A DNA stretch of 64,000 nucleotides, from positions 191,345 to 255,344 of the forward strand of contig JAYTSD010000017.1 in assembly GCA_043745805.1 (NCBI GenBank), given 5' to 3'. Shown one piece after another: positions 1 to 64,000 of the stretch. The DNA comes from Fibrobacteria bacterium. GTDB taxonomy: Bacteria > Fibrobacterota > Fibrobacteria > UBA11236. Each line of letters begins with the position of its first letter. Position 1 is the first letter of the stretch. The position numbers and the translations under genes are program-made. Under the pieces are notes generated by a model, which ran no database searches, was not told the DNA's origin, and saw nothing but the letters and a program-made list of their open reading frames with translations.

Positions 1-450
1 GCAATTGATTTATTTCCCCGTAAAGAAAATACCAGTGGTGAAGTCAGTCTTTGGCATGCTAAAAAATGGGTATTGATTTGGGGAGCTATTAGCACATTAA
101 CAGCTTCGCTTTGTGCCTTAGGCAATGTTTCTTTATTATCGAAAGCTTTATTCTTTACTTCGCTTTTTACCGGTCCCCTTTTAGGCATGTTTTTATTAGC
201 CTTCTTTGCCCCCTTTGTTAAGCCTTTGGCCGTTATACTTGGCGTCTTTGCGGGCATAGCTGCTTTATTACCTTTTTTACAAATCCCTATCTTTCCCGAT
301 TTATGGTGGAAGCCAATTTATGCTTTTGCTTGGCCTTGGAATCCTTTAATCGCCTTAAGTGCAATGCTCGTAACGTCCTTGTTACTTAATTTGGTTTTAC
401 CGAATCAAAAAAACCAGCAAAAAGATCAGCGGAGAGAATTATATGCTTGA
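1..450 (+). CDS. C-terminal part of a multi-TM transporter, probably sodium:solute symporter family (5' truncated by the window edge)
   Basis: Frame is open from base 1 (AIDLFPRK...). Hydrophobic helices with 'SLFTGPLLGMFLLAFF', typical of SSS C-termini. Confidence 0.6.
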   Translation, partial: AIDLFPRKENTSGEVSLWHAKKWVLIWGAISTLTASLCALGNVSLLSKALFFTSLFTGPLLGMFLLAFFAPFVKPLAVILGVFAGIAALLPFLQIPIFPDLWWKPIYAFAWPWNPLIALSAMLVTSLLLNLVLPNQKNQQKDQRRELYA

Positions 451-913
451 GCTTCCCGACGATAATTTTTTCATGCAACATGCCATTCGTGAAGCGGAAT
501 GGGCTTATCGCGAAAGAGAAGTGCCGATAGGTTGTGTAATAGTCAAAGAAGGCATCATAATTGGTAAAGGCTATAATCGCGTAGAAGCTTTACATGATCC
601 CACTGCACATGCCGAAATCATTGCTATTGGAGCGGCCTGCAATCAATTAGAGAATTGGCGCTTAGAGGGCTGTACGTTGTATTGCACTTTAGAGCCTTGT
701 CCTATGTGCGCGGGAGCGATTTTGAATTCGCGAATTTCCAAAGTGGTTTATGGATCGCGCGATAAAAGATTAGGCGCTTTAGGATCCACTTATAATATCT
801 TGGAGAATAATCCGCTTAATCGCCCAGTGGAAGTATTACACAATGTAATGCCTGAAGAATGCTTGGGATTGATTCAAGATTTTTTTGCAGAATTAAGAGA
901 AAAAAAAGGGTAA
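443..913 (+). CDS. tadA: tRNA adenosine(34) deaminase
   Basis: EVPIGC, HAE and TLEPCPMCAGAI zinc-deaminase motifs; 156 aa. Confidence 0.93.
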   Translation: MLELPDDNFFMQHAIREAEWAYREREVPIGCVIVKEGIIIGKGYNRVEALHDPTAHAEIIAIGAACNQLENWRLEGCTLYCTLEPCPMCAGAILNSRISKVVYGSRDKRLGALGSTYNILENNPLNRPVEVLHNVMPEECLGLIQDFFAELREKKG

Positions 914-928
914 CCTAAAAGCTACCCT
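907..928. terminator. Possible hairpin between convergent tadA and rdgB
   Basis: AGGGTA...TACCCT inverted repeat at the tadA stop; short stem. Confidence 0.3.
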
Positions 929-955
929 AATCTGTTTTAGCGGCTAATTCGGGGG

Positions 956-1561
956 CTAAATTTTTCCTGCGTCAGAAAGCCATTTCAGCCATTGATACAA
1001 AGCCAAAGTACGGTGGCTACCACGAGCTTTTATTTCACTACCCATTTCCGCAAAAGTATAAGTTGTGCCATCGGGAATAAATAAGCTGTCATAACCAAAC
1101 CCTTGTGTGCCACGCTCTTCGGTGGCAATAGTGCCATTACATACGCCAGTAAAAAAATAAGGTTTACTATTGGTTTTTAAATAGCAAAGGACGCAAACAA
1201 AGCGCGCACGACGATTGGTTTTACCCTGCATAGTCTCTAAAAGTTTTTGGCGATTATGCGCTTCATTGGCCTGAGGGCCGGCAAAGCGTGCGGAATAAAT
1301 TCCCGGCGCATCACCTAAGGCCTCAACCTCTAAACCACTGTCATCACTGAGTACAGGCGATTGACTAAAACGAGATAAAACTTTTGCTTTCAATAAAGCA
1401 TTTTCAGCAAAGGTTTCGCCGGTTTCAGGAATTTCTTCCACAAAACCAATTTCTTTGGAGGACATAACTAAAAAACCCAAGGGAGATAATAATGAAACTA
1501 TTTCTTGAGTCTTACCCGCATTGGCGCTAGCTAGGACGATTTTTCTTTGAAATTCTGACAT
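956..1561 (-). CDS. rdgB: Non-canonical purine NTP pyrophosphatase (HAM1 family)
   Basis: ASANAGK, DDSGL, PGIYSARF, GFGYD and SHR motifs. Confidence 0.93.
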   Translation of the reverse strand: MSEFQRKIVLASANAGKTQEIVSLLSPLGFLVMSSKEIGFVEEIPETGETFAENALLKAKVLSRFSQSPVLSDDSGLEVEALGDAPGIYSARFAGPQANEAHNRQKLLETMQGKTNRRARFVCVLCYLKTNSKPYFFTGVCNGTIATEERGTQGFGYDSLFIPDGTTYTFAEMGSEIKARGSHRTLALYQWLKWLSDAGKI

Positions 1562-1568
1562 AAGAATA

Positions 1569-4100
1569 TTATACCGGTTTTACTACGAAGTTAACCAGTT
1601 TATCCTTTACTATAATAATTTTTATGACTTGTTGATTCTCTAAATAAGTACTGAATTTAGGCTCTTGTTTGGCAAGGATTTCGAGTTCACTTTCCAATGT
1701 TCCTTTTTGCACTTCCAAACGTACGCGCACTTTCCCATTGGTTTGTAACACTACGGTTACGGTATTTTCAACGGTCAAAGCTTCTTCATAAGTTGGCCAA
1801 GTTACATAAGTTAGCGTTTCCGTATGCCCTAGGGATTCCCATACCTCTTCCGCAAAATGAGGTGCAAAGGGTGCAACTAATAAAGCCAATGTTTCGGCGA
1901 CCTTGCGAGAAACCGAACCCGTTTTTTCATGGTCTTCACTCAACTCATTGCAAAAAATCATTAATTGCGATATCGCGGTATTGAAGCGAAGATGTTCAAT
2001 ATCTTCGGTAACTTTTTTAATGGTTTGATGTAACCGTTTTTGAATTAACTCCGAAGGACCGTCTTCACTTAATCGTAAAGTTGATTTTTCATCGCCAACG
2101 GTTAAACGCCAAACCTTATTTAAAAAACGCCATAAGCCTTCTATACCAGCGGTTTGCCAAGGCTTCTGCCTTTCCAATGGCCCCATAAACATTTCATATA
2201 AGCGCATAGAATCCGCGCCATAATCCTTAATCACATCATCAGGATTTACCACATTACCCCGTGACTTTGACATTTTTTCGCCATCTTCACCAAGGATTAA
2301 TCCTTGATTTACCAATTTGTAAAACGGTTCAGTTTGCGAAACCAAGCCCAGATCAAAAAGAAATTTATGCCAAAAGCGAGCGTATAATAAATGCAATACG
2401 GCATGCTCAGCCCCACCGATATATAAATCGACGGGCATCCAATATTTTTCCGCGTCCTTACTAAAAGGCTCCAAATCGTTCATCGGATCGAGATAACGCA
2501 AAAAATACCAACTCGAACCCGCCCATTGCGGCATGGTATTTAATTCGCGCATGCCATGTAAGGAAACCTCGGCGTTACTGTAATTAAGCCAATCTTTAGC
2601 CTTCGCGAGTGGTGGTTCAAAAGTTCCCGTAGGTTTAAAATCTTCTAGGGCTGGCAACTTAATTGGCAAATCACTATCGGGTACCGCTTCGGTTCCATTT
2701 GCACCGTGTACAATAGGAAAGGGTTCGCCCCAATATCTTTGACGTGAAAAAAGCCAGTCGCGTAAACGATACTGCGTTTTAGCCTGACCGATTTTTTTTG
2801 CTTCCAGCCATGCAATCATTTTGCTTTTAGCAACTTCGGCATTTAAGCCATTTAAGAAATCAGAATTAATCAGCAATCCATCGGCAGTATAGGCTTCTTT
2901 GCCAATTTCTCCACCAGCGATGACTTCCATAATAGGCAAAGAAAATTTTTTGGCAAAGGCATAATCCCTTACATCATGCGCAGGTACAGCCATAATGGCG
3001 CCAGTGCCATAACCCATCATGACATAATCCGCCGTCCAAATAGGTATTTGCTGACCATTCACAGGATTAATAGCAAAGGCTCCGGTAAACACACCAGATT
3101 TTTCTTTTTCTATGCCACGTTCTAAATCCGATTTACTACTCGATTCTTTTCGATAGGCTTTCACGGCTTCTTTTTGCACAGGAGTAGTAATAATATCAAG
3201 TAATGGATGTTCTGGCGCTACCACCATATAGGTTGCTCCGAATAAGGTATCGGGACGGGTGGTAAAAATTTCTAAGGAAAACTCATGGCCCACTAAAGCA
3301 AAATGCATTTCCGCACCGATGGATTTACCCACCCAATTTCTTTGCATTTGTTTAATGGAATCGGGCCAATCTAATCCATTTAAATCGGAAAGTAATCTTT
3401 CGGCATATGCGGTAATGCGTAACACCCATTGTCGCATTGGTTTACGTTCACAAGGAAATTGACCACGCTCACTATGCCCATCTATTACTTCTTCATTGGC
3501 TAGCACCGTGCCCAATTCTTGGCACCACCATACGGGTACTTCGGCAATATAAGCCATGCGAAATCCGTCTTGATATTTATTAATCGCTAACTTGCCTTGT
3601 ACAGTATTTGGAATCGGTAATTCGGCAATGGGACGAGCCTTTTGCGCAGAAAAATCATACCAATGTTCAAAAAGTTGCTTGAATATCCACTGCGTCCATT
3701 TAAAATAACGAGGATCTGCGGTGCTAATTTCGCGATCCCAATCATAAGAAAATCCTAAGGCGCGGATTTGGCGACGAAAATTATTGATATTGCTTTCTGT
3801 GGTTACCGCAGGATGAGTTCCGGTTTTAATGGCATGCTGTTCGGCAGGTAAACCAAAAGCATCCCAGCCCATTGGATGTAAAACATTAAAGCCTTGCATG
3901 CGTTTATAGCGGCATACTATATCCGTGGCGGTATAACCTTCGGGATGCCCTACATGCAAACCATTTGCGGAGGGATAGGGAAACATATCCAAGCAATAAA
4001 ACTTGGGTTTAGTTTTGTCTTGGCCAGCACGAAATGATTTATTGGCGAGCCAATATTCTTGCCATTTAGGCTCAACCGAATGAGGATTATATCTAGGCAC
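1569..4100 (-). CDS. leuS: Leucine--tRNA ligase
   Basis: MFPYPS..GLHVGH (HIGH), TTRPDT editing domain, KMSKS; GTG start. Confidence 0.97.
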
Positions 4101-4242
4101 CTTATATCCTTAGAAAATGTTAGGTAAAGGTAAAAAAAATGCTTCCCCAAAATTGTAATTAACCAAATAACTGAAGGAAATTTAGGCTTGAGTCTTGTAT
4201 ATTTTACGCCCGACATTGGGGATGTCGTTTTGAAAGGTGATC

Positions 4243-5223
4243 ATGAAATTTAGAACATTGGGGAAAACGGGAATTAGTATTTCCGAAATCGGTTTTGGTG
4301 CCTGGGCCCTGGGTGGAGCAATGTGGGCTGGCCAAAATGATGACGATTCATTACAAGCCTTACAACACGCAATCAGCAAGGGTGTCAATTTTATTGATAC
4401 CGCTGCCGGTTATGGTAATGGACATAGTGAAAAAGTTATTGGAAAATTCTTAAGCGGGCAAAAAGAAAAAATTTGGGTTGCAACGAAAATACCTCCCGCA
4501 GCAGGTTCTTGGCCCCCTTCGCCCTATGATAAAATAGAAGACTGTTATCCCGAAAAATATATACGCGAAATGGTGGAAGAACGTCTGCGTTATCTCAATG
4601 TGGATTGCATTGATATTTTACAATTGCATACTTGGACCAGGGCGTGGAATAAAAACCCCAAAGCTTTGGATACCTTACGTAAAATTCAAGCCGAAGGGAA
4701 AATCAAACATATTGGTATATCTACTCCTGAACAGGATCAAAATAGCCTCATTGAATTGATGAGAAAAGGTTATCTCGATGTTGTACAAGTGATTTACAAT
4801 CTCTTTGAACAAGAGCCTGCTGCCGAATTTTTGCCTGCGGCTTTAGAAGCAAAAGTAGGTGTCATTGTGCGCGTGGCCTTTGATGAAGGTTCGCTTACCG
4901 GTAAATTTACTGTCGATTCAAAATTTGCCGAAGGTGATTTTCGTGCCGACTATTTTCATGGCGATCGCTTTCCACGTACCGTACGTCGCGTGGAATTAAT
5001 TAAAAAAGATTTAGTGGGTTCTGGTTATACCATGCCACAAGCGGCTTTGAAATTTGTATTGGCGCATCCTGCTGTTGGAGTAGTTATTCCTGGCATACGT
5101 AATATTGCACAAGCCGAGGCTAATACTTCGGTTTCGGATATGACGCCGATGCCTCAAAGCTTACTCGAAAAATTACATGCACATAATTGGTTACGAGGAA
5201 ACTGGTATCCGGGAAATTTATAA
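4243..5223 (+). CDS. Aldo/keto reductase
   Basis: LGKTG..SEIGFG, FIDTAAGYG and VIPG motifs. ATG at 4243 follows an AAGGTG RBS. Confidence 0.9.
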   Translation: MKFRTLGKTGISISEIGFGAWALGGAMWAGQNDDDSLQALQHAISKGVNFIDTAAGYGNGHSEKVIGKFLSGQKEKIWVATKIPPAAGSWPPSPYDKIEDCYPEKYIREMVEERLRYLNVDCIDILQLHTWTRAWNKNPKALDTLRKIQAEGKIKHIGISTPEQDQNSLIELMRKGYLDVVQVIYNLFEQEPAAEFLPAALEAKVGVIVRVAFDEGSLTGKFTVDSKFAEGDFRADYFHGDRFPRTVRRVELIKKDLVGSGYTMPQAALKFVLAHPAVGVVIPGIRNIAQAEANTSVSDMTPMPQSLLEKLHAHNWLRGNWYPGNL

Positions 5224-5311
5224 ACTTAAGCGCTAACCACATGCTACTTATGCGTTACCTGGAGTTACCTTTAACTTTCAAGTGAGAGGTAACCTTTAAT
5301 TAATCGCTAAA

Positions 5312-5977
5312 TTATTCTACAAATCGAATCGGCGAATTACGATCCACGCCTACGGCACTGCGTTCATAAAAATCTGCCAATAATCGCAATCTTTCCGGCT
5401 CCGATAATACAAAATTTTCACGCCCTTTTTTTTCCATCCAACGATCCACGGTGGAAATCAATACTCCCCCACAAACGGACACATTCATGCTTTCGGTGAG
5501 ACCACGTTGCGGTATTTTAAAAGCTATGTCGGCAGCGGCAATTGTGTCGGGATGATTGCCTAAGGTTTCGGATCCTAAATAAAAAGCCGTCGGCTTAGAA
5601 AAGTCTAAATCCTGTAAATAGGTTGTGGCATTGGTAGAGGCCACAGCCACCTGATAACCTTTGGCTTTAAGATTTTGTAAACAGGTACTGCGTTTTTTAT
5701 AACGATAAATATCCAACCATTTATAACTGCCTTTTAAAATGGAGCGTGTAATGGCATAAGCATTCACTTCTTCGATAACATGTACATCTTGCAATCCAAA
5801 GACTTCGCAAGTGCGAATCACCGCACTAATATTATGTTGATCTTTTAAATCTTCCATCACCATGGTGAAATAACGAGTACGCTGATTAACGGTTTTTTGT
5901 AATAAATCACGACGCGCAGGAGTTAATTTAAAAGCATATTTTTCAATTAATGCTTGTATTTCGGGCACATTTTCCAT
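5312..5977 (-). CDS. trmH: tRNA (Gm18) 2'-O-methyltransferase, SpoU/TrmH family
   Basis: HNISAVIRTCE, LGSE and ESMNVSV SPOUT motifs. Confidence 0.85.
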   Translation of the reverse strand: MENVPEIQALIEKYAFKLTPARRDLLQKTVNQRTRYFTMVMEDLKDQHNISAVIRTCEVFGLQDVHVIEEVNAYAITRSILKGSYKWLDIYRYKKRSTCLQNLKAKGYQVAVASTNATTYLQDLDFSKPTAFYLGSETLGNHPDTIAAADIAFKIPQRGLTESMNVSVCGGVLISTVDRWMEKKGRENFVLSEPERLRLLADFYERSAVGVDRNSPIRFVE

Positions 5978-5978
5978 G

Positions 5979-6875
5979 CTAGGGTAATTTCAAAAGTGAG
6001 TCTATTTTCATTTTATCTTCCAATGACCATTGAGGATCTTTTCGGAGTGAATCGGCACCTCCATTGGCAAGCTTTTGTGCCGAACTGGTAATGTCTAAAA
6101 GTACATCATGAATTTTTCCATCGACAATTTTTTTGAAAAGTCCCAAATTCATAATCCCATTAATAACTCCATTACCAGGGAATACTAAAATTTTCATTTT
6201 ATAATAAAGTCCTTTTTGCGGATCGCGATAATAAGAAAATTCTAAGAGAGCTGGTCCTTTTAATTTCCACCAAGCAATTTCCGCGACACCTTGTCCAAAA
6301 TAAAATAAGCGTTTTTCGGTGAAGTTTCCTGAAATGAACCGTGCTTCTCCACTTAAGCGTTTGCCCTTAGTGCCTTTAAAAAAATTATGTGTCGTATCCA
6401 CATAGACCGCAGTATATTGCTCGGTTTGAAAATAACTGACTAATTTAGCGGCAAATGGTAAATCACTGAGTAAATATTCTAAACGTTTTTCACTAATCGG
6501 TACAAAATCTTCAATAATATAAATGACGCGATATTCCATACCTAAAAAGCGATAGAGTTTATAACCCACGGTAGGATTATCAGGACCTATGCCTCGCTGA
6601 TTCAATAATCGGCCTTCGGCACAACGTGTGGAATCATAGCTAAAATTACTTTTTCCTAAGGCAGTAGAGTCAGGACAATAGGTCGCTTGTTTAGGTAACC
6701 CGCAATGCCAAATGAATTGACAATAATCTCTTTGCCCTTCAGAAAGGGTAATAGAAACTTGGGTATTAGCGCGCGGCGCTGTATTGGGAGTGGCGGACCT
6801 AGCTTTGGAATTTCCCGCATTCAGCAAGGCCCAGGCCGCCAATACGCAAAATCCAATGCTAAAAATCCGCCGCAT
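5979..6875 (-). CDS. Hypothetical exported protein with a Cys-rich N-terminal region
   Basis: 298-aa ORF with a signal-like N-terminus, in operon position between fabF and trmH; no family recognised. Confidence 0.7.
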   Translation of the reverse strand: MRRIFSIGFCVLAAWALLNAGNSKARSATPNTAPRANTQVSITLSEGQRDYCQFIWHCGLPKQATYCPDSTALGKSNFSYDSTRCAEGRLLNQRGIGPDNPTVGYKLYRFLGMEYRVIYIIEDFVPISEKRLEYLLSDLPFAAKLVSYFQTEQYTAVYVDTTHNFFKGTKGKRLSGEARFISGNFTEKRLFYFGQGVAEIAWWKLKGPALLEFSYYRDPQKGLYYKMKILVFPGNGVINGIMNLGLFKKIVDGKIHDVLLDITSSAQKLANGGADSLRKDPQWSLEDKMKIDSLLKLP

Positions 6876-6895
6876 ATAACTTAAGCTAAAAAAAA

Positions 6896-8137
6896 TTAAT
6901 GCTCAAAGCTTTTAAAAATTAAGGTGCAATTATGTCCGCCAAAACCAAAGGAATTAGATAATACCGCCTTGACCTTTTTTTCCTGCGCGACATTCGCGAC
7001 ATAATTTAAATCACACTCTTCATCTTTTTCAGTTTGATTAATAGTGGGATGAACAATGTCCTGAGTTAAGGCTTGAATATCCGCTATGGCTTCCACGGCC
7101 CCAGCCGCACCCAATAAATGACCAATCATCGATTTAGTGGAATGCACTAAAAGTTTATTAGCATGCTCGCCAAAACATTTTTTGATGGCTTTGGTTTCTC
7201 CAGCGTCGCCTAGTGGAGTGGACGTACCATGTGCGTTAACCACATCAATATCTTCAGGATTCATTTTTGCCGAAGCCAGCGCCAATTTCATAGCGCGATA
7301 GCCGCCATTACCTTCGGGATGAGGAGCCGTAATGTGATGTGCATCACAAGTTTGTCCAAAACCAACTATCTCAGCATAAATTCTGGCGCCACGTGCCTTG
7401 GCATGATCCAAACTTTCAAATACCAAAACGCCCGAACCTTCGCTCATAACAAAACCATCACGGCCTTTATCAAAAGGACGAGATGCCTCAGTAGGGCTTT
7501 CATTGCGGGTAGAAAGAGCTTTCATATTCGCAAAGCCGGCATAAATAATTTCACAAAGTGTAGACTCTGATCCACCAGTGAACATAATGTCGGCATCGCC
7601 ACGCTTAATAATTTCAAACGCTTCCCCCATACTATGATTTGCGCTGGCGCAAGCAGACAACATGGTAAAATTTGGGCCTTGCAAATTATTTTCAATGGCA
7701 AAATAAGCGGGAACCGTATTGGCTAACATCATAGGAATAAAAAATGGAGAAACACGACGATGACCTTTTTCAATCATCACGCGCATATCCGATTCGAATA
7801 CACCTGTGCCACCGATACCTGTACCAATAGCCACACCCGCACGTTCGGGATCAAAATGTCCTTTTAAACCGGCATCTTCCATCGCTTGCGTTGCGGCCAC
7901 ATGGGCATATACTACACAACGATCTAAACGCTTCGCCATTTTCTGATCTTTGAAAAAGGGCAAATAATCAAAGTCCGCCACTTGACCGCCAATGCGACTA
8001 GTCATGGTGCTATTATCAAATCGATCCACTATGCGAATTCCACTTTGGCCGGCAGCTAATTTTTTCCAATAGTCTTCCACATTCAAGGCTAAAGGATTAA
8101 TCGTTCCCAAGCCTGTTATTACTACTCTTTGACTCAT
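6896..8137 (-). CDS. fabF: 3-oxoacyl-ACP synthase II
   Basis: SACAS active-site Cys, NAHGTST, KSMIGHLLGAAG, SNSFGFGGHN. Confidence 0.95.
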   Translation of the reverse strand: MSQRVVITGLGTINPLALNVEDYWKKLAAGQSGIRIVDRFDNSTMTSRIGGQVADFDYLPFFKDQKMAKRLDRCVVYAHVAATQAMEDAGLKGHFDPERAGVAIGTGIGGTGVFESDMRVMIEKGHRRVSPFFIPMMLANTVPAYFAIENNLQGPNFTMLSACASANHSMGEAFEIIKRGDADIMFTGGSESTLCEIIYAGFANMKALSTRNESPTEASRPFDKGRDGFVMSEGSGVLVFESLDHAKARGARIYAEIVGFGQTCDAHHITAPHPEGNGGYRAMKLALASAKMNPEDIDVVNAHGTSTPLGDAGETKAIKKCFGEHANKLLVHSTKSMIGHLLGAAGAVEAIADIQALTQDIVHPTINQTEKDEECDLNYVANVAQEKKVKAVLSNSFGFGGHNCTLIFKSFEH

Positions 8138-9672
8138 TATTTTTTTCCTGTTGCTTTAGTTGCATTAGGAAGTGCAAGTGCTTCCCGTTTTTCGATTTCT
8201 TCAGTAGTTAAAAAATGTACGACCCCAAAATCACTAAGTTGAGCATTATGCTTTTCATCTTTTGCTAATAACGCAGCCTTTGGCCCAACAATGACAATGC
8301 GCATAGAATCGGGATTAAAATATTTGGCAAAAGTTTGTTCTACTTCAGATTTTGTCATAGCTTGAATCGTTTTCACATATTCGGTGAAATGATTTAAATC
8401 TCTTTTCCAAATTTCTCCTTGTGCAAAAATGGAAGCGGTTGCTGAAGGGGTATCAAAAGTAGAAGGCAAACTTTTAATTAAACCATCCTTCGCTCTTTGT
8501 AATTCTTCATCGGTTATGCCTTCTTTAGCCATTTTCAACATTTCTTCTTTAATCAATTTCAAAGCATAAGCCGCGGTTTCCACCTTGGTTTGTAAGGAAA
8601 CATATACGGTACCTGACCTTTCATAATCACTGACAACCTCACTGCCGATGCCATAGGCTAGGCCTTCATTCGAGCGTACCCGAGTTACCAAGCGAGAAGT
8701 AAAGCCCCCATCGCCAAAAATGGAGCTGGCCACAATTAAGCGATAATAGTCTGGATGAGGACGTTGCACACCCATAGCCGAAAGTTTAATAGTGGCTTGG
8801 GAAAAAGTTTTATCCACCACATAAACACCAGCAGTTTGTGGGCCTTTAAAAGATGGGGTTTTAATGACGCTATCAATTACGCTAACTTTTGGTTTAGGAA
8901 ATTTTGCGACCAAGGCATTCAAATTTTTCAGCATCTCTTCGCGATTAAATTGACCCGACACCGCGATCACTAAATTTTGCGAGGTAAAGCCTTTTCCCAA
9001 TAAGAATTTTAATTCCGAAGGCGTCAGTTTTAATATTTCTTTTTCTTGAGGCATCCAATTGGAAGGATGACTTCCATACATAACGAATTCAGAAGCCGTT
9101 CCCATTACTCCACGAGGAGTATCATAGCGGTGACGTATGGCCTCCCCTATTTTTTTCTGTTGTAATTTAAAAACCTCAGGATCCAGACGCGGCTGTAAAA
9201 CTATTCCAGGCAATAATTGCAAAAGGGGATAAAAATCCTTCTGCATACAATTTATGCCCATTTCACTTTGGTAATCTCCCACATGTGCGGAGAGCGAGGC
9301 GGCGACAAATTCTAAAGTATCTTCCAATTTTTCGGGTGAAAAACGTTTAGTACCACCCGTTTTTAACAAGGACGCATATAAAGTGACTGCCGCTACTTCG
9401 GACGGTTTTAAAGGTAAATTCGGAACTCCAAAATAAAGCGTCATCGAGATCAAGCCGAGCGTGCTATCGGGTACCAAATAAGCTATGGCTCCCCCATCTA
9501 ATGCAATGCGAAAATCTTGGGGAGCGGGCGGATTATATTCCCAATTTGGAAAATTTATTTTTGAATAATGACTAGGCAAAGCATTTGCATCGGATTTGGT
9601 TACTGTGGTTTTAGCGTAGGCAATGCTTAAGCTCATTCCAAGGAGTACGGTGAATTGTTTTAGCGTTTTCAT
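8137..9672 (-). CDS. M16 family peptidase, non-catalytic (beta-type) subunit, exported
   Basis: SRL...VRSNEGLAY motif, no HxxEH, signal peptide. Confidence 0.85.
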   Translation of the reverse strand: MKTLKQFTVLLGMSLSIAYAKTTVTKSDANALPSHYSKINFPNWEYNPPAPQDFRIALDGGAIAYLVPDSTLGLISMTLYFGVPNLPLKPSEVAAVTLYASLLKTGGTKRFSPEKLEDTLEFVAASLSAHVGDYQSEMGINCMQKDFYPLLQLLPGIVLQPRLDPEVFKLQQKKIGEAIRHRYDTPRGVMGTASEFVMYGSHPSNWMPQEKEILKLTPSELKFLLGKGFTSQNLVIAVSGQFNREEMLKNLNALVAKFPKPKVSVIDSVIKTPSFKGPQTAGVYVVDKTFSQATIKLSAMGVQRPHPDYYRLIVASSIFGDGGFTSRLVTRVRSNEGLAYGIGSEVVSDYERSGTVYVSLQTKVETAAYALKLIKEEMLKMAKEGITDEELQRAKDGLIKSLPSTFDTPSATASIFAQGEIWKRDLNHFTEYVKTIQAMTKSEVEQTFAKYFNPDSMRIVIVGPKAALLAKDEKHNAQLSDFGVVHFLTTEEIEKREALALPNATKATGKK

Positions 9673-11243
9673 TTGCCTTCCTCCCCTTCGGTTATTTTAG
9701 CCTGGGACAGCGTATTTTTTTTATCGGTTTTTTCTTTACTCAATGGTTTTATTTCTGGAATCAAAATGCCAACCGTAGATTTTTTTTTCAAAAAATATTC
9801 TTTGGCAATCCTTTGCACATCATCGGCGGTTACCTTTTGCACATTTGCAGGGAAAGTATTAATATTATTCCAGCCTCCACGCATTTCCCAATAAGCCAGT
9901 TCGGTTGCTAATTCATCAAGGTCTTCTAAAGATCTTTGGCTGCGCGCAAGTACTTGATTTTTTGCGCGTTGCAATTCTCTTTCACTAATTGGTTTTTCAG
10001 CTAATTCATTGAGTACTTCCCAAATAGCACTTTCCACTTTATCGGCTTTTGGATTCGGACCTAATTGTGCGGATATGGAAAAGTTAGATGTGTATTTATC
10101 TACCCCATTTCCTCCATCTGCCGAAGTTGCAATTTTTAAATCCTTCACTAATTTTTTATACAATCTTCCGCTTTTACCGGAGAGCACTCCTTCCAAAATA
10201 TCGAAGGTATATAAGTCTGCATCTGGGAAACCAGGTGTGTGAAAAAGCATGTCCAAACGAGGTTCGGCGGCATTTTTTTCAACAATCATTCGCTTCTGTC
10301 CAATTTGGGGTGGCTCCTGGGTTAATACCGGAGGAAAATCTGCACCGCGTTTAATGGGGGCAAAATATTGTTTTATTTTCTCCAAAGCCTCCGGAGCATT
10401 GATATCACCGGCTAATACTAAAATGCAATTATTGGGTTTATAAAAACTTTTATAATGGGCCGCTGCCGCTGCTTGCGATAATGCTTTTATATCCGAAGGA
10501 TAACCGATAGTAGGAAATCGAAAAGGATGCGCTTCATAAAATACGCCCATTAAACTTTCCCAGTAGCGCCCGGTAGGACTGTCTTCTACGCGCATACGAC
10601 GTTCTTCTTGTACCACATCACGTTCAGGATAAAATTCGCGTAAGATTGCATTTTGCATACGATCGGATTCCAACCAAAGAAACAAATCCACTTTATTTTT
10701 AGGTAAAGACACAATATAGGCTGTCATTAAATCCGAGGTAAAAGCATTCAGTCCCGTGCCACCATTTTTTTCATAGGCTTCCCATAACTCGTATTTATGT
10801 ATGAGCTTACGTTGTTCACTTAATAAAGAATCGTATTGATGACGTAAGTTCAAGGTTTTACCGGAATCAAGTGGTAACAAAGCAGTTACGGCCTCTAAAT
10901 TCATCATTACATTTTCAATTTTGCTTTCGAGAACGGCATCCGCTACGGAATCAACGGTCCCCACTTTTTTCGTGCCTTTAAAAAGCATATGCTCCAATAA
11001 ATGCGCAATACCAGTATGGCCTGGTGCTTCATGCACCGATCCTGTAACGTAGAAGATACGACAAGACACAATAGGCGCACGATGATTAGGATATAAAATC
11101 ACCTTTAAACCATTGTCTAATACGGTATATTGAGCGGCGATTTCCGCTTGCACTAGCGAGGTCATTGCCAAGGCGGCCATATTCACAAGCCCTAAAATTT
11201 TAAATCCTCGAGTAATTAACTTTGTTAGGAAAATGTTTGGCAT
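9669..11243 (-). CDS. M16 family zinc peptidase, catalytic subunit, exported
   Basis: GIAHLLEHMLFKGT (HxxEH), NAFTS, ERDVVQEERR. Confidence 0.9.
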   Translation of the reverse strand: MPNIFLTKLITRGFKILGLVNMAALAMTSLVQAEIAAQYTVLDNGLKVILYPNHRAPIVSCRIFYVTGSVHEAPGHTGIAHLLEHMLFKGTKKVGTVDSVADAVLESKIENVMMNLEAVTALLPLDSGKTLNLRHQYDSLLSEQRKLIHKYELWEAYEKNGGTGLNAFTSDLMTAYIVSLPKNKVDLFLWLESDRMQNAILREFYPERDVVQEERRMRVEDSPTGRYWESLMGVFYEAHPFRFPTIGYPSDIKALSQAAAAAHYKSFYKPNNCILVLAGDINAPEALEKIKQYFAPIKRGADFPPVLTQEPPQIGQKRMIVEKNAAEPRLDMLFHTPGFPDADLYTFDILEGVLSGKSGRLYKKLVKDLKIATSADGGNGVDKYTSNFSISAQLGPNPKADKVESAIWEVLNELAEKPISERELQRAKNQVLARSQRSLEDLDELATELAYWEMRGGWNNINTFPANVQKVTADDVQRIAKEYFLKKKSTVGILIPEIKPLSKEKTDKKNTLSQAKITEGEEGK

Positions 11244-11246
11244 AGA

Positions 11247-12959
11247 TTACTCTCCCCAATCGATAATGGAATAGGTGTAGCCTTGTTCAGTTAAAAACAA
11301 TTGACGGTTCATACCAAATTCTTGTTCCTTGGTATCACGCGTAATTAAAGTATAAAAGTGGGCTAAAGCGCCATTGGCCTTTGGTCTCAATACTCTACCC
11401 AATCGTTGAGCCTCTTCTTGACGGCTTCCAAAAGTTCCCGAGATTTGAATCAAAATATTCGCATCGGGAATATCGATAGCAAAGTTACCTACCTTACTCA
11501 CCATCAAGGTTTCGATAACGCCGTCACGAAATTCTTTAAAGAGTACTTCTCTATCAGGATTCGAAGTGGCTCCAGTGATAAGCGGCACTTTGAGTAAAGT
11601 AGATAAAGCATCTAATTGCTCTAAATATTGACCGATAATTAAAACCCGTTCATGTTTATGCTTCACCAATAACTCTTGCACCACGGCAAATTTTTCGCGA
11701 TTACAGGAAGCCAACATCACCTTCTGGCGCAAATCAGCCATGGCATAGGTCATTTTTGCTTCGGGCCGTAAACTTACGCGTACTTCGGTACAATCGGCGG
11801 TGGCAATCCAGCCTTGTTGTTCCAGTACCTTCCAAGGTACCTCAAATTTTTTCGGACCAATTAAAGAGAACACATCTTTTTGGCGTCCATCTTCACGAAT
11901 TAAAGTGGCCGTCAAACCTAAACGACGTGTCGCTTGCATTTCCGCTGAAATACGAAATACCGGTGCTGGCAAAAGATGAACTTCATCATAAATAATCAAT
12001 CCCCAATTATTCCGCTGGAATAAATCGAAATGAGGATAATCTTCGGTTTTACGTTTGCGATAGGTAATAATTTGATAAGTCGCTACCGTAACTGGCGCAA
12101 TACATTTAAGATCGCCGGTATATTCAGAAACTTGTGCCGGTATTAAAGTCGTTTTATCTAAAATTTCACGTATCCATTGGCGCGCAGCCGTTACGTTGGT
12201 CGTTAAAATTAAGGTTTGTGTTTTGCAGTGAGCCATAATAGCTAAACCCACTAAGGTTTTTCCTGCACCGCAAGGCAAAACAATAACACCGGACCCACCT
12301 TTTTCGCTACCTCCAGCATGAAAAACTCTTGCTCCATCAACTTGATAATCACGCAAATTAAGAGGTTTATTGTCTGACAACATAGCGGATCGCAAGGTAA
12401 CATCCAGCGGAGTACCCACGGTGTAACCCGCTAAATCTTCGGCTGGAAAACCAATTTGCGTCAAAGCCATTTTCACTAAACCACGCGAATGAGGCATTAA
12501 TACTAATTGATGTTCATTTAATTCTTTTTCGATATAATTGGCAATTTGCTTATTGTGTTTTATTTCATTAAGCAAAGCTTCATCTTCAGTTTCTAAAACC
12601 AATTGACCATCTACACGGATGATACGGACCAAGCCATAGCGACCCATAAAGGTTTCAATTTCGTATACCAAATTATGAGGCAAGTCGAAGCGGGAAAATT
12701 TACGCAGAGTTTCCAAAATGGTTTCTGCGGTTTGACCCGAAGCTGCTGCATTCCACAAGGATAAATGGGAAATGGCATAGGTGTGTATATGCTCTGGACT
12801 TTTAACCAGCTCCGTAAAAGCAGCGATAGAATCACGAGCTTCCGTGTACATTGGATGGGCCACTTCTAAAAGTGCCGTCATATCGCCCTGTACGATTAGT
12901 GGTCCTGGTTGTGTCGATTGGATTGAGGATGGAATCAATTGTACCTCGGAATTACCCAT
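11247..12959 (-). CDS. XPB/Ssl2-like DNA repair helicase
   Basis: N-terminal ELVKSPEHIHTY domain, LPCGAGKT, DEVH, SGTFGSRQEEAQRLGR. Confidence 0.92.
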   Translation of the reverse strand: MGNSEVQLIPSSIQSTQPGPLIVQGDMTALLEVAHPMYTEARDSIAAFTELVKSPEHIHTYAISHLSLWNAAASGQTAETILETLRKFSRFDLPHNLVYEIETFMGRYGLVRIIRVDGQLVLETEDEALLNEIKHNKQIANYIEKELNEHQLVLMPHSRGLVKMALTQIGFPAEDLAGYTVGTPLDVTLRSAMLSDNKPLNLRDYQVDGARVFHAGGSEKGGSGVIVLPCGAGKTLVGLAIMAHCKTQTLILTTNVTAARQWIREILDKTTLIPAQVSEYTGDLKCIAPVTVATYQIITYRKRKTEDYPHFDLFQRNNWGLIIYDEVHLLPAPVFRISAEMQATRRLGLTATLIREDGRQKDVFSLIGPKKFEVPWKVLEQQGWIATADCTEVRVSLRPEAKMTYAMADLRQKVMLASCNREKFAVVQELLVKHKHERVLIIGQYLEQLDALSTLLKVPLITGATSNPDREVLFKEFRDGVIETLMVSKVGNFAIDIPDANILIQISGTFGSRQEEAQRLGRVLRPKANGALAHFYTLITRDTKEQEFGMNRQLFLTEQGYTYSIIDWGE

Positions 12960-13121
12960 TGTTTACCTATGGCGAAAAATTTTACAAAAAACCAAATGTC
13001 ATCCAGTTCTCTGGGCTTTTAGCCACCAAAATTGAGAACCGCAATTTACAATTTTATTAAGTAATAGATAAGGGACTAGGGCTATTTTTGGAAAATTTGC
13101 CACTTTATTGCTGGATTTCAG

Positions 13122-13886
13122 CTACTGACCTGGTATTGCTGCCAATAAATGTTGGGTGTATTCATGCTCGGGTTGGGAAAAAAGCTCTTCTGAGGATTTC
13201 ATTTCCACAATTTCACCTTTTTTCATTACCGCAACGTTATCGGAAACATGTTTAATCACGCGCAAATCATGGGAAATAAATAAATAACTCAAATTGAATT
13301 GTTCTTTTAAATCCAATAATAAATTCAAAATTTGGGCTTGGATAGAAACATCCAACGAAGAAACTGGTTCATCACAAACAATAAATTCAGGCTCCACGCA
13401 TAAAGCACGTGCAATGCCAAGGCGTTGTCTTTGGCCTCCAGAAAATTCATGAGGGTAACGCGCAAGATAACTAGGGTCTAGGCCTACGGAGCGCATTTTG
13501 GTGGCGGCTATTTCGTCCCAAACTTTTTCTTCCCCAGGATGGCCTAGACTTAAAGCCTCTCTAAGACTTCGGCGCAGGGTAAGCTTGGGGTCGAGTGAGG
13601 AATAAGGATCTTGAAAAATAATTTGGATTTTTTTGCGATAAGGCAAAAAGGCCTTTTCTGAAAGCGGTAATATATCTTCGTCTTGAAATTCAATTTTTCC
13701 ACTTTTAGGTTGTAGTAATTTAATGATAGAACGTCCGACCGTGGTTTTACCACAGCCCGATTCCCCGACTAATCCTAAGGTGGAATGTTTGGGAATATTA
13801 AAACTAACATCGCGTACAGCTCTCACAAGGCTTTCACCACGGCCGTATTCCACACAAAGATTTTTGACTGCTAATAAATCAGGCAT
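13122..13886 (-). CDS. Oligopeptide/dipeptide ABC transporter ATP-binding protein (OppF/DppF-like)
   Basis: GESGCGKT, YPHEFSGGQRQR, CDEPVSSLDVSIQAQILNLL. Confidence 0.9.
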   Translation of the reverse strand: MPDLLAVKNLCVEYGRGESLVRAVRDVSFNIPKHSTLGLVGESGCGKTTVGRSIIKLLQPKSGKIEFQDEDILPLSEKAFLPYRKKIQIIFQDPYSSLDPKLTLRRSLREALSLGHPGEEKVWDEIAATKMRSVGLDPSYLARYPHEFSGGQRQRLGIARALCVEPEFIVCDEPVSSLDVSIQAQILNLLLDLKEQFNLSYLFISHDLRVIKHVSDNVAVMKKGEIVEMKSSEELFSQPEHEYTQHLLAAIPGQ

Positions 13887-14025
13887 GAGGGAAAGATAAA
13901 AAAATCTTGCGTGCTTCTAAAGAGAAGCTGCTTAAATTAATCAGCGACAGTATAATCGTTACCGCGCTGCTTAGGATTAGGACATCAATTTAGGAAGAGG
14001 CTTATGCTCCTTACTAACTGTCTTT

Positions 14026-15012
14026 TCATTTGCTTTTAGTAGATGGATTTGTAGCCTTTAGTATTTCGTCTAAACCTATCTCCACCGTAAAGCGATGTGT
14101 TTGTCCTAGTGACAACTCACTGCTTTGACTGGTCTGAAACGCATACTGTACAGCTACTCCAGAAAAATTAAAACCCAATCCTCCGGTGAATAGCATATTG
14201 TCTCGGCTATTTTGAAATATACTATTGGCCCCACCTCGCACAAAAATGCTCCAATTATCTTTGGAGAAACCATACTCCAAACCACCAAAGCCTTTATAAT
14301 TGCTCGCTACACCATTTATTCCTTCGGTGTATTCCACATCTTTTTTGTTGGCAATATCCGTGGCCACAGTAATCTGATGATGAGCATTGCTCCAAATATA
14401 ACCCAAACCGTAGCGCAGTTCCGGTTCAATTTTATCACCCATCATATCGGCGCCTAATGAATGCCCAGCAATACCGAAGCGAAAACCATATGGAAATTGC
14501 GTGAGAAATCCTAAATCAAAACCTGTTCCCGCACCATTATCGTTACCGCTGCTCAGCACATAGCGATTAATACTCACACCTATACTGGTATGTTGAAAGC
14601 CCAATAAGTTGTCCCAAAGCTCACGACCACCAGCTAACGAGAAATCATGCTCGACCCAATTATTCGTTTTGTAAGTATCGGTATTACCTTCTTCCAAATT
14701 TGCGTACTGCATCAACCAGCCACCTGCTAAAACTCCCACACCACTGATAGGAAATACACTGTTGAAATAATTCACATTCAATCCGGATATATCCTTCAGC
14801 AACCAATTCGTTTCCGAAAAAGTAATTCCTTTGATTTGAGGAAGCCCTGCTGGATTCCAATAAGTGGCCGAGGCATCATTTGCGATGGCGACAAATGCCC
14901 CGCCCATACCAAAGCCGCGTGTTCCCATTTGTAAATCCAATGGTTTGGAAATACTATATGTTACGCTGAGGGAAATGCCCAATAAGAGTCGAAGCCAATT
15001 TTTGTTTTGCAT
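14026..15012 (-). CDS. PorV/PorQ-family outer-membrane beta-barrel protein
   Basis: Signal peptide; 'GTRGFGMGGAFVAIANDASATYWNPAGL' FadL/PorV N-terminal signature; C-terminal 'LGQTHRFTV'. Confidence 0.8.
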   Translation of the reverse strand: MQNKNWLRLLLGISLSVTYSISKPLDLQMGTRGFGMGGAFVAIANDASATYWNPAGLPQIKGITFSETNWLLKDISGLNVNYFNSVFPISGVGVLAGGWLMQYANLEEGNTDTYKTNNWVEHDFSLAGGRELWDNLLGFQHTSIGVSINRYVLSSGNDNGAGTGFDLGFLTQFPYGFRFGIAGHSLGADMMGDKIEPELRYGLGYIWSNAHHQITVATDIANKKDVEYTEGINGVASNYKGFGGLEYGFSKDNWSIFVRGGANSIFQNSRDNMLFTGGLGFNFSGVAVQYAFQTSQSSELSLGQTHRFTVEIGLDEILKATNPSTKSK

Positions 15013-15021
15013 AGTCCCTCC

Positions 15022-18000
15022 TTATTTCTTCACCAGCCCAAGGGGCTTGCGGATGAGTTGTGAAATTTTGCCATCATCAGATACGTATTTAAAGACATAA
15101 ACATAAAGTCCTGCACCTGCGAATTTGCCGGATACATTTTGCCCATCCCATTCTTCTGAAAATGTGCCAGCACTTTTTACCGTTTGCAAAGGAATGATTT
15201 CCCTGGCCATATCACCTGCTAAATCAAGAATATGCAAGGATACTTTTCCTGCCGCAGGCAATTGATAATTGAATACCGCAGGTTGATTTTGATGGATAGG
15301 ATTGTGATTCCAATATACCTTAAGTTTGGTGGGAAGGGGCGCGATATCCGAAGCTAGATCATATAGGGTAAAATGATTTACAGTTACCGTAACACGATGG
15401 TTAATTAAGTCGCGACTTGACTCTCCCGCTTTGACCCACGTAGAACCATCCCAAAAAACAATGCTCAGGGTTTTGGGGTCAATATCGGGAATACCATCTT
15501 GGTTTTTATCCAAATCCGCTTCAGTATACGATAAAGTAAGTGTTACAGGTTTACGGAATATGGTTTTATCCGGTCCATATTCATGGGGCACGCCTAAAAG
15601 CTTAATTTGGTTGTCCAAAGGTTTTGGCTCTTCGATAGGATCCACAATACGAACTGTTACCTCCAGAGGATGGTATAAAGATTGGGCTGGGATAGTTACC
15701 CCGCTGCCATCAGGGCTAGTAATGGTGGCCGCAGAATCGGGCTTCACTAAAACGGTGACCTTCGGTTCAATAAATGTTACTTCGCCGGATACTGTATCGA
15801 TATTCCCTGCCCTATCTCCCGTAACTAAGAGGATACGGTTTTTTCCCGGCACCAAATTAATGATGCGGCTGAATTTTCCTTGGTCCAACGGAATACCGTT
15901 AGGACTGTTGTTAACATGCGCAGCACTATCATTGAGCACAACTAAGTTCACAAAGGCCATGCCTGAGCCTCCGCTATCGCTAAAATTGCCCTTCATCACC
16001 AATTTTTCGCTATATACTTCCCCGTGCACACTATCCGCTCCGCGTACAGGTTTAGGAAGCAAATTGAATACAGCAATAGGTGCAATATTGTCCAGTACCA
16101 CAAAGCTTTGTAAGGTGGTATCATTGCCCAAAGCATCACGTCCACGTAAGGAATAAAGAATTGCTCCTGAAGTATCATTGTTAACATTCACAGTTGTGCT
16201 AAACACATTGTCACCCGCCACTAAGTCACCGTTCAAACCGTCATCATGCATAATTAAGGTTTGAGGAGTCGTCGCAATTTTCGCTGTGTATAACACCATC
16301 GCAGAATCCTTATCTAAGCCAGCAATATAATCCAAGCCTAGGGCCGAAATTACGAGTGGCAAACCTTTTTTACTTATGCTGCCATTATCAGGATAGCGCA
16401 CCGAAGGCATGCTAATTTTTGGGGCGGAATTATCAATTTGCATAGAGACGATAGAGGACAAACCATTTTTTCCACTGCCATCCGTGCTACGTATTTGTAA
16501 TGTGAAAGCCCCATCTTTAAATAATCGCGTATCCCAATTAAAGGTGGAATCCGACGCAACTTGCCAAGCGCCACCCGCTAAAGCAATTTCATTTTTAACA
16601 ATGACATCGGGCGCTACAGCCTTAGCCTTAAAGCGTACTGTCGTTAAACCGTTCACTAAAGCCGCCGGAGTTGGGTTATTAATAGTTACCGTAGGCGCAT
16701 TGCGAATATTAAACTTCACAATCGTGGAGAAAGCCGTCTTGCGATTGCTATCGCGCACCTGTAATTGCAATTGATGCGCCCCTTCAGTTAGAGCACGAGT
16801 GTCTAGGATCAAAGTTGAATCTGTATTCGTAGCTCGCCAGTTACCTCCATCCAGAGCATAAAAAGTCGAATCTACAAGTGCAGGCGCCATGGCTGATGCG
16901 TTGAAAAGCAAAGCTAGTTGCCCAGACACTGTCGAATCCGCCAAAGTTGTCAATAAGCGAATACTTGGAGCATTTTTACTGAGAACGGTAACCAGTAAAG
17001 ACCAACCGACTTTAGCATTATTATCCGTGCTTTTAATTTGGAAAGTATGCGAACCGTCGATCCAAGCCACAGTAACCACGCTATCAACACCCGCAAGGCT
17101 CAAGGATGCATTCGCCTTACCGTCGACGTATAAAGAATCTGTAGCAATTGTCGCAATGCCTTTAGGCGTAACGGTGTAGGTCAGGGCAACTTTTCCGGAG
17201 ACCGCAGATCCAGCTATGGGCGTGGTTAACACAACAGTGGGTCCATTCTGTATCAAATAACTTACAACTTGGGAAGTCGCTTGCCCACCAGCGGTATTGG
17301 TTACCCTGATTTGTACCGTATGATTTCCTTCACTTAAATTCGCCGTATTCCAGGTATGCGTTGTTGTCGTAGTCGTAGCAATATAGGCCGCACCATCAAT
17401 AGATATTTCCGTAACCGTGATGCTACCTGAACCTGCTGTAGTTGTAAAGGCTATAGTTTGCGTTCCTGAAAGCGTACTACCTGGAGTGGGTGTGCTTAAG
17501 CTGACAGTAGGTAAACTGCTGCTACCGCTGCCATTACCAATGGTCAAGGGTACTAAACGATCCAAGGCTAAACCACGAATATTGGTTACGCGAAAAATTA
17601 AAGTGTCGGATCCGTTGGCCAGATTGGTTACGTTCCAAGATCCAGACCACTCCCCTGCCCTAGCAATTCGAGTTAAATCAATTTTAGTGGTGGTATCCGA
17701 TGCACGAAAATATTTTACCGAAACAATGGAATCTACACCTGAACCTGCTAAACCATTATCCTGCGCAAAGACACGCAAATTCACAACACCTTCTACGGTT
17801 GCATCATCGACCGGAAAAATCACTTGGGAATAGGGTGCGCCTAATTGTAATTCTGGCCAACCAATTGAGGAATATATACCCCCATTATTATCCAAAATCA
17901 CACCATCGCTATTGGGAGAATATTCCCAATAATAATCCGCTACGGCTCCCGCTTTGGCATCATGATAACGGATGAAAAATCCCATCGGAGAATTTGCAGA

Positions 18001-19305
18001 AAAGTTTAGATCTTGTGCATCACCCGTGCGGTTAATTTGGAATTCGTATTCATAATTTCCTGCTGCAAAACGTTTACCCATTGCTGTTTGACCTGCCGCC
18101 ACATCAGCGATCCAACTTGTTGCCCCCCAATGTTGATCGTTCGCTAGCACAAAAGCATTTTCCGTCGCTTTCAATGCATTTTCTTTGCCTGCATCTAGGA
18201 TATAATTTCGCACCGCACTTGGACTGGTGGCATAACTTTGTTCTTGATAAACGATGCAAGTATCACCCGCATCATTAGTAGGATCCACTACTTTAAGACC
18301 TACATAAATATTTTTATTGGTAACATCTTCCACAGAGTAAAGTGTGGCCGGTAAAGTATGCCCATTAAAATCTGTTAGCGTGATACTGCGGCGATATGAT
18401 CCACGCCAAGCATCATCGGGGGTCGTACCACCGGAAATATTGCCATCGATAATAGGATTGCCATTGGCATTGAAGGTGGAATAAAAAGTGAGAAAAGATC
18501 GTTTCACACCTAAACGTAAATCAGCCCAACCGGGCAATGAATCAGGGCGTGTTTTAGAACGATTAGTTTCAATCCAGTTATAAGTTTTATTTCCGCCTTG
18601 TTCAAAGGCTTCAATATATAACCCTAATTCCTGGTTATTGGTTACATTGAGATAGGAATTATTATCATTAATGGTATTTCCATTCAAGGGAATTTTATAT
18701 TCCGCTTGTACAAAGGAAGATCCTAAATTACTTCCCGATCCGCTAAATACGGCTGCATTAGTATTGGCTATCCAAGTCGTACCATTATAGGATCCTTCCT
18801 CCTTGGTATTATTATTCGGAAATACTTTTGCATAGTATTCTGCATTATTTATTCCGGCTCCACCACCTTGCAAAAGATCATCATGATTGCCTCCACCTAT
18901 GCCTTGATCAAAATGTAGGGTAAGGTAATTTCCTACTGCGGAATTGCTTAAGTTAGTCGTAATACCAACATAGAGATAATTATCATCATTCATTAAATAA
19001 AGCGTTGCAAGTGCAGAATCCGCACCACTCGCTGTTTTCAATCGCACTTGGCGTACAAAAGCATTTTTCCACTCATCATATTCTACACCGGCAGATCCAA
19101 GCGGTGCATTATTGGTTTTGTCCGTAACACTACCGTTAATTTTAGGGGGAACGCTTGTGTAAGCACTGTATAATTGTAGAGCTTTGCCTTGTCCGTCCGA
19201 AATATGTGCAAAAGATGCTGGGGCGAGTATCGCTATACATCCAAAGCTTGCGCATAATGTTTTCCGTATCGTGTGATGAAACGTTTTTTTACATCCGCCT
19301 GTCAT
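15022..19305 (-). CDS. Large secreted multidomain protein: 2x CBM9/DOMON-like, Ig-like repeats, choice-of-anchor-X-like motif, ZU5-like domain, FlgD-Ig C-terminal sorting domain
   Basis: ATG at 19305 with AAGGAGG RBS (1427 aa) and a signal peptide. Repeated 'W-N/D-T...EG.HT.Q' Ig units, 'MHDDGLNGDLVAGDNVFS', and C-terminal 'WDGQNVSGKFAGAGLYVY'. Confidence 0.8.
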   Translation of the reverse strand: MTGGCKKTFHHTIRKTLCASFGCIAILAPASFAHISDGQGKALQLYSAYTSVPPKINGSVTDKTNNAPLGSAGVEYDEWKNAFVRQVRLKTASGADSALATLYLMNDDNYLYVGITTNLSNSAVGNYLTLHFDQGIGGGNHDDLLQGGGAGINNAEYYAKVFPNNNTKEEGSYNGTTWIANTNAAVFSGSGSNLGSSFVQAEYKIPLNGNTINDNNSYLNVTNNQELGLYIEAFEQGGNKTYNWIETNRSKTRPDSLPGWADLRLGVKRSFLTFYSTFNANGNPIIDGNISGGTTPDDAWRGSYRRSITLTDFNGHTLPATLYSVEDVTNKNIYVGLKVVDPTNDAGDTCIVYQEQSYATSPSAVRNYILDAGKENALKATENAFVLANDQHWGATSWIADVAAGQTAMGKRFAAGNYEYEFQINRTGDAQDLNFSANSPMGFFIRYHDAKAGAVADYYWEYSPNSDGVILDNNGGIYSSIGWPELQLGAPYSQVIFPVDDATVEGVVNLRVFAQDNGLAGSGVDSIVSVKYFRASDTTTKIDLTRIARAGEWSGSWNVTNLANGSDTLIFRVTNIRGLALDRLVPLTIGNGSGSSSLPTVSLSTPTPGSTLSGTQTIAFTTTAGSGSITVTEISIDGAAYIATTTTTTHTWNTANLSEGNHTVQIRVTNTAGGQATSQVVSYLIQNGPTVVLTTPIAGSAVSGKVALTYTVTPKGIATIATDSLYVDGKANASLSLAGVDSVVTVAWIDGSHTFQIKSTDNNAKVGWSLLVTVLSKNAPSIRLLTTLADSTVSGQLALLFNASAMAPALVDSTFYALDGGNWRATNTDSTLILDTRALTEGAHQLQLQVRDSNRKTAFSTIVKFNIRNAPTVTINNPTPAALVNGLTTVRFKAKAVAPDVIVKNEIALAGGAWQVASDSTFNWDTRLFKDGAFTLQIRSTDGSGKNGLSSIVSMQIDNSAPKISMPSVRYPDNGSISKKGLPLVISALGLDYIAGLDKDSAMVLYTAKIATTPQTLIMHDDGLNGDLVAGDNVFSTTVNVNNDTSGAILYSLRGRDALGNDTTLQSFVVLDNIAPIAVFNLLPKPVRGADSVHGEVYSEKLVMKGNFSDSGGSGMAFVNLVVLNDSAAHVNNSPNGIPLDQGKFSRIINLVPGKNRILLVTGDRAGNIDTVSGEVTFIEPKVTVLVKPDSAATITSPDGSGVTIPAQSLYHPLEVTVRIVDPIEEPKPLDNQIKLLGVPHEYGPDKTIFRKPVTLTLSYTEADLDKNQDGIPDIDPKTLSIVFWDGSTWVKAGESSRDLINHRVTVTVNHFTLYDLASDIAPLPTKLKVYWNHNPIHQNQPAVFNYQLPAAGKVSLHILDLAGDMAREIIPLQTVKSAGTFSEEWDGQNVSGKFAGAGLYVYVFKYVSDDGKISQLIRKPLGLVKK

Positions 19306-19522
19306 CGACGCCTCCTTATCATTTTTTTTATCTGGACTCAAAACTCATATAGTAAGCTTATTTGATTTTTGAATTGGAAATGAGATTCTCTAAAATTGAT
19401 TATCTAATAGATGAATCTCTTATTACTAGGTAAGATTTTAAAATTGGATATTTTTTTTGATGTAAGTATTACCGAAATAACTATCCTGATTTCCCAATCA
19501 AAAAAATATCTATAACAATTGG

Positions 19523-19540
19523 AAGCAAGGTTGATGCCTA
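19523..19540 (-). promoter_or_regulatory. Sigma54 -24/-12 promoter for the large surface protein/PorV unit
   Basis: Minus strand reads TAGGCATCAACCTTGCTT: GG-N10-GC with a TTGC -12 box. Confidence 0.75.
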
Positions 19541-19599
19541 AAAGAATTGGGCGAAATTTGTTTAATTGAGTCTATATTAAATTCAAGTAAAAAAAAAGA

Positions 19600-19617
19600 T
19601 GAGGCTATTTCACCCCA
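19600..19617. promoter_or_regulatory. Putative bEBP upstream activator site 1 (palindrome)
   Basis: TGAGGC-TATTTC-ACCCCA; matches the three other 18-bp sites. Confidence 0.65.
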
Positions 19618-19690
19618 CATTCAGTTAGAAATTTCTTTATAAATATTTTAATCCTATATAAACCAAGACTTTAGCAAGCCGTAATAATTG

Positions 19691-19708
19691 TGTAGTGATT
19701 TGACCCCA
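19691..19708. promoter_or_regulatory. Putative bEBP upstream activator site 2
   Basis: TGTAGT-GATTTG-ACCCCA, 91 bp from site 1. Confidence 0.6.
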
Positions 19709-19857
19709 AAAGTCTAAACGAATCGACGACTCTTACTCTATAGTATGTTAATCCTCTGCTTATTTTTTTCTTATAAAGAAATTTATGCCTTCCTCATTAT
19801 TATTGACCTATTTTTCTCCGGGTTAAAACAGATGTTAAAGGAGCAAGGAACTTGCCA

Positions 19858-20276
19858 ATGAACAAAGAAAAAATTTAGTCTCTTGGAGCGGAGGCAAGGA
19901 TAGTAGCCTAGTGCTGCACGAATTAATTCAGTCCGGTAAATATGCGATCGAAGCTCTGCTTTGCGTAATCAAAGAAAAAGATCAGAGTATTAATATGCAT
20001 GGAGTACCCGTTGGAAAAGTACTGATGCATTATTCCGAATTGGGTATAAATAAAACAGCCTATGGAGATTTGTTTTTAGAAGCTCTTCCACCAAGTATTG
20101 ATCGTTGAGGAGAGAATAGGGAATTTCATCCCTTTGTTTTTAATGGCCCGCTCTTTAAAAATCCCGTAGGTTTCCAAGCGGCTGCTTCGGTTTTGCAACA
20201 CTTCCGTGACGGAGCTCATGAATTTCTTTTAGGGTTTTGCGATCTAATACCATTAGAATTTAATACCGTATCTTAG
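19858..20276 (+). pseudogene. Degraded adenine-nucleotide alpha hydrolase (Dph6/MJ0570-like ATP pyrophosphatase)
   Basis: Reads MNKEKI[frameshift]LVSWSGGKDS...MHGVP...GDLFLE...LPPSIDR*GENREFHPFV...FCDL: a PP-loop, an in-frame TGA at 20106-20108 and large internal deletions. Confidence 0.8.
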
Positions 20277-20408
20277 TAGTTACCTTCTCTTCAATGGAAA
20301 TGCAAAAAATTTGCGGGCAATGTTTGCAAAGCGAAATAGAAAATGATAAATTTGGCTGAACCTCAGGATGCTTTTTGCAATGGTTAACTGGATTGGAAAT
20401 AGCGTAAA

Positions 20409-22232
20409 TTATTTGCGATAATCGTCGGCGCGTAAATCCGCTTCTTCCATTAATTTCATCAGCCATTTGCGATCTACATCCAACATTTTAGCAGCTAGCG
20501 AAACATTGCCAGCAGTTTTACCTAGCGCCTCTGCAATCGCCTTTTTATCTGCTTGCTGTCGAACTTCTTTTAAGGTCGTCTGGCCAAAGCCATTTTCGGT
20601 AGGAGCATCTCCCCAATCCCATTGCAAATCCTCTGGGCGAATTTGTTGTGTATTGGAAAAGAGCACAGCCTTTTGCATAATATTTTCAAGCTCGCGAATA
20701 TTACCGGGAAACCTATAGGTCAATAATTTATTACGTGCTGCAACAGAAAAGGTTTTAAGAGGTAAACCGAACTGTTGCAGATATTTTTTGAGCAGATAAT
20801 CGGCCAAGAGCAAAATATCCTGACCACGCTCACGCAGAGGGGGAAGTAGCAAGCCCAAAACCGATAAACGGAAAAACAAATCTTGCCGAAAGCGCCCTTC
20901 CTGAATTTCTTTGGACAAATCCCTATGGGTAGCACAAACGATACGTACGTCCACGGTTATGGGCTTCGTGCTGCCTATGCGCGTCACTTCGCCTTCTTGT
21001 AATACCCTTAACATTTTCACTTGCAAAGAAAGAGGTAGTTCGCCTATTTCATCCAAAAATAAAGTGCCTTGATGCGCGGATTCAAAAAGACCGACTTTGC
21101 GTTGATCGGCACCGGTAAACGATCCTTTTTCATGCCCGAATAATTCTGATTCAATAAGATTAGCCGGTATAGCGCCACAGTTAAGAGCAACAAAGGTTTT
21201 ATCCATGCGTTTGGAATTTTCATGCACATAGCGTGCTAGTAATTCCTTTCCCGTTCCCGTTTCTCCTCGAATAAGCACCGTTGCATCGGTTTTAGCGATG
21301 CGTGCGGCTAACTCCATCATCCCTAGCATGGCGGGACTGGCGTAAATCATTCCGCCCTTTGATTCCATACTCACCTTTTGCAAGCGTTCTATGGTTTCCT
21401 TTTGCCTTTGCGCTTCCCCATGGCGGGATAAAATTTCTCCGAAAAGTTTACTCAAGGTATCACAAAGTAAACGTTCTTTTTCGGTAAAAGGAATGCCGCC
21501 ACCCAACCTATCCATATAAAGATACCCCAAAGTATCCCCGCCTTCGCGCAAGGCCACACATAAGATTGAAGCAATATCATTGGTACGCAAAGAGCTTAAA
21601 GAGTTTTTGTCTTCCCATTCGCCTTCATGAAGCAATACAGCATGGCTAGAGGCTTTAGCCCAATCGATAGCTCGATCGGAAAATCTTTCTAAACCGCTAT
21701 GCATGGGGTAACGTGCAATAGTATGTCGCAATCCATTCGTCTTATCTTCTATCACAACCCGAGCCGCATCGCAACGTAACAAACGAGATACTCCAGATAC
21801 TAAAGGTGTAAATACATCCGCACCTCTTTCTCGCAACAATTCCACTAAGGCTTCGATTAACTCCCCTAGAGGAGCTGACATTTCATCATGATTTATAGGG
21901 CTTTCCCCTATTGGAAAGGTATCCGTTTCATTTATAGGCTTATCTAGGTAATGGTAACGTGATATTCCTAATTCCAAGTGATCGCCATGCACAAGTGCTA
22001 AGGCTTCAGTAACTTTGACTCCATTACATTTGATAACGCTATCCGCAGTAACTACTTGTAAAAAATATTTACCTTCCCGAAACAAAAAATGTCCCATTCT
22101 CTCTTTTAGCCCTTTTCCTTGCAATTGTAAATTGCAATCCCTGGAAGTGCCAAAAGTAATCAGGCGACCAGAAAGCACAAAGTCAGCCTCTCCATTTTCC
22201 AATTTAAGCAATGGATATTGATGGGTTGGCAT
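20409..22232 (-). CDS. Sigma54 enhancer-binding protein with FHA-like and GAF domains, AAA+ core and Fis-type HTH
   Basis: GETGTGKE, ESELFGHEKGSFTGA, LFLDEIGE, FRQDLFFRL, PGNIRELEN, GNVSLAAKML. Confidence 0.92.
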   Translation of the reverse strand: MPTHQYPLLKLENGEADFVLSGRLITFGTSRDCNLQLQGKGLKERMGHFLFREGKYFLQVVTADSVIKCNGVKVTEALALVHGDHLELGISRYHYLDKPINETDTFPIGESPINHDEMSAPLGELIEALVELLRERGADVFTPLVSGVSRLLRCDAARVVIEDKTNGLRHTIARYPMHSGLERFSDRAIDWAKASSHAVLLHEGEWEDKNSLSSLRTNDIASILCVALREGGDTLGYLYMDRLGGGIPFTEKERLLCDTLSKLFGEILSRHGEAQRQKETIERLQKVSMESKGGMIYASPAMLGMMELAARIAKTDATVLIRGETGTGKELLARYVHENSKRMDKTFVALNCGAIPANLIESELFGHEKGSFTGADQRKVGLFESAHQGTLFLDEIGELPLSLQVKMLRVLQEGEVTRIGSTKPITVDVRIVCATHRDLSKEIQEGRFRQDLFFRLSVLGLLLPPLRERGQDILLLADYLLKKYLQQFGLPLKTFSVAARNKLLTYRFPGNIRELENIMQKAVLFSNTQQIRPEDLQWDWGDAPTENGFGQTTLKEVRQQADKKAIAEALGKTAGNVSLAAKMLDVDRKWLMKLMEEADLRADDYRK

Positions 22233-22234
22233 AA

Positions 22235-23605
22235 TCAATTCAAGTCTTTCGATGATCTTTGTGCAAGCATACTGAAAGTTTTTCTTTGAAAAGGAAGCAA
22301 TGACATTTTCTCTATTTGCAAATCATGGCCCATTTTATCGCGACAAAACAAAATGTGAGTTCCAAAAACAACTGGAATTCCTACACGTGCCGTAGCAGGT
22401 ATTAATAGTCGTTGATCTATAAATAAACGATCACACGATTCAGGGTTTTCAATATAAACCCAACCGGAAAGTTGATTTTGCCCGTGCACCATTTCTTTTA
22501 ATCGCAAACCTTTTGTTAAATGTTCATTTGATTTATGGGGTAACACGAGTAAGACTCTTGATTCCTTATTTGCAGAAGTTACTGCAAAAGTTCGTACTTT
22601 AGCTGATTGTTTACCGAAATAAAAAGCCAAAGCTAAAGCCGACATGAATCCCAATAATATTCCCACACTCCATATTTTTTTTATTCGATTCTTGCGTTGC
22701 GAAATACTCGGAAATTGCTCCATCATTTTTAATGCTTCGAGTGAATCCGGATTTTCTTCTAAGCATTCAGAGAGTAACCAATAAGCTTCTTCCTCCCGTT
22801 TAGCAAAAAGAAGATTTTTCGTCGCTTGCATAAGATGCACCGATAATTCTTGAGCCGTGAACTGTCCGATTAATATTTTCCAATCACTAGAATGGCGAGG
22901 AGCTAATTTTGTTTCCCATTCAGTCCAAAATTGAAACGCAGATTCCGGCCTCCGTAAAGGATTGTCAGCCAATAAAGCGGTAATGGGAATTTCCCATTCT
23001 GAACCTAGATCCAATTGGCGCAAAATTCTACCCAAAGCAAATAAATCTGCTTTCATAAAATTTATAGCATCACGATCTTCCCATAATTCTGGAGCCATAT
23101 AGGCTGGAGTTCCCTTTACAGCATCCACAATAGATCGTTTACCTCCATCCATTTTTTTTGCAAAACCAAGGTCTACCAGATAAATACCATCTTTGGGAGA
23201 TATTAAAATATTTGCTGGCTTTAAATCACGATGGGCAAAGCCCAAACGATGTAAGCTTGCCAGAGCAGAAATAATCGCGGAAGCCAGTACTGAAGGATCC
23301 CATTGTGGTAAATCTTTTTCCAAAATGGAAAAAAGTGAAACGCCCTTAATCCATTCCATGACGATGCAAACTTGTTGCCCCCAAATGAAAGCATCGTAAA
23401 TATCTGGAATACATCCCAAGGGCATTTGCGCTTGAATTTTTGCTTCCTTCAATAACTCTTCGCGACGTAAAGGATTCTTTTCTGATAAAATTTTAATGGC
23501 TACCCATCGATCAAGTGCAGTTTGGCGCACACGATATACTGAAGAAAAAGAACCTTCCCCTATTGTCATCGGATGCGAAAATCCTTTGGGCAATTTTGGG
23601 ATCAT
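22235..23605 (-). CDS. Membrane-anchored Hanks-type Ser/Thr protein kinase
   Basis: GEGSFSSVY, VAIK, HRDLKPANIL, DLG, GTPAYMAPE; a TM helix (IWSVGILLGFMSALALAFYFG) and an extracytoplasmic C-terminus. ATGA overlap with the upstream gene. Confidence 0.9.
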   Translation of the reverse strand: MIPKLPKGFSHPMTIGEGSFSSVYRVRQTALDRWVAIKILSEKNPLRREELLKEAKIQAQMPLGCIPDIYDAFIWGQQVCIVMEWIKGVSLFSILEKDLPQWDPSVLASAIISALASLHRLGFAHRDLKPANILISPKDGIYLVDLGFAKKMDGGKRSIVDAVKGTPAYMAPELWEDRDAINFMKADLFALGRILRQLDLGSEWEIPITALLADNPLRRPESAFQFWTEWETKLAPRHSSDWKILIGQFTAQELSVHLMQATKNLLFAKREEEAYWLLSECLEENPDSLEALKMMEQFPSISQRKNRIKKIWSVGILLGFMSALALAFYFGKQSAKVRTFAVTSANKESRVLLVLPHKSNEHLTKGLRLKEMVHGQNQLSGWVYIENPESCDRLFIDQRLLIPATARVGIPVVFGTHILFCRDKMGHDLQIEKMSLLPFQRKTFSMLAQRSSKDLN

Positions 23606-24273
23606 GGATTTTCTCTTAATTTGCTTTCCGCAAAAGCAAACCAATAAATAATATCTTCATTTTGCGGCATTGCTCGTAAAGCTTTTAACCAGTGATCATG
23701 CGCTGGCTTAAATTCACCGGCTTGCCAAAGTATCATGCCTAAATTAAAATGAGCTGAAGCATCATTACTATCTAGTTGAAGTACTTTTGCAAATAAGTTT
23801 TTCGCTTTAGAAACTTCTCCCAGTTTGCCGTAAATTATACCCGCAAGATTTAATGGTTGAACATTATGCGGTGCACGTTCAGTAGCCTTGGCTAAAGCAG
23901 AAAGAGCTGACAAAGTGTCGTTTTGATTCAAGCAAATGCGAGCCTTTTCTGTATAGACATCTGCTAATAAACTCGATAAATCTTCCGTTGGATGTAAACT
24001 CCTACACGCTTCAAACTGAACTAAAGCATATGCAAATGCTGAACTATCTGCTTCTGCGGTTGCTTTTTGTAATAATGCTTTACCTAAACCCAGACGTGCC
24101 AAATAATCTTCAGGATTTTCTTCTACGGCTCGAATAAAAAATTGTGAAGCTAAAGGATAATCTCCTAAATCCAAACAAGCATAGCCTTTTTCTAAAACTG
24201 AATTTTGACAACCATTAACGATAAACAAAATGATTAACAAACCATGAAATGTAAGTTGCTTTATTTGTTTCAT
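23602..24273 (-). CDS. TPR-repeat lipoprotein
   Basis: Lipobox-like IVNG-C; several TPR units such as 'AHFNLGMILWQAGEFKPAHDHWLKAL'. TAATG overlap with the upstream gene. Confidence 0.8.
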   Translation of the reverse strand: MKQIKQLTFHGLLIILFIVNGCQNSVLEKGYACLDLGDYPLASQFFIRAVEENPEDYLARLGLGKALLQKATAEADSSAFAYALVQFEACRSLHPTEDLSSLLADVYTEKARICLNQNDTLSALSALAKATERAPHNVQPLNLAGIIYGKLGEVSKAKNLFAKVLQLDSNDASAHFNLGMILWQAGEFKPAHDHWLKALRAMPQNEDIIYWFAFAESKLRENP

Positions 24274-25865
24274 TATGAACCCCAAGACTTATTCCATTTA
24301 ACCGCCGCAGAATATTCTTTGTGCGGAATCCAAATGGCTGCATCTTGTGACAAGTTGGACCATGTTCTAAACATATTAAATTCTAAAGTTAGGTAACCCC
24401 AATTCATTAAAGAGCGCTTTAAATTAAATCCTATTTGAGCCCGTTGATCGATGCGTTTTTTAATTTTATGCAAAGCCGACGAGGAACTATAATATTCCTT
24501 TATACCACCATTTTCCACTCGCAATAGAGAACTATAATATTTTCCATCTACTTGATTCAAAACTAAGCTCCGAAAACTTTGCGCTGCAGTTGAAGAAGCC
24601 GATTGCGGTATTTTCGCCTCCAGCCATGTATAGGATTTGGGATAAATTGTCAAAGCGTAACCGCTATTGATCTCTCCAATCCAATTCCAATATAGTGGGT
24701 GCGTATAGGAAAGGTTCGGAAAAATACTGATAAAACTTTGTGGTGAAATGGCAGAAGAAATGCTTCCAGGATCATTAGTATAGAGTTGATAAGCCGTAAT
24801 TTTTTGATAGGGAATACTATCTTGAAATTGATTGTCCTTAAAATGAGTCGGACGGGGCTTTGAAACGTCATCGACATATAAAAGAGGAATTTTTTCAACT
24901 GCTTGATCGACTTGTACTCCGAAAAAAGAAAATAACCAAGCAAAGCCTTTCCCTTTTTGTAAAAAACCATCATGATACCAAGTTAGCCATCCGGAAGTGA
25001 AACGCTTATCTCCATGAGAATTATATTCCGATTCAATGCCTGCATTTGCAAGCATAAGTCTTTCTTCAGAAATATTGAGATAAGATATTTCCGTGCGGTA
25101 AGAATAAACATGTCCTATACTTGTTACCTGTCCCATTTGGCCTGCCAGCGTGAGCGAAAGACTGTCCCAAATATGTTCGACTTTAAATTTTAAATTGATA
25201 CGATAATCGAGAGAATCATAGTAATAGTTTTTTCCAATTTCATAACCCACTCCGCTACTTAAAGGAAAACGCTTGGGAGATAATAGCGGCCATAACAAAT
25301 TTCCTTGCTGTTTAAAAAGCCAACCCGTCGAATTGAGTCCTTCTGGAGATTGCGAAAAAGGGTAATCATATGCCGTAAAATAATTTTCTCGATCATAACC
25401 TGAACTCCATTTCAAATCCCATTGTGGAATACGGTTTTCTTCAGGAATAAGTTTTTGTGGCAAGGAATCACGGAGCTGCGCCGCTTCAATCGACAATCCA
25501 GCAATACTGTATAATTTATATCGCTGCTGCAAAACCATATTTCGCATAGGTTGGAAAGCGGGCGTTCGAATCGTCAGATTAAAAGCCATTGCAGTGTCAT
25601 AGGAACATTTTCCAAAAGCTGCTTCAGCAAGAAAATAGTATAAGCTGTCTAACGACATTCCATGCTGATAAGCCTGCATAAAATAATCTTGTGCCAAATC
25701 ATTTTGACCCTTTTGTAAAGCTTGTTGACCCAGCTCCAAAACTTTTTCCACCGATTTGGAATTTTCTGATAAAGGTATAAAGCCAGATTTTTCCGCGTGC
25801 GAAATTGTTCCAACAGATAAATAAACCAATAAAAAAAATATCAGTATGCCAGACATACTATTCAT
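24273..25865 (-). CDS. Exported protein with an N-terminal TPR-like region and a probable outer-membrane beta-barrel
   Basis: Signal peptide, helical N-terminus, then alternating aromatic beta-strands ending 'YSAAVKWNKSW'. Confidence 0.55.
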   Translation of the reverse strand: MNSMSGILIFFLLVYLSVGTISHAEKSGFIPLSENSKSVEKVLELGQQALQKGQNDLAQDYFMQAYQHGMSLDSLYYFLAEAAFGKCSYDTAMAFNLTIRTPAFQPMRNMVLQQRYKLYSIAGLSIEAAQLRDSLPQKLIPEENRIPQWDLKWSSGYDRENYFTAYDYPFSQSPEGLNSTGWLFKQQGNLLWPLLSPKRFPLSSGVGYEIGKNYYYDSLDYRINLKFKVEHIWDSLSLTLAGQMGQVTSIGHVYSYRTEISYLNISEERLMLANAGIESEYNSHGDKRFTSGWLTWYHDGFLQKGKGFAWLFSFFGVQVDQAVEKIPLLYVDDVSKPRPTHFKDNQFQDSIPYQKITAYQLYTNDPGSISSAISPQSFISIFPNLSYTHPLYWNWIGEINSGYALTIYPKSYTWLEAKIPQSASSTAAQSFRSLVLNQVDGKYYSSLLRVENGGIKEYYSSSSALHKIKKRIDQRAQIGFNLKRSLMNWGYLTLEFNMFRTWSNLSQDAAIWIPHKEYSAAVKWNKSWGS

Positions 25866-25961
25866 ATCGAATTTTTAATTGTAATTTTATTTGCTAAGAC
25901 CAAAGAATCTTTTCTTAAACAATGTGTTACCGTTAAAAAAATACTTATCAAAAGGACAAAA

Positions 25962-26651
25962 TTATCTTGGCCGAGAAATAATGTATTGTAATGTCTGTTT
26001 CGATTTTCGTATTGGCTGCCCGGTTTGATTTTCCAAAAAATTTAGCTTCCGACCAATTAGATTGAATGAGTTACTGGATAACTTTTCACTCGTCAAAAGT
26101 GGGGTGCCATGCGGGGCATGAATAGAAACCGTGGCGGTAGAAAACTGTATAGTGGAAATAATATCTGAATAATAAGTAACATTATTCGCCATATCTGTTG
26201 AATCTCCAATTGCATAAATCTCATATCCATAATTTCCATTTGCGGTATAGCGCAAGTATTCCGAATAAGTCGCGTCGCCGTTTCCAGGATAAAAGATTGA
26301 GTAGGCTTCTGGAGCCCAATAAGAATGCAGCTTAACACTTGCGGCGGAGTCATAAAAGGCAACGGATCCAAAGGGAAAGACAGAATTTTCCACAGCTAAC
26401 ATATAAGCAATAAATTGTGCCTGTGTCCAACTTTCGGCTGTTGGATAAGTGATTTTGTCGATTGAATATACAACCAAGGATAACTGTGATTTATGGGCTT
26501 TTGTTGAATCGCGAAAATAGTGTTGATTGGTTCTAGCCTTAATTTGCACCCAGTTTGTAGGTAAAATGATGGAATAACCGAGTGAGGCATCGGTGATAGT
26601 TTCAGCGAAAATTGAGGTAACAAATAATACCAGTACCACTAAAAATTTCAT
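25962..26651 (-). CDS. Secreted hypothetical protein with a short C-terminal sorting-like tail
   Basis: Signal peptide; 'GYSIILPTNW' (PsbP-like start); tail 'VSIH...FNLIGRK'. Confidence 0.65.
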   Translation of the reverse strand: MKFLVVLVLFVTSIFAETITDASLGYSIILPTNWVQIKARTNQHYFRDSTKAHKSQLSLVVYSIDKITYPTAESWTQAQFIAYMLAVENSVFPFGSVAFYDSAASVKLHSYWAPEAYSIFYPGNGDATYSEYLRYTANGNYGYEIYAIGDSTDMANNVTYYSDIISTIQFSTATVSIHAPHGTPLLTSEKLSSNSFNLIGRKLNFLENQTGQPIRKSKQTLQYIISRPR

Positions 26652-27055
26652 TTTTGTAAATCCTTAAATTCTAATTTACGTTCTTCCTTTCTATTTTCCA
26701 TATCTGCCATTGCCTTGTCAACTCGATTCTTTACTTCGGGTGGTAAATCTTTTAATGCTTCTAGCTTTTTTTCATGGCGTTCTTTTGGTATGCCTTCAGA
26801 AGATGATTTCTTTTTTGTTTTTGATGGAGACTCCTTAATCAGAGGAGCTCGAGCAGAATCTACTTTTGCACGATTGTCTTCAGGAAGTTTTTTTAATATT
26901 TCTGCGTATAGTGCATCATACTTTACTTTAGTTGGAATCACAACGGGGGAGTTATTTTGCTTTTGAGTAATTGAATTATTTTCTGGATCAGCATTTGCAA
27001 TTATCGCTAAACAAAGTAGGCTGGGTAAAATTTTAAGACAGTCTTGAAATCGCAT
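26648..27055 (-). CDS. Small exported helical Lys/Glu-rich protein
   Basis: ATG at 27055 after a GAGG RBS; signal peptide; two 'L..LP...+.+V..A' units. Confidence 0.7.
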   Translation of the reverse strand: MRFQDCLKILPSLLCLAIIANADPENNSITQKQNNSPVVIPTKVKYDALYAEILKKLPEDNRAKVDSARAPLIKESPSKTKKKSSSEGIPKERHEKKLEALKDLPPEVKNRVDKAMADMENRKEERKLEFKDLQK

Positions 27056-27151
27056 GTTAACCTCATTGTTACTAGAAAAAGGGAGAAATAACTTTCCCTT
27101 TTTCATACCTTAAATCAAAGAAGAATTTTAATTCCCTCTAATGCACAAAGC

Positions 27152-27571
27152 TTAAGGATTAGCTTTGGCATCCGCTTTTCTTTCATCCAAACGTTTAGTC
27201 ACAACCTCTTTGGCCTTAGTTACCTTTTCTTTAGCAACATCAGGTAAGCCATTCAATGCATCGATAGCTTTTTGTAGATTTAAAATCGCGGCAGCTTTTT
27301 TTTCTGTAATCGTAGCTTGAATTTCTTCTGGAGTTTTTCCGGAAGCCTTCATCGCATCAATATCAGCTTTAGCAGCTTTAGCTGCAGCTTTAGCTGCAGC
27401 TATTTTATCAGCAACACCGGCAGGTAGGTTTTTCATGGCATCAGCAACTTTGGTGCTAGAAGTAGCCTTGCCCATTGAGTCTGCTGCTGGAGGAGTGCTA
27501 GGTTTGCCTTGTGCAAATACACCAGTAGCCAAAGCCATTCCTAAGGTAAGAGTCGTTAATAATGCTTTCAT
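27152..27571 (-). CDS. Small exported helical Ala/Lys-rich protein
   Basis: Signal peptide ending VFA-Q, AAGGA RBS, AAAK repeats, two LP-helix units. Confidence 0.8.
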   Translation of the reverse strand: MKALLTTLTLGMALATGVFAQGKPSTPPAADSMGKATSSTKVADAMKNLPAGVADKIAAAKAAAKAAKADIDAMKASGKTPEEIQATITEKKAAAILNLQKAIDALNGLPDVAKEKVTKAKEVVTKRLDERKADAKANP

Positions 27572-27645
27572 AATTAATCCTTTTTGAATTGTTAAGAAGC
27601 CTTCATTTGTACGATTACTTCAAATCAGGCTTCTCTTTATATTGG

Positions 27646-27663
27646 AAGCAACCCTTATGCCTA
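27646..27663 (-). promoter_or_regulatory. Sigma54 -24/-12 promoter for the 27571-20409 unit
   Basis: Minus strand reads TAGGCATAAGGGTTGCTT (GG-N10-GC). 27641-27665 is 21/25 identical to 19518-19542. Confidence 0.78.
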
Positions 27664-27722
27664 AATAAAAACTTCATAATTAATCAAAAAAAGGCATGTT
27701 TAAAAAGGAATTCCTTATTTAA

Positions 27723-27740
27723 TGGGTTGTTTTAACCCCA
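27723..27740. promoter_or_regulatory. Putative bEBP upstream activator site 3
   Basis: TGGGTT-GTTTTA-ACCCCA, with the same 62-bp offset from the -24 GG as site 1. Confidence 0.68.
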
Positions 27741-27811
27741 ATAGGACTTCAAATCATCAAGTATCATTGATAAGTCATTGAAAAATATGAGTTACACAAA
27801 ACAAGCTTTCT

Positions 27812-27829
27812 TGGGGTGAAATGACCGCA
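27812..27829. promoter_or_regulatory. Putative bEBP upstream activator site 4
   Basis: TGGGGT-GAAATG-ACCGCA, 89 bp from site 3. Confidence 0.65.
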
Positions 27830-27855
27830 ACTAAATTTCAAACTTAAGGATAAAA

Positions 27856-28419
27856 TCAAGAAAATAAATTCTGAAACAAGAAAAATGAACCGCATACCCC
27901 TAAGCCCAAACTAACATACCACAGAGGTTTTTTCTTCACCAGCACTGCAATAGCTGACATGGCAATTGCGATCTGAAAAAATGTTACCCCGCGGGCAAGT
28001 ACACTGTGTTGTGCTAAATGTTGTTCTCCTGATTTTTGTTTTTCTTCCGCTTTTTCTTGAATTTCTTTTTGTTCTTTTTTGTAATCGGAAATTTTTTCAA
28101 TGTCTTCCTTAGAAGCTTGTTTTCCTAAGACGGTAAGCAATTCTAATTTATTGGAAAGTATTGCCGACTTAATACCTTTGGCTTGATAATACGACCATTG
28201 ATCAGAAGCCTGTAATTGCTCAATCATCGCTTCATTAGCATGATGACCCGCTAATAAAGCAGCGATAGCGGCAAGCACAGCGAGCAAAGCTGAGCTTAAT
28301 GCAACTTGCATAACCCAACTCACTCCATTTTTATGTCCCTCACCATGGCCCGCTTCATGGGCGGCCTCATGAATATTTTCATGCAAATGTTCGGTGGGAA
28401 CTTCGATTTCTTCCGGCAT
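27856..28419 (-). CDS. DUF4337-like membrane protein
   Basis: 'VALSSALLAVLAAIA', 'ASDQWSYYQAKGIK' and 'FQIAIAMSAIAVL' are typical of this family. Confidence 0.75.
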   Translation of the reverse strand: MPEEIEVPTEHLHENIHEAAHEAGHGEGHKNGVSWVMQVALSSALLAVLAAIAALLAGHHANEAMIEQLQASDQWSYYQAKGIKSAILSNKLELLTVLGKQASKEDIEKISDYKKEQKEIQEKAEEKQKSGEQHLAQHSVLARGVTFFQIAIAMSAIAVLVKKKPLWYVSLGLGVCGSFFLFQNLFS

Positions 28420-28453
28420 GTTTTATCCTTAAAAAAATGAAAACAAAAAATAG

Positions 28454-30313
28454 CTAAGCTTCTACCCAGCGTCCATGCTCTTTGATAAGATTGACCAAGG
28501 CTTCGGGAGCATTGTCTTCGACAATATTTTTTTTCACGCAATCTCGACCAACATATAAATTTACCTTACCCGGTGCGCCACCCACATAACCAAAATCTGC
28601 ATCGGCCATTTCGCCAGGTCCATTTACAATACAACCCATAATGGCAATAGAAATATTTTTTAAATGGGCCGTGCGTTGACGGATTTTTTGCGTGGTGGTT
28701 TGCAAATCAAAAAGCGTACGTCCACAACTCGGACAAGCCACATATTCGGGTTTCGTTTTGCGTACGCCGGCCGCTTGTAAAATATCATACGCTAAATGCA
28801 TAGCTCCGCGCGCACTGGAACTAGTGATATGTAATAAATCACCCAAACCGTCCACTAACACAGCGCCTAGTTTTGCCGCTAATTCCATATTGTCCTCCGG
28901 AGAGCCATCGCTAATTCCACGTAAAACAATTAAATCCGAACGTTTTAACTTTTCAATCCAAGCGGCCACGGAACGATAACCAGCAATAGGATTTTCTGTT
29001 CCTACAAAAGACCATAAAATTTGGTCTTTTTGTAAAACCTCCGGTGAGATTTTTGTGAGATGCATAACATCTTCAATAACTATTTCTAAAGCACCGGAAG
29101 GAATGTTTTTAGCGTTAGCAATTAAATCACTGCTTTTAACAATATTCCAAACAGTCACTTCGACAGGCTCAGTGACCGAAGTAGCTGGCTTAAGAACCAA
29201 GGCAATTGCCTGATTTGACAATCCAGTCACGGAGCTTGTCGAAGTGACCCATTCTAATTGTCTTTCTCCTTTGGGCAAAGTTTCTTGGGGAGGTAAGGGC
29301 GTGCCAACCAAAATTTTTTCTCGATGTCCCGCCATTAAATTTTCCATAGGAAATTCTACAGAGTCTCGTCTATGATACGCATAAAAATTTAGGTTTTCTT
29401 CAAGTACAGAGGACGCTGCAAGTTTTGCGGTATCACAAAGTTCAACTAAAATTTTAGCTACAGGAATTTCATGCACCGGATCTTCGGTGAGAGAAACACG
29501 TACGGTATCCCCTATTCCATCTAATAATAAAGCGCCAATGCCAACCGAGGATTTTAAACGCCCATCTTCCCCATCACCCGCTTCGGTCACCCCAACATGG
29601 AAAGGATAAGGTTTATGTCCTTGTGATAAGCGAGCGGCCAATAAACGATAAGCCTGCACGGCGACTTTGGGGTTGGAAGACTTCATGCTAAAAACAATTT
29701 GATCAAAGTTTTCCGCTTCGCAAACGGCCAAATATTCCATGGCACTTTCTACCATGCCTTCGATGGTATCGCCAAATTTCCACAGCATTCTATCGGATAA
29801 GGATCCATGGTTAGTTCCGATACGCAAACATACTCCGCGCGATTTGGCTTCGCGAATTAATGGCGTAAAGGCTTCAAATACTTTATCGCAACCAGCCGCA
29901 AAAGTAGAATCATCATATAAACGTGTGACAACTCCTTTGGAGTCCACAAAATTGCCTGGATTGATACGCACCTTCTCTACCCATTTTACTGCTTCCATGG
30001 CAGCACGTGGTTGAAAATGAATATCCGCTGAAATTGGGACGGTACAACCCGCAGCGCGAACTTGTTGCACAATATCACGCAAGCACTCAGAATCTTTTTG
30101 CGTAGGTGCAGTAATGCGTACTAATTCACAACCGGCGGCAGCCAATTCCAAAGTTTGCTTTACTGTAGCCGCAACATCTTTGGTGTTGGTGGTGGTCATG
30201 CTCTGCACTAAAATGGGCGCATTGCCACCAATAATGCGATTGCCTACGCGCACTTCTAATGTTTGCCGGCGCATTGGTGCGAAGCGATTATTCATATAAG
30301 GTAATTGAGTCAT
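28454..30313 (-). CDS. ispG: HMBPP synthase (GcpE), long three-domain form
   Basis: VQSMTTT, ADIHF, RINPGN, RIGTNHGSL, CPSCGR, MGCIVNGPGE. Confidence 0.96.
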   Translation of the reverse strand: MTQLPYMNNRFAPMRRQTLEVRVGNRIIGGNAPILVQSMTTTNTKDVAATVKQTLELAAAGCELVRITAPTQKDSECLRDIVQQVRAAGCTVPISADIHFQPRAAMEAVKWVEKVRINPGNFVDSKGVVTRLYDDSTFAAGCDKVFEAFTPLIREAKSRGVCLRIGTNHGSLSDRMLWKFGDTIEGMVESAMEYLAVCEAENFDQIVFSMKSSNPKVAVQAYRLLAARLSQGHKPYPFHVGVTEAGDGEDGRLKSSVGIGALLLDGIGDTVRVSLTEDPVHEIPVAKILVELCDTAKLAASSVLEENLNFYAYHRRDSVEFPMENLMAGHREKILVGTPLPPQETLPKGERQLEWVTSTSSVTGLSNQAIALVLKPATSVTEPVEVTVWNIVKSSDLIANAKNIPSGALEIVIEDVMHLTKISPEVLQKDQILWSFVGTENPIAGYRSVAAWIEKLKRSDLIVLRGISDGSPEDNMELAAKLGAVLVDGLGDLLHITSSSARGAMHLAYDILQAAGVRKTKPEYVACPSCGRTLFDLQTTTQKIRQRTAHLKNISIAIMGCIVNGPGEMADADFGYVGGAPGKVNLYVGRDCVKKNIVEDNAPEALVNLIKEHGRWVEA

Positions 30314-30420
30314 TTTTCCGTCTTTTTAATTTGCATTAAATATACGAAATTGCGAGAAGATGGGTTTGGGTATTGACTGATTCCACAGCAAAATTACAGA
30401 AATTTTTATAAATCCCTAGC

Positions 30421-31557
30421 ATGTTTCAATTACCAATTAAGGTTCAAAAATTTTTAGGTAATATTGGGTATTCTCACTATTTTGCTTTATTGCTTTTGCC
30501 CCAAATTATTTTGGCAATGCCCTCCGAACTCGCCAGCCAAGAATCCGAATCAAGGCAAGCCGGAATATACTTTGCCAATGATGCGCAACTTTTAACTCTC
30601 GGTTTATTAAGTGATGAAGATCGATATTTTTCCCAAGGCGTTCATGTCTTTTGGATGAATGCCCCGCATACCGTTCAGGCTAGCTGGAAACCTATACACT
30701 GGATAGGCGAAAAATTAAATGCTGAAAATACGGCTTCCAGCTTTCGCTTCGGCCAAGATATTTTTACTCCCAATGATTTAAGTATGAGCTCGTCACCTAT
30801 TCTTGACGATCGACCTTTTTTAGGTTGGACACATTTGGATTTAGCACAGCGCTTTTATGGGCAACTAGGCATAAAAGCAACGCGCTTAATTTTGCAAATG
30901 GATATTGGATTGGTGGGGCCATTATCATTCGGAAAAGATGTTCAAGTTTGGTACCATGAAAAACGCAGAGCAACGTCCACCCATCCCGAACTCGATCCAG
31001 ACCCGTCCAAAGGTTGGGATAGGCAATATGGAAAAAATGGATTTCCAAGTCGATTCCAGGTAATCACCAATTATGGAATAGATATTCTAAATAGAAAATA
31101 TGGTAATATTTTTGGTATTAATCTCGGCGCCGAAACTTTCATTAATGTAGGAACGCTTTATGGGATTCTCGGACTAATTGCACAATCGCGATTAGGGCTA
31201 ATGACACGTGATTTTTATCAACCCCAAATCGACGGTAATTATAATGGTTGGGAAGGTTTTATTTTTACCCGGACGGAAGTAAATGCCGTAGGCTGGAATA
31301 AAGTGCTAACGGGTGAACCCTCAAGTGAGGTAAAAATAGCGCCTTTGCTATTAAAGCATGAATTGGGAATATTATTCAGAGGTCCCTCGCCCATACCCGA
31401 ATTGAGTTTTAGTCTATCATTTTGGAGTCGCGAAACCCTAAACAACCCTCGTGAACCCTTTCAACTTGAACATACCGACTATCGCCCTTATCTTCAAGTA
31501 CGCGGGCCATGGTTTGATCATGGTTTTGGAACAGTGCGTTTGGTTTGGCTTTGGTAA
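30421..31557 (+). CDS. LpxR/DUF2219-family outer-membrane protein (lipid A deacylase-like)
   Basis: 'ND..DRYFSQG', 'GQDIFTP', 'DRPFLGW', 'GLVGP...VQVWYH', 'GWDRQ'. Confidence 0.75.
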   Translation: MFQLPIKVQKFLGNIGYSHYFALLLLPQIILAMPSELASQESESRQAGIYFANDAQLLTLGLLSDEDRYFSQGVHVFWMNAPHTVQASWKPIHWIGEKLNAENTASSFRFGQDIFTPNDLSMSSSPILDDRPFLGWTHLDLAQRFYGQLGIKATRLILQMDIGLVGPLSFGKDVQVWYHEKRRATSTHPELDPDPSKGWDRQYGKNGFPSRFQVITNYGIDILNRKYGNIFGINLGAETFINVGTLYGILGLIAQSRLGLMTRDFYQPQIDGNYNGWEGFIFTRTEVNAVGWNKVLTGEPSSEVKIAPLLLKHELGILFRGPSPIPELSFSLSFWSRETLNNPREPFQLEHTDYRPYLQVRGPWFDHGFGTVRLVWLW

Positions 31558-31747
31558 AAAAAATTCTATACCATCCAGAAAAAACTCACACTTATATTCA
31601 GCTTTTTACGGTATGTTTACCACAGAAAACTATCATGGGGATTTGAGCTAGTTTTCTCATTGTATATCTCACTTTTGCTTTGGCGAGTTTTGATAACTAA
31701 AATGCAAATCCCCGATAATATGATTTTTAAAAGCGGGGGCTTGGCTT

Positions 31748-33949
31748 ATGGAATCTTTTAAACTCTATAATCACCTTATTTGGCTAGGTATAATACATCT
31801 AAGTGTCGCTTTGGTTTTTTCCCAAACTGCTGGTATTAATTCGGGATCTATTTACACTTTGAAATCAAAGGCCAGTAACCGTCTACTCAATATCAGTAAT
31901 TCCTCGATGATTGCGGGTGGTAATGTTGATACCTGGACCGATACAAAATCTGATGCACAAAGATGGATTATCACCTATCTCAATAATAATTTATATACCC
32001 TAACCAATATCGCCAGTGGAAAATTGCTCCATATTGCCAATGCCATTCCAGCTAATGCCGTGAATATAGATCAAAGCAGTAACACCGATGATAACACTAC
32101 CAAATGGAGTATTGTGGATGCCGGTGGTGGTTATTATCAATTTAAAACAGCTGCTAATACAAATTATTCCATGGACCTTTTTAATGGAAACAATGCCGAT
32201 GGTGCCAATGTACAATTGTGGACAGCGAATCCTGACGATCCCCAAAAATGGTTATTAACATTAACCAGTCCTCAAGCTGCTGCACCAACCTCCAACATCG
32301 CCGATCAAATTTATGAAGCGTGGAAAAGCAAATATTATTTCACCAATGCGAGTGGTGGATATATAACAGGTGAAGGCTTTTGGGGTGTGGCCGAAATGAT
32401 GGAAATCATCGATGACGCTTACGAAGTAACCGGCTCGGCTAAATACAAAACTATTTTAGATGAACTCTTTAAGGGGTTTATTGCAAAAGAAGGTTCTGAC
32501 TGGATGTGGAATGATTTTAATGATGATATTGCTTGGATGGTAATAGCCTCAACTAGGGCTAGTTTATTAACAGGTAACACACAGTATCTCGATAAAGCCA
32601 AAGAACAATTCGACAAAATGTATGCACGAGCCGCCACTAATTTATATGGTGGTGGATTGATTTGGAAACAAGGAATAGTTGGCAAAAATTCTTGTATAAA
32701 TGGACCTGCTATGGTCGCATGCGGTTATTTGGCTCAGGCCACAGGCGATAAAGCTTACTACACTAAGGCCATAGAAATCTTTAAATGGTCTAAACTTTAT
32801 TTGTTCAACAATAATACCGGCAAAGTGAATGATAATTATGGTTTCAATGCGGCTGCGGGAAAGGATGAAGTGGGCACATGGAGCTCAACTTATAATCAAG
32901 GTACCTATTTAGGGGCTGCGGTCATGCTTTATAATTATACCCAAGATACAACGTATCTTAATAGTGCTGTAAAAATTGCAGACTTCACAAAAAATAATAT
33001 GTACAAGTCTGAAGTGATTAACAACGAAGAAGGCCCTGACCTCAATGGGTTTAAAGGGATTTTTATGCGTTATGCAAGACACTATGCAATTGATTTAAAC
33101 AAGCCAGAGTATATACCATGGCTACAACTCAATGCCAAAGTGGCTTATAACAACCGTAACTCACAAAATCTTATCGGTACTCTTTGGGGTACGCAAAAAA
33201 ATGATACCACAAAATTCGCCGCCTTTAATGCATCTACAGCAATGTCATTATTGTTTAATTGTCCATTATCCCCTATTCTAAAGAAAAATGCTTATGCCAA
33301 TATTGAATCTGAAAATATGGATTATTTAAAAGGAGTCGTGGTGGAAAAAACCACTGATGCCAGTGGGGGTAATCAATTAGGAGGCATTCAAAATGGATAT
33401 TATAGTGCTTATATGAATGTGGATTTTGGAACAGAAGGCGCTACCAGCGCATCCTTTAGCATTTCCAGTGCAACTCAAGGAGGAACTATCGAAATACACC
33501 TAGGCAGTGTAATGGGGACATTAATTGGAACGGCATCTGTTACGGGTACGGGTGATTGGAATACTTATGCTACCGTTACTTGCCCAGTGAGTACTACTAA
33601 GGGTTTACAAAATGTATACCTAGTTTATAAAGGCTCAGGTTATTTATTTAATTTTAATAATTTTAAATTTTTGACGGCAACAAACACAAAAACCCTCCCT
33701 AATGAGACTGCAAAAATAAATATTACTATTTATACTAGTTCCTTTAGCGGCCAAATTATTTTAAATGCGGGGTCCCAAACCTTACATAATCTTAGAATAC
33801 AGGACGTTAAAAATAAGTTATGGGTTTACCATGCGCAAGATTTTTCTGGATCTAAAAAATTGGATATTTCCGAACTTCCCAAGGGTGTGTACTTTCTCTC
33901 TGCCAAAATGAATAATCACCAATCTTTTGTGGCAAAATTTATTCGATAA
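31748..33949 (+). CDS. GH76 alpha-1,6-mannanase-like enzyme with N-terminal ricin-B lectin, CBM6 and T9SS-type C-terminal domain
   Basis: QxW lectin repeats; FNDDIAW catalytic DD; KNSCINGP, TYNQG, GFKGIFMRY; CBM6 'VDFG...TGDWNTY'; tail 'LDISELPKGVYFL...KFIR'. Confidence 0.88.
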   Translation: MESFKLYNHLIWLGIIHLSVALVFSQTAGINSGSIYTLKSKASNRLLNISNSSMIAGGNVDTWTDTKSDAQRWIITYLNNNLYTLTNIASGKLLHIANAIPANAVNIDQSSNTDDNTTKWSIVDAGGGYYQFKTAANTNYSMDLFNGNNADGANVQLWTANPDDPQKWLLTLTSPQAAAPTSNIADQIYEAWKSKYYFTNASGGYITGEGFWGVAEMMEIIDDAYEVTGSAKYKTILDELFKGFIAKEGSDWMWNDFNDDIAWMVIASTRASLLTGNTQYLDKAKEQFDKMYARAATNLYGGGLIWKQGIVGKNSCINGPAMVACGYLAQATGDKAYYTKAIEIFKWSKLYLFNNNTGKVNDNYGFNAAAGKDEVGTWSSTYNQGTYLGAAVMLYNYTQDTTYLNSAVKIADFTKNNMYKSEVINNEEGPDLNGFKGIFMRYARHYAIDLNKPEYIPWLQLNAKVAYNNRNSQNLIGTLWGTQKNDTTKFAAFNASTAMSLLFNCPLSPILKKNAYANIESENMDYLKGVVVEKTTDASGGNQLGGIQNGYYSAYMNVDFGTEGATSASFSISSATQGGTIEIHLGSVMGTLIGTASVTGTGDWNTYATVTCPVSTTKGLQNVYLVYKGSGYLFNFNNFKFLTATNTKTLPNETAKINITIYTSSFSGQIILNAGSQTLHNLRIQDVKNKLWVYHAQDFSGSKKLDISELPKGVYFLSAKMNNHQSFVAKFIR

Positions 33950-34121
33950 ATTGAGAATTTAAAGAAATACATGAAGGGAATGAGCTCAAGCGTCTTTCCA
34001 GGAAAGGATTGACGGCAACTCCGCTTGCAGATTCCTTCCACCTATTTTAGCCCAAGTTAAATTTTAATAGCTATTTTTAGCGGATTCTATTTCATGGCTT
34101 AATCCCAAGGAAGAAATCTGC

Positions 34122-35429
34122 ATGAAAAGGCTTTTTATTTTTGCTCTAGGCATGCTTTTGCTCGGTAAGACTTCGTTATATGCCCTAAGCTTACACGACG
34201 CACAAACCCAATTATTCAAGGGTAATTTAGACTTAGCGATTTTGGATTTACAAAAATCTCAGCTAACCGAAGCAAAATCCGAAGCACAAGCTATTTGGCA
34301 TCCTTCCATCGATGCTTTTGGTAATTACAATTATACTACTGAGGTTGGTCACTTAACGTTACCCTTGCAGCCACCGCTGCAACCAATACAGCGAGAGTTA
34401 GGTGATCATGATAGAATGGAATTCGGAATCGATGCTACTTATCCCCTATTCACAGGCTTTGCCGGGCAAAATAATATTCGCAGTAAGAAATTTGCTATTG
34501 CTTCCCAAGAGGCAAATATTAAAGCACTTAAAAATCAAATGTCCTTGCGTTTAGCCGGTTTGTATACTGCTTGGTCCAATGCCGACAAGCAAGCAAACTT
34601 CCAAAATAAAACTGTAGAATATGCCCAACAATTTACTCAGCAAACGGAAAAATTCTGGAAAGCCGGATTGGTAGTCAAAACCCAAACTTTGGCCGCGGTA
34701 GCAAGGCTTAAAACCGCTGAGCTAGAGCTTTTAGCTACGCAAAACACACGTGATTCCATTCGTTTAGAATTACAAAGCTTCTTACAAGTATCATTAGAGA
34801 ATAACAAACCTGATACGGTAATAATTACAGCTCTGAAGACAGAAACCGAGAGTAACCTCTATGACACCTCACAAAATAAAGTCCATGCAGAAATAGAGGC
34901 CCTTTCTTTGACTCAGCAACAATTAGATTATCAACAAAAAGCTTTGGGCGGACAAAAGCTTCCTCAGCTCTTCGGCATGGTTGGTTATCGTTATGCCAAT
35001 CCAGGCCTCAATCAAACCGATGATAAATTTATGAATTATGGCTTAGCTGGTTTGCAATTAAAATGGAATTTATATGATGGCACAAAAAACCATTCCCAAA
35101 GGCAACAGTTGCGCGTGCAAAAACAAATTTTGGAAACGCAAAAGCAAAAACAAATTTCCGAATTCAATAAAGCTTTAGCTGCTTCACAGTTACAAATCAA
35201 CAAATGGGACAAACAAATAATAGTAGTGCAAGCCTCCTGGGAGGCTGCTAATGCCTTGGCTGAAGATTTACGCAAACAACAGGGTAACGGATTAGCAACG
35301 GCTTTAGAATGGCTGGAAGCCAAAAACAATTTAGCCAAAGCTCAGTTGCAAATGGAACAAGCCCAAAACCTTAAAAACTTAGCTGTTATACAATGGCAAT
35401 ACGCCGCCGGAAAGGAGTTGCAATTTTAA
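34122..35429 (+). CDS. TolC-family outer-membrane efflux protein
   Basis: Signal peptide, 'YPLFTGFA' and 'KWNLYDG' repeats, coiled coils; first gene of an exporter operon. Confidence 0.85.
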   Translation: MKRLFIFALGMLLLGKTSLYALSLHDAQTQLFKGNLDLAILDLQKSQLTEAKSEAQAIWHPSIDAFGNYNYTTEVGHLTLPLQPPLQPIQRELGDHDRMEFGIDATYPLFTGFAGQNNIRSKKFAIASQEANIKALKNQMSLRLAGLYTAWSNADKQANFQNKTVEYAQQFTQQTEKFWKAGLVVKTQTLAAVARLKTAELELLATQNTRDSIRLELQSFLQVSLENNKPDTVIITALKTETESNLYDTSQNKVHAEIEALSLTQQQLDYQQKALGGQKLPQLFGMVGYRYANPGLNQTDDKFMNYGLAGLQLKWNLYDGTKNHSQRQQLRVQKQILETQKQKQISEFNKALAASQLQINKWDKQIIVVQASWEAANALAEDLRKQQGNGLATALEWLEAKNNLAKAQLQMEQAQNLKNLAVIQWQYAAGKELQF

Positions 35430-35430
35430 T

Positions 35431-36354
35431 ATGCAAACTTATCGAATATATTCTCGCCTTCACACTTCTCTCATAAGCCTTACTTTATTGGCCCTTGGAG
35501 CTTGGCTTTTACAAGCTTGCTCTGGAAAAGTAAGCGAAGATTTTTTAAGTTCAGCTGTAATTGAAACCCAAATCTATCAAATAGGCACTACCGCACAGGG
35601 AAAGATCATTGCCCTGTATAAACAGGAAGGGCAAATGGCCCAAGCGCAAGAGTTAGTAGCATTGGTAGATACTTTACCTCTATTCCTACAACTGGCTGAA
35701 TTGCAAGCAGGATTAGGTGAAATCGATGCCAATACTGCGGCGAAACAAGATGAAATTCAAGCGGGAGCTTCGGATTTAAAAGGCTTGGAAAAAGATTACA
35801 ATCGTGCCGCACCGCTTATACAAGAGGGCGCTTTACCCGGGCAGCAAGAAGATAAATTCAATACCTCCTTAAACTCTTCGCGCAATCGATTAGCGGCCAA
35901 TAAAAGCGTCCAACAAAGTTTACGGAGTAAAAAAGCAGGTTTAGAAGCCAAGCTCGCGCAATTGAAAGATCAAATCCACCGTTGTTATATCTATGCTCCC
36001 GTAACCGGCAGAATACTTACCCGTTATAAAAATTTGGGTGAAGTAGCTGCTCTAGGGCAACCGCTTTTTGAAATGGGTCGCGAAGATACTTTGCAAGTGG
36101 ATTTTTTTATTCCGCAGCCTTATTTATCAGGAATACATTATGGACAAGTGATACGTTTGCGTTTGGACCAAGAAAAAGGAGGTGAATTATTTATGCCTGC
36201 TACCGTAACTTGGATTAGTAATGAAGCAGAGTTTTCTCCCAAAAATATTCAAACGCGTGATAGCCGTAATGAACTGGTTTTTAAAATCCGTGCCGTAGTG
36301 GCCAATAAGGACGGGCTTTTAAAGCGTGGACTGCCGGTTGAGATTTGGAAATAA
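35431..36354 (+). CDS. HlyD-family membrane fusion protein (YbhG-like, lipoprotein)
   Basis: LQAC lipobox, IYAPVTG, AEFSPKNIQT. Confidence 0.88.
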   Translation: MQTYRIYSRLHTSLISLTLLALGAWLLQACSGKVSEDFLSSAVIETQIYQIGTTAQGKIIALYKQEGQMAQAQELVALVDTLPLFLQLAELQAGLGEIDANTAAKQDEIQAGASDLKGLEKDYNRAAPLIQEGALPGQQEDKFNTSLNSSRNRLAANKSVQQSLRSKKAGLEAKLAQLKDQIHRCYIYAPVTGRILTRYKNLGEVAALGQPLFEMGREDTLQVDFFIPQPYLSGIHYGQVIRLRLDQEKGGELFMPATVTWISNEAEFSPKNIQTRDSRNELVFKIRAVVANKDGLLKRGLPVEIWK

Positions 36355-36376
36355 TGTTTTCACTTAAGAAAAAAAT

Positions 36377-37366
36377 ATGCTAGCGATTGAGGCAAATGCA
36401 TTAGCTAAAAATTATGCTGGCGAAAAGGCTTTGCAAGGGATCAGCTTTCAAGTACCGCAAGGCAGTCTCTTCGGGATTATTGGTGCCGATGGCGCAGGTA
36501 AATCCACCTTGCTGAGTATTTTAACCACCTTAATTGATAGTGATACTGGTTCCGCGCAAGTGCTGAATTATTCCGTGCAAAATAATATTCGAGCGATACG
36601 CCAAGAAATTGGTTATATGCCCCAAAAATTTTCCTTATATCAGGATTTATCGGTTTTAGAAAATCTGGAATTCTTTAGTGATATTTTCAGTGTTCCGCAA
36701 CAAGAAAAACAAAAACGCATCGATGAACTTTTACGCTTCGCGGATTTGGTACCATTTAAAGCGCGTAAAGCTGGACAATTATCGGGAGGCATGAAACAAA
36801 AACTGGCCTTGTCCTGTACTTTAGTACATCAACCTAATTTGCTATTACTCGATGAACCTACGGTTGGCGTTGATCCTGTGGCTCGACGTGACTTTTGGCG
36901 TATGCTTAAAATGCTCAAGGTGCAAGGTAAAACTATTTTGGTATCTACACCTTATATGGATGAAGCGGAGCTTTGCGAAGACTTGATTATTTTACATCAT
37001 GGAAAAATTCTTGCCCATGGTACCCCTCAAAACTTAATGTCCCAATATCCTTTTCAATTATTAAAAGCCGAAGGTAGCAAAACGCTTTTTTACAGTCAAA
37101 CGGAAAATACTCCTGAGCCCATTGAAATTATTTATCCTGTTGGTGGCGCCTTACATATTGGCATTCGTAAGAATAATCAAAACGACAATCTTGAAAAAAG
37201 AACGTCATCGGAAGCCTCTTTTTCAAAAAATAAAATTTTGTCTTTAGTGCAAACTTTAGTTCCCGAAATAACTTCATTACAAATCACCTCACCTAATGTG
37301 GAGGATGTTTTCATTGCTCTACTGGCTGGAAAAATGCAATGGCAGTCCTCGCAGGGTATCGCATGA
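36377..37366 (+). CDS. ABC exporter ATP-binding protein (YbhF N-half-like)
   Basis: GADGAGKS, YMPQKFSLY, LSGGMKQK, LDEPTVGVDP. Confidence 0.9.
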   Translation: MLAIEANALAKNYAGEKALQGISFQVPQGSLFGIIGADGAGKSTLLSILTTLIDSDTGSAQVLNYSVQNNIRAIRQEIGYMPQKFSLYQDLSVLENLEFFSDIFSVPQQEKQKRIDELLRFADLVPFKARKAGQLSGGMKQKLALSCTLVHQPNLLLLDEPTVGVDPVARRDFWRMLKMLKVQGKTILVSTPYMDEAELCEDLIILHHGKILAHGTPQNLMSQYPFQLLKAEGSKTLFYSQTENTPEPIEIIYPVGGALHIGIRKNNQNDNLEKRTSSEASFSKNKILSLVQTLVPEITSLQITSPNVEDVFIALLAGKMQWQSSQGIA

Positions 37367-38121
37367 GTTACGCTATTCAAACCCATGGACTCACAAAAAA
37401 ATTTGGGGCCTTCACGGCAGTGGATCATATTGACGTACAAGTAGGCGAAGGCGAAATATTTGGATTTTTGGGCGCGAATGGTGCTGGTAAAACAACAGCT
37501 ATTCGTATGCTGTGTGGATTAATCAATGCCACTAGCGGCACGGGCACAGTAGCGGGTTTTGATATTTTAAAAGAGGCGGAAAAAATTCGTTCGCGTATCG
37601 GCTATATGTCACAAAAGTTTTCTTTATATCCTGATCTTAGCGTATTACATAATATGCAATTATACGGCCGACTATATGGCCTTACGAAATCCGAATTGCC
37701 AGAATGTATCGCCACCATGGCCGAGTTTTTGGATTTAAAAGATTTATTGCCGCGTATCACAGGAGGCCTTCCCTGGGGCTGGCAACAACGCTTAAGCTTG
37801 GCTTGCGCTAATTTACATCGTCCGCGAATTTTATTTTTAGATGAACCCACGGGATCCGTGGATCCGGTCAGTCGCCGTAACTTTTGGGATCTTATTCATC
37901 GTCTATCCCATCAAGGCACCACAATTTTCATTACTTCGCATTATATGGATGAAGTGGAATACTGTCATCGCCTTTCCATTATGATTCAGGGAAAAGTCGC
38001 CGCTCAAGGTAGTCCGCGCGAACTCAAACAAAATTACCATTGTGCTTCGCTGCAAGAACTATTTATTCACTTAGTGGAAAAACAATTGCCGGAAAGCGCC
38101 ACAGCAGGCAATGTAGTATGA
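37363..38121 (+). CDS. ABC exporter ATP-binding protein (YbhF C-half-like)
   Basis: GANGAGKT, YMSQKFSLY, LPWGWQQR, LDEPT; ATGA overlap with the upstream gene. Confidence 0.9.
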   Translation: MSYAIQTHGLTKKFGAFTAVDHIDVQVGEGEIFGFLGANGAGKTTAIRMLCGLINATSGTGTVAGFDILKEAEKIRSRIGYMSQKFSLYPDLSVLHNMQLYGRLYGLTKSELPECIATMAEFLDLKDLLPRITGGLPWGWQQRLSLACANLHRPRILFLDEPTGSVDPVSRRNFWDLIHRLSHQGTTIFITSHYMDEVEYCHRLSIMIQGKVAAQGSPRELKQNYHCASLQELFIHLVEKQLPESATAGNVV

Positions 38122-39248
38122 CCAAGGTTTCCAACAAATTTTCTCTTACACGCTTAAGCGCCATTATTCGCAAAGAATTTTGGCATATAGTGCGCGACTG
38201 GCAAACCTTAGGTGTAGTTATTGGCATGCCCGTATTAATGATGTTTCTGTATGGCTATGCTTTAAATTCCGATGTTAAAGAAGTTCCTGTTATTGTGGAA
38301 GATGCCTCGCAAAGCACGGAGAGTCGCGCTTTAATTGAAAAAATTGATGGCAGCTCTCTCTTTAAAGTTACTCGTATCGTATCGGTTACCTCCGATCCCA
38401 CCGAATACTTTAGATTGTCCCCTATTCATGCTTTATTTCGTATTCCTCCAGATTTTAATCGCGATTTACGCCGCCATGGCAATGGGGCGCATATACAAGT
38501 TTTGATTGATGGCTCTGATCCCAATGTCGGCACTATTATTCGCAATGCCAGTGAGCCTTTATTGCTAAATGCCACTTTACAACTTTTACAAATTGAAAGG
38601 CCTAAAGTTTTAGATATACGATCCCGCGTTTTATATAATCCCGAACAAAAAAGCGCCTTCTTTTTTGTTCCAGGCCTCATGGCCGTTATATTATTAATGA
38701 TCTCCGCCTTATTAACTTCCATTGCAATTACTAAAGAAAAAGAATTGGGTACTATGGGGCAATTATTAGTTTCGCCATTGCAACCCTTAGAAATTATTGT
38801 GGGAAAAATTATTCCCTATATGCTGTTGGCTGCCATAGATGGCTTATTAATTTTAACCGTAGGCCGTTTTGTTTTTGGAGTAAGTATTGTAGGCAATAGT
38901 TTATTGCTGGCTGTTGCCAGTCTCGTGTATATTTTTACGGCTTTATCCATTGGATTATTTATTAGCACCATAGCCAAAAAGCAGCAACATGCAATGATGA
39001 TGGCATTGGGAGCTACTATGTTACCTACGGTTATTTTATCGGGCTTTATTTTTCCCACCAGTAGTATGCCGCTTCCCTTACAAGGGATATCACAAATCAT
39101 ACCGGCAACACATTTTTTAAAAATTGTACGAGGCATTATTTTAAAAGGAGTAGGCCTAAGAGAATTATGGCAACCGCTTTCAATCCTATGTTTAGAAGGT
39201 TTTGTTCTCATGTTTGTGTCGATTAAAAAGTTTCGGTTAAAGTTATGA
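38118..39248 (+). CDS. ABC-2 type permease (YbhS-like)
   Basis: KEFWHIVRD, KEKELGTMGQLLVSP, LSGFIFP. Confidence 0.88.
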   Translation: MTKVSNKFSLTRLSAIIRKEFWHIVRDWQTLGVVIGMPVLMMFLYGYALNSDVKEVPVIVEDASQSTESRALIEKIDGSSLFKVTRIVSVTSDPTEYFRLSPIHALFRIPPDFNRDLRRHGNGAHIQVLIDGSDPNVGTIIRNASEPLLLNATLQLLQIERPKVLDIRSRVLYNPEQKSAFFFVPGLMAVILLMISALLTSIAITKEKELGTMGQLLVSPLQPLEIIVGKIIPYMLLAAIDGLLILTVGRFVFGVSIVGNSLLLAVASLVYIFTALSIGLFISTIAKKQQHAMMMALGATMLPTVILSGFIFPTSSMPLPLQGISQIIPATHFLKIVRGIILKGVGLRELWQPLSILCLEGFVLMFVSIKKFRLKL

Positions 39249-40405
39249 AAATGATTTTTTTCATTCTACTTAAAGAACTGCAACAATTGCGCCGTGACAA
39301 AGGCAGCTTACGTTTGATGATTATTATTCCCATGGTACAGCTTTTTGTATTGGGCAATGCCATTACTACTGAAGTTAAACATACCCCTATTGCTTTACTC
39401 GATTATAGCCAAAGCTCGGCGAGTCGCGATCTCACTACCCATATTTTGGCTAACTCCTTATTTACTTTTAAAGGCTATGCGCATTCGGAATCGGAATTAC
39501 GGGCATGGATGGATGCGGGTAAAATTAAAATTGGTTTACTTATTGGCGCAAATTTTGCGACTGAGTTAGAACAAAGTACGCGTTTGAATTCGATCGGATT
39601 ACAAAAATCATCTGGAGCGCTACTACAAATTATAGTGGATGGCCAAGATGCCAATTCATCAACTGTGGCTAATGGTTATTTAAATGCCATCCTTATTCAA
39701 TGGTCCAATGATTATTTACAATACAAGCTTGCTGCCTCGGGCATACGTTTAAGGCAAATTTTACCCCTCAATATTGAATCCAAAATTTTATTTAATCCCA
39801 CGCTTAAATCTACTTGGTTTATGATTCCCGGCATTGCCGTGATTTTGGTGACTATGGTAACCGCTTTGTTAACTGGATTTTCCATTGTAAAAGAAAAAGA
39901 AGTCGGCACTTTAGAGCAACTCATGGTAACCCCTTTAAAACCATATCAACTTGTGCTCGGAAAGGTTTTGCCATTTTTTATTATCGGTGTAATAGAATTG
40001 CTAATTGTGCTTTGTTTGGGCTTAACTTTTTTTCATATCCCTTTTCGCGGTAGTTATTTCACTTTATTTTTATTTACCTCTATATACATGCTTTCCTCCT
40101 TAGGCATCGGCATATTCACCTCTACCCTTGTAAAAAGCCAGCAACAAGCCTTATTCGTAATTTGGTTTTTTCTGATTTTTTTCCTTTTGCTGAGCGGATT
40201 TTTCTTGCCGATAGAAAACATGCCCCATTGGGTGCAAAACATAACGTATCTCAATCCGGTGCGTTATTTTATGGAAGCTCTGCGTTGTATGTTTCTCAAG
40301 GGCTCTGGGCTTGCTGAATTATGGCCGCAAGCCTTGGCCTTACTCGCTATTGGGGGAAGTTTATTTGGTTTTGCCATACTTAGATTCAATCGCCAAACCG
40401 ATTGA
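39245..40405 (+). CDS. ABC-2 type permease (YbhR-like)
   Basis: KELQQLRRD, KEKEVGTLEQLMVTP, LSGFFLPIENMP. Confidence 0.88.
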   Translation: MKMIFFILLKELQQLRRDKGSLRLMIIIPMVQLFVLGNAITTEVKHTPIALLDYSQSSASRDLTTHILANSLFTFKGYAHSESELRAWMDAGKIKIGLLIGANFATELEQSTRLNSIGLQKSSGALLQIIVDGQDANSSTVANGYLNAILIQWSNDYLQYKLAASGIRLRQILPLNIESKILFNPTLKSTWFMIPGIAVILVTMVTALLTGFSIVKEKEVGTLEQLMVTPLKPYQLVLGKVLPFFIIGVIELLIVLCLGLTFFHIPFRGSYFTLFLFTSIYMLSSLGIGIFTSTLVKSQQQALFVIWFFLIFFLLLSGFFLPIENMPHWVQNITYLNPVRYFMEALRCMFLKGSGLAELWPQALALLAIGGSLFGFAILRFNRQTD

Positions 40406-40422
40406 AAAAGTATTAAAAAAAG

Positions 40423-41337
40423 TCAACAATTTTGTCGCCATATTTTTTTCAAAAAAGCTTCACCATAGAGCATCAAAAATATCCCGAAAAGAATAAACGG
40501 TAACCCCCAGAATAAAAGAGGTACTTGCTTTTCACTCCCTATCAATAAACCTAATAAAACAGCGATTAATGGATTAACTAATGCATAACTGACTACTCGT
40601 ATCGCCGGTTCATTTTGCAACAAAAAAATGTAAGCTGCAAAACCTAAGGAACCAAAGACGGTTAAATAAGCGAGTCCCCAAATAGAAGATACAGTAAAAG
40701 TGCCCATCAACTCAATAATCCTTGGTTGAAATATAAATACAGCAAGCAAACTCACTCCACCTACAAAAATCATTTGTATGCCACTATTGATTAATGTGTC
40801 GGGATAACCCTTTATTTTTTTTCCTAAACTGGTGGCCAAACCCCAACACGCCACTGCAGCCAACACCAACAATGTATGTGGCGTAAAACTAGCCAGCATG
40901 GAATGGCCATCGTATAATATAAAACCAACGCCTATAATTCCAGCGAGAATCCCTACTAATCCAATCCATGAAATATGAATACCTAATAGAAACCGATTAA
41001 ATAATGCTACAAATATGGGTGTCGTCGCTATAATCAATGCCGCGACATAACTGTCTACTTTATGTTCCGCTAGGGTAACTAATCCATTACCCCCTGCCAA
41101 TAATAATATGGCGAGAAAAATCGAACGTAAAAACTCTCTGCGTGTTGGCCATCGCGTAAACCTTTGGCGTATGGCTGCGAATATTAAAAGTAGAAGTCCT
41201 CCAAAGAAAAACCGAAATCCCACTACAAAAAAAGATGGCATACTTTGTATCGCTAATTTTATGGCAAAATAGGTTGAGCCCCAAACCAAATAAATGACAA
41301 GATAATTTAAAACAATTACCCAAGTTTTTGTTTTCAT
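40423..41337 (-). CDS. EamA/DMT family transporter (YedA-like)
   Basis: YLVWGSTY, about 10 TM helices, YALVNPLIAVLLG. Confidence 0.88.
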   Translation of the reverse strand: MKTKTWVIVLNYLVIYLVWGSTYFAIKLAIQSMPSFFVVGFRFFFGGLLLLIFAAIRQRFTRWPTRREFLRSIFLAILLLAGGNGLVTLAEHKVDSYVAALIIATTPIFVALFNRFLLGIHISWIGLVGILAGIIGVGFILYDGHSMLASFTPHTLLVLAAVACWGLATSLGKKIKGYPDTLINSGIQMIFVGGVSLLAVFIFQPRIIELMGTFTVSSIWGLAYLTVFGSLGFAAYIFLLQNEPAIRVVSYALVNPLIAVLLGLLIGSEKQVPLLFWGLPFILFGIFLMLYGEAFLKKIWRQNC

Positions 41338-42494
41338 GGTCTATCATCGCGACGAGGGTAACTTTGCTGTATAGTCCTTTTCCAAAAGCCCCAAGCTTTA
41401 GCCTTTTCCGATGCTTGACCCAATGTTAATTCAGAACTATCGCGAATCAAGTTTTCCCAATCTTGCATATACTGCATAGCCGAACTGTCTTGCCAAGGAG
41501 ACGATTCCATAAAATGTCCATACTCTTTTTGCACATTAATTAATATGCCATAATTTTTTTGACTAGCCAAGGTATCTTCAAAGGTACGGTAAAAAAGGGT
41601 TAAAAATTCGGAAGCTTTTAGTTGAAACATAAAACCTAAAGATCGCTGTTCATAATTACTGGGGAATAATCCCACATGGGAATTGTATCCTATGCGTAAA
41701 TTATATCCTAATTGAAATAAATTCATGGCGGCGGCTTTTCCACGCACACGAATATCATAAGGGTGTTCGGGCAATGGATCTAAAAAAACTTGATACAAAA
41801 TATTCACCATATTTTCGAAAGGAGGCATAGGAATTTTTCGATATACTTCGATCAATTCATTAACATTATAGGGATTCAAATTTTGGGAATAAGAAAAAAG
41901 TCCCACTAAAATTTCTTCTATGCGCGCATAATAAAAAGTTCCGCTAAAATTTTTATCGCTTTTGTTTAACGTTGTATTTGGCTCGCTTTGAAAAAGTGCT
42001 CGCGCCAATTCAGCCTTATCTTGTTTTAAAAAGATATAGGCCTGCAAAACTTTCAATACGGCATTTTGCGAATCAATTTGCAAAGCCTTTTCCAAAGCTT
42101 GTTCGGCAAGGGCATACTGGATTTTAGGAAGACTGTCCATTTCCTGTGCGGATAAAACACCATTATTAATGGTATCTCCTAATTCTAAATAAGCTAGGCA
42201 TAAAAAATAAGGTATCAAGGATTCATGACGATTTAAACTTTCTGCTTTTTGTAAATAAGCAATTCTTTGTTCCTGCGAACTATCAGTTAAACCTTGCACA
42301 AGTAGTATACGCCAATCATGCGGATACCATTCCTCAATATGTTGTATGGCCGATGAAGGATTCCAAGTTTTTAATGAGGCATCACGTTGCGAAGGCGGAA
42401 GTTTACCTTCGGATACGGACAATCTATCGGAGCATCCCATTAAATAGCTGCACCCTAAAAATATTCCCAAAACCAAAAAATATTTTTGGGCCAT
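41334..42494 (-). CDS. Hypothetical TPR-like lipoprotein
   Basis: LMG-C lipobox after ATG 42494; TPR-like 'ALEKALQIDSQNA'. Confidence 0.6.
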   Translation of the reverse strand: MAQKYFLVLGIFLGCSYLMGCSDRLSVSEGKLPPSQRDASLKTWNPSSAIQHIEEWYPHDWRILLVQGLTDSSQEQRIAYLQKAESLNRHESLIPYFLCLAYLELGDTINNGVLSAQEMDSLPKIQYALAEQALEKALQIDSQNAVLKVLQAYIFLKQDKAELARALFQSEPNTTLNKSDKNFSGTFYYARIEEILVGLFSYSQNLNPYNVNELIEVYRKIPMPPFENMVNILYQVFLDPLPEHPYDIRVRGKAAAMNLFQLGYNLRIGYNSHVGLFPSNYEQRSLGFMFQLKASEFLTLFYRTFEDTLASQKNYGILINVQKEYGHFMESSPWQDSSAMQYMQDWENLIRDSSELTLGQASEKAKAWGFWKRTIQQSYPRRDDRP

Positions 42495-42596
42495 GATTAA
42501 GGGCGTTGCTTTGTATTTATTGCTTTTTCTTGCTTTAACTTGCATAAACTAATCGAATTATAGGATAAATTGTCATAGTATTGTTAAAATTAAAAT

Positions 42597-43556
42597 ATGC
42601 AAAGAATAGCAAGAGGAATTGGATACTCCACCACATTCATTATCATGATGTTGGTTTTGTGGTTATTATGGACTATAAATCAAGATCGAGTATTGGGACC
42701 TTATAAAATACAAGTTGCATTTCCTAATGTCGGCACATTAATGGAAGACGATCCCGTAAAAATCCAAGGCGTTACCGTGGGCAAGGTGATCGACATCGAA
42801 CGTCGCAATGAAGCCGCTTTGGTGACTTTGGAAATATTTAAACGCAAAGCTATTTCTAGACATTCGCATTTTATCAATTACAATTACAGCTTATTTGGAT
42901 CGCGAATGATTTTACTAATTCCCAGTGATGAAGAGGTCGCTCTTAATCCCCAGGAAATTCAAGAAGGTTATTTTTTAGATGGCGTAAGCGAAAGCATTCA
43001 TAGAATGGGCGAGTTATTGAGCTTCGTTATGCAAGTTCAATCAAAAGTTCAATTTTTGCATCAAGGATCGTCCTCCGATTCGTCCTCGCAATCCTTACAA
43101 GCATTATTTACTAATAAACTTTATCCGCTCGCACATGCCTATGCTCAGCTTAGTCAAGATTTTACGGCCTTTGAAAAAGCAACTGAGCAACAAAGCCAAA
43201 GCCTGCAACAAGAAATGGCTAGCGCACAAAAAATGACCAAACATTGGCGGCAGCATAGCGATTCATTATTACAAGTTGGCCAAGCAGCCATAGATAAAAT
43301 CAATCAATTTACCGATCAAAATGCCAAATTTTTACAAAATATTGATCGCTTGACCCAAGCCATTGCCGATACGTCAGCCGGCCTTCCCAAGGCACTATTA
43401 CAAAGGGAACTTTATGATCAGCTATTGGCTTTCGATCATGATTTGCAAGGTTTATTAAAAATTTTACGGCATGAAGGTTTACAGGAAGCCATACATTTTT
43501 GGCGGAATATTCATATCCTAGGCAATAATCCCACGCATACACAGCATGTTAAATAA
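42597..43556 (+). CDS. MlaD/MCE family protein
   Basis: TM anchor, then 'FPNVGTL...VKIQGVTVGKV', followed by a helical tail. Confidence 0.8.
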   Translation: MQRIARGIGYSTTFIIMMLVLWLLWTINQDRVLGPYKIQVAFPNVGTLMEDDPVKIQGVTVGKVIDIERRNEAALVTLEIFKRKAISRHSHFINYNYSLFGSRMILLIPSDEEVALNPQEIQEGYFLDGVSESIHRMGELLSFVMQVQSKVQFLHQGSSSDSSSQSLQALFTNKLYPLAHAYAQLSQDFTAFEKATEQQSQSLQQEMASAQKMTKHWRQHSDSLLQVGQAAIDKINQFTDQNAKFLQNIDRLTQAIADTSAGLPKALLQRELYDQLLAFDHDLQGLLKILRHEGLQEAIHFWRNIHILGNNPTHTQHVK

Positions 43557-43652
43557 AAAGCAAAAAGCCTTGGAAGCCTTGTATTATATACGCTTGCTGC
43601 CATTTATAAACTATATTGCGAACATAAAATTACTTTTGGGGAACAGGAAATT

Positions 43653-44063
43653 ATGAAGTTTTTTTTGCTGCTTATAGCGACCATTGGAGTTTTGTTTGCA
43701 TCCGATTCGGTTTTAGGAACGATCAAAAACGTGCAATGCGTAAATTGTACGCCAGGTTTTATCAATTTAGCGGTACATGATGAGATTGAAAATAAGGATT
43801 ACAGTATTTATTTAACCGAAAGTACTTATAATAAAATTTTAACACCTTTAGCCGATAAAGTGATTTATACTAAAGATCAAATTTGTTTTTATTGGTTGGA
43901 AACGCCAAAGGTTTTAACGAAAACTAAAGAAAATGCAGCCTCAAGTAAAAAAAGGAAAACGCCTGAATCCAAGGCTCCGGTTATCAATGAACCTGCAACT
44001 GAACCACCCACTGAATCGGCATGCATCCCTTATGTGCTTAGTCCCGAAACTAAATCCAATTAA
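43653..44063 (+). CDS. Small exported hypothetical protein (CxxC, 4 Cys)
   Basis: Signal peptide, AGGA RBS, CVNC. Confidence 0.6.
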   Translation: MKFFLLLIATIGVLFASDSVLGTIKNVQCVNCTPGFINLAVHDEIENKDYSIYLTESTYNKILTPLADKVIYTKDQICFYWLETPKVLTKTKENAASSKKRKTPESKAPVINEPATEPPTESACIPYVLSPETKSN

Positions 44064-44104
44064 AACTCTTCATGGCATTTTTTTTGTTACCGAGGATTTA
44101 ATCG

Positions 44105-44545
44105 ATGGCTGAGCCAATTGAAACCATATCCTATGTCGCTCGGCGTTTTATTCAATTCGAGAAAAAATTTGCCGAGGCCACTGAAGAAAGACGTAAATAC
44201 AACTCACAACTACTTCGTCGTATTTCCCGAAACCTAGTGAATCTTGAACAATCGCTTTATCGCAATGAACTTGCTTTAGAAGCCTGTCGTGAATTAGCTG
44301 CTGGGGCCGTACAATTAAGTCATTCTACTTCGGAAGAAATTGGAGAAGTGGAAGCGGAAAAACTTACTTCCGCTTTAGAAGCAGCCTGCGATGCCGAAAA
44401 ATTAATGCTTCAATATCGCCATTCTTCTCAACATGATTTTTTATCTTCCGAACTGGTAAAGGCAGCGATATTAACCAGAGCACTAGCTGACGGCCTATTC
44501 ATTGAAGAAAATGCTACGGGTGAAATGCCTCGCGTAATCAACTAA
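44105..44545 (+). CDS. Hypothetical helical protein
   Basis: 146-aa ORF with a GAGGA RBS; no family recognised. Confidence 0.6.
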   Translation: MAEPIETISYVARRFIQFEKKFAEATEERRKYNSQLLRRISRNLVNLEQSLYRNELALEACRELAAGAVQLSHSTSEEIGEVEAEKLTSALEAACDAEKLMLQYRHSSQHDFLSSELVKAAILTRALADGLFIEENATGEMPRVIN

Positions 44546-44556
44546 TTACTTAACCG

Positions 44557-46335
44557 CTATAATCGCGCCACCAGTAACTCTTTCTGAAATATCATTTCTT
44601 TAGGAAGATGATCATAAAGTTTCACAAATAATTCATCTTGAGAAATCACTTCTCGCTTCCAGGCCTCTATATCAATAGCCTGTATAGCTTGAAACTCAGC
44701 AAGCCCAAAATCCTTTAATCCTTCGCGATCAAAGTCTTCCACTTTGGGCATCCATCCTAAAGGGGATTCCTGCGCGGCTACTTTGCCTTGGCATCTATCT
44801 ACTATCCATTTTAAAACGCGCATATTTTCGCCAAACCCAGGCCATAACCATTTACCTTGTTCATCCTTACGAAACCAATTCACATGAAAAAACAACGGTG
44901 GCGAAGCAATCAGCTTACGCATTTTAATCCAATGTGCAAAATAGTCGCCCATATTATAACCACAAAAAGGCAGCATAGCCATAGGGTCACGACGTACTAT
45001 ACCTACTTTTCCTGCCGCAGCGGAAGTCGTTTCCGATCCCATGGTCGCGCCTAAAAATACGCCATGTATCCAATTGAAAGCTTGAAAGACCAATGGCACA
45101 TTGGAAGGTCGACGACCACCAAAAATAATGGCGCTTATGGGTACACCTTTTGGATCATTCCAGGCCGCATCTAAAGTAGGACATTGAGAAATTGGCGCCG
45201 TAAAGCGCGCATTTGAATGCGCTGCAAGTCTTCCGCAATCGGGTGTCCAAGCTTGTCCTTGCCAATCGGTTAATTTTGCAGGAGGAGTTTCGGTTAAACC
45301 TTCCCACCATACATCTTGGTCTTCCGTTAATGCCACATTAGTAAATATGGTATTCTTTGACATTGCCGCCATAGCATTAGGATTGGTAATTTCATTTGTA
45401 CCTGGCGCCACACCAAATAAACCTGCTTCCGGATTTATTGCATATAATCGTCCATCGGCACCCGGCTTAAGCCATGCAATATCATCCCCGACTGTCCAAA
45501 TTTTCCAATCAGTAAAACGCGGTGGCGGAATGAGCATGGCAAAATTTGTTTTACCACACTGACTCGGAAAAGCAGCTGCTACATAAGTTTTTTCTCCCTG
45601 CGGAGACTCCACACCTAAAATCAACATATGCTCTGCAAGCCAACCTTCATCACGACCCAAGCTTGAGGCTATACGCAATGCAAAACATTTTTTGCCTAAT
45701 AAAGCGTTTCCCCCATACCCACTTCCAAATGACCAAATGGAATGTTCTTCGGGAAAATGTACAATGTATTTATTTTGGGATTGGCAAGGCCATGGAACAT
45801 CTACGTTACCCGGTAACAAAGGCATACCCACTGAATGTAAGCAAGGTACGAAATCACCATCAGCTAAAATATCGAGCACAGCCGATCCCATGCGTGTCAT
45901 CAATTTCATATTGCAAACCACATATGCCGAATCGGTAATTTGCACGCCAATGCGACCCATATCGGAACCTAAAGGTCCCATGCAAAATGGAATGACATAT
46001 AGCGTCCGACCTTGCATACAACCCGCAAAAAGGCCCTGCAAAATGCTTTTCATTTCCTTTGGATCCTTCCAATTATTTGTAGGCCCGGCATCGTCTTTTC
46101 TTTTGCTACAAATAAAGGTTCTCTCTTCGACGCGTGCCACATCATCGGGAGTGGAACACGCATAATAGCTGCCAGGACGCTTTATAGGATTGAGTTTTTT
46201 AAAGGTACCCTGCAGAATTAACTGCTCGGCTAAAGCATCAAACTCCTCTTGGCTACCGTCGCAGTAATGCACCTTGCTCGGCTTACAGAGGTTGGTTATT
46301 TCTTCAACCCATTTTTTTAATTTTTCATTCGCCAT
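44557..46335 (-). CDS. pckG: Phosphoenolpyruvate carboxykinase (GTP)
   Basis: [46 protein letters not shown]. Confidence 0.96.
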
Positions 46336-46538
46336 AATTTCTCCTCAATATCCAAGCAAACACTTAAGCACCCATTTCCTGGATACTTATATAAGTGATA
46401 CAAAAACACCCTTTTGTCCTAATATATTTCATAGCAAAAATAATGCCTTCATTTATTACATTCTTCTTACAAGTTAATTACAGAAACCCCAAAATGAGCT
46501 ACTTTTTCAAAGATGATGTTTTCTAGGAGAACAGTAAC

Positions 46539-47027
46539 ATGTCTGATACCTTAACTACCGATTCACTATTTACTGATATTCAAGGTGTACTTGATAAAAG
46601 AGGCGTGTCCGATCCCGCCTTAGAGGCCATACTTGATCTTATTCTTAAAGACTTTGATTGTCCCGTGGGTACAATTCACAGCATTGATCTTTCCACCGGT
46701 CAATTAAAGCTCCGTGCCCAACGTGGAATTCCGCAGATGATTTTGGATAAAGTGAAAATGATTCCCATTGGAAAAGGCATGGCTGGAATTGCTGCGGAAA
46801 GAAAAGAACCGGTACAAGTCTGTAATTTGCAAACCGATGCGAGCGGTGTCGCTAAACCTGCTGCCAAAGAAACCAAAATGGAAGGCTCCATTTCTGTTCC
46901 TTTATTATTAGCAAATACTTTGCATGGCACATTAGGGATTGCCAAACCCATTCCTTATGAATTTTCCTCGGAAGAATCCAAACGTCTTTTACGCATTGGC
47001 CATCTTTTAAGCAAATACCTCGCTTAA
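46539..47027 (+). CDS. Stand-alone GAF domain protein
   Basis: 'IPIGKGMAGIAA...PVQVCNL' and 'ISVPL...GTLGI'. Confidence 0.8.
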   Translation: MSDTLTTDSLFTDIQGVLDKRGVSDPALEAILDLILKDFDCPVGTIHSIDLSTGQLKLRAQRGIPQMILDKVKMIPIGKGMAGIAAERKEPVQVCNLQTDASGVAKPAAKETKMEGSISVPLLLANTLHGTLGIAKPIPYEFSSEESKRLLRIGHLLSKYLA

Positions 47028-47971
47028 ATACTTTTATGTTGCTTCCATTTTTTCTGCAAGCGCAGCAGTTCATATATCGACAAGCCAATGGATGCGCCAA
47101 TTAAGGGTATAAAATAATAGATAGCACGATATGCCAATAATACGCCGATCAACTGTGAAGCCGGAAAATAGGGTTTGAGTATAGCCAAAACGCTCGTTTC
47201 TAAGATCCCAATACCGCCAGGTACATGACTAAGAAAACTTGCTACTTGCGTTAAAATAAATCCACCAATAAAAAAAGTGAAAGGCACAACATGCGGCCTA
47301 GGGAGTAAGCAATAAAGTACCGAACCCGCTAAAGTCCAATCGATTAAACCGAGTGCAAGCTGTTTCCAAGCTAAGGAGCGACTTGGAAGTTTGAACGTCC
47401 ATTTCCAAAGCTTTACCAGGCGACCTTCACGTGAGCAAATGAACAATAAGGCAGCACAGGCTAATAAAAAGAGCATTCCTAAATAGCGTGTCGCTACCAC
47501 ATGATGTTTTAAATTACTCGCTAAATTCGGTTGCAAAGTAAGATAGAAACCGCCTCCCGCAAAAACGCCTATCCAAAAAGCCAAACTAATATACACTACT
47601 ATTTTCGCTATATCCACACCCTTTAAACCACAGGCTTTATAAAGTCGAAAGCGCAAAAGTCCGCCAGTAACCATGGGCGCACCTAAATTATTACTAAAAG
47701 CAAAGCCAATACATCCCACAAAAAATCTTTGCATGAAGGGCAAGGATTGATTTGCATAATTTAAAGCTAAAGCATCGTAACCTGCAAGTGTCGCATAACT
47801 TAAAAAGGTGACAAAAAAAGCCAAGGCAATTTGCCAATGCGGCAAAGTGACCAGATCTGTCAAAATATCATCCCAAGTATAATCGTGAAGTTGCGCGCGC
47901 AAAGTGTTAAAAGCCCAAGCGAATAAAGCCAAGGCCACTAAAGGCAAAATAAAGGAGGCTAGTTTTTTCAT
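47024..47971 (-). CDS. Lysylphosphatidylglycerol synthase TM (MprF flippase-like) domain protein, without a synthase domain
   Basis: 'SYATLAGYD', 'AFSNNLG...GGLLRFRLY', 'SHVPGGIGILE', 'LLAYRAIYY'; 315 aa. Confidence 0.8.
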   Translation of the reverse strand: MKKLASFILPLVALALFAWAFNTLRAQLHDYTWDDILTDLVTLPHWQIALAFFVTFLSYATLAGYDALALNYANQSLPFMQRFFVGCIGFAFSNNLGAPMVTGGLLRFRLYKACGLKGVDIAKIVVYISLAFWIGVFAGGGFYLTLQPNLASNLKHHVVATRYLGMLFLLACAALLFICSREGRLVKLWKWTFKLPSRSLAWKQLALGLIDWTLAGSVLYCLLPRPHVVPFTFFIGGFILTQVASFLSHVPGGIGILETSVLAILKPYFPASQLIGVLLAYRAIYYFIPLIGASIGLSIYELLRLQKKWKQHKSI

Positions 47972-49425
47972 GAAAGTGGTATTAAAGGATTATCGGTTTC
48001 CACCGTTAAATTTTTCGTTTGTAATTCGGCGGCTTGCATATTACGGACTGCTTTATCGATAGGTAAAACAGGAGTGATTTCTTTATCGGTTCCAATTTGC
48101 AAATCTTGAAATTTTCGCGCGGTAACTAAAACTCGACTTTCTAAAGAACCCACGGCATCATTATAACTCGATACGGCTTTACCTAAACGGTCGCCCACGT
48201 CGGCAAAACTTTGACTCATGGTCGCAATACGTTTGTACATTTCTTTTCCTAATTCACTAATTTGCTGCGCATTCACCGCTAAACTTTCTTGCCGCCATCC
48301 AAAGGCTACCGCTTTCAGCAGAGCAATTAAAGTAGTGGGTGTAGCTAACAATACACTTTGATCCACCGATGTTTCAATCAAACTCGGATCATGTTCTAAA
48401 GCAGCCCCAAAAAATGTTTCGCCAGGCAAAAACAACACCACAAATTCAGGTGCAGGTTGAAACTGATCCCAATAGGATTTTTTACTGAGTTGGGTTACAT
48501 GATCGCGCACTTGGCGCGCATGATCCATAAATTTTAATTTACGCGTTTCGGCATCCGGTGCTGCAATTGCCTCTAAATAAGCGGCCAAAGGGGCTTTAGC
48601 ATCCACAACAATATTTTTACCACCGGGTAAACGCACAATTAAATCGGGACGCAAACGGCCACCGTCAACCGTCACACTTTGTTGCTCCTGAAAATCACAA
48701 TGATTGAGCATGCCCGCCATTTCCACGACGCGGCGTAATTGAATTTCCCCCCAGCGCCCTCGCACTTGCGGGGTTCCCAAAGCCTTCACTAAATTGGAAG
48801 TTTCCGTACGTAATTGCACTTGGGTTTCCAAGAGTCCTCGCACTTGTTGTTGTAAACCTTCATAAGCGCCTACACGCGCTTTTTCCAAATCTTGGATTTT
48901 ACCATCGAATTTTTCCAAAGACTCGCGCACCGGCTTTACCAATTGATCAATGGCGATTTGGCGTTTCTCTAAATCACCTTTGGCGCTTTCTTGAAATTTT
49001 TCCAAAGTACTTTTCGCTAATTCTAAAAAACTTTGATTATTACTTTTTAGGGCTTCCCCGCTTAAAGCTTTAAAGGCATCACCCAGTTTAAGTTGCGCAT
49101 CTTGCAATAAGGATAGTTTTTCATCCGAGGCTTTGCGTTCTTGTAATAATGTCTCTTCCGTTTTAGCGCGTAAGGTTTGTAACTGTTGTAAGTCGCTTTG
49201 AATACCTTGCAAGCTCTGATCTTTAACACTTAATTCATTTTGTATTTCACCTAAGCGCTCTTCTCGAGAAATTAAACGCTCGCGCAAAGTAGCCATTTGC
49301 GTTTCGGCTTCGCTTTTAGCTAAGAGGGTGGCTTGCTCGATTTTGGCTTTTAAAAAGCGCAACATTAAAAAAAGACCTAGTGCTAATCCCAAAACAAAAG
49401 CGAGGATTATCCAAAGACTTTGCAT
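47968..49425 (-). CDS. rmuC: DNA recombination protein RmuC
   Basis: TM helix and coiled coil, RGRWGE, RPD..V.LP, VVDAKAP, TPTTL. Confidence 0.93.
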   Translation of the reverse strand: MQSLWIILAFVLGLALGLFLMLRFLKAKIEQATLLAKSEAETQMATLRERLISREERLGEIQNELSVKDQSLQGIQSDLQQLQTLRAKTEETLLQERKASDEKLSLLQDAQLKLGDAFKALSGEALKSNNQSFLELAKSTLEKFQESAKGDLEKRQIAIDQLVKPVRESLEKFDGKIQDLEKARVGAYEGLQQQVRGLLETQVQLRTETSNLVKALGTPQVRGRWGEIQLRRVVEMAGMLNHCDFQEQQSVTVDGGRLRPDLIVRLPGGKNIVVDAKAPLAAYLEAIAAPDAETRKLKFMDHARQVRDHVTQLSKKSYWDQFQPAPEFVVLFLPGETFFGAALEHDPSLIETSVDQSVLLATPTTLIALLKAVAFGWRQESLAVNAQQISELGKEMYKRIATMSQSFADVGDRLGKAVSSYNDAVGSLESRVLVTARKFQDLQIGTDKEITPVLPIDKAVRNMQAAELQTKNLTVETDNPLIPLS

Positions 49426-49529
49426 GCGTTTAAAATCCCTTTACCAAATAACATCGGTATGAACCGATGTAAAAATTCACTCGGCCAACCCATAAGGATA
49501 CTTTAGCCAAGCACGGTAAAGGTAATTAC

Positions 49530-52500
49530 TTATACGATGGCTTCCAGCAGTATTAGCAATTGCCCACTATGGACTAAAGTGCCTTCACGGCATAAAATGG
49601 CCTTCACTTTTCCCGCTGCAGGAGCGGTTACGGTAAATTCCATTTTCATACTTTCTAAAATGATTAAAGGCTCATCTACTTTAACTATCAGTCCCATTTG
49701 GGTAATACATTTCCACACATTTCCCGAAAGCGGAGCTTCTACGATAATATCATTGGAATCAACCTCTTGGTGTGCCTGATGAGGCATTATATCTGTTACA
49801 GTTTCGGCTTGGCTATCAGCCAAAGCCCAACGCTCTCGTTCTTCTTGGAATGCGATTTGTTGAGAGTCCCTAAAAGCGTCAATATCGGATTTATTTTTCT
49901 CCAAGAAAGTATTATAATCTTTGAGCTTAAATACATTTTCCTCTATGCGTAAATTCGCTTGGCCACGCGCAAAAGCCGTACGAAAATCCATAAGCTCGGC
50001 ATGGCTCACAGGATAAAAACGAATTTGATCGAAAAAACGTAACAACCAAGGTTTGCCATCTCGGAAATTTTCTGTTTGCCGATAGGTATTCCATACTTGC
50101 GCCGTTCTACCAAAAAGCTGATAACCGCCCGGACCTTCCATGCCATAAATGCATAAATATGCGCCGCCTATACCCACCACATTTTCCACCGTCCAGGTAC
50201 GCGCTGGATTATATTTGGTAGTAACCAAGCGGTGACGGGGATCTAAGGGCGTTGCAACCGGTGCGCCTAAATACACATCGCCTAAACCCATCACTAAGTA
50301 ATCGGCTTCGAAAACTATTTTCTTTACGGCTTCAATATCGCCTAAACCGTTAATACGGCGAATAAATTCAATATTGCTCGGACACCAAGGCGCTTCGCTA
50401 CGCACCGACTGAATATATTTTTGAATTACTTCATGTATCGCTTCATCATCCCAAGATAAAGGCATATGTACAATGCGAGTAGACAATTCCATATTTTCAA
50501 TTGAAGGCAAATGTTTTTCAGCTTCAATAGTGATTTGTAAAATCTTTTGCAAAGGCAAAATACGGCCGTCGCAATGCACTTGCAATGAACGTATACCTGG
50601 TGTTAAATCAATTACGCCTGGTAAATGCATTGCGCGCAAATATTCCGTTAAAGCATGTACACGAAAGCGCAAGTTCAAATCTAAAAGGGGTGCGCCATAT
50701 TCAATAAGTAAATGCCTGTCTCCGCAGCGGCGATAGCGTACTTCAAAATTTTTATCATGGGCAGGCGTGTAATACAATACCGGACTATGCGCATTATCCT
50801 CCGCAAGAATCTCTTGCGATTTTTTTTCCGGCGATAATTTCAAACCTTTACAAAGTTTGTCTTGTCTTTTTTCCAAAGCTTGGGCTTGCTGCAAAGTGAG
50901 TTTATGAAACCGAATTTTATCACCGGGTTTTAATTGCCCCATTTTCCAAAGTTCGGCCTGCACAATAGTTGCTGGACAAACAAAGCCGCCCAAGCTAGGC
51001 CCATCCGGCCCGAGTAGTATAGGCATATCGCCCGTAAAATCTACTGCGCCGATGGCATAAGCATTGTCATGAATGTTGGACGGATGTAAACCGGCTTCTC
51101 CCCCATCTTTGCGCGCCCATTCGGGTTTGGGACCAATGAGGCGAATACCTGTACGATTAGAATTGTAATGCACTTCCCAGACCGCTGCAAAAAATTGCTC
51201 AATATCTTTTTCAGTAAAATAATCCGGTGCCCCGTGCGGTCCATACAAAACGCCGATTTCCCAATCCTTAGTATAAACGGGAATAAGTTCCGCAGCTAAT
51301 CCATGAGTAGGTAAAGAAGACGTAGCTATAGGTAACTCTTGAGTAACGGCTTCGGATAAACTTATTTTATCCTGTATATGCAAAATATCACCGGAACGTA
51401 AAATTCGTCCCGCATGACCGCCAAATTTGCCTAAGGTAAAAGTAGAGCGACTACCCATATATTTAGGAATCACAAAACCATATTGCACACAAAGATAAGT
51501 ACGCATTCCTGCACCTTTTATGGAACTCATTTTCAGCACGGCACCAGCAGGAACATTGACGATAGTCCAGTAGGAAATTTCGGTATTTTTTTCATCCACT
51601 ACTAATTCGGCATGCATATACGCACCGGTTAAGGTAATGCGCGTGGCATAATTAAAACGTAAACTCGGACCGGAAACCGTGAGTTCCAAGCCAGCAGCGT
51701 CTTCGGCATTGCCCAATAAGCGATTGCCTAAACGAAAAGCTAATGTATCCATAGGCCCTGAAGGCGGTATACCCACATCCCAGTACCCTATTCTTCCCGG
51801 ATAATCCTGTACCGAAGTTTGCGCACCCGGTTGAATCACATCCACCGTCTTAGATGCATATTGCACAAGACTTAAAGTGCGGGTGAGCGTAAGGCCTTGT
51901 ACAAAAGCAGGTTCGGCGATTACGGCTTGTAAAAACTCCACATTGGTTTCAATGCCATGCAATTGCAATTGTTCCAAAGCCAATTGCATTTTCGCCAAAG
52001 CTTCGTCACGATCTTTTCCATGTACAATAATTTTGGCTAATAAGGGATCATAATGTGGCGTAACTTCCAAGCCACGTTCCACCCAAGTATCTACGCGGAC
52101 ATCATTTGGAAAAATAACTTCAGTTAAAATACCTGCGCTGGGACGAAAAGCCAAACGCGGATTTTCTGCATAAATACGGGCTTGCAAGGCATGTCCATTA
52201 AATTTAATGGCAAAAGAATCGAGCGGTGCGAGGTCGCCTGCTGCTAAACGAATCATCCATTCCACTAAATCAAAACCGGTTACTTCTTCGGTTACCCCAT
52301 GCTCTACTTGCAAACGGGTATTCACTTCCAAAAAATAAAACGCCTTGGAATCCGCATCGAGCACGAATTCTACTGTACCGGCGCTTTTATATTTTACCGA
52401 TTTTACCAAACTTACAGCGGCATCCGCTAGTTTGTTTCGAACGTCTGCACTTAAACCCGGAGCAGGTGTTTCTTCAATAACTTTTTGATTGCGTCTTTGC

Positions 52501-53189
52501 GCGGAACAATCGCGTTCGCCTAAGGAGATAACGTTCCCTTCCCCATCACCAAAAATTTGCACTTCCACATGTCGGGCATTGGCCACAAATTTTTCGAGAT
52601 ATAAACCGCCATGTTTAAAATTGCTTTGACTCAAACGACTCACCGTAACCCAAGCATTTTCCAATTCATTTTCATGCTGGCAAACTTGCATGCCAATACC
52701 GCCACCACCCGCAGTGCTTTTCAACATCACCGGGAAACCTATACGTTGCGCCTCTTGTAAAGCCACTTTAGCATTTTCCAACAAAGCCGTACCAGGCAAT
52801 AAAGGGGCTTTACTTTCGCTGGCTAATTGACGCGCCGTATGCTTTAAACCGAAATCGCGTAAATGACTCGGTGCAGGGCCAATAAAAATAATATCTGCCT
52901 TTTCGCAAGCTTCGGCAAACTCCACATTCTCACTTAAAAAACCATAACCCGGATGAATAGCTTCCGCTCCACAGGTTTTAGCCACTTCTAAAATTTTAGC
53001 CACATTTAAATAACTGGCTGAAACTGCGGCAGGGCCTATAAGATATGCTTCATCCGCAGTAGTAACATGCAAGGAACTGGCATCCGCTTCGGAATATACG
53101 GCCACCGAAGCAATGCCCATGCTTTTTAAAGTGCGGATAATACGGCAAGCTATTTCACCGCGATTAGCAATTAAAACTTTTTTAAACAT
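49530..53189 (-). CDS. uca: Urea/guanidine carboxylase (guanidine-type Asp signature)
   Basis: Biotin carboxylase (IANRGEIA, FLEVNTRLQVEH); CT domain GGEAGLHPSNIHDNAYAIGAVDFTG; KYNPART; C-terminal ESMKME biotinyl domain. Confidence 0.93.
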   Translation of the reverse strand: MFKKVLIANRGEIACRIIRTLKSMGIASVAVYSEADASSLHVTTADEAYLIGPAAVSASYLNVAKILEVAKTCGAEAIHPGYGFLSENVEFAEACEKADIIFIGPAPSHLRDFGLKHTARQLASESKAPLLPGTALLENAKVALQEAQRIGFPVMLKSTAGGGGIGMQVCQHENELENAWVTVSRLSQSNFKHGGLYLEKFVANARHVEVQIFGDGEGNVISLGERDCSAQRRNQKVIEETPAPGLSADVRNKLADAAVSLVKSVKYKSAGTVEFVLDADSKAFYFLEVNTRLQVEHGVTEEVTGFDLVEWMIRLAAGDLAPLDSFAIKFNGHALQARIYAENPRLAFRPSAGILTEVIFPNDVRVDTWVERGLEVTPHYDPLLAKIIVHGKDRDEALAKMQLALEQLQLHGIETNVEFLQAVIAEPAFVQGLTLTRTLSLVQYASKTVDVIQPGAQTSVQDYPGRIGYWDVGIPPSGPMDTLAFRLGNRLLGNAEDAAGLELTVSGPSLRFNYATRITLTGAYMHAELVVDEKNTEISYWTIVNVPAGAVLKMSSIKGAGMRTYLCVQYGFVIPKYMGSRSTFTLGKFGGHAGRILRSGDILHIQDKISLSEAVTQELPIATSSLPTHGLAAELIPVYTKDWEIGVLYGPHGAPDYFTEKDIEQFFAAVWEVHYNSNRTGIRLIGPKPEWARKDGGEAGLHPSNIHDNAYAIGAVDFTGDMPILLGPDGPSLGGFVCPATIVQAELWKMGQLKPGDKIRFHKLTLQQAQALEKRQDKLCKGLKLSPEKKSQEILAEDNAHSPVLYYTPAHDKNFEVRYRRCGDRHLLIEYGAPLLDLNLRFRVHALTEYLRAMHLPGVIDLTPGIRSLQVHCDGRILPLQKILQITIEAEKHLPSIENMELSTRIVHMPLSWDDEAIHEVIQKYIQSVRSEAPWCPSNIEFIRRINGLGDIEAVKKIVFEADYLVMGLGDVYLGAPVATPLDPRHRLVTTKYNPARTWTVENVVGIGGAYLCIYGMEGPGGYQLFGRTAQVWNTYRQTENFRDGKPWLLRFFDQIRFYPVSHAELMDFRTAFARGQANLRIEENVFKLKDYNTFLEKNKSDIDAFRDSQQIAFQEERERWALADSQAETVTDIMPHQAHQEVDSNDIIVEAPLSGNVWKCITQMGLIVKVDEPLIILESMKMEFTVTAPAAGKVKAILCREGTLVHSGQLLILLEAIV

Positions 53190-53201
53190 ACTTCAACTCA
53201 C

Positions 53202-53855
53202 TTAACCTTTATTCCAAATCAATAAACGAATCGGCGTAGGATTATAAGCATTGCAAGGATTATTGAGTTGTGGACAATTGGAAATCAATGCGACCACATC
53301 GCGCTCGGCGCGCATTTCCACATATTTACCTGGCGCCGAAACGCCATCGGCAAAAGTCAATTCTCCTTCGGGGGTAACCGGCACATTCATAAAAAAATTG
53401 ATGTTGCTAGATAAATCGCGTTTGCTTAAACCTCTATCCGAATTTGCTAATTCCAATAGAAAACTATCGCGGCAATTGTGCATATACTTTTTATCCAAAG
53501 CATAGCGCACACTATTACTTTCCGCGGAACATGCCCCGCCTATGGTATCATGGCGTCCACAAGTATCAGCGACTATGGTGAGCAAAACTTTTTCTTCGCT
53601 GGAATATAAAGCCGTTCCACTCGATAAGAAAATATTGCCTTGTTGGCGTATGGTCACAGAGGCATCATAATGATCGCTAGGATCAGCGGCATCATAAAAT
53701 AAAGTATCCACGGCTTGATTGCCTTCCAAATCCTGAATACGAAAATATTGTCCCGCTTTAATTTCCTTTATCCAACCTTTGCCGGCAGGAAGTATGCTGT
53801 CATAAATAGCATTTTGCGGATGGAGAGTGCTTTCGATATAATTTAAAGTAGCCAT
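53202..53855 (-). CDS. cgdB: Urea-carboxylase-associated DUF1989 protein (carboxyguanidine deiminase subunit)
   Basis: [38 protein letters not shown]. The A/B naming is inferred from gene order. Confidence 0.85.
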
Positions 53856-53887
53856 GATTTTCTCTTGTCTTATTTTTTTAATAGGAT

Positions 53888-54601
53888 TTAAGGAAAATAT
53901 TTTTCGGTATTAATGAAACCGCGAACATTTTCCGGACGAAAATTTCGACAATAATCATCTGCGGAAGCCGGCGGCACTTCAAGTAATTGCAATTTAACGG
54001 CGCTCGGCGCATAATTTGTTGCCGGATTTAAAGGATGCGGCGTATTGGAAAGCACAATCAAGGTTGGCATTTCCGCTCTTAAAGTTACGGCTGCATTCGC
54101 CTTGGAGTAACTTGGTTGATACTGTAAATTTCCAGCTTCATCCACCATTACCTTGCTAAAAAAATTCACATTGGCAGAAACATCTCTTTTGCCCAAGCCA
54201 TACTTTCCTAGCTCTATCAAAAAATTATCACGCCCATTGTGATGATAAGCATTGTGTTGTTCTTGATAAGTGGACTTTCCATATTTTTTTTCGCTGCCTT
54301 CTGCCGTAGTACAACCGCAAAGCGTATCGTGCCAACCACAACTGTCTTCGATAATGGAGCATAAGACGCGTCCCATATCCGAAAATAATACATGGCCGCG
54401 GGTTAAAAAGGCCGTAAATTGCGCCTTTAAAGTATCGGGCATATTATAACGTTCAATAGGATTTAAGGCAGATAAAAACAAAGCGGAAATATTGGCATTA
54501 CCATTTATATCGACTAAACGCAAAGCCTGACCCTTGATTAATTGTCGAGAACTCATAGCTCCGCCCGGCAAAATCTCTTCACTTAAAATTTTTTCCATCA
54601 T
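53888..54601 (-). CDS. cgdA: Urea-carboxylase-associated DUF1989 protein (carboxyguanidine deiminase subunit)
   Basis: [38 protein letters not shown]. Confidence 0.85.
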
Positions 54602-54614
54602 TTCCCTTTTAATC

Positions 54615-54709
54615 GGTCACTTCGACAAGCTCAGTGTCCGATTTCTTTGTTTCTAACTCTAAGGTCACTTGTCTTATCATTCTCGGTCACTGAGCCTGTC
54701 GAAGTGACC
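54615..54709. repeat. REP-like 27-bp inverted repeat pair
   Basis: GGTCACTTCGACAAGCTCAGTGTCCGA (54615-54641) and TCGGTCACTGAGCCTGTCGAAGTGACC (54683-54709) are 25/27 complementary. Confidence 0.85.
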
Positions 54710-54716
54710 CTTAAAT

Positions 54717-55649
54717 TTAAGCTTCATCGCCTACTTTGGTGAGGCGTATCATGGGCAGATCTGCTTCCTCAGCCGTTTCTTCTCCGTGAATAAGCTGTTC
54801 TAAGCGTTTTTTCGTCGCTAAAAAATGAGGCGAAAGAATTTGCCCGGCATGACGCGGCCTATCCACTGGCACGGAAATAATTTCCAAAATACGTCCGGGC
54901 CTCGCGCCCAAAACAATAATTCTATCCGCTAAAAAAATTGCTTCTTCCAAATCATGCGTCACAAACAATACCGTAACATTCACGTTTTTCCAAATTTGCA
55001 ATAAATGCTTTTGCATTTGGCAACGTGTCTGCACATCTAAAGCGCCAAAAGGTTCATCCATCAATAATACCGGAGGATAATTCGCTAAGGCGCGCGCGAT
55101 AGCCACTCTTTGTTTCATACCACCGGACAATTGATGCGGATAAACATTGGCATTAGCCGATAAACCCACCATATCCAACCATTGCAAGGCTTCGCTTTCG
55201 CCGATGTCTTTACCACGTCCAGCCATCCTTGGACCAAACATCACATTCTTTTTTACGGTGAGCCAAGGAAAAAGTGTATACTCCTGGAATACCATGCCTC
55301 TATCGGCTCCTGGCCCTATTACCTCCTTGCCAGAAATCTTCACCGAGCCACCATTCGATGATTCTAAGCCTCCGATTATGCGCAATAAAGTAGATTTACC
55401 GCAACCCGAGGCGCCGATAATACAAACAAATTCGCGACGTTTAACCGTGAAAGAAATATCCCCTAAAACCGGTGGTAAATTTTCATTGCCGATAAATTTT
55501 TTATGCACATTTTGTATTTCCAATAATGTTTCGCGCTCGCTAATAGTTTGCATTCTTGCTTTTAAGGCAGGCGAAAGATCCAAATACGAAGGTAGCGTCA
55601 AAGATTCTTGGGATAAATTTTGTAGTGACTCTGGTGTATGTTGCAACAT
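54717..55649 (-). CDS. ABC transporter ATP-binding protein (NitT/TauT family)
   Basis: [30 protein letters not shown]. Confidence 0.92.
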
Positions 55650-55650
55650 T

Positions 55651-56751
55651 TTAACGCTTTCCTTTTTCCCAAGGAAAAATAATTTGCCCCAAATATTTCA
55701 GAATAATATCCGTTCCTAAGCCAATGAGACCAATGATAATAATAGCCGCATAAACATTATCATAATTGCGATATTTAGCCTGCTGATAAATAAAGAAGCT
55801 AATGCCCGAACTCGCTCCTATCAATTCCGCCACAATTAAATAAGTCCAAGCCCAACCCAATAAAATACGCATATCGCGATACATCATGGGTAACACACCT
55901 GGTACTACCACATGAAATAGCAATTGTTTACGCGTAGCACCTAAAGTTTGCGCGGCCTCCAACCAAGGCAAAGGCAAAGCCCGCGTGGTATTCGCGAGTA
56001 CCAAAAGCATTTGAAAAAAAGTACCCACAAAAATAATGGCGATCTTAGGCGCATCGTTGATACCAAGTATTGCTACAGATAAAGCTCCAAAAACCGGCGC
56101 CGGCATATAGCGAATAAAATCCACAAAGGGTTCTAGCAAACCCGAAAACAAAGCAAAGGTTCCGCATAATAAACCTAAAGGAATACCAATAAAAGCCGAC
56201 AAAATAAAACCCCAAAAGATAATCCGAATACTATGCGCCAAACTCTCATGTAACCATGGCTCACCGGCACGTAATGGAGGGGTTAAAAAAGCGGTCACCA
56301 AAGCAGTGGCCACGCGATGCGGCGCAGGCAAATAAACTGGATTTTGTCTTATGCCGGTTGCTTGTGGTAAATATGCCTCCGCGGCTTTTTTATTTTCTTC
56401 CAAAAAAATGCTACGATCGATTTGCATATTGGACACAAAATAATCCACGCTTCCTGGATTAATAATTTTCACTTGCGGATGCCATAGAAAGGGCAGATAA
56501 CTCACAGCAGACCAAAGTAAAAGTGGTAATATAAAAGCAGCTATGTATAAGAAAATTTTACTGCGACGGCTTAAAGTATGGCGTACGCGCAACCACGGTA
56601 AGGAAGAAACTCGATTAACGCTTGGGTCCTGCTTATCTTGAATTTCCGTTCCCCAAGAATTGGAGTTAGATAAGGCAGGCAAAGACATGGGTATATTTTT
56701 CTCTGAATTTATTGTGGGCAAGGCTGTGGAAGAATCTCGGGATAAATTCAT
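55651..56751 (-). CDS. ABC transporter permease (NitT/TauT family)
   Basis: '[11 protein letters not shown]', EAA motif, '[15 protein letters not shown]'. The start may lie further downstream. Confidence 0.88.
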
Positions 56752-56769
56752 CTCCGCAAATATTGGATT

Positions 56770-57783
56770 TTATTTTAAAGCTTTGATAAAGCTAGTATCA
56801 AAATAAGCAGGAATATCTTGTGCCTTTTTATATACCGCATTCTTCACATTAAAGTCATCCACAATTTTGGAGGAACCATAAACCGAGGACAAATCTTTTT
56901 CATCCTTAAAATGTGCTTTATTCTCTTTCAAGTCGAGCAAATGCGTGCCCTTCAACAACGGAGCGTAGTCAGCGGGTTTCAAACCCACACGCGCACTTAA
57001 AATTTTAAGATATTCGTCTTTATTTTTTTCGTCTTTAATAAAGGCCACTACTTTAAACCAAACCTTCACCACTTTTTGCCAATCCGCTTTGCGCTTAGCT
57101 AAACTTTCAGGGCTTACATACAACAAATCATAAATCAAACCCGGAGCATCGGCACTGGAATAAATCGATTTGGATCCGGGTACTTCTTTTAAAGCTTGTC
57201 CGGAATTCGGTTGCCAAGCGGCAATCGCAGCCACCGAACCGGAAGCCAAGGCTTGTGAAGTTTGGTTAGTAGGCGTATTCACCAAAATCACATCTTTTTC
57301 TTGCAACCCATTCGCTTCCAAGCCTTTGAGTAAAAGTAAATGATCGACAAAGCCTACTTCTACGCCAATCTTCTTCCCTTTCAAATCCTTCATCGATTTA
57401 ATACCTAGCTTTGCAACTATCATATCATTGCCGTCACTAAAATCATTAAGCAAAATTCCCTTAGCGCCTTTTCCTGCAGCACCCGTAACAAGCGCGTCAC
57501 CATTAGTCATACACACAGCGTCAACCTTGCCCGCGGAGAAAGCATCCATGGAAGGCACATATTCAAACCATACCAAATCCACATCCACGCCAGCTTCTTT
57601 AAACCAACCCTTTTGCACAGCAATATCCCAAGCTACCCAGCCCGGCCAATCGCTATAGGCAATTTTTAATGGTTCGGCATTAACGCTGACCCGTAATATG
57701 GCGAAAAATATTCCGGCGAAAAATGAAACGCGTAGTATGGATAAGAAAATGCTTTTAAAGGGCGATGGAAGACTTGGGGACAT
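56770..57783 (-). CDS. ABC substrate-binding protein, urea-carboxylase-associated (putative guanidine-binding)
   Basis: '[12 protein letters not shown]', 'MTNGDAL'; AGGAG RBS; operon context. Confidence 0.85.
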
Positions 57784-57813
57784 AAATTCTCCTGGCTGTT
57801 TTGGGATTTGTAA

Positions 57814-57830
57814 CGCAATCCGTGTACCAA
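57814..57830 (-). promoter_or_regulatory. Sigma54 -24/-12 promoter of the guanidine/urea carboxylase operon
   Basis: Minus strand reads TTGGTACACGGATTGCG, a close match to TGGCAC-N5-TTGC, about 30 bp upstream of the start codon. Confidence 0.75.
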
Positions 57831-58251
57831 ATAAAAAGGTTTGTTGCCTATATAAATGTGGCCTTTCTACAAAGGAAATGTTTATCGCTTAGGTAAGAAA
57901 TAAAAAGTGCGTTAAATTGGAAAATTATTTGTCTCTATTTGTCTATTATTGATATTAATAGTCAAAAATTATTTTAATTCTTGCCATCTTTTGATGGATA
58001 TCCCCCGAAATGGGGAGTTTTGCTAAAGAGTGTTAAAAGTGAGCGCTATGATTTGTGGAAATTCATATAAAGTTGAATTAAACAAGAAATGCGATTACCT
58101 CCATAAAAATGCAAAATAAGATATTTTGGTTATCCAATCAAAAATTTCTAAATAAACGCCCATCATTACATCTTAATAGCAATCATATTACTATTGTCTT
58201 ACTACACGAACCACATGCAGGAGCTAAAGGTCCGTGAAAAAAAACTTACAC

Positions 58252-58500
58252 TTACATATAATGCCTAGCATAAACATCCACCACCCGCTTAATCATACTT
58301 TGATAAGGCACATCATTTTCCTTAGCCATTTTTTTAAAGAACATCACACTCTCCTTCCCTAAAGAAAGGGTAACCTTAACTGCATCATCTTTAAAAACCA
58401 GCTTATCTGGGCTAGGAAGAAAATCCTCAATCGACTCTGAGACTTTAATAGCTTTCGCAATGGCATTAGGTGGCTTTTTATTTTTCTTGCTTGATTTCAT
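58252..58500 (-). CDS. CopG/BrnA-like RHH antitoxin-type protein
   Basis: 'DFLPSP..L..KVTLSL...FFKK.A...VPYQSMIKRVVDVYA'. Confidence 0.75.
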   Translation of the reverse strand: MKSSKKNKKPPNAIAKAIKVSESIEDFLPSPDKLVFKDDAVKVTLSLGKESVMFFKKMAKENDVPYQSMIKRVVDVYARHYM

Positions 58501-58824
58501 TTTTTACGCTCTCAAATTTTATACATATAATTTACCATATTTTAAACCATATAAATACCCATATTTATATTCACTTTTAAATCCAGTAAATCCTGATTCT
58601 GATAGTTGAAGAGGTGGACGAGGATCGCCGGACGCAAGCCTGTCGAAGCTAGAGGAAGCCGAGGCCAGGGGAATACTTTCCCCTCCTCGAATAAACCAAA
58701 GAATTGACGCAATTAATATTTTATGGGGCAAAATTTGATGTAGATATGAGCCGTAATCCAACTCTCTATCGACCGAGCTACATTTACAGTCTATTATTAT
58801 TTGAATGGAACGCATGTACATACT

Positions 58825-58923
58825 GGCATTATTGAAATTTTACCAAATGGACAAAGGCGATTTATTAAGAAAATCGATTCCCCATTGAAAGTACCTGTCG
58901 GAACTATAGCTCAAATTCAGTGA
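58825..58923 (+). pseudogene. C-terminal remnant of a small ORF coupled to the zeta-toxin-like fragment
   Basis: Translates GIIEILPNGQRRFIKKIDSPLKVPVGTIAQIQ*; its TGA overlaps the next GTG (GTGA). Confidence 0.4.
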
Positions 58924-59033
58924 CCTTAGAAATTCCACACTTGTGTATGATTGCTGGACCTAATGGCTCCGGTAAGAGCACTATAAAATCAGTTTTAGCG
59001 CCGTATTTATTAGGTAGCTATAACAACCCCTAA
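58920..59033 (+). pseudogene. Truncated zeta-toxin/AAA-family P-loop protein (first 37 aa only)
   Basis: MTLEIPHLCMIAGPNGSGKSTIKSVLAPYLLGSYNNP*; breaks exactly at the end of the opposing gene. Confidence 0.7.
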
Positions 59034-59464
59034 AGGTTACCCCACCCTGGTAGCACCGCAGCCTGCTTCACCCATTTCGCCATTTGCGCCTCATTGAAAT
59101 CATCTTCATGTATATCAATCCAGCGCGCATCCTTGCCTGTGCCTCCGGCTGGAATCGGTTGCAATTCTGTACCCATGAAAAAGCTCACCTTAACATAGCG
59201 AGTGAAAACATGGAAAGCCACCAACCAACCTCGGCCCTTTATGCCATAGAAGGGCGAATTCCATCTCACCGCCTTATATACTTTCGGTACATTACGTGTG
59301 ATGATCGTGTCGAGGCGGCGTCCGATATCTTGCTTCCAACCTGGAATGGCTGCGATATAAGCCTGCACAGGCGCATCGCCATCGGCCTTTGCGACTTGAG
59401 GGTTACCCCCAGAAAGTAGAGTCGGCTTTGCAGCTTTCTTTGTGGATTTCTTTTTATTAATCAC
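59030..59464 (-). CDS. DUF1801 domain protein
   Basis: 'LLSGGNPQVAKADGDAPVQAYIAA.PGWK', 'KAVRWNSPFYG'. Confidence 0.85.
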   Translation of the reverse strand: MINKKKSTKKAAKPTLLSGGNPQVAKADGDAPVQAYIAAIPGWKQDIGRRLDTIITRNVPKVYKAVRWNSPFYGIKGRGWLVAFHVFTRYVKVSFFMGTELQPIPAGGTGKDARWIDIHEDDFNEAQMAKWVKQAAVLPGWGNL

Positions 59465-60049
59465 CTAAACCCACCCCATCAAGAATTGCATCCACATATT
59501 TTTCAACTCTGGACTCACGCGTTTTGGATTGTTTGGCCGCGGAAAAATAAAGCAGATAGGCTCTTTGGCGTCCTGGCGTTAAAGCTTCAAAGGCGATTTT
59601 TAATCCAGGGATTGTATTTAATTTGCTGCGAAATTCTTCCGCCAATTTGAATTCGGTCGGTTTTTTTAATTGCACTTTCGCACCGGATTTTTCCACTTCA
59701 ATGGCTTGCTGAATATAGGCTTTCATGACAGCTTTCAACTTGACTATATCCCTTACTGCAGTGAAACGAATTTGGCGCGCTGCCTGCACATTTTCGGTTT
59801 GCTGAATGAGAATATTTTTGGGATCCTTTAACAAAGCCCCTTTGAAAAATAAAAATGCGCAGTACTCTTTAAAGCCATGAATTAACACGATATTATTTTT
59901 CTGAAAGGTGTAACAAGGATTACCCCATTTCAATTCTTCATTCAGTGAACATTCGAGAGCGATCTCGCGCATTTTTACAAACTCTTTTTGCCACTTTTGG
60001 CCTTAGTGAAATACCAATCGACCTGAGGATTCATTTTACTTTTTGCCAT
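59457..60049 (-). pseudogene. YdeI/OmpD-associated (DUF1801 + OmdA) gene with an N-terminal frameshift
   Basis: ATG 60049 with GGAGG RBS gives MAKSKMNPQVDWYFTKAK. One A is missing at 59995-59998, then the frame reads WQKEFVKMREIALEC...EELKWG...LTPGRQRAY. Confidence 0.75.
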
Positions 60050-60105
60050 ATTCAAACCTCCAAAACTCGTGAAATAAGTGTAGATAATTTAACCCTATAA
60101 AAACA

Positions 60106-60121
60106 TGTGATCGCGCTCACC
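60106..60121. promoter_or_regulatory. CRP/FNR-family-like box between divergent genes
   Basis: TGTGA-TCGCGC-TCACC, 9/10 match to TGTGA-N6-TCACA. Confidence 0.35.
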
Positions 60122-60176
60122 GAAATCTCCAGAAATCTTGCTAGTTTTGTTAAACAAACCATTTCCAGGGGTTAAT

Positions 60177-61013
60177 ATGAAAAAATCCTTTTTCCCTCTC
60201 ATTATTATCGCCGTCCTTTCCGTAATCTCTGCATTTTCAGAGCCAATCTATTATACCTTCACAGGTACAATCAGTTTTTTACCTCAGGATATGGGTGGTT
60301 ATGCGGCGACACATAATATACGCGTGGGAAATACTGTTACCTATATTTTCGCAGTGGACACAGCCCAAATGGGTTTCACTAAATATCAAGGCGCAAAAAC
60401 CAATAAACCGGACTCCCTTAATGAGGGCACGGGGTATCGCGCTGATTACTTTTTCGATTCCCTAATTACGCCCTCGCTCTTTTCCGCTGCGGTAACCGAT
60501 AATAATTCTGGCTCCTATTTTGGATATCATATTTCTTCCAAACTGGGAACCTTAATCCGCAACTCAGCCGCATTGCAAACTATCATCGGCGATGGGAATC
60601 GTTATACACAAATCATTGTCAGCATCCCCAATTCAACTTCTGCTGTTTTTCTCCCCGTGGTTGGAACATCTTTTTCCGTTACTGAAGCCTATGCCAATGG
60701 TTCCACTGCAGCGTCTTCGGCATCTATGACTATGACTTTAACGGCAATTAGCAATACCAAACCTTCCGTAGGAATTCATTCGCAGCACACAGTTTCTTCA
60801 CAGGCTTGGATGCAAGCAAATCTTGCTGGAGATTTCTTGGTCCTACAAAATCGATCTGGTTATAAAGCGCAAGCGAAAATTTTTGACGTTTCCGGAAAAA
60901 CTAGTATTTCTCTTACTTTAAATGGAAAGACTTATATCCCAGTATCTACCTTACCCCATGGATTATTTTTTCTCAAGGCCGCAACGGAAAAATTAAATAA
61001 AACCATGTTATAA
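60177..61013 (+). CDS. Secreted beta-rich hypothetical protein with a T9SS-like C-terminal domain
   Basis: Signal peptide from ATG 60177; tail 'KIFDVSGK...PVSTLPHGLFFLK'. Confidence 0.7.
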   Translation: MKKSFFPLIIIAVLSVISAFSEPIYYTFTGTISFLPQDMGGYAATHNIRVGNTVTYIFAVDTAQMGFTKYQGAKTNKPDSLNEGTGYRADYFFDSLITPSLFSAAVTDNNSGSYFGYHISSKLGTLIRNSAALQTIIGDGNRYTQIIVSIPNSTSAVFLPVVGTSFSVTEAYANGSTAASSASMTMTLTAISNTKPSVGIHSQHTVSSQAWMQANLAGDFLVLQNRSGYKAQAKIFDVSGKTSISLTLNGKTYIPVSTLPHGLFFLKAATEKLNKTML

Positions 61014-61120
61014 GCTTTTATGCATTGAAACAAAAATCAAAAAAAGGGTAAGGCTATTGTTTAAGATTACTTTGATATTAATGAATTTAATTACCTTATT
61101 TATTCAAAAAAGGACTCCCG

Positions 61121-61696
61121 GTGTTTACTAAATCGACATACCTCATCAAAGAGCAAGTTAGTTTTTTAAAATTACATGATACCTTTGATATTATTGATCC
61201 CGAAAATGGGCAAAAAATTGGCTATGCAAAAGAGACTATCAGTGTTTTTATAAAGTTATTACGCTTAGTTATTAACAAACGCATGCTTCCCACCAAGGTG
61301 GGTATCTTTTTTCAAGAGCAAGAAGTGCTAGTATTAGAAAAATCTGGGTTATTTATTCCTAAGGTTTTATTAAAAAAAGAAAATGAATTAATCGCCATTT
61401 TTAAAAGCAAATTATTTTCCATTGGCGGTGCGTTTTATGTGTATGACAAAGATGAAAGAGAAATAGCCACTCTCAAAGGTGATTGGAAGGGCTGGAATTT
61501 TATTTTGAAAAACAAGGAAGGCTTAGAGCTTGGAAAGGTTACGAAGAAATGGGCGGGTATCGGTAAAGAACTTTTTACCTCAGCAGATAATTATGTCATT
61601 TCACTGAATGAGGAAGGGGCAAAGGACAAAACGCAAATAGGTATTTTGATATCCGCCGCTCTTTCCATCGACATTATTTTTAAAGAGAAAAAATGA
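61121..61696 (+). CDS. LURP-one/scramblase (Tubby-C-like) protein
   Basis: 'FSIGGAF', 'KGDWKGWNF', 'KKWAGIGKELFTSADNYVI', 'AALSID'. Confidence 0.8.
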   Translation: MFTKSTYLIKEQVSFLKLHDTFDIIDPENGQKIGYAKETISVFIKLLRLVINKRMLPTKVGIFFQEQEVLVLEKSGLFIPKVLLKKENELIAIFKSKLFSIGGAFYVYDKDEREIATLKGDWKGWNFILKNKEGLELGKVTKKWAGIGKELFTSADNYVISLNEEGAKDKTQIGILISAALSIDIIFKEKK

Positions 61697-62703
61697 TAAA
61701 AATGAAAATACTTTTATTCCTACTCCTAAGCGCACTATTCGCTTATTCGGATACGGCACTTGAATGGCCCGGCACAGGTAACTTGCGGCGCATGCTTTAT
61801 TGGCATAATCCCTTCCCTATTTACGATGCCACGTATATATTCAAAGTTTATCCGCGCAAAAAAATAGTCGGTGCTGCGGCCGATGGTTCCAAATATTACA
61901 CTACTTTTTTTTGGGGCAATGATGGCACATTTATTTGGGATAATGGTAATGCAAATACTTATTATGGTGCGCATCCTTATCCAGTCCCAGCGCCTACGGG
62001 TCCAGGCCAATGGGAAACTTCCGTGTATAGTAGTGATTATACTACTGGCCAAGAAGTACAGTGGGGCCGCTGGCATACGCAAGTATTCCGCGCTTGGCGC
62101 GAGTCGGCTTCCATAACGCATCAAGAATTTTATTTTGATTGGCCCGATACCACCAAGGTGATCAAAACTTCTGAAGTAGATGCGCATTGGGCTTCGATTA
62201 ATCCTCCAGTGCCGGCCATTGTCGTTGGCCAAAGTCCTGACTTGAATGGCGCATCTTGGGGCGGTTATGGCGGTTGGGAGGAATTCAATGGCATGATTCG
62301 CGGCATGCAGTTTTATTCCGGGTTACTTTCACTTGCGGATGTCAAAGCCGAAATTGCCACACCCAAATCCAGCACCAGTGGATCCGCCAAAATCTGGTAT
62401 TTCAACATTAATCCTACCCCTACTGATGTTTTGGATAAAAGCGGCAAAGGGCATCATGGATCATGGGATGGAAAAGATAGACCGGATTTATGGACTGATG
62501 GCAAACCTTTGGCGATTAAAAAGACAGCCCGGACCGCAAAGGTGTTATGCGATTTACCCAAAAGTTTTTATGATGGGCATCGGATAAATTTTACGAAACC
62601 GCTGCAAATAGGACCCAATATTTTTGATTTAAAAGGAAAGAAAATGGGGAGCGATTTAAACAACAATCAACCCATAATTGACAAGCTTGACAAAACCAAG
62701 TAA
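61693..62703 (+). CDS. Secreted Trp/Tyr-rich protein, LamG/concanavalin-like
   Basis: Signal peptide; 'FNGMIRGMQFYSGLLS..V' and 'VLDKSGKGHHG' resemble LamG; tail 'IFDLKGKK'. Confidence 0.6.
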   Translation: MIKMKILLFLLLSALFAYSDTALEWPGTGNLRRMLYWHNPFPIYDATYIFKVYPRKKIVGAAADGSKYYTTFFWGNDGTFIWDNGNANTYYGAHPYPVPAPTGPGQWETSVYSSDYTTGQEVQWGRWHTQVFRAWRESASITHQEFYFDWPDTTKVIKTSEVDAHWASINPPVPAIVVGQSPDLNGASWGGYGGWEEFNGMIRGMQFYSGLLSLADVKAEIATPKSSTSGSAKIWYFNINPTPTDVLDKSGKGHHGSWDGKDRPDLWTDGKPLAIKKTARTAKVLCDLPKSFYDGHRINFTKPLQIGPNIFDLKGKKMGSDLNNNQPIIDKLDKTK

Positions 62704-62776
62704 ACAAAATGACTAGAATGACTCGGTTATATTCTGCATGCTGTTTGGCAACTTCAAGAAGCGAAAAACAGTTTAT

Positions 62777-63433
62777 ATGATTCGTGTCCAAAGCCTCTCC
62801 TATACCTATTCCCAAGCCCAAACACCAGCTTTGCAAAGCATAAATTTTCAACTAATCAAAGGTGAAATACTTGGAATCACTGGACGCCAAGGCTCTGGGA
62901 AGTCAACTTTGTTACGTATCTTGGCGGGAAATATCCGTAACTATTCCGGAACTGTTTTTTATCGTGATAAAGATTATTTGAATTGGAGTCGAGATTTTTA
63001 TGAAAGCGTGGCCGTTTCCTTTGCTAAGCCAGGTTTATTTCCGAAGCTAACTGTGCTAGAAAATCTCCAAACCTTTGCTGGGTTGTATCAAAATAAAGAC
63101 ATTGCCCTAAAAAACATTCCTCTTTTATTAGAAAAATTGAATTTAAATAAATCCATAAAAAAAAGAATACAAGAACTCTCCCCCAATTTACAAAAGCTTG
63201 TTGATATTGTTAGAGTTTTACTCCCAAATCCTACCTGTGCATTTTTAGAGGAACCCTTTATGGGTCAACATGAAATCGATATTGGGTTAATACAAAATAT
63301 TTTGCGACAGCAAAAAATTATGGGAAACAGTGTGGTTATCTCCACTTTAAATTCAGTTAATTTTCAAGACCTATGCGATCGCTGGATTATTCTGGAGCAA
63401 GGTCACATTGCCGGTACGGGCGAAAATAAATGA
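62777..63433 (+). CDS. ABC ATP-binding protein with degenerate catalytic motifs
   Basis: Walker A GRQGSGKST is intact; signature reads LSPNLQK, Walker B reads FLEEP, and the H-loop reads ISTLN. Confidence 0.7.
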   Translation: MIRVQSLSYTYSQAQTPALQSINFQLIKGEILGITGRQGSGKSTLLRILAGNIRNYSGTVFYRDKDYLNWSRDFYESVAVSFAKPGLFPKLTVLENLQTFAGLYQNKDIALKNIPLLLEKLNLNKSIKKRIQELSPNLQKLVDIVRVLLPNPTCAFLEEPFMGQHEIDIGLIQNILRQQKIMGNSVVISTLNSVNFQDLCDRWIILEQGHIAGTGENK

Positions 63434-63906
63434 AACGCTTAGCAGGAAGTGTAATACGAGATTTTCGCGTACAGCTACGCAGTGGTTACCCGTGGATAAA
63501 TATTACTATAACCTTATTTATTGTTTTATTGATTAAGTATTTTATTCCGGTTAATTTTCTTAACCTGCTTCCTGTCATAGCATTAACTTTTTCCTTATTT
63601 ACCACATTACCATTTTTATTATTGCAGATACATGATGAAATTCGGAATGAGAGTTTCGCTTTATTGGACATTACACCTTTGCGACCCCATGAATATATAG
63701 TTTCCAAGGCTATTAGCCTTTTTCTATCGTCACTTTTGTGTAATATAAGTTTAGGATTTATTATGCTTTGGTCGAATTTTAATTTAAACGGAATAAACCG
63801 CGCATTAGGTATTAAGGTTTTATGCTTAGGAATCAGCGGTTATGCGATATTTGGGATCATTTGTTTGATTTACTGCCGAACCGTTTTTTCGCGATTACGC
63901 GATTAA
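63430..63906 (+). CDS. Short ABC-2 permease-like membrane protein (fluoroquinolone-export type), possibly truncated
   Basis: 'MKRL...DFRVQLRSG' and 'ITPLRPHEYIVSKAISL'; only 158 aa; ATGA overlap with the upstream gene. Confidence 0.55.
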   Translation: MKRLAGSVIRDFRVQLRSGYPWINITITLFIVLLIKYFIPVNFLNLLPVIALTFSLFTTLPFLLLQIHDEIRNESFALLDITPLRPHEYIVSKAISLFLSSLLCNISLGFIMLWSNFNLNGINRALGIKVLCLGISGYAIFGIICLIYCRTVFSRLRD

Positions 63907-64000
63907 TTGACGGGGAGCCTGGTTGGCTTAAACGATGAACTATTATTTCTCTATTATGATATTTCTTTTTCATTTTGTCTGTTTCTTCGCCCATGATTAA

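What the first reader, a model, noticed from the sequence alone, without database searches (positions are those of the whole stretch)
14026..27829. Candidate self-contained trans-envelope kinase to sigma54 circuit controlling a giant surface protein and its own PorV shuttle
Seen: nine co-oriented genes in two units. Unit B has two small helical exported proteins, a secreted protein, a TPR/barrel protein, a TPR lipoprotein, a TM Ser/Thr kinase and an FHA-GAF bEBP; the last four overlap or abut. Unit A has the 1427-aa CBM9-like/Ig protein and PorV. Both units share the same sigma54 promoter and palindrome layout. Established: bEBPs act from upstream sites at sigma54 promoters, and FHA-bearing bEBPs paired with Ser/Thr kinases are described in myxobacteria. 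Inference: an outer-membrane protein to lipoprotein to kinase to bEBP relay, with no histidine kinase, that autoactivates its own operon and induces a secreted glycan-binding or adhesin cargo. I do not recognise this combination as a described system.
Basis: partly seen in the sequence, partly recalled or inferred. Interest (0 to 1): 0.85.

Follow-up and report, generated by a model that had tools for sequence, protein, structure and literature searches.

The report
Kinase-to-sigma54 envelope signalling cassette, Fibrobacterota
A gene cluster conserved across the phylum Fibrobacterota seems to pass an envelope signal through a lipoprotein-bound Ser/Thr kinase to a sigma-54 activator, which switches on its own operon and, in this genome, a neighbouring giant surface protein.

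Summary
Nine co-oriented minus-strand genes lie at 14026-27571. Both units are preceded by AGGCAT-N5-TTGCTTCC, which occurs exactly twice in the 3.95-Mb genome. Each has two TGGGG-N8-CCCCA-like palindromes, the proximal one 79 bp from the GG.

Unit B is an ancient cassette. The 530-aa protein family is in 62 of 296 Fibrobacterota genomes. Gene order is kept in all 12 distant loci sampled, and the enhancer and promoter are conserved upstream. The 530-aa protein models as a TPR-like domain plus a beta-barrel.

The TPR lipoprotein is predicted to bind the kinase ectodomain through its invariant LPFQ motif (ipSAE 0.78, best control 0.00).

Three corrections:
- The FHA domain has the FHA fold but lacks the canonical phosphothreonine-binding residues.
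- CBM9 is unsupported.
- The giant gene is an optional target. Only 3 of 8 orthologues, this window's included, carry the promoter.

No expression data were found. I read this as a new variant of known kinase/FHA-activator signalling. The regulon is well supported; the relay steps through the barrel and from kinase to activator are inferred.

The parts
14026..15012 (-). PorV/PorQ-family-like outer-membrane barrel gene, 328 aa, last gene of unit A
   Evidence: NF033709 scores 87.4 bits (cut-off 90), E 1.3e-24, nearly full model length. An orthologue lies on the same contig and strand as the giant orthologue in 5 of 5 further genomes tested, and in G019.
15022..19305 (-). Giant exported Ig-repeat protein, 1427 aa from the ATG at 19305 (alternative TTG at 19341). 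It has an N-terminal ~500-aa region of no known family, Big_7/Big_13 Ig domains, a choice-of-anchor X domain, a ZU5-like stretch and a C-terminal FlgD_ig-like domain.
   Evidence: The C-terminal 100 aa weakly resemble the C-terminal ends of PorU and of a T9SS-dependent protease (E 8e-4 and 0.03).
19525..19539 (-). Sigma-54 type -24/-12 promoter of unit A (AGGCAT-N5-TTGC)
   Evidence: One of only 2 genome-wide matches to AGGCAT-N5-TTGCTTCC; sequence.
19600..19617 (.). Proximal enhancer-like palindrome of unit A (1 mismatch to TGGGG-N8-CCCCA), 79 bp from the GG
   Evidence: The simple scan also flags it as terminator-like.
19691..19708 (.). Distal enhancer-like site of unit A. The left half is TGGGG. 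The right half is degenerate, with 2 mismatches by my reading.
   Evidence: Aligned with the distal site of unit B; sequence.
19839..20105 (+). Remnant of a PP-loop (Diphthami_syn_2) gene on the opposite strand, in the 1-kb gap between the units
   Evidence: 89 aa match model positions 2-59 of 219 (28.7 bits), followed by a stop. Not part of the circuit.
20409..22238 (-). Sigma-54 activator (bEBP): FHA-fold domain, GAF, AAA+ and HTH_8. It has no receiver domain.
   Evidence: GSFTGA loop, Walker A GETGTGKE and DE of Walker B are read from the translation.
22235..23644 (-). Bitopic Hanks-type Ser/Thr kinase. Likely start is the ATG at 23605, overlapping the lipoprotein stop as ATGA. It has one TM segment and a ~120-aa ectodomain ending in an invariant LLPFQ motif.
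   Evidence: Pkinase 131.5 bits. K51, HRD D140, N145, DFG D158, APE, P451 and F452 are invariant in 23 orthologues.
23602..24285 (-). TPR lipoprotein, predicted partner of the kinase ectodomain
   Evidence: TPR families. Complex prediction: ipSAE 0.78, best of 3 controls 0.00.
24273..25865 (-). 530-aa outer-membrane protein: signal peptide, periplasmic TPR-like helical domain (about 35-134) and beta-barrel (about 148-529)
   Evidence: AF2 model, pLDDT 81.2. Foldseek and VIA matches to outer-membrane barrels and TPR-barrel porins. No Pfam or NCBIfam family.
25962..26651 (-). Secreted 229-aa protein with only a weak, sub-threshold PsbP-like signal
   Evidence: PsbP 22.5 bits against 23.5. Atlas lead 0.75. 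Profile against PDB found nothing. Conserved in the cassette.
26648..27106 (-). Small exported helical protein, 152 aa as listed. The likely start is the internal Met that precedes the signal peptide.
27152..27571 (-). Small exported Lys/Ala-rich helical protein, 139 aa. It is the first gene of unit B and, among close relatives, its most conserved gene.
   Evidence: 62-74% identity in close orthologues. No family found.
27648..27662 (-). Sigma-54 type -24/-12 promoter of unit B
   Evidence: Second of the 2 genome-wide matches. Conserved position in orthologous loci.
27723..27740 (.). Proximal enhancer-like palindrome of unit B (1 mismatch), 79 bp from the GG
27812..27829 (.). Distal enhancer-like palindrome of unit B (1 mismatch)

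Best explanation
Unit B is an autoregulated, sigma-54-dependent envelope signalling cassette that is old and widespread in Fibrobacterota.

Proposed mechanism, with each step marked:
1. A TPR lipoprotein holds the C-terminal ectodomain of a bitopic Hanks-type Ser/Thr kinase (predicted).
2. An outer-membrane TPR-barrel protein and up to three exported proteins encoded upstream modulate that complex (inferred).
3. The kinase controls the adjacent activator, which carries an FHA-fold domain and a GAF domain instead of a receiver (inferred from invariant gene pairing).
4. The activator binds pairs of TGGGG-N8-CCCCA sites about 80 and 170 bp upstream of a -24/-12 promoter and drives its own operon (supported by comparative footprinting).

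The enhancer-plus-promoter module is portable. In this genome a second copy drives the giant Ig-repeat, probably T9SS-exported, protein and its PorV/PorQ-family partner. In related genomes extra copies drive a small lipoprotein or a paralogue of the 139-aa protein.
For: (1) Promoters. AGGCAT-N5-TTGCTTCC occurs 2 times in 3.95 Mb, both here. rpoN is present.

(2) Enhancer.
- 3 of the 47 genome-wide sites with one mismatch to TGGGG-N8-CCCCA lie in these two regions (no exact copy occurs). Both proximal sites are 79 bp from the GG.
- Upstream of the small139 orthologue, 8 of 10 related loci match GG[CT]A[CT]-N5-[TC]TGC, and the other 2 have TGGCCC-N5-TTGC. 8 of those 10 also have two TGGGG-N8-CCCCA-type sites about 80-90 bp apart.
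- In 12 distant loci (about 199 kb), all 20 sites with at most 1 mismatch lie within 1.3 kb upstream of the first detected cassette gene. 10 of the 12 loci have at least one.

(3) Synteny. The 530-aa protein was found in 13 of 40 relatives and 62 of 296 genomes of the phylum, in 31 of 70 genera. The order sec229, barrel, TPR lipoprotein, kinase, bEBP is kept in 12 of 12 distant loci fetched, although in one of them (L047) the secreted 229-aa protein was not detected, and in every close locus long enough to show it, apart from L022, where only sec229 and the barrel were detected.

(4) Portability. The same layout precedes a small CHxPPGNPANAH-motif lipoprotein gene next to the cassette in 4 loci, with one site upstream of it in G019. 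It precedes the giant orthologue in G276 and a small139 paralogue plus giant in G019.

(5) Kinase competence. The catalytic residues are invariant in 23 orthologues.

(6) Lipoprotein-kinase contact. ipSAE was 0.78, 0.79 and 0.74 in three runs, and the best of 3 controls was 0.00. That mark was reached by 58 of 80 solved complexes and 2 of 110 mismatched pairs. Partner pLDDT was at least 90, and the runs share at least 72% of contacts. The alignments were my own, so the calibration holds only roughly. The interface uses kinase residues 450-454 (the invariant LPFQ) and the conserved TPR residues 38-43 and 69-77.

(7) Activator competence. Sigma54_activat scores 243.5 bits and HTH_8 is present. 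The GSFTGA loop is read.

(8) Export context. SprA is present, and there are 14 PorV-family matches. A second cargo followed by two PorV-like genes lies on C14.
Against: - No expression or binding data exist for any step.
- In profile alignments to the EmbR, Ki-67 and GarA FHA domains, the canonical Arg aligns with a variable small residue, the Ser with K or P, and the His with M, V or I. The SxNG Asn is not kept. Classical pThr read-out is therefore unlikely. Which residues are canonical is recalled, not from a call.
- The window's own sites are each imperfect, and the distal site of unit A has 2 mismatches.
- The proximal site of unit A is followed by a T run and is also flagged as terminator-like.
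- 4 of 8 giant orthologues have no site or promoter upstream and 1 has a single site. G006 (100% complete) and G023 carry the giant and the PorV-like gene but have no detectable 530-aa protein.
- A paralogous trio (TPR lipoprotein, kinase, FHA-like/GAF bEBP) on contig C2 could in principle be the regulator of unit A.
- The role of the barrel is open.
Confidence: 0.6

Rival explanations
1. Unit B is mainly an export or assembly machine. The TPR-barrel protein and the TPR lipoprotein would form an outer-membrane conduit like BcsC, PelBC or AlgK/AlgE. It would handle the exported proteins encoded in the same operon or an unknown polymer, and the kinase and bEBP would only tune expression to load.
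For: The best Foldseek matches of the 530-aa model are BcsC (9b8a, 9b8h, 6tzk) and PelBC (9h80_M). PgaA (4y25) has Z 16.6. Three exported proteins are co-transcribed upstream. The AlgK/AlgE comparison is recalled.
Against: None of the nine products matches a synthase or glycosyltransferase family. By Z-score the barrel is closest to small 14-strand barrels, CymA at 20.9 and OmpG at 19.6. The lipoprotein is predicted to grip the kinase ectodomain through the most conserved residues of both proteins, which fits signalling. There is no sequence relation to the export porin families.
Confidence: 0.15
2. The cassette is an envelope-stress response of the Zra/Psp/Cpx kind. Its real output would be the small periplasmic helical proteins, acting as chaperone-like effectors and feedback inhibitors. 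The giant protein would be a recent, incidental recruit in a few genomes. The wiring is the same as in the best explanation, but the purpose differs.
For: The 139-aa protein is the first gene of the cassette and, among close relatives, its most conserved (62-74% identity there). Extra promoter copies drive a paralogue of it in G019, and a sigma-54-like site faces a related gene in L024. 5 of 8 giant orthologues lack the full layout. The ZraP, CpxP and Spy comparison is recalled.
Against: The small proteins have no detectable relation to any known chaperone family. No stress data exist.
Confidence: 0.2
3. The two units are regulated separately. Their likeness would come from a duplicated promoter fragment, or unit A would be served by another of the 15 bEBPs, for example the paralogue on contig C2.
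For: The genome has 15 full sigma-54 activators and a paralogous TPR-kinase-bEBP trio. The window's sites are degenerate. The unit A proximal site looks like a terminator in the simple scan.
Against: The spacing is identical at 79 bp and the -12 flank TTGCTTCCAAT is the same. No third such promoter exists in the genome. The same layout occurs before giant orthologues in two other genomes that also hold the cassette.
Confidence: 0.08

Closest known systems
Threonine phosphorylation pathway of the Pseudomonas aeruginosa H1-T6SS (TagQ/TagR, TagST, PpkA, Fha1)
   Same: A membrane lipoprotein and a periplasmic partner act on the ectodomain of a bitopic Hanks-type kinase, which signals to an FHA protein in response to envelope damage. 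I read the abstract of PMC13713981.
   Different: The output there is post-translational assembly of a T6SS, not transcription. There are no T6SS genes here. The FHA-fold domain here is fused to a sigma-54 activator and lacks the canonical pThr-binding residues. An outer-membrane TPR-barrel protein is present here.
FHA-domain enhancer-binding proteins of Myxococcus xanthus paired with Ser/Thr kinases
   Same: NtrC-type sigma-54 activators whose N-terminal input domain is FHA instead of a receiver. This genome also has a classical example on contig C1, with FHA at 60.3 bits next to a kinase.
   Different: The myxobacterial work is recalled and I read none of it; one search returned only listings. 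It describes no co-operonic lipoprotein, barrel or exported proteins, to my knowledge. It is a different phylum. The domain here is non-canonical and is followed by GAF.
PEP-CTERM/exosortase regulators PrsK, PrsR and PrsT
   Same: A sigma-54 activator is encoded together with a TPR lipoprotein and linked to surface or exported proteins. I saw only the search listing for PMC1569441; the names PrsK, PrsR and PrsT for its kinase, regulator and lipoprotein are recalled. The best NCBIfam match of the bEBP is TIGR02915.
   Different: That system uses a histidine kinase and a receiver. TIGR02915 scores 360.5 bits against a cut-off of 502.6, and TIGR02917 scores 52 against 312.2, so neither protein is a member.
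TPR-plus-barrel exopolysaccharide export porins (BcsC, PelB, PgaA)
   Same: The domain order is the same: a periplasmic TPR-like domain followed by an outer-membrane barrel. These are the top Foldseek matches.
   Different: There is no sequence family match and no synthase in the operon. The TPR part is much shorter. The barrel is closest by Z-score to 14-strand barrels.
T9SS cargo with dedicated PorV/PorQ or PorP/SprF-family partners
   Same: A large Ig-repeat protein with a C-terminal sorting-like domain is followed by a PorV/PorQ-family barrel gene. The linkage is kept in 7 of 7 genomes examined. SprA is present.
   Different: The partner is below the family cut-off and far from canonical PorV. 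The C-terminal domain matches no curated T9SS signal model. The SprB/SprF comparison is recalled.

Membership tests
Sigma-54 enhancer-binding protein (NtrC-type AAA+ activator) | Sigma54_activat AAA+ domain with GAFTGA-type loop and Walker motifs | tested here: met
   PF00158 scores 243.5 bits. GSFTGA and GETGTGKE are read in the translation.
Sigma-54 enhancer-binding protein (NtrC-type AAA+ activator) | C-terminal Fis-type HTH, rpoN in the genome, and a -24/-12 promoter at the targets | tested here: met
   HTH_8 scores 22.5 bits against 22. rpoN is present at 207.8 bits.
FHA domain (phosphothreonine reader) | FHA beta-sandwich fold | tested here: met
   AF2 model, pLDDT 84. GarA, Rv1827, OdhI, FhaA and EmbR match at TM (target) 0.8-0.85 and rmsd about 2 A. 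The profile hits EmbR at E 2.1e-7.
FHA domain (phosphothreonine reader) | Canonical pThr-binding residues (Arg of GR, Ser and His of SxxH, Asn of SxNG). Which residues these are is recalled. | tested here: not met
   In the alignments to EmbR, Ki-67 and GarA they fall on T31, K45, M48 and a non-Asn position. None is conserved among the 23 orthologues, whose own invariant residues are R25, G30, H50 and G56.
FHA domain (phosphothreonine reader) | Pfam gathering score | tested here: not met
   17.7-20.0 bits against 20.7.
Hanks-type Ser/Thr protein kinase | Pkinase domain with the catalytic Lys, HRD, Asn, DFG and APE | tested here: met
   131.5 bits. All are invariant in 23 orthologues.
PorV/PorQ family (T9SS outer-membrane shuttle) | NCBIfam family and equivalog scores | tested here: not met
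   NF033709 scores 87.4 against 90, NF033710 scores 31.3 against 250, and PorV2 scores 43.9 against 325. It is a near-threshold family-level relative, not canonical PorV.
PorV/PorQ family (T9SS outer-membrane shuttle) | A T9SS translocon in the genome | tested here: met
   SprA TIGR04189 scores 456 bits.
T9SS cargo | Recognised C-terminal sorting domain | tested here: inconclusive
   No curated T9SS signal model matched. FlgD_ig scores 24.6 against 27, CHU_C has E 0.2, and there are weak matches to the C-terminal ends of PorU and a T9SS-dependent protease.
CBM9 carbohydrate-binding module | Sequence match to a CBM9 family | tested here: not met
   No hit at E<=5 and no PDB sequence hit. 0 of 20 homologues carry it. 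The fold was not modelled.
BcsC/PelB/PgaA export porins | TPR domain plus barrel, encoded with a polymer synthase | tested here: not met
   The architecture is shared, but there is no family match and no synthase among the nine products.
T6SS threonine phosphorylation pathway | Encoded with T6SS core genes; Fha1-type canonical FHA protein | tested here: not met
   No T6SS family is found among the nine products. The FHA is non-canonical. It is an analogue, not a member.

The most novel reading that the evidence does not exclude
Fibrobacterota would carry a phylum-wide route from the outer membrane to sigma-54 that needs no histidine kinase. The parts would be a lineage-specific TPR-barrel protein, a TPR lipoprotein clamped on the LPFQ tail of a Ser/Thr kinase ectodomain, and an activator whose FHA-fold input domain has lost every classical phosphothreonine contact yet stays invariably coupled to the kinase. 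That would imply an undescribed mode of kinase-to-activator coupling. The pathway's enhancer-promoter module would be copied in front of different surface proteins in different lineages, here a giant T9SS-type protein with its own PorV-family partner.
Probability: 0.35. Interest if true: 0.75.

Novelty: new variant of a known kind. Interest (0 to 1): 0.6.

Why it matters
Fibrobacterota are important polymer degraders, and almost nothing is known about their regulation.

This locus offers a complete wiring diagram that can be tested piece by piece:
- a defined DNA motif, TGGGG-N8-CCCCA, at fixed distances from a -24/-12 promoter;
- a predicted lipoprotein-kinase interface built from the invariant residues of both partners;
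- an input domain that has the FHA fold without FHA chemistry.

It would add a transcriptional counterpart to the TagQR-PpkA-Fha1 type of envelope sensing. It would also show how one enhancer-promoter module is moved in front of different surface proteins. The 530-aa barrel family is rare, with 194 representatives at E<=0.001 among 1.84 billion, so it marks a lineage-specific invention.

Tried and rejected
- CBM9 reading of the giant N-terminus: no support.
- Expression: no RNA holder was listed for window 18500-28000. There were only 4 DNA runs, all from one study.
- ESM Atlas for the 139-aa and 229-aa proteins: scores of 0.79 and 0.75, which are leads only.
- Profile of the 139-aa protein against PDB and Pfam: only helical low-complexity noise.
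- Profile of the 229-aa protein against PDB: nothing.
- Word-indexed search with the non-kinase part of the kinase: 6 proteins and no taxonomic information.
- The 577-aa protein upstream of the C2 paralogue trio is unrelated to the 530-aa family (hhalign probability 0.1).
- The small CHxPPGNPANAH-motif lipoprotein has no homologue in this genome.
- Genome-wide search for a third promoter with a site at the right distance: no site with at most 1 mismatch at the ~79 bp (proximal-site) spacing; only two sites at 156 and 213 bp from loose promoter-like matches, and 2-mismatch chance-like pairs.
- The sigma-54-like string upstream of PEPCK at window 46447 has no palindrome and was not pursued.
- The unit A proximal palindrome as a terminator: considered and kept as a caveat.
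- Earlier findings of this scan: three look-ups returned nothing.
- Literature: searches found no paper describing this cassette. PMC12316311 has no mention of Fibrobacter, FHA or threonine kinase. Supplements were not consulted.

Full report
**What is in the window**

Family scans give the following:
- A PorV/PorQ-family-like barrel. NF033709 scores 87.4 bits against a cut-off of 90, E 1.3e-24. The canonical PorV model scores only 31 bits against 250.
- A 1427-aa exported protein with Big_7/Big_13 Ig domains, a choice-of-anchor X domain, a ZU5-like stretch and a C-terminal FlgD_ig-like domain.
- A sigma-54 activator with GAF, AAA+ (243.5 bits) and HTH_8, plus an N-terminal domain that just misses the Pfam FHA cut-off.
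- A Hanks-type kinase (131.5 bits).
- A TPR lipoprotein.
- A 530-aa protein, a 229-aa protein and two small exported proteins with no family.

There is no histidine kinase and no receiver domain. The gene junctions from the 530-aa gene to the bEBP overlap or abut. A 1-kb gap between the units holds a remnant of a PP-loop gene on the other strand.

Relatives are metagenome-assembled Fibrobacterota (record titles). Homologues of the giant are labelled Chitinispirillaceae by NCBI.

**The shared promoter and enhancer layout**

The string AGGCAT-N5-TTGCTTCC occurs exactly twice in the 3,949,059-base genome. Both copies are upstream of the two units in the right orientation.

The two upstream regions align collinearly at three blocks: a distal site, a proximal site and the promoter. 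The sites are imperfect copies of the palindrome TGGGG-N8-CCCCA. No exact copy exists in the genome. Of 47 one-mismatch copies, 3 lie here, and in both units the proximal copy is 79 bp from the GG.

rpoN is present. The genome encodes 15 full sigma-54 activators.

**Comparative evidence for unit B**

Distribution of the 530-aa protein:
- It has relatives in 13 of 40 related genomes.
- It is in 62 of 296 genomes of the phylum, in 31 of 70 genera. It is in none of the 151 genomes of one large family.
- A profile search of 1.84 billion representatives finds only 194 at E<=0.001. The family is therefore small and, as far as sampled, lineage-specific.

Gene order: around these genes the order small139, small152, sec229, barrel, TPR lipoprotein, kinase, bEBP is kept in every close locus long enough to show it, apart from L022, where only sec229 and the barrel were detected. 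The core from sec229 to bEBP is kept in 12 of 12 loci fetched from five other families, although in one of them (L047) sec229 was not detected.

Promoter and enhancer upstream of the first gene:
- 8 of 10 related loci match a -24/-12 pattern, and the other two have TGGCCC-N5-TTGC.
- 8 of those 10 carry two TGGGG-N8-CCCCA-type sites about 80-90 bp apart, with the proximal one about 80 bp from the promoter.
- In the 12 distant loci (about 199 kb), all 20 sites with at most one mismatch lie within 1.3 kb upstream of the first detected cassette gene. 10 of the 12 loci have at least one.

The only DNA-binding protein that travels with this motif is the cassette's own bEBP. This is the basis for calling the operon autoregulated. 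It is comparative footprinting, not a binding assay.

**The module is portable, and unit A is an optional target**

- In four genomes of one genus, a small lipoprotein gene just upstream of the cassette has its own pair of sites and a -24/-12-like promoter. In G019 the same gene sits downstream of the bEBP with a site upstream of it. This genome has no such gene.
- Orthologues of the giant were found in 7 of 31 genomes of the family. Counting this window's copy, that makes 8 giant genes.
- Of those 8, 3 have the layout upstream: this window, G276 with two sites and a promoter, and G019, where one site and a promoter precede a small139 paralogue followed by the giant. One has a single site. Four have none.
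- In G019 the giant and the PorV-like gene lie directly upstream of the cassette, whereas here they lie downstream.
- Two genomes with the giant, G006 (100% complete) and G023, have no detectable 530-aa protein.
- The PorV-like gene stays linked to the giant. It is on the same contig and strand in 5 of 5 further genomes tested, about 3 kb beyond the giant's end, and adjacent in G019 and here.
- The genome has SprA, 14 matches to the PorV family model, and a second cargo followed by two PorV-like genes.

**The proteins**

*The 530-aa protein.* The AF2 model (pLDDT 81.2, pTM 0.67, 14-row alignment) has a helical domain at about 35-134 and a barrel at about 148-529. Foldseek ranks BcsC and PelBC first. 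By Z-score the barrel is closest to CymA (20.9) and OmpG (19.6), and the helical part to a TPR-like domain of LpoP (13.7 over 102 residues). 'TPR/barrel protein' is therefore right. Whether it senses or exports is open.

*The kinase.* It keeps all catalytic residues in 23 orthologues. It has one membrane span and a ~120-aa ectodomain whose only invariant residues are P451 and F452, in an LLPFQ motif.

*The lipoprotein-kinase contact.* A complex prediction of that ectodomain with the mature lipoprotein scored ipSAE 0.78, 0.79 and 0.74, against 0.00 for the best of three controls. That mark was reached by 58 of 80 solved complexes and 2 of 110 mismatched pairs. Partner pLDDT was at least 90, and the runs share at least 72% of contacts. 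The alignments were my own, so the calibration holds only roughly. The contacts of least error join kinase residues 450-454 to lipoprotein residues 38-43 and 69-77, which include near-invariant and invariant positions. The model supports binding; it does not show it.

*The activator's input domain.* The AF2 model of residues 1-266 (pLDDT 84) shows an FHA fold and a GAF domain. Matches include GarA, Rv1827, OdhI, FhaA and EmbR at TM (target) about 0.8. A profile of 23 orthologues hits EmbR (E 2.1e-7), Ki-67 and GarA.

In those alignments the residues that I recall as the pThr contacts are not kept:
- The Arg of GR falls on a variable small residue.
- The Ser of SxxH falls on K or P.
- The His falls on M, V or I.
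- The SxNG Asn is lost.

The family has its own invariant residues: R25, G30, H50 and G56.

The same genome has a classical FHA activator next to a kinase on C1 (FHA 60.3 bits). It also has a paralogous trio on C2 (TPR lipoprotein, kinase, FHA-like/GAF activator) with the same non-canonical type. Kinase-activator pairing is thus a recurrent design here. For this cassette, however, the coupling chemistry is unknown.

**Most likely mechanism, with steps marked**

- Shown by sequence and comparison: an operon with a sigma-54 promoter and a conserved pair of palindromes, encoding its own activator, and a second copy of that control region in front of the giant and PorV-like pair.
- Predicted: the lipoprotein binds the kinase ectodomain.
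- Inferred: the barrel and the exported proteins modulate that complex; the kinase controls the activator; the activator binds the palindromes.
- Unknown: the signal.

The rivals differ mainly in purpose (an export machine, or a stress response whose output is the small helical proteins), or they deny common control of the two units.

**Comparison with known systems**

- The closest functional analogue is the TagQ/TagR-PpkA-Fha1 pathway (abstract of PMC13713981), which ends in T6SS assembly rather than transcription.
- FHA-type sigma-54 activators with kinases are known from Myxococcus (recalled; listings only).
- The PEP-CTERM regulators join a sigma-54 activator with a TPR lipoprotein but use a histidine kinase (listing of PMC1569441; the scores are below the cut-offs).
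- Six searches found no description of this cassette.

I rate it a new variant of a known kind.

**Limits**

- No RNA data were found.
- Only one complex job and two fold jobs were available.
- The giant's N-terminal fold, the barrel-lipoprotein contact and the kinase-activator contact were not modelled.
- Genomes were sampled, so 'not found' means not found in those searched.

Noticed in passing
window 19839-20105 (+): A truncated remnant of a PP-loop ATPase gene (Diphthami_syn_2). It matches 89 aa of a 219-position model and is followed by a stop. It lies on the opposite strand in the 1-kb gap between the bEBP gene and the unit A control region.
   Followed up: partly
G000 contig C2 39324-43265 (locus L057 5325-9266): A paralogous trio of TPR lipoprotein, Ser/Thr kinase and FHA-like/GAF sigma-54 activator. 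It is preceded by unrelated 727-aa and 577-aa proteins of no family. Its kinase ectodomain lacks the LPFQ motif.
   Followed up: partly
G000 contig C1 21464-26502 (locus L058 2965-8003): A third kinase-activator pair: a Ser/Thr kinase, a 239-aa exported protein, a sigma-54 activator with a canonical FHA domain (60.3 bits) and a 371-aa lipoprotein-like protein.
   Followed up: partly
G000 contig C14 99190-102825: A 548-aa protein with a WDGKD...G.Y-type C-terminal domain like that of the giant, followed by two PorV/PorQ-family genes. This is a second cargo-plus-PorV-like arrangement.
   Followed up: no
L029, L030, L031, L036 (about 7200-7900) and L032 10311-10856: A small lipoprotein with a conserved CHxPPGNPANAH...AHLAHGD motif and a Pro/Asp-rich tail. 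It has its own pair of palindromes and a -24/-12-like promoter and sits next to the cassette in one genus. It is absent from this genome.
   Followed up: partly
L056 1117-1214 and L050 3315-3412: In two genomes of another genus the giant orthologue lies just downstream of the SRP RNA gene (RF00169, 42.3 and 41.5 bits) and a hybrid sensor kinase-like gene, without the enhancer pair.
   Followed up: yes
window 46434-46447 (-): A sigma-54-like string (AGGCAT-N5-TTGCT) lies 112 nt upstream of a GTP-dependent PEP carboxykinase gene (44557-46335). No palindrome was seen, so it may be chance.
   Followed up: partly
L036 11533-11650: The TPR lipoprotein orthologue in this locus has an in-frame stop near its 5' end. 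It could be a sequencing error or a broken gene.
   Followed up: no
G276:C33:21486-22202: The PorV-like orthologue linked to the giant in G276 contains one TAA stop inside the match.
   Followed up: no
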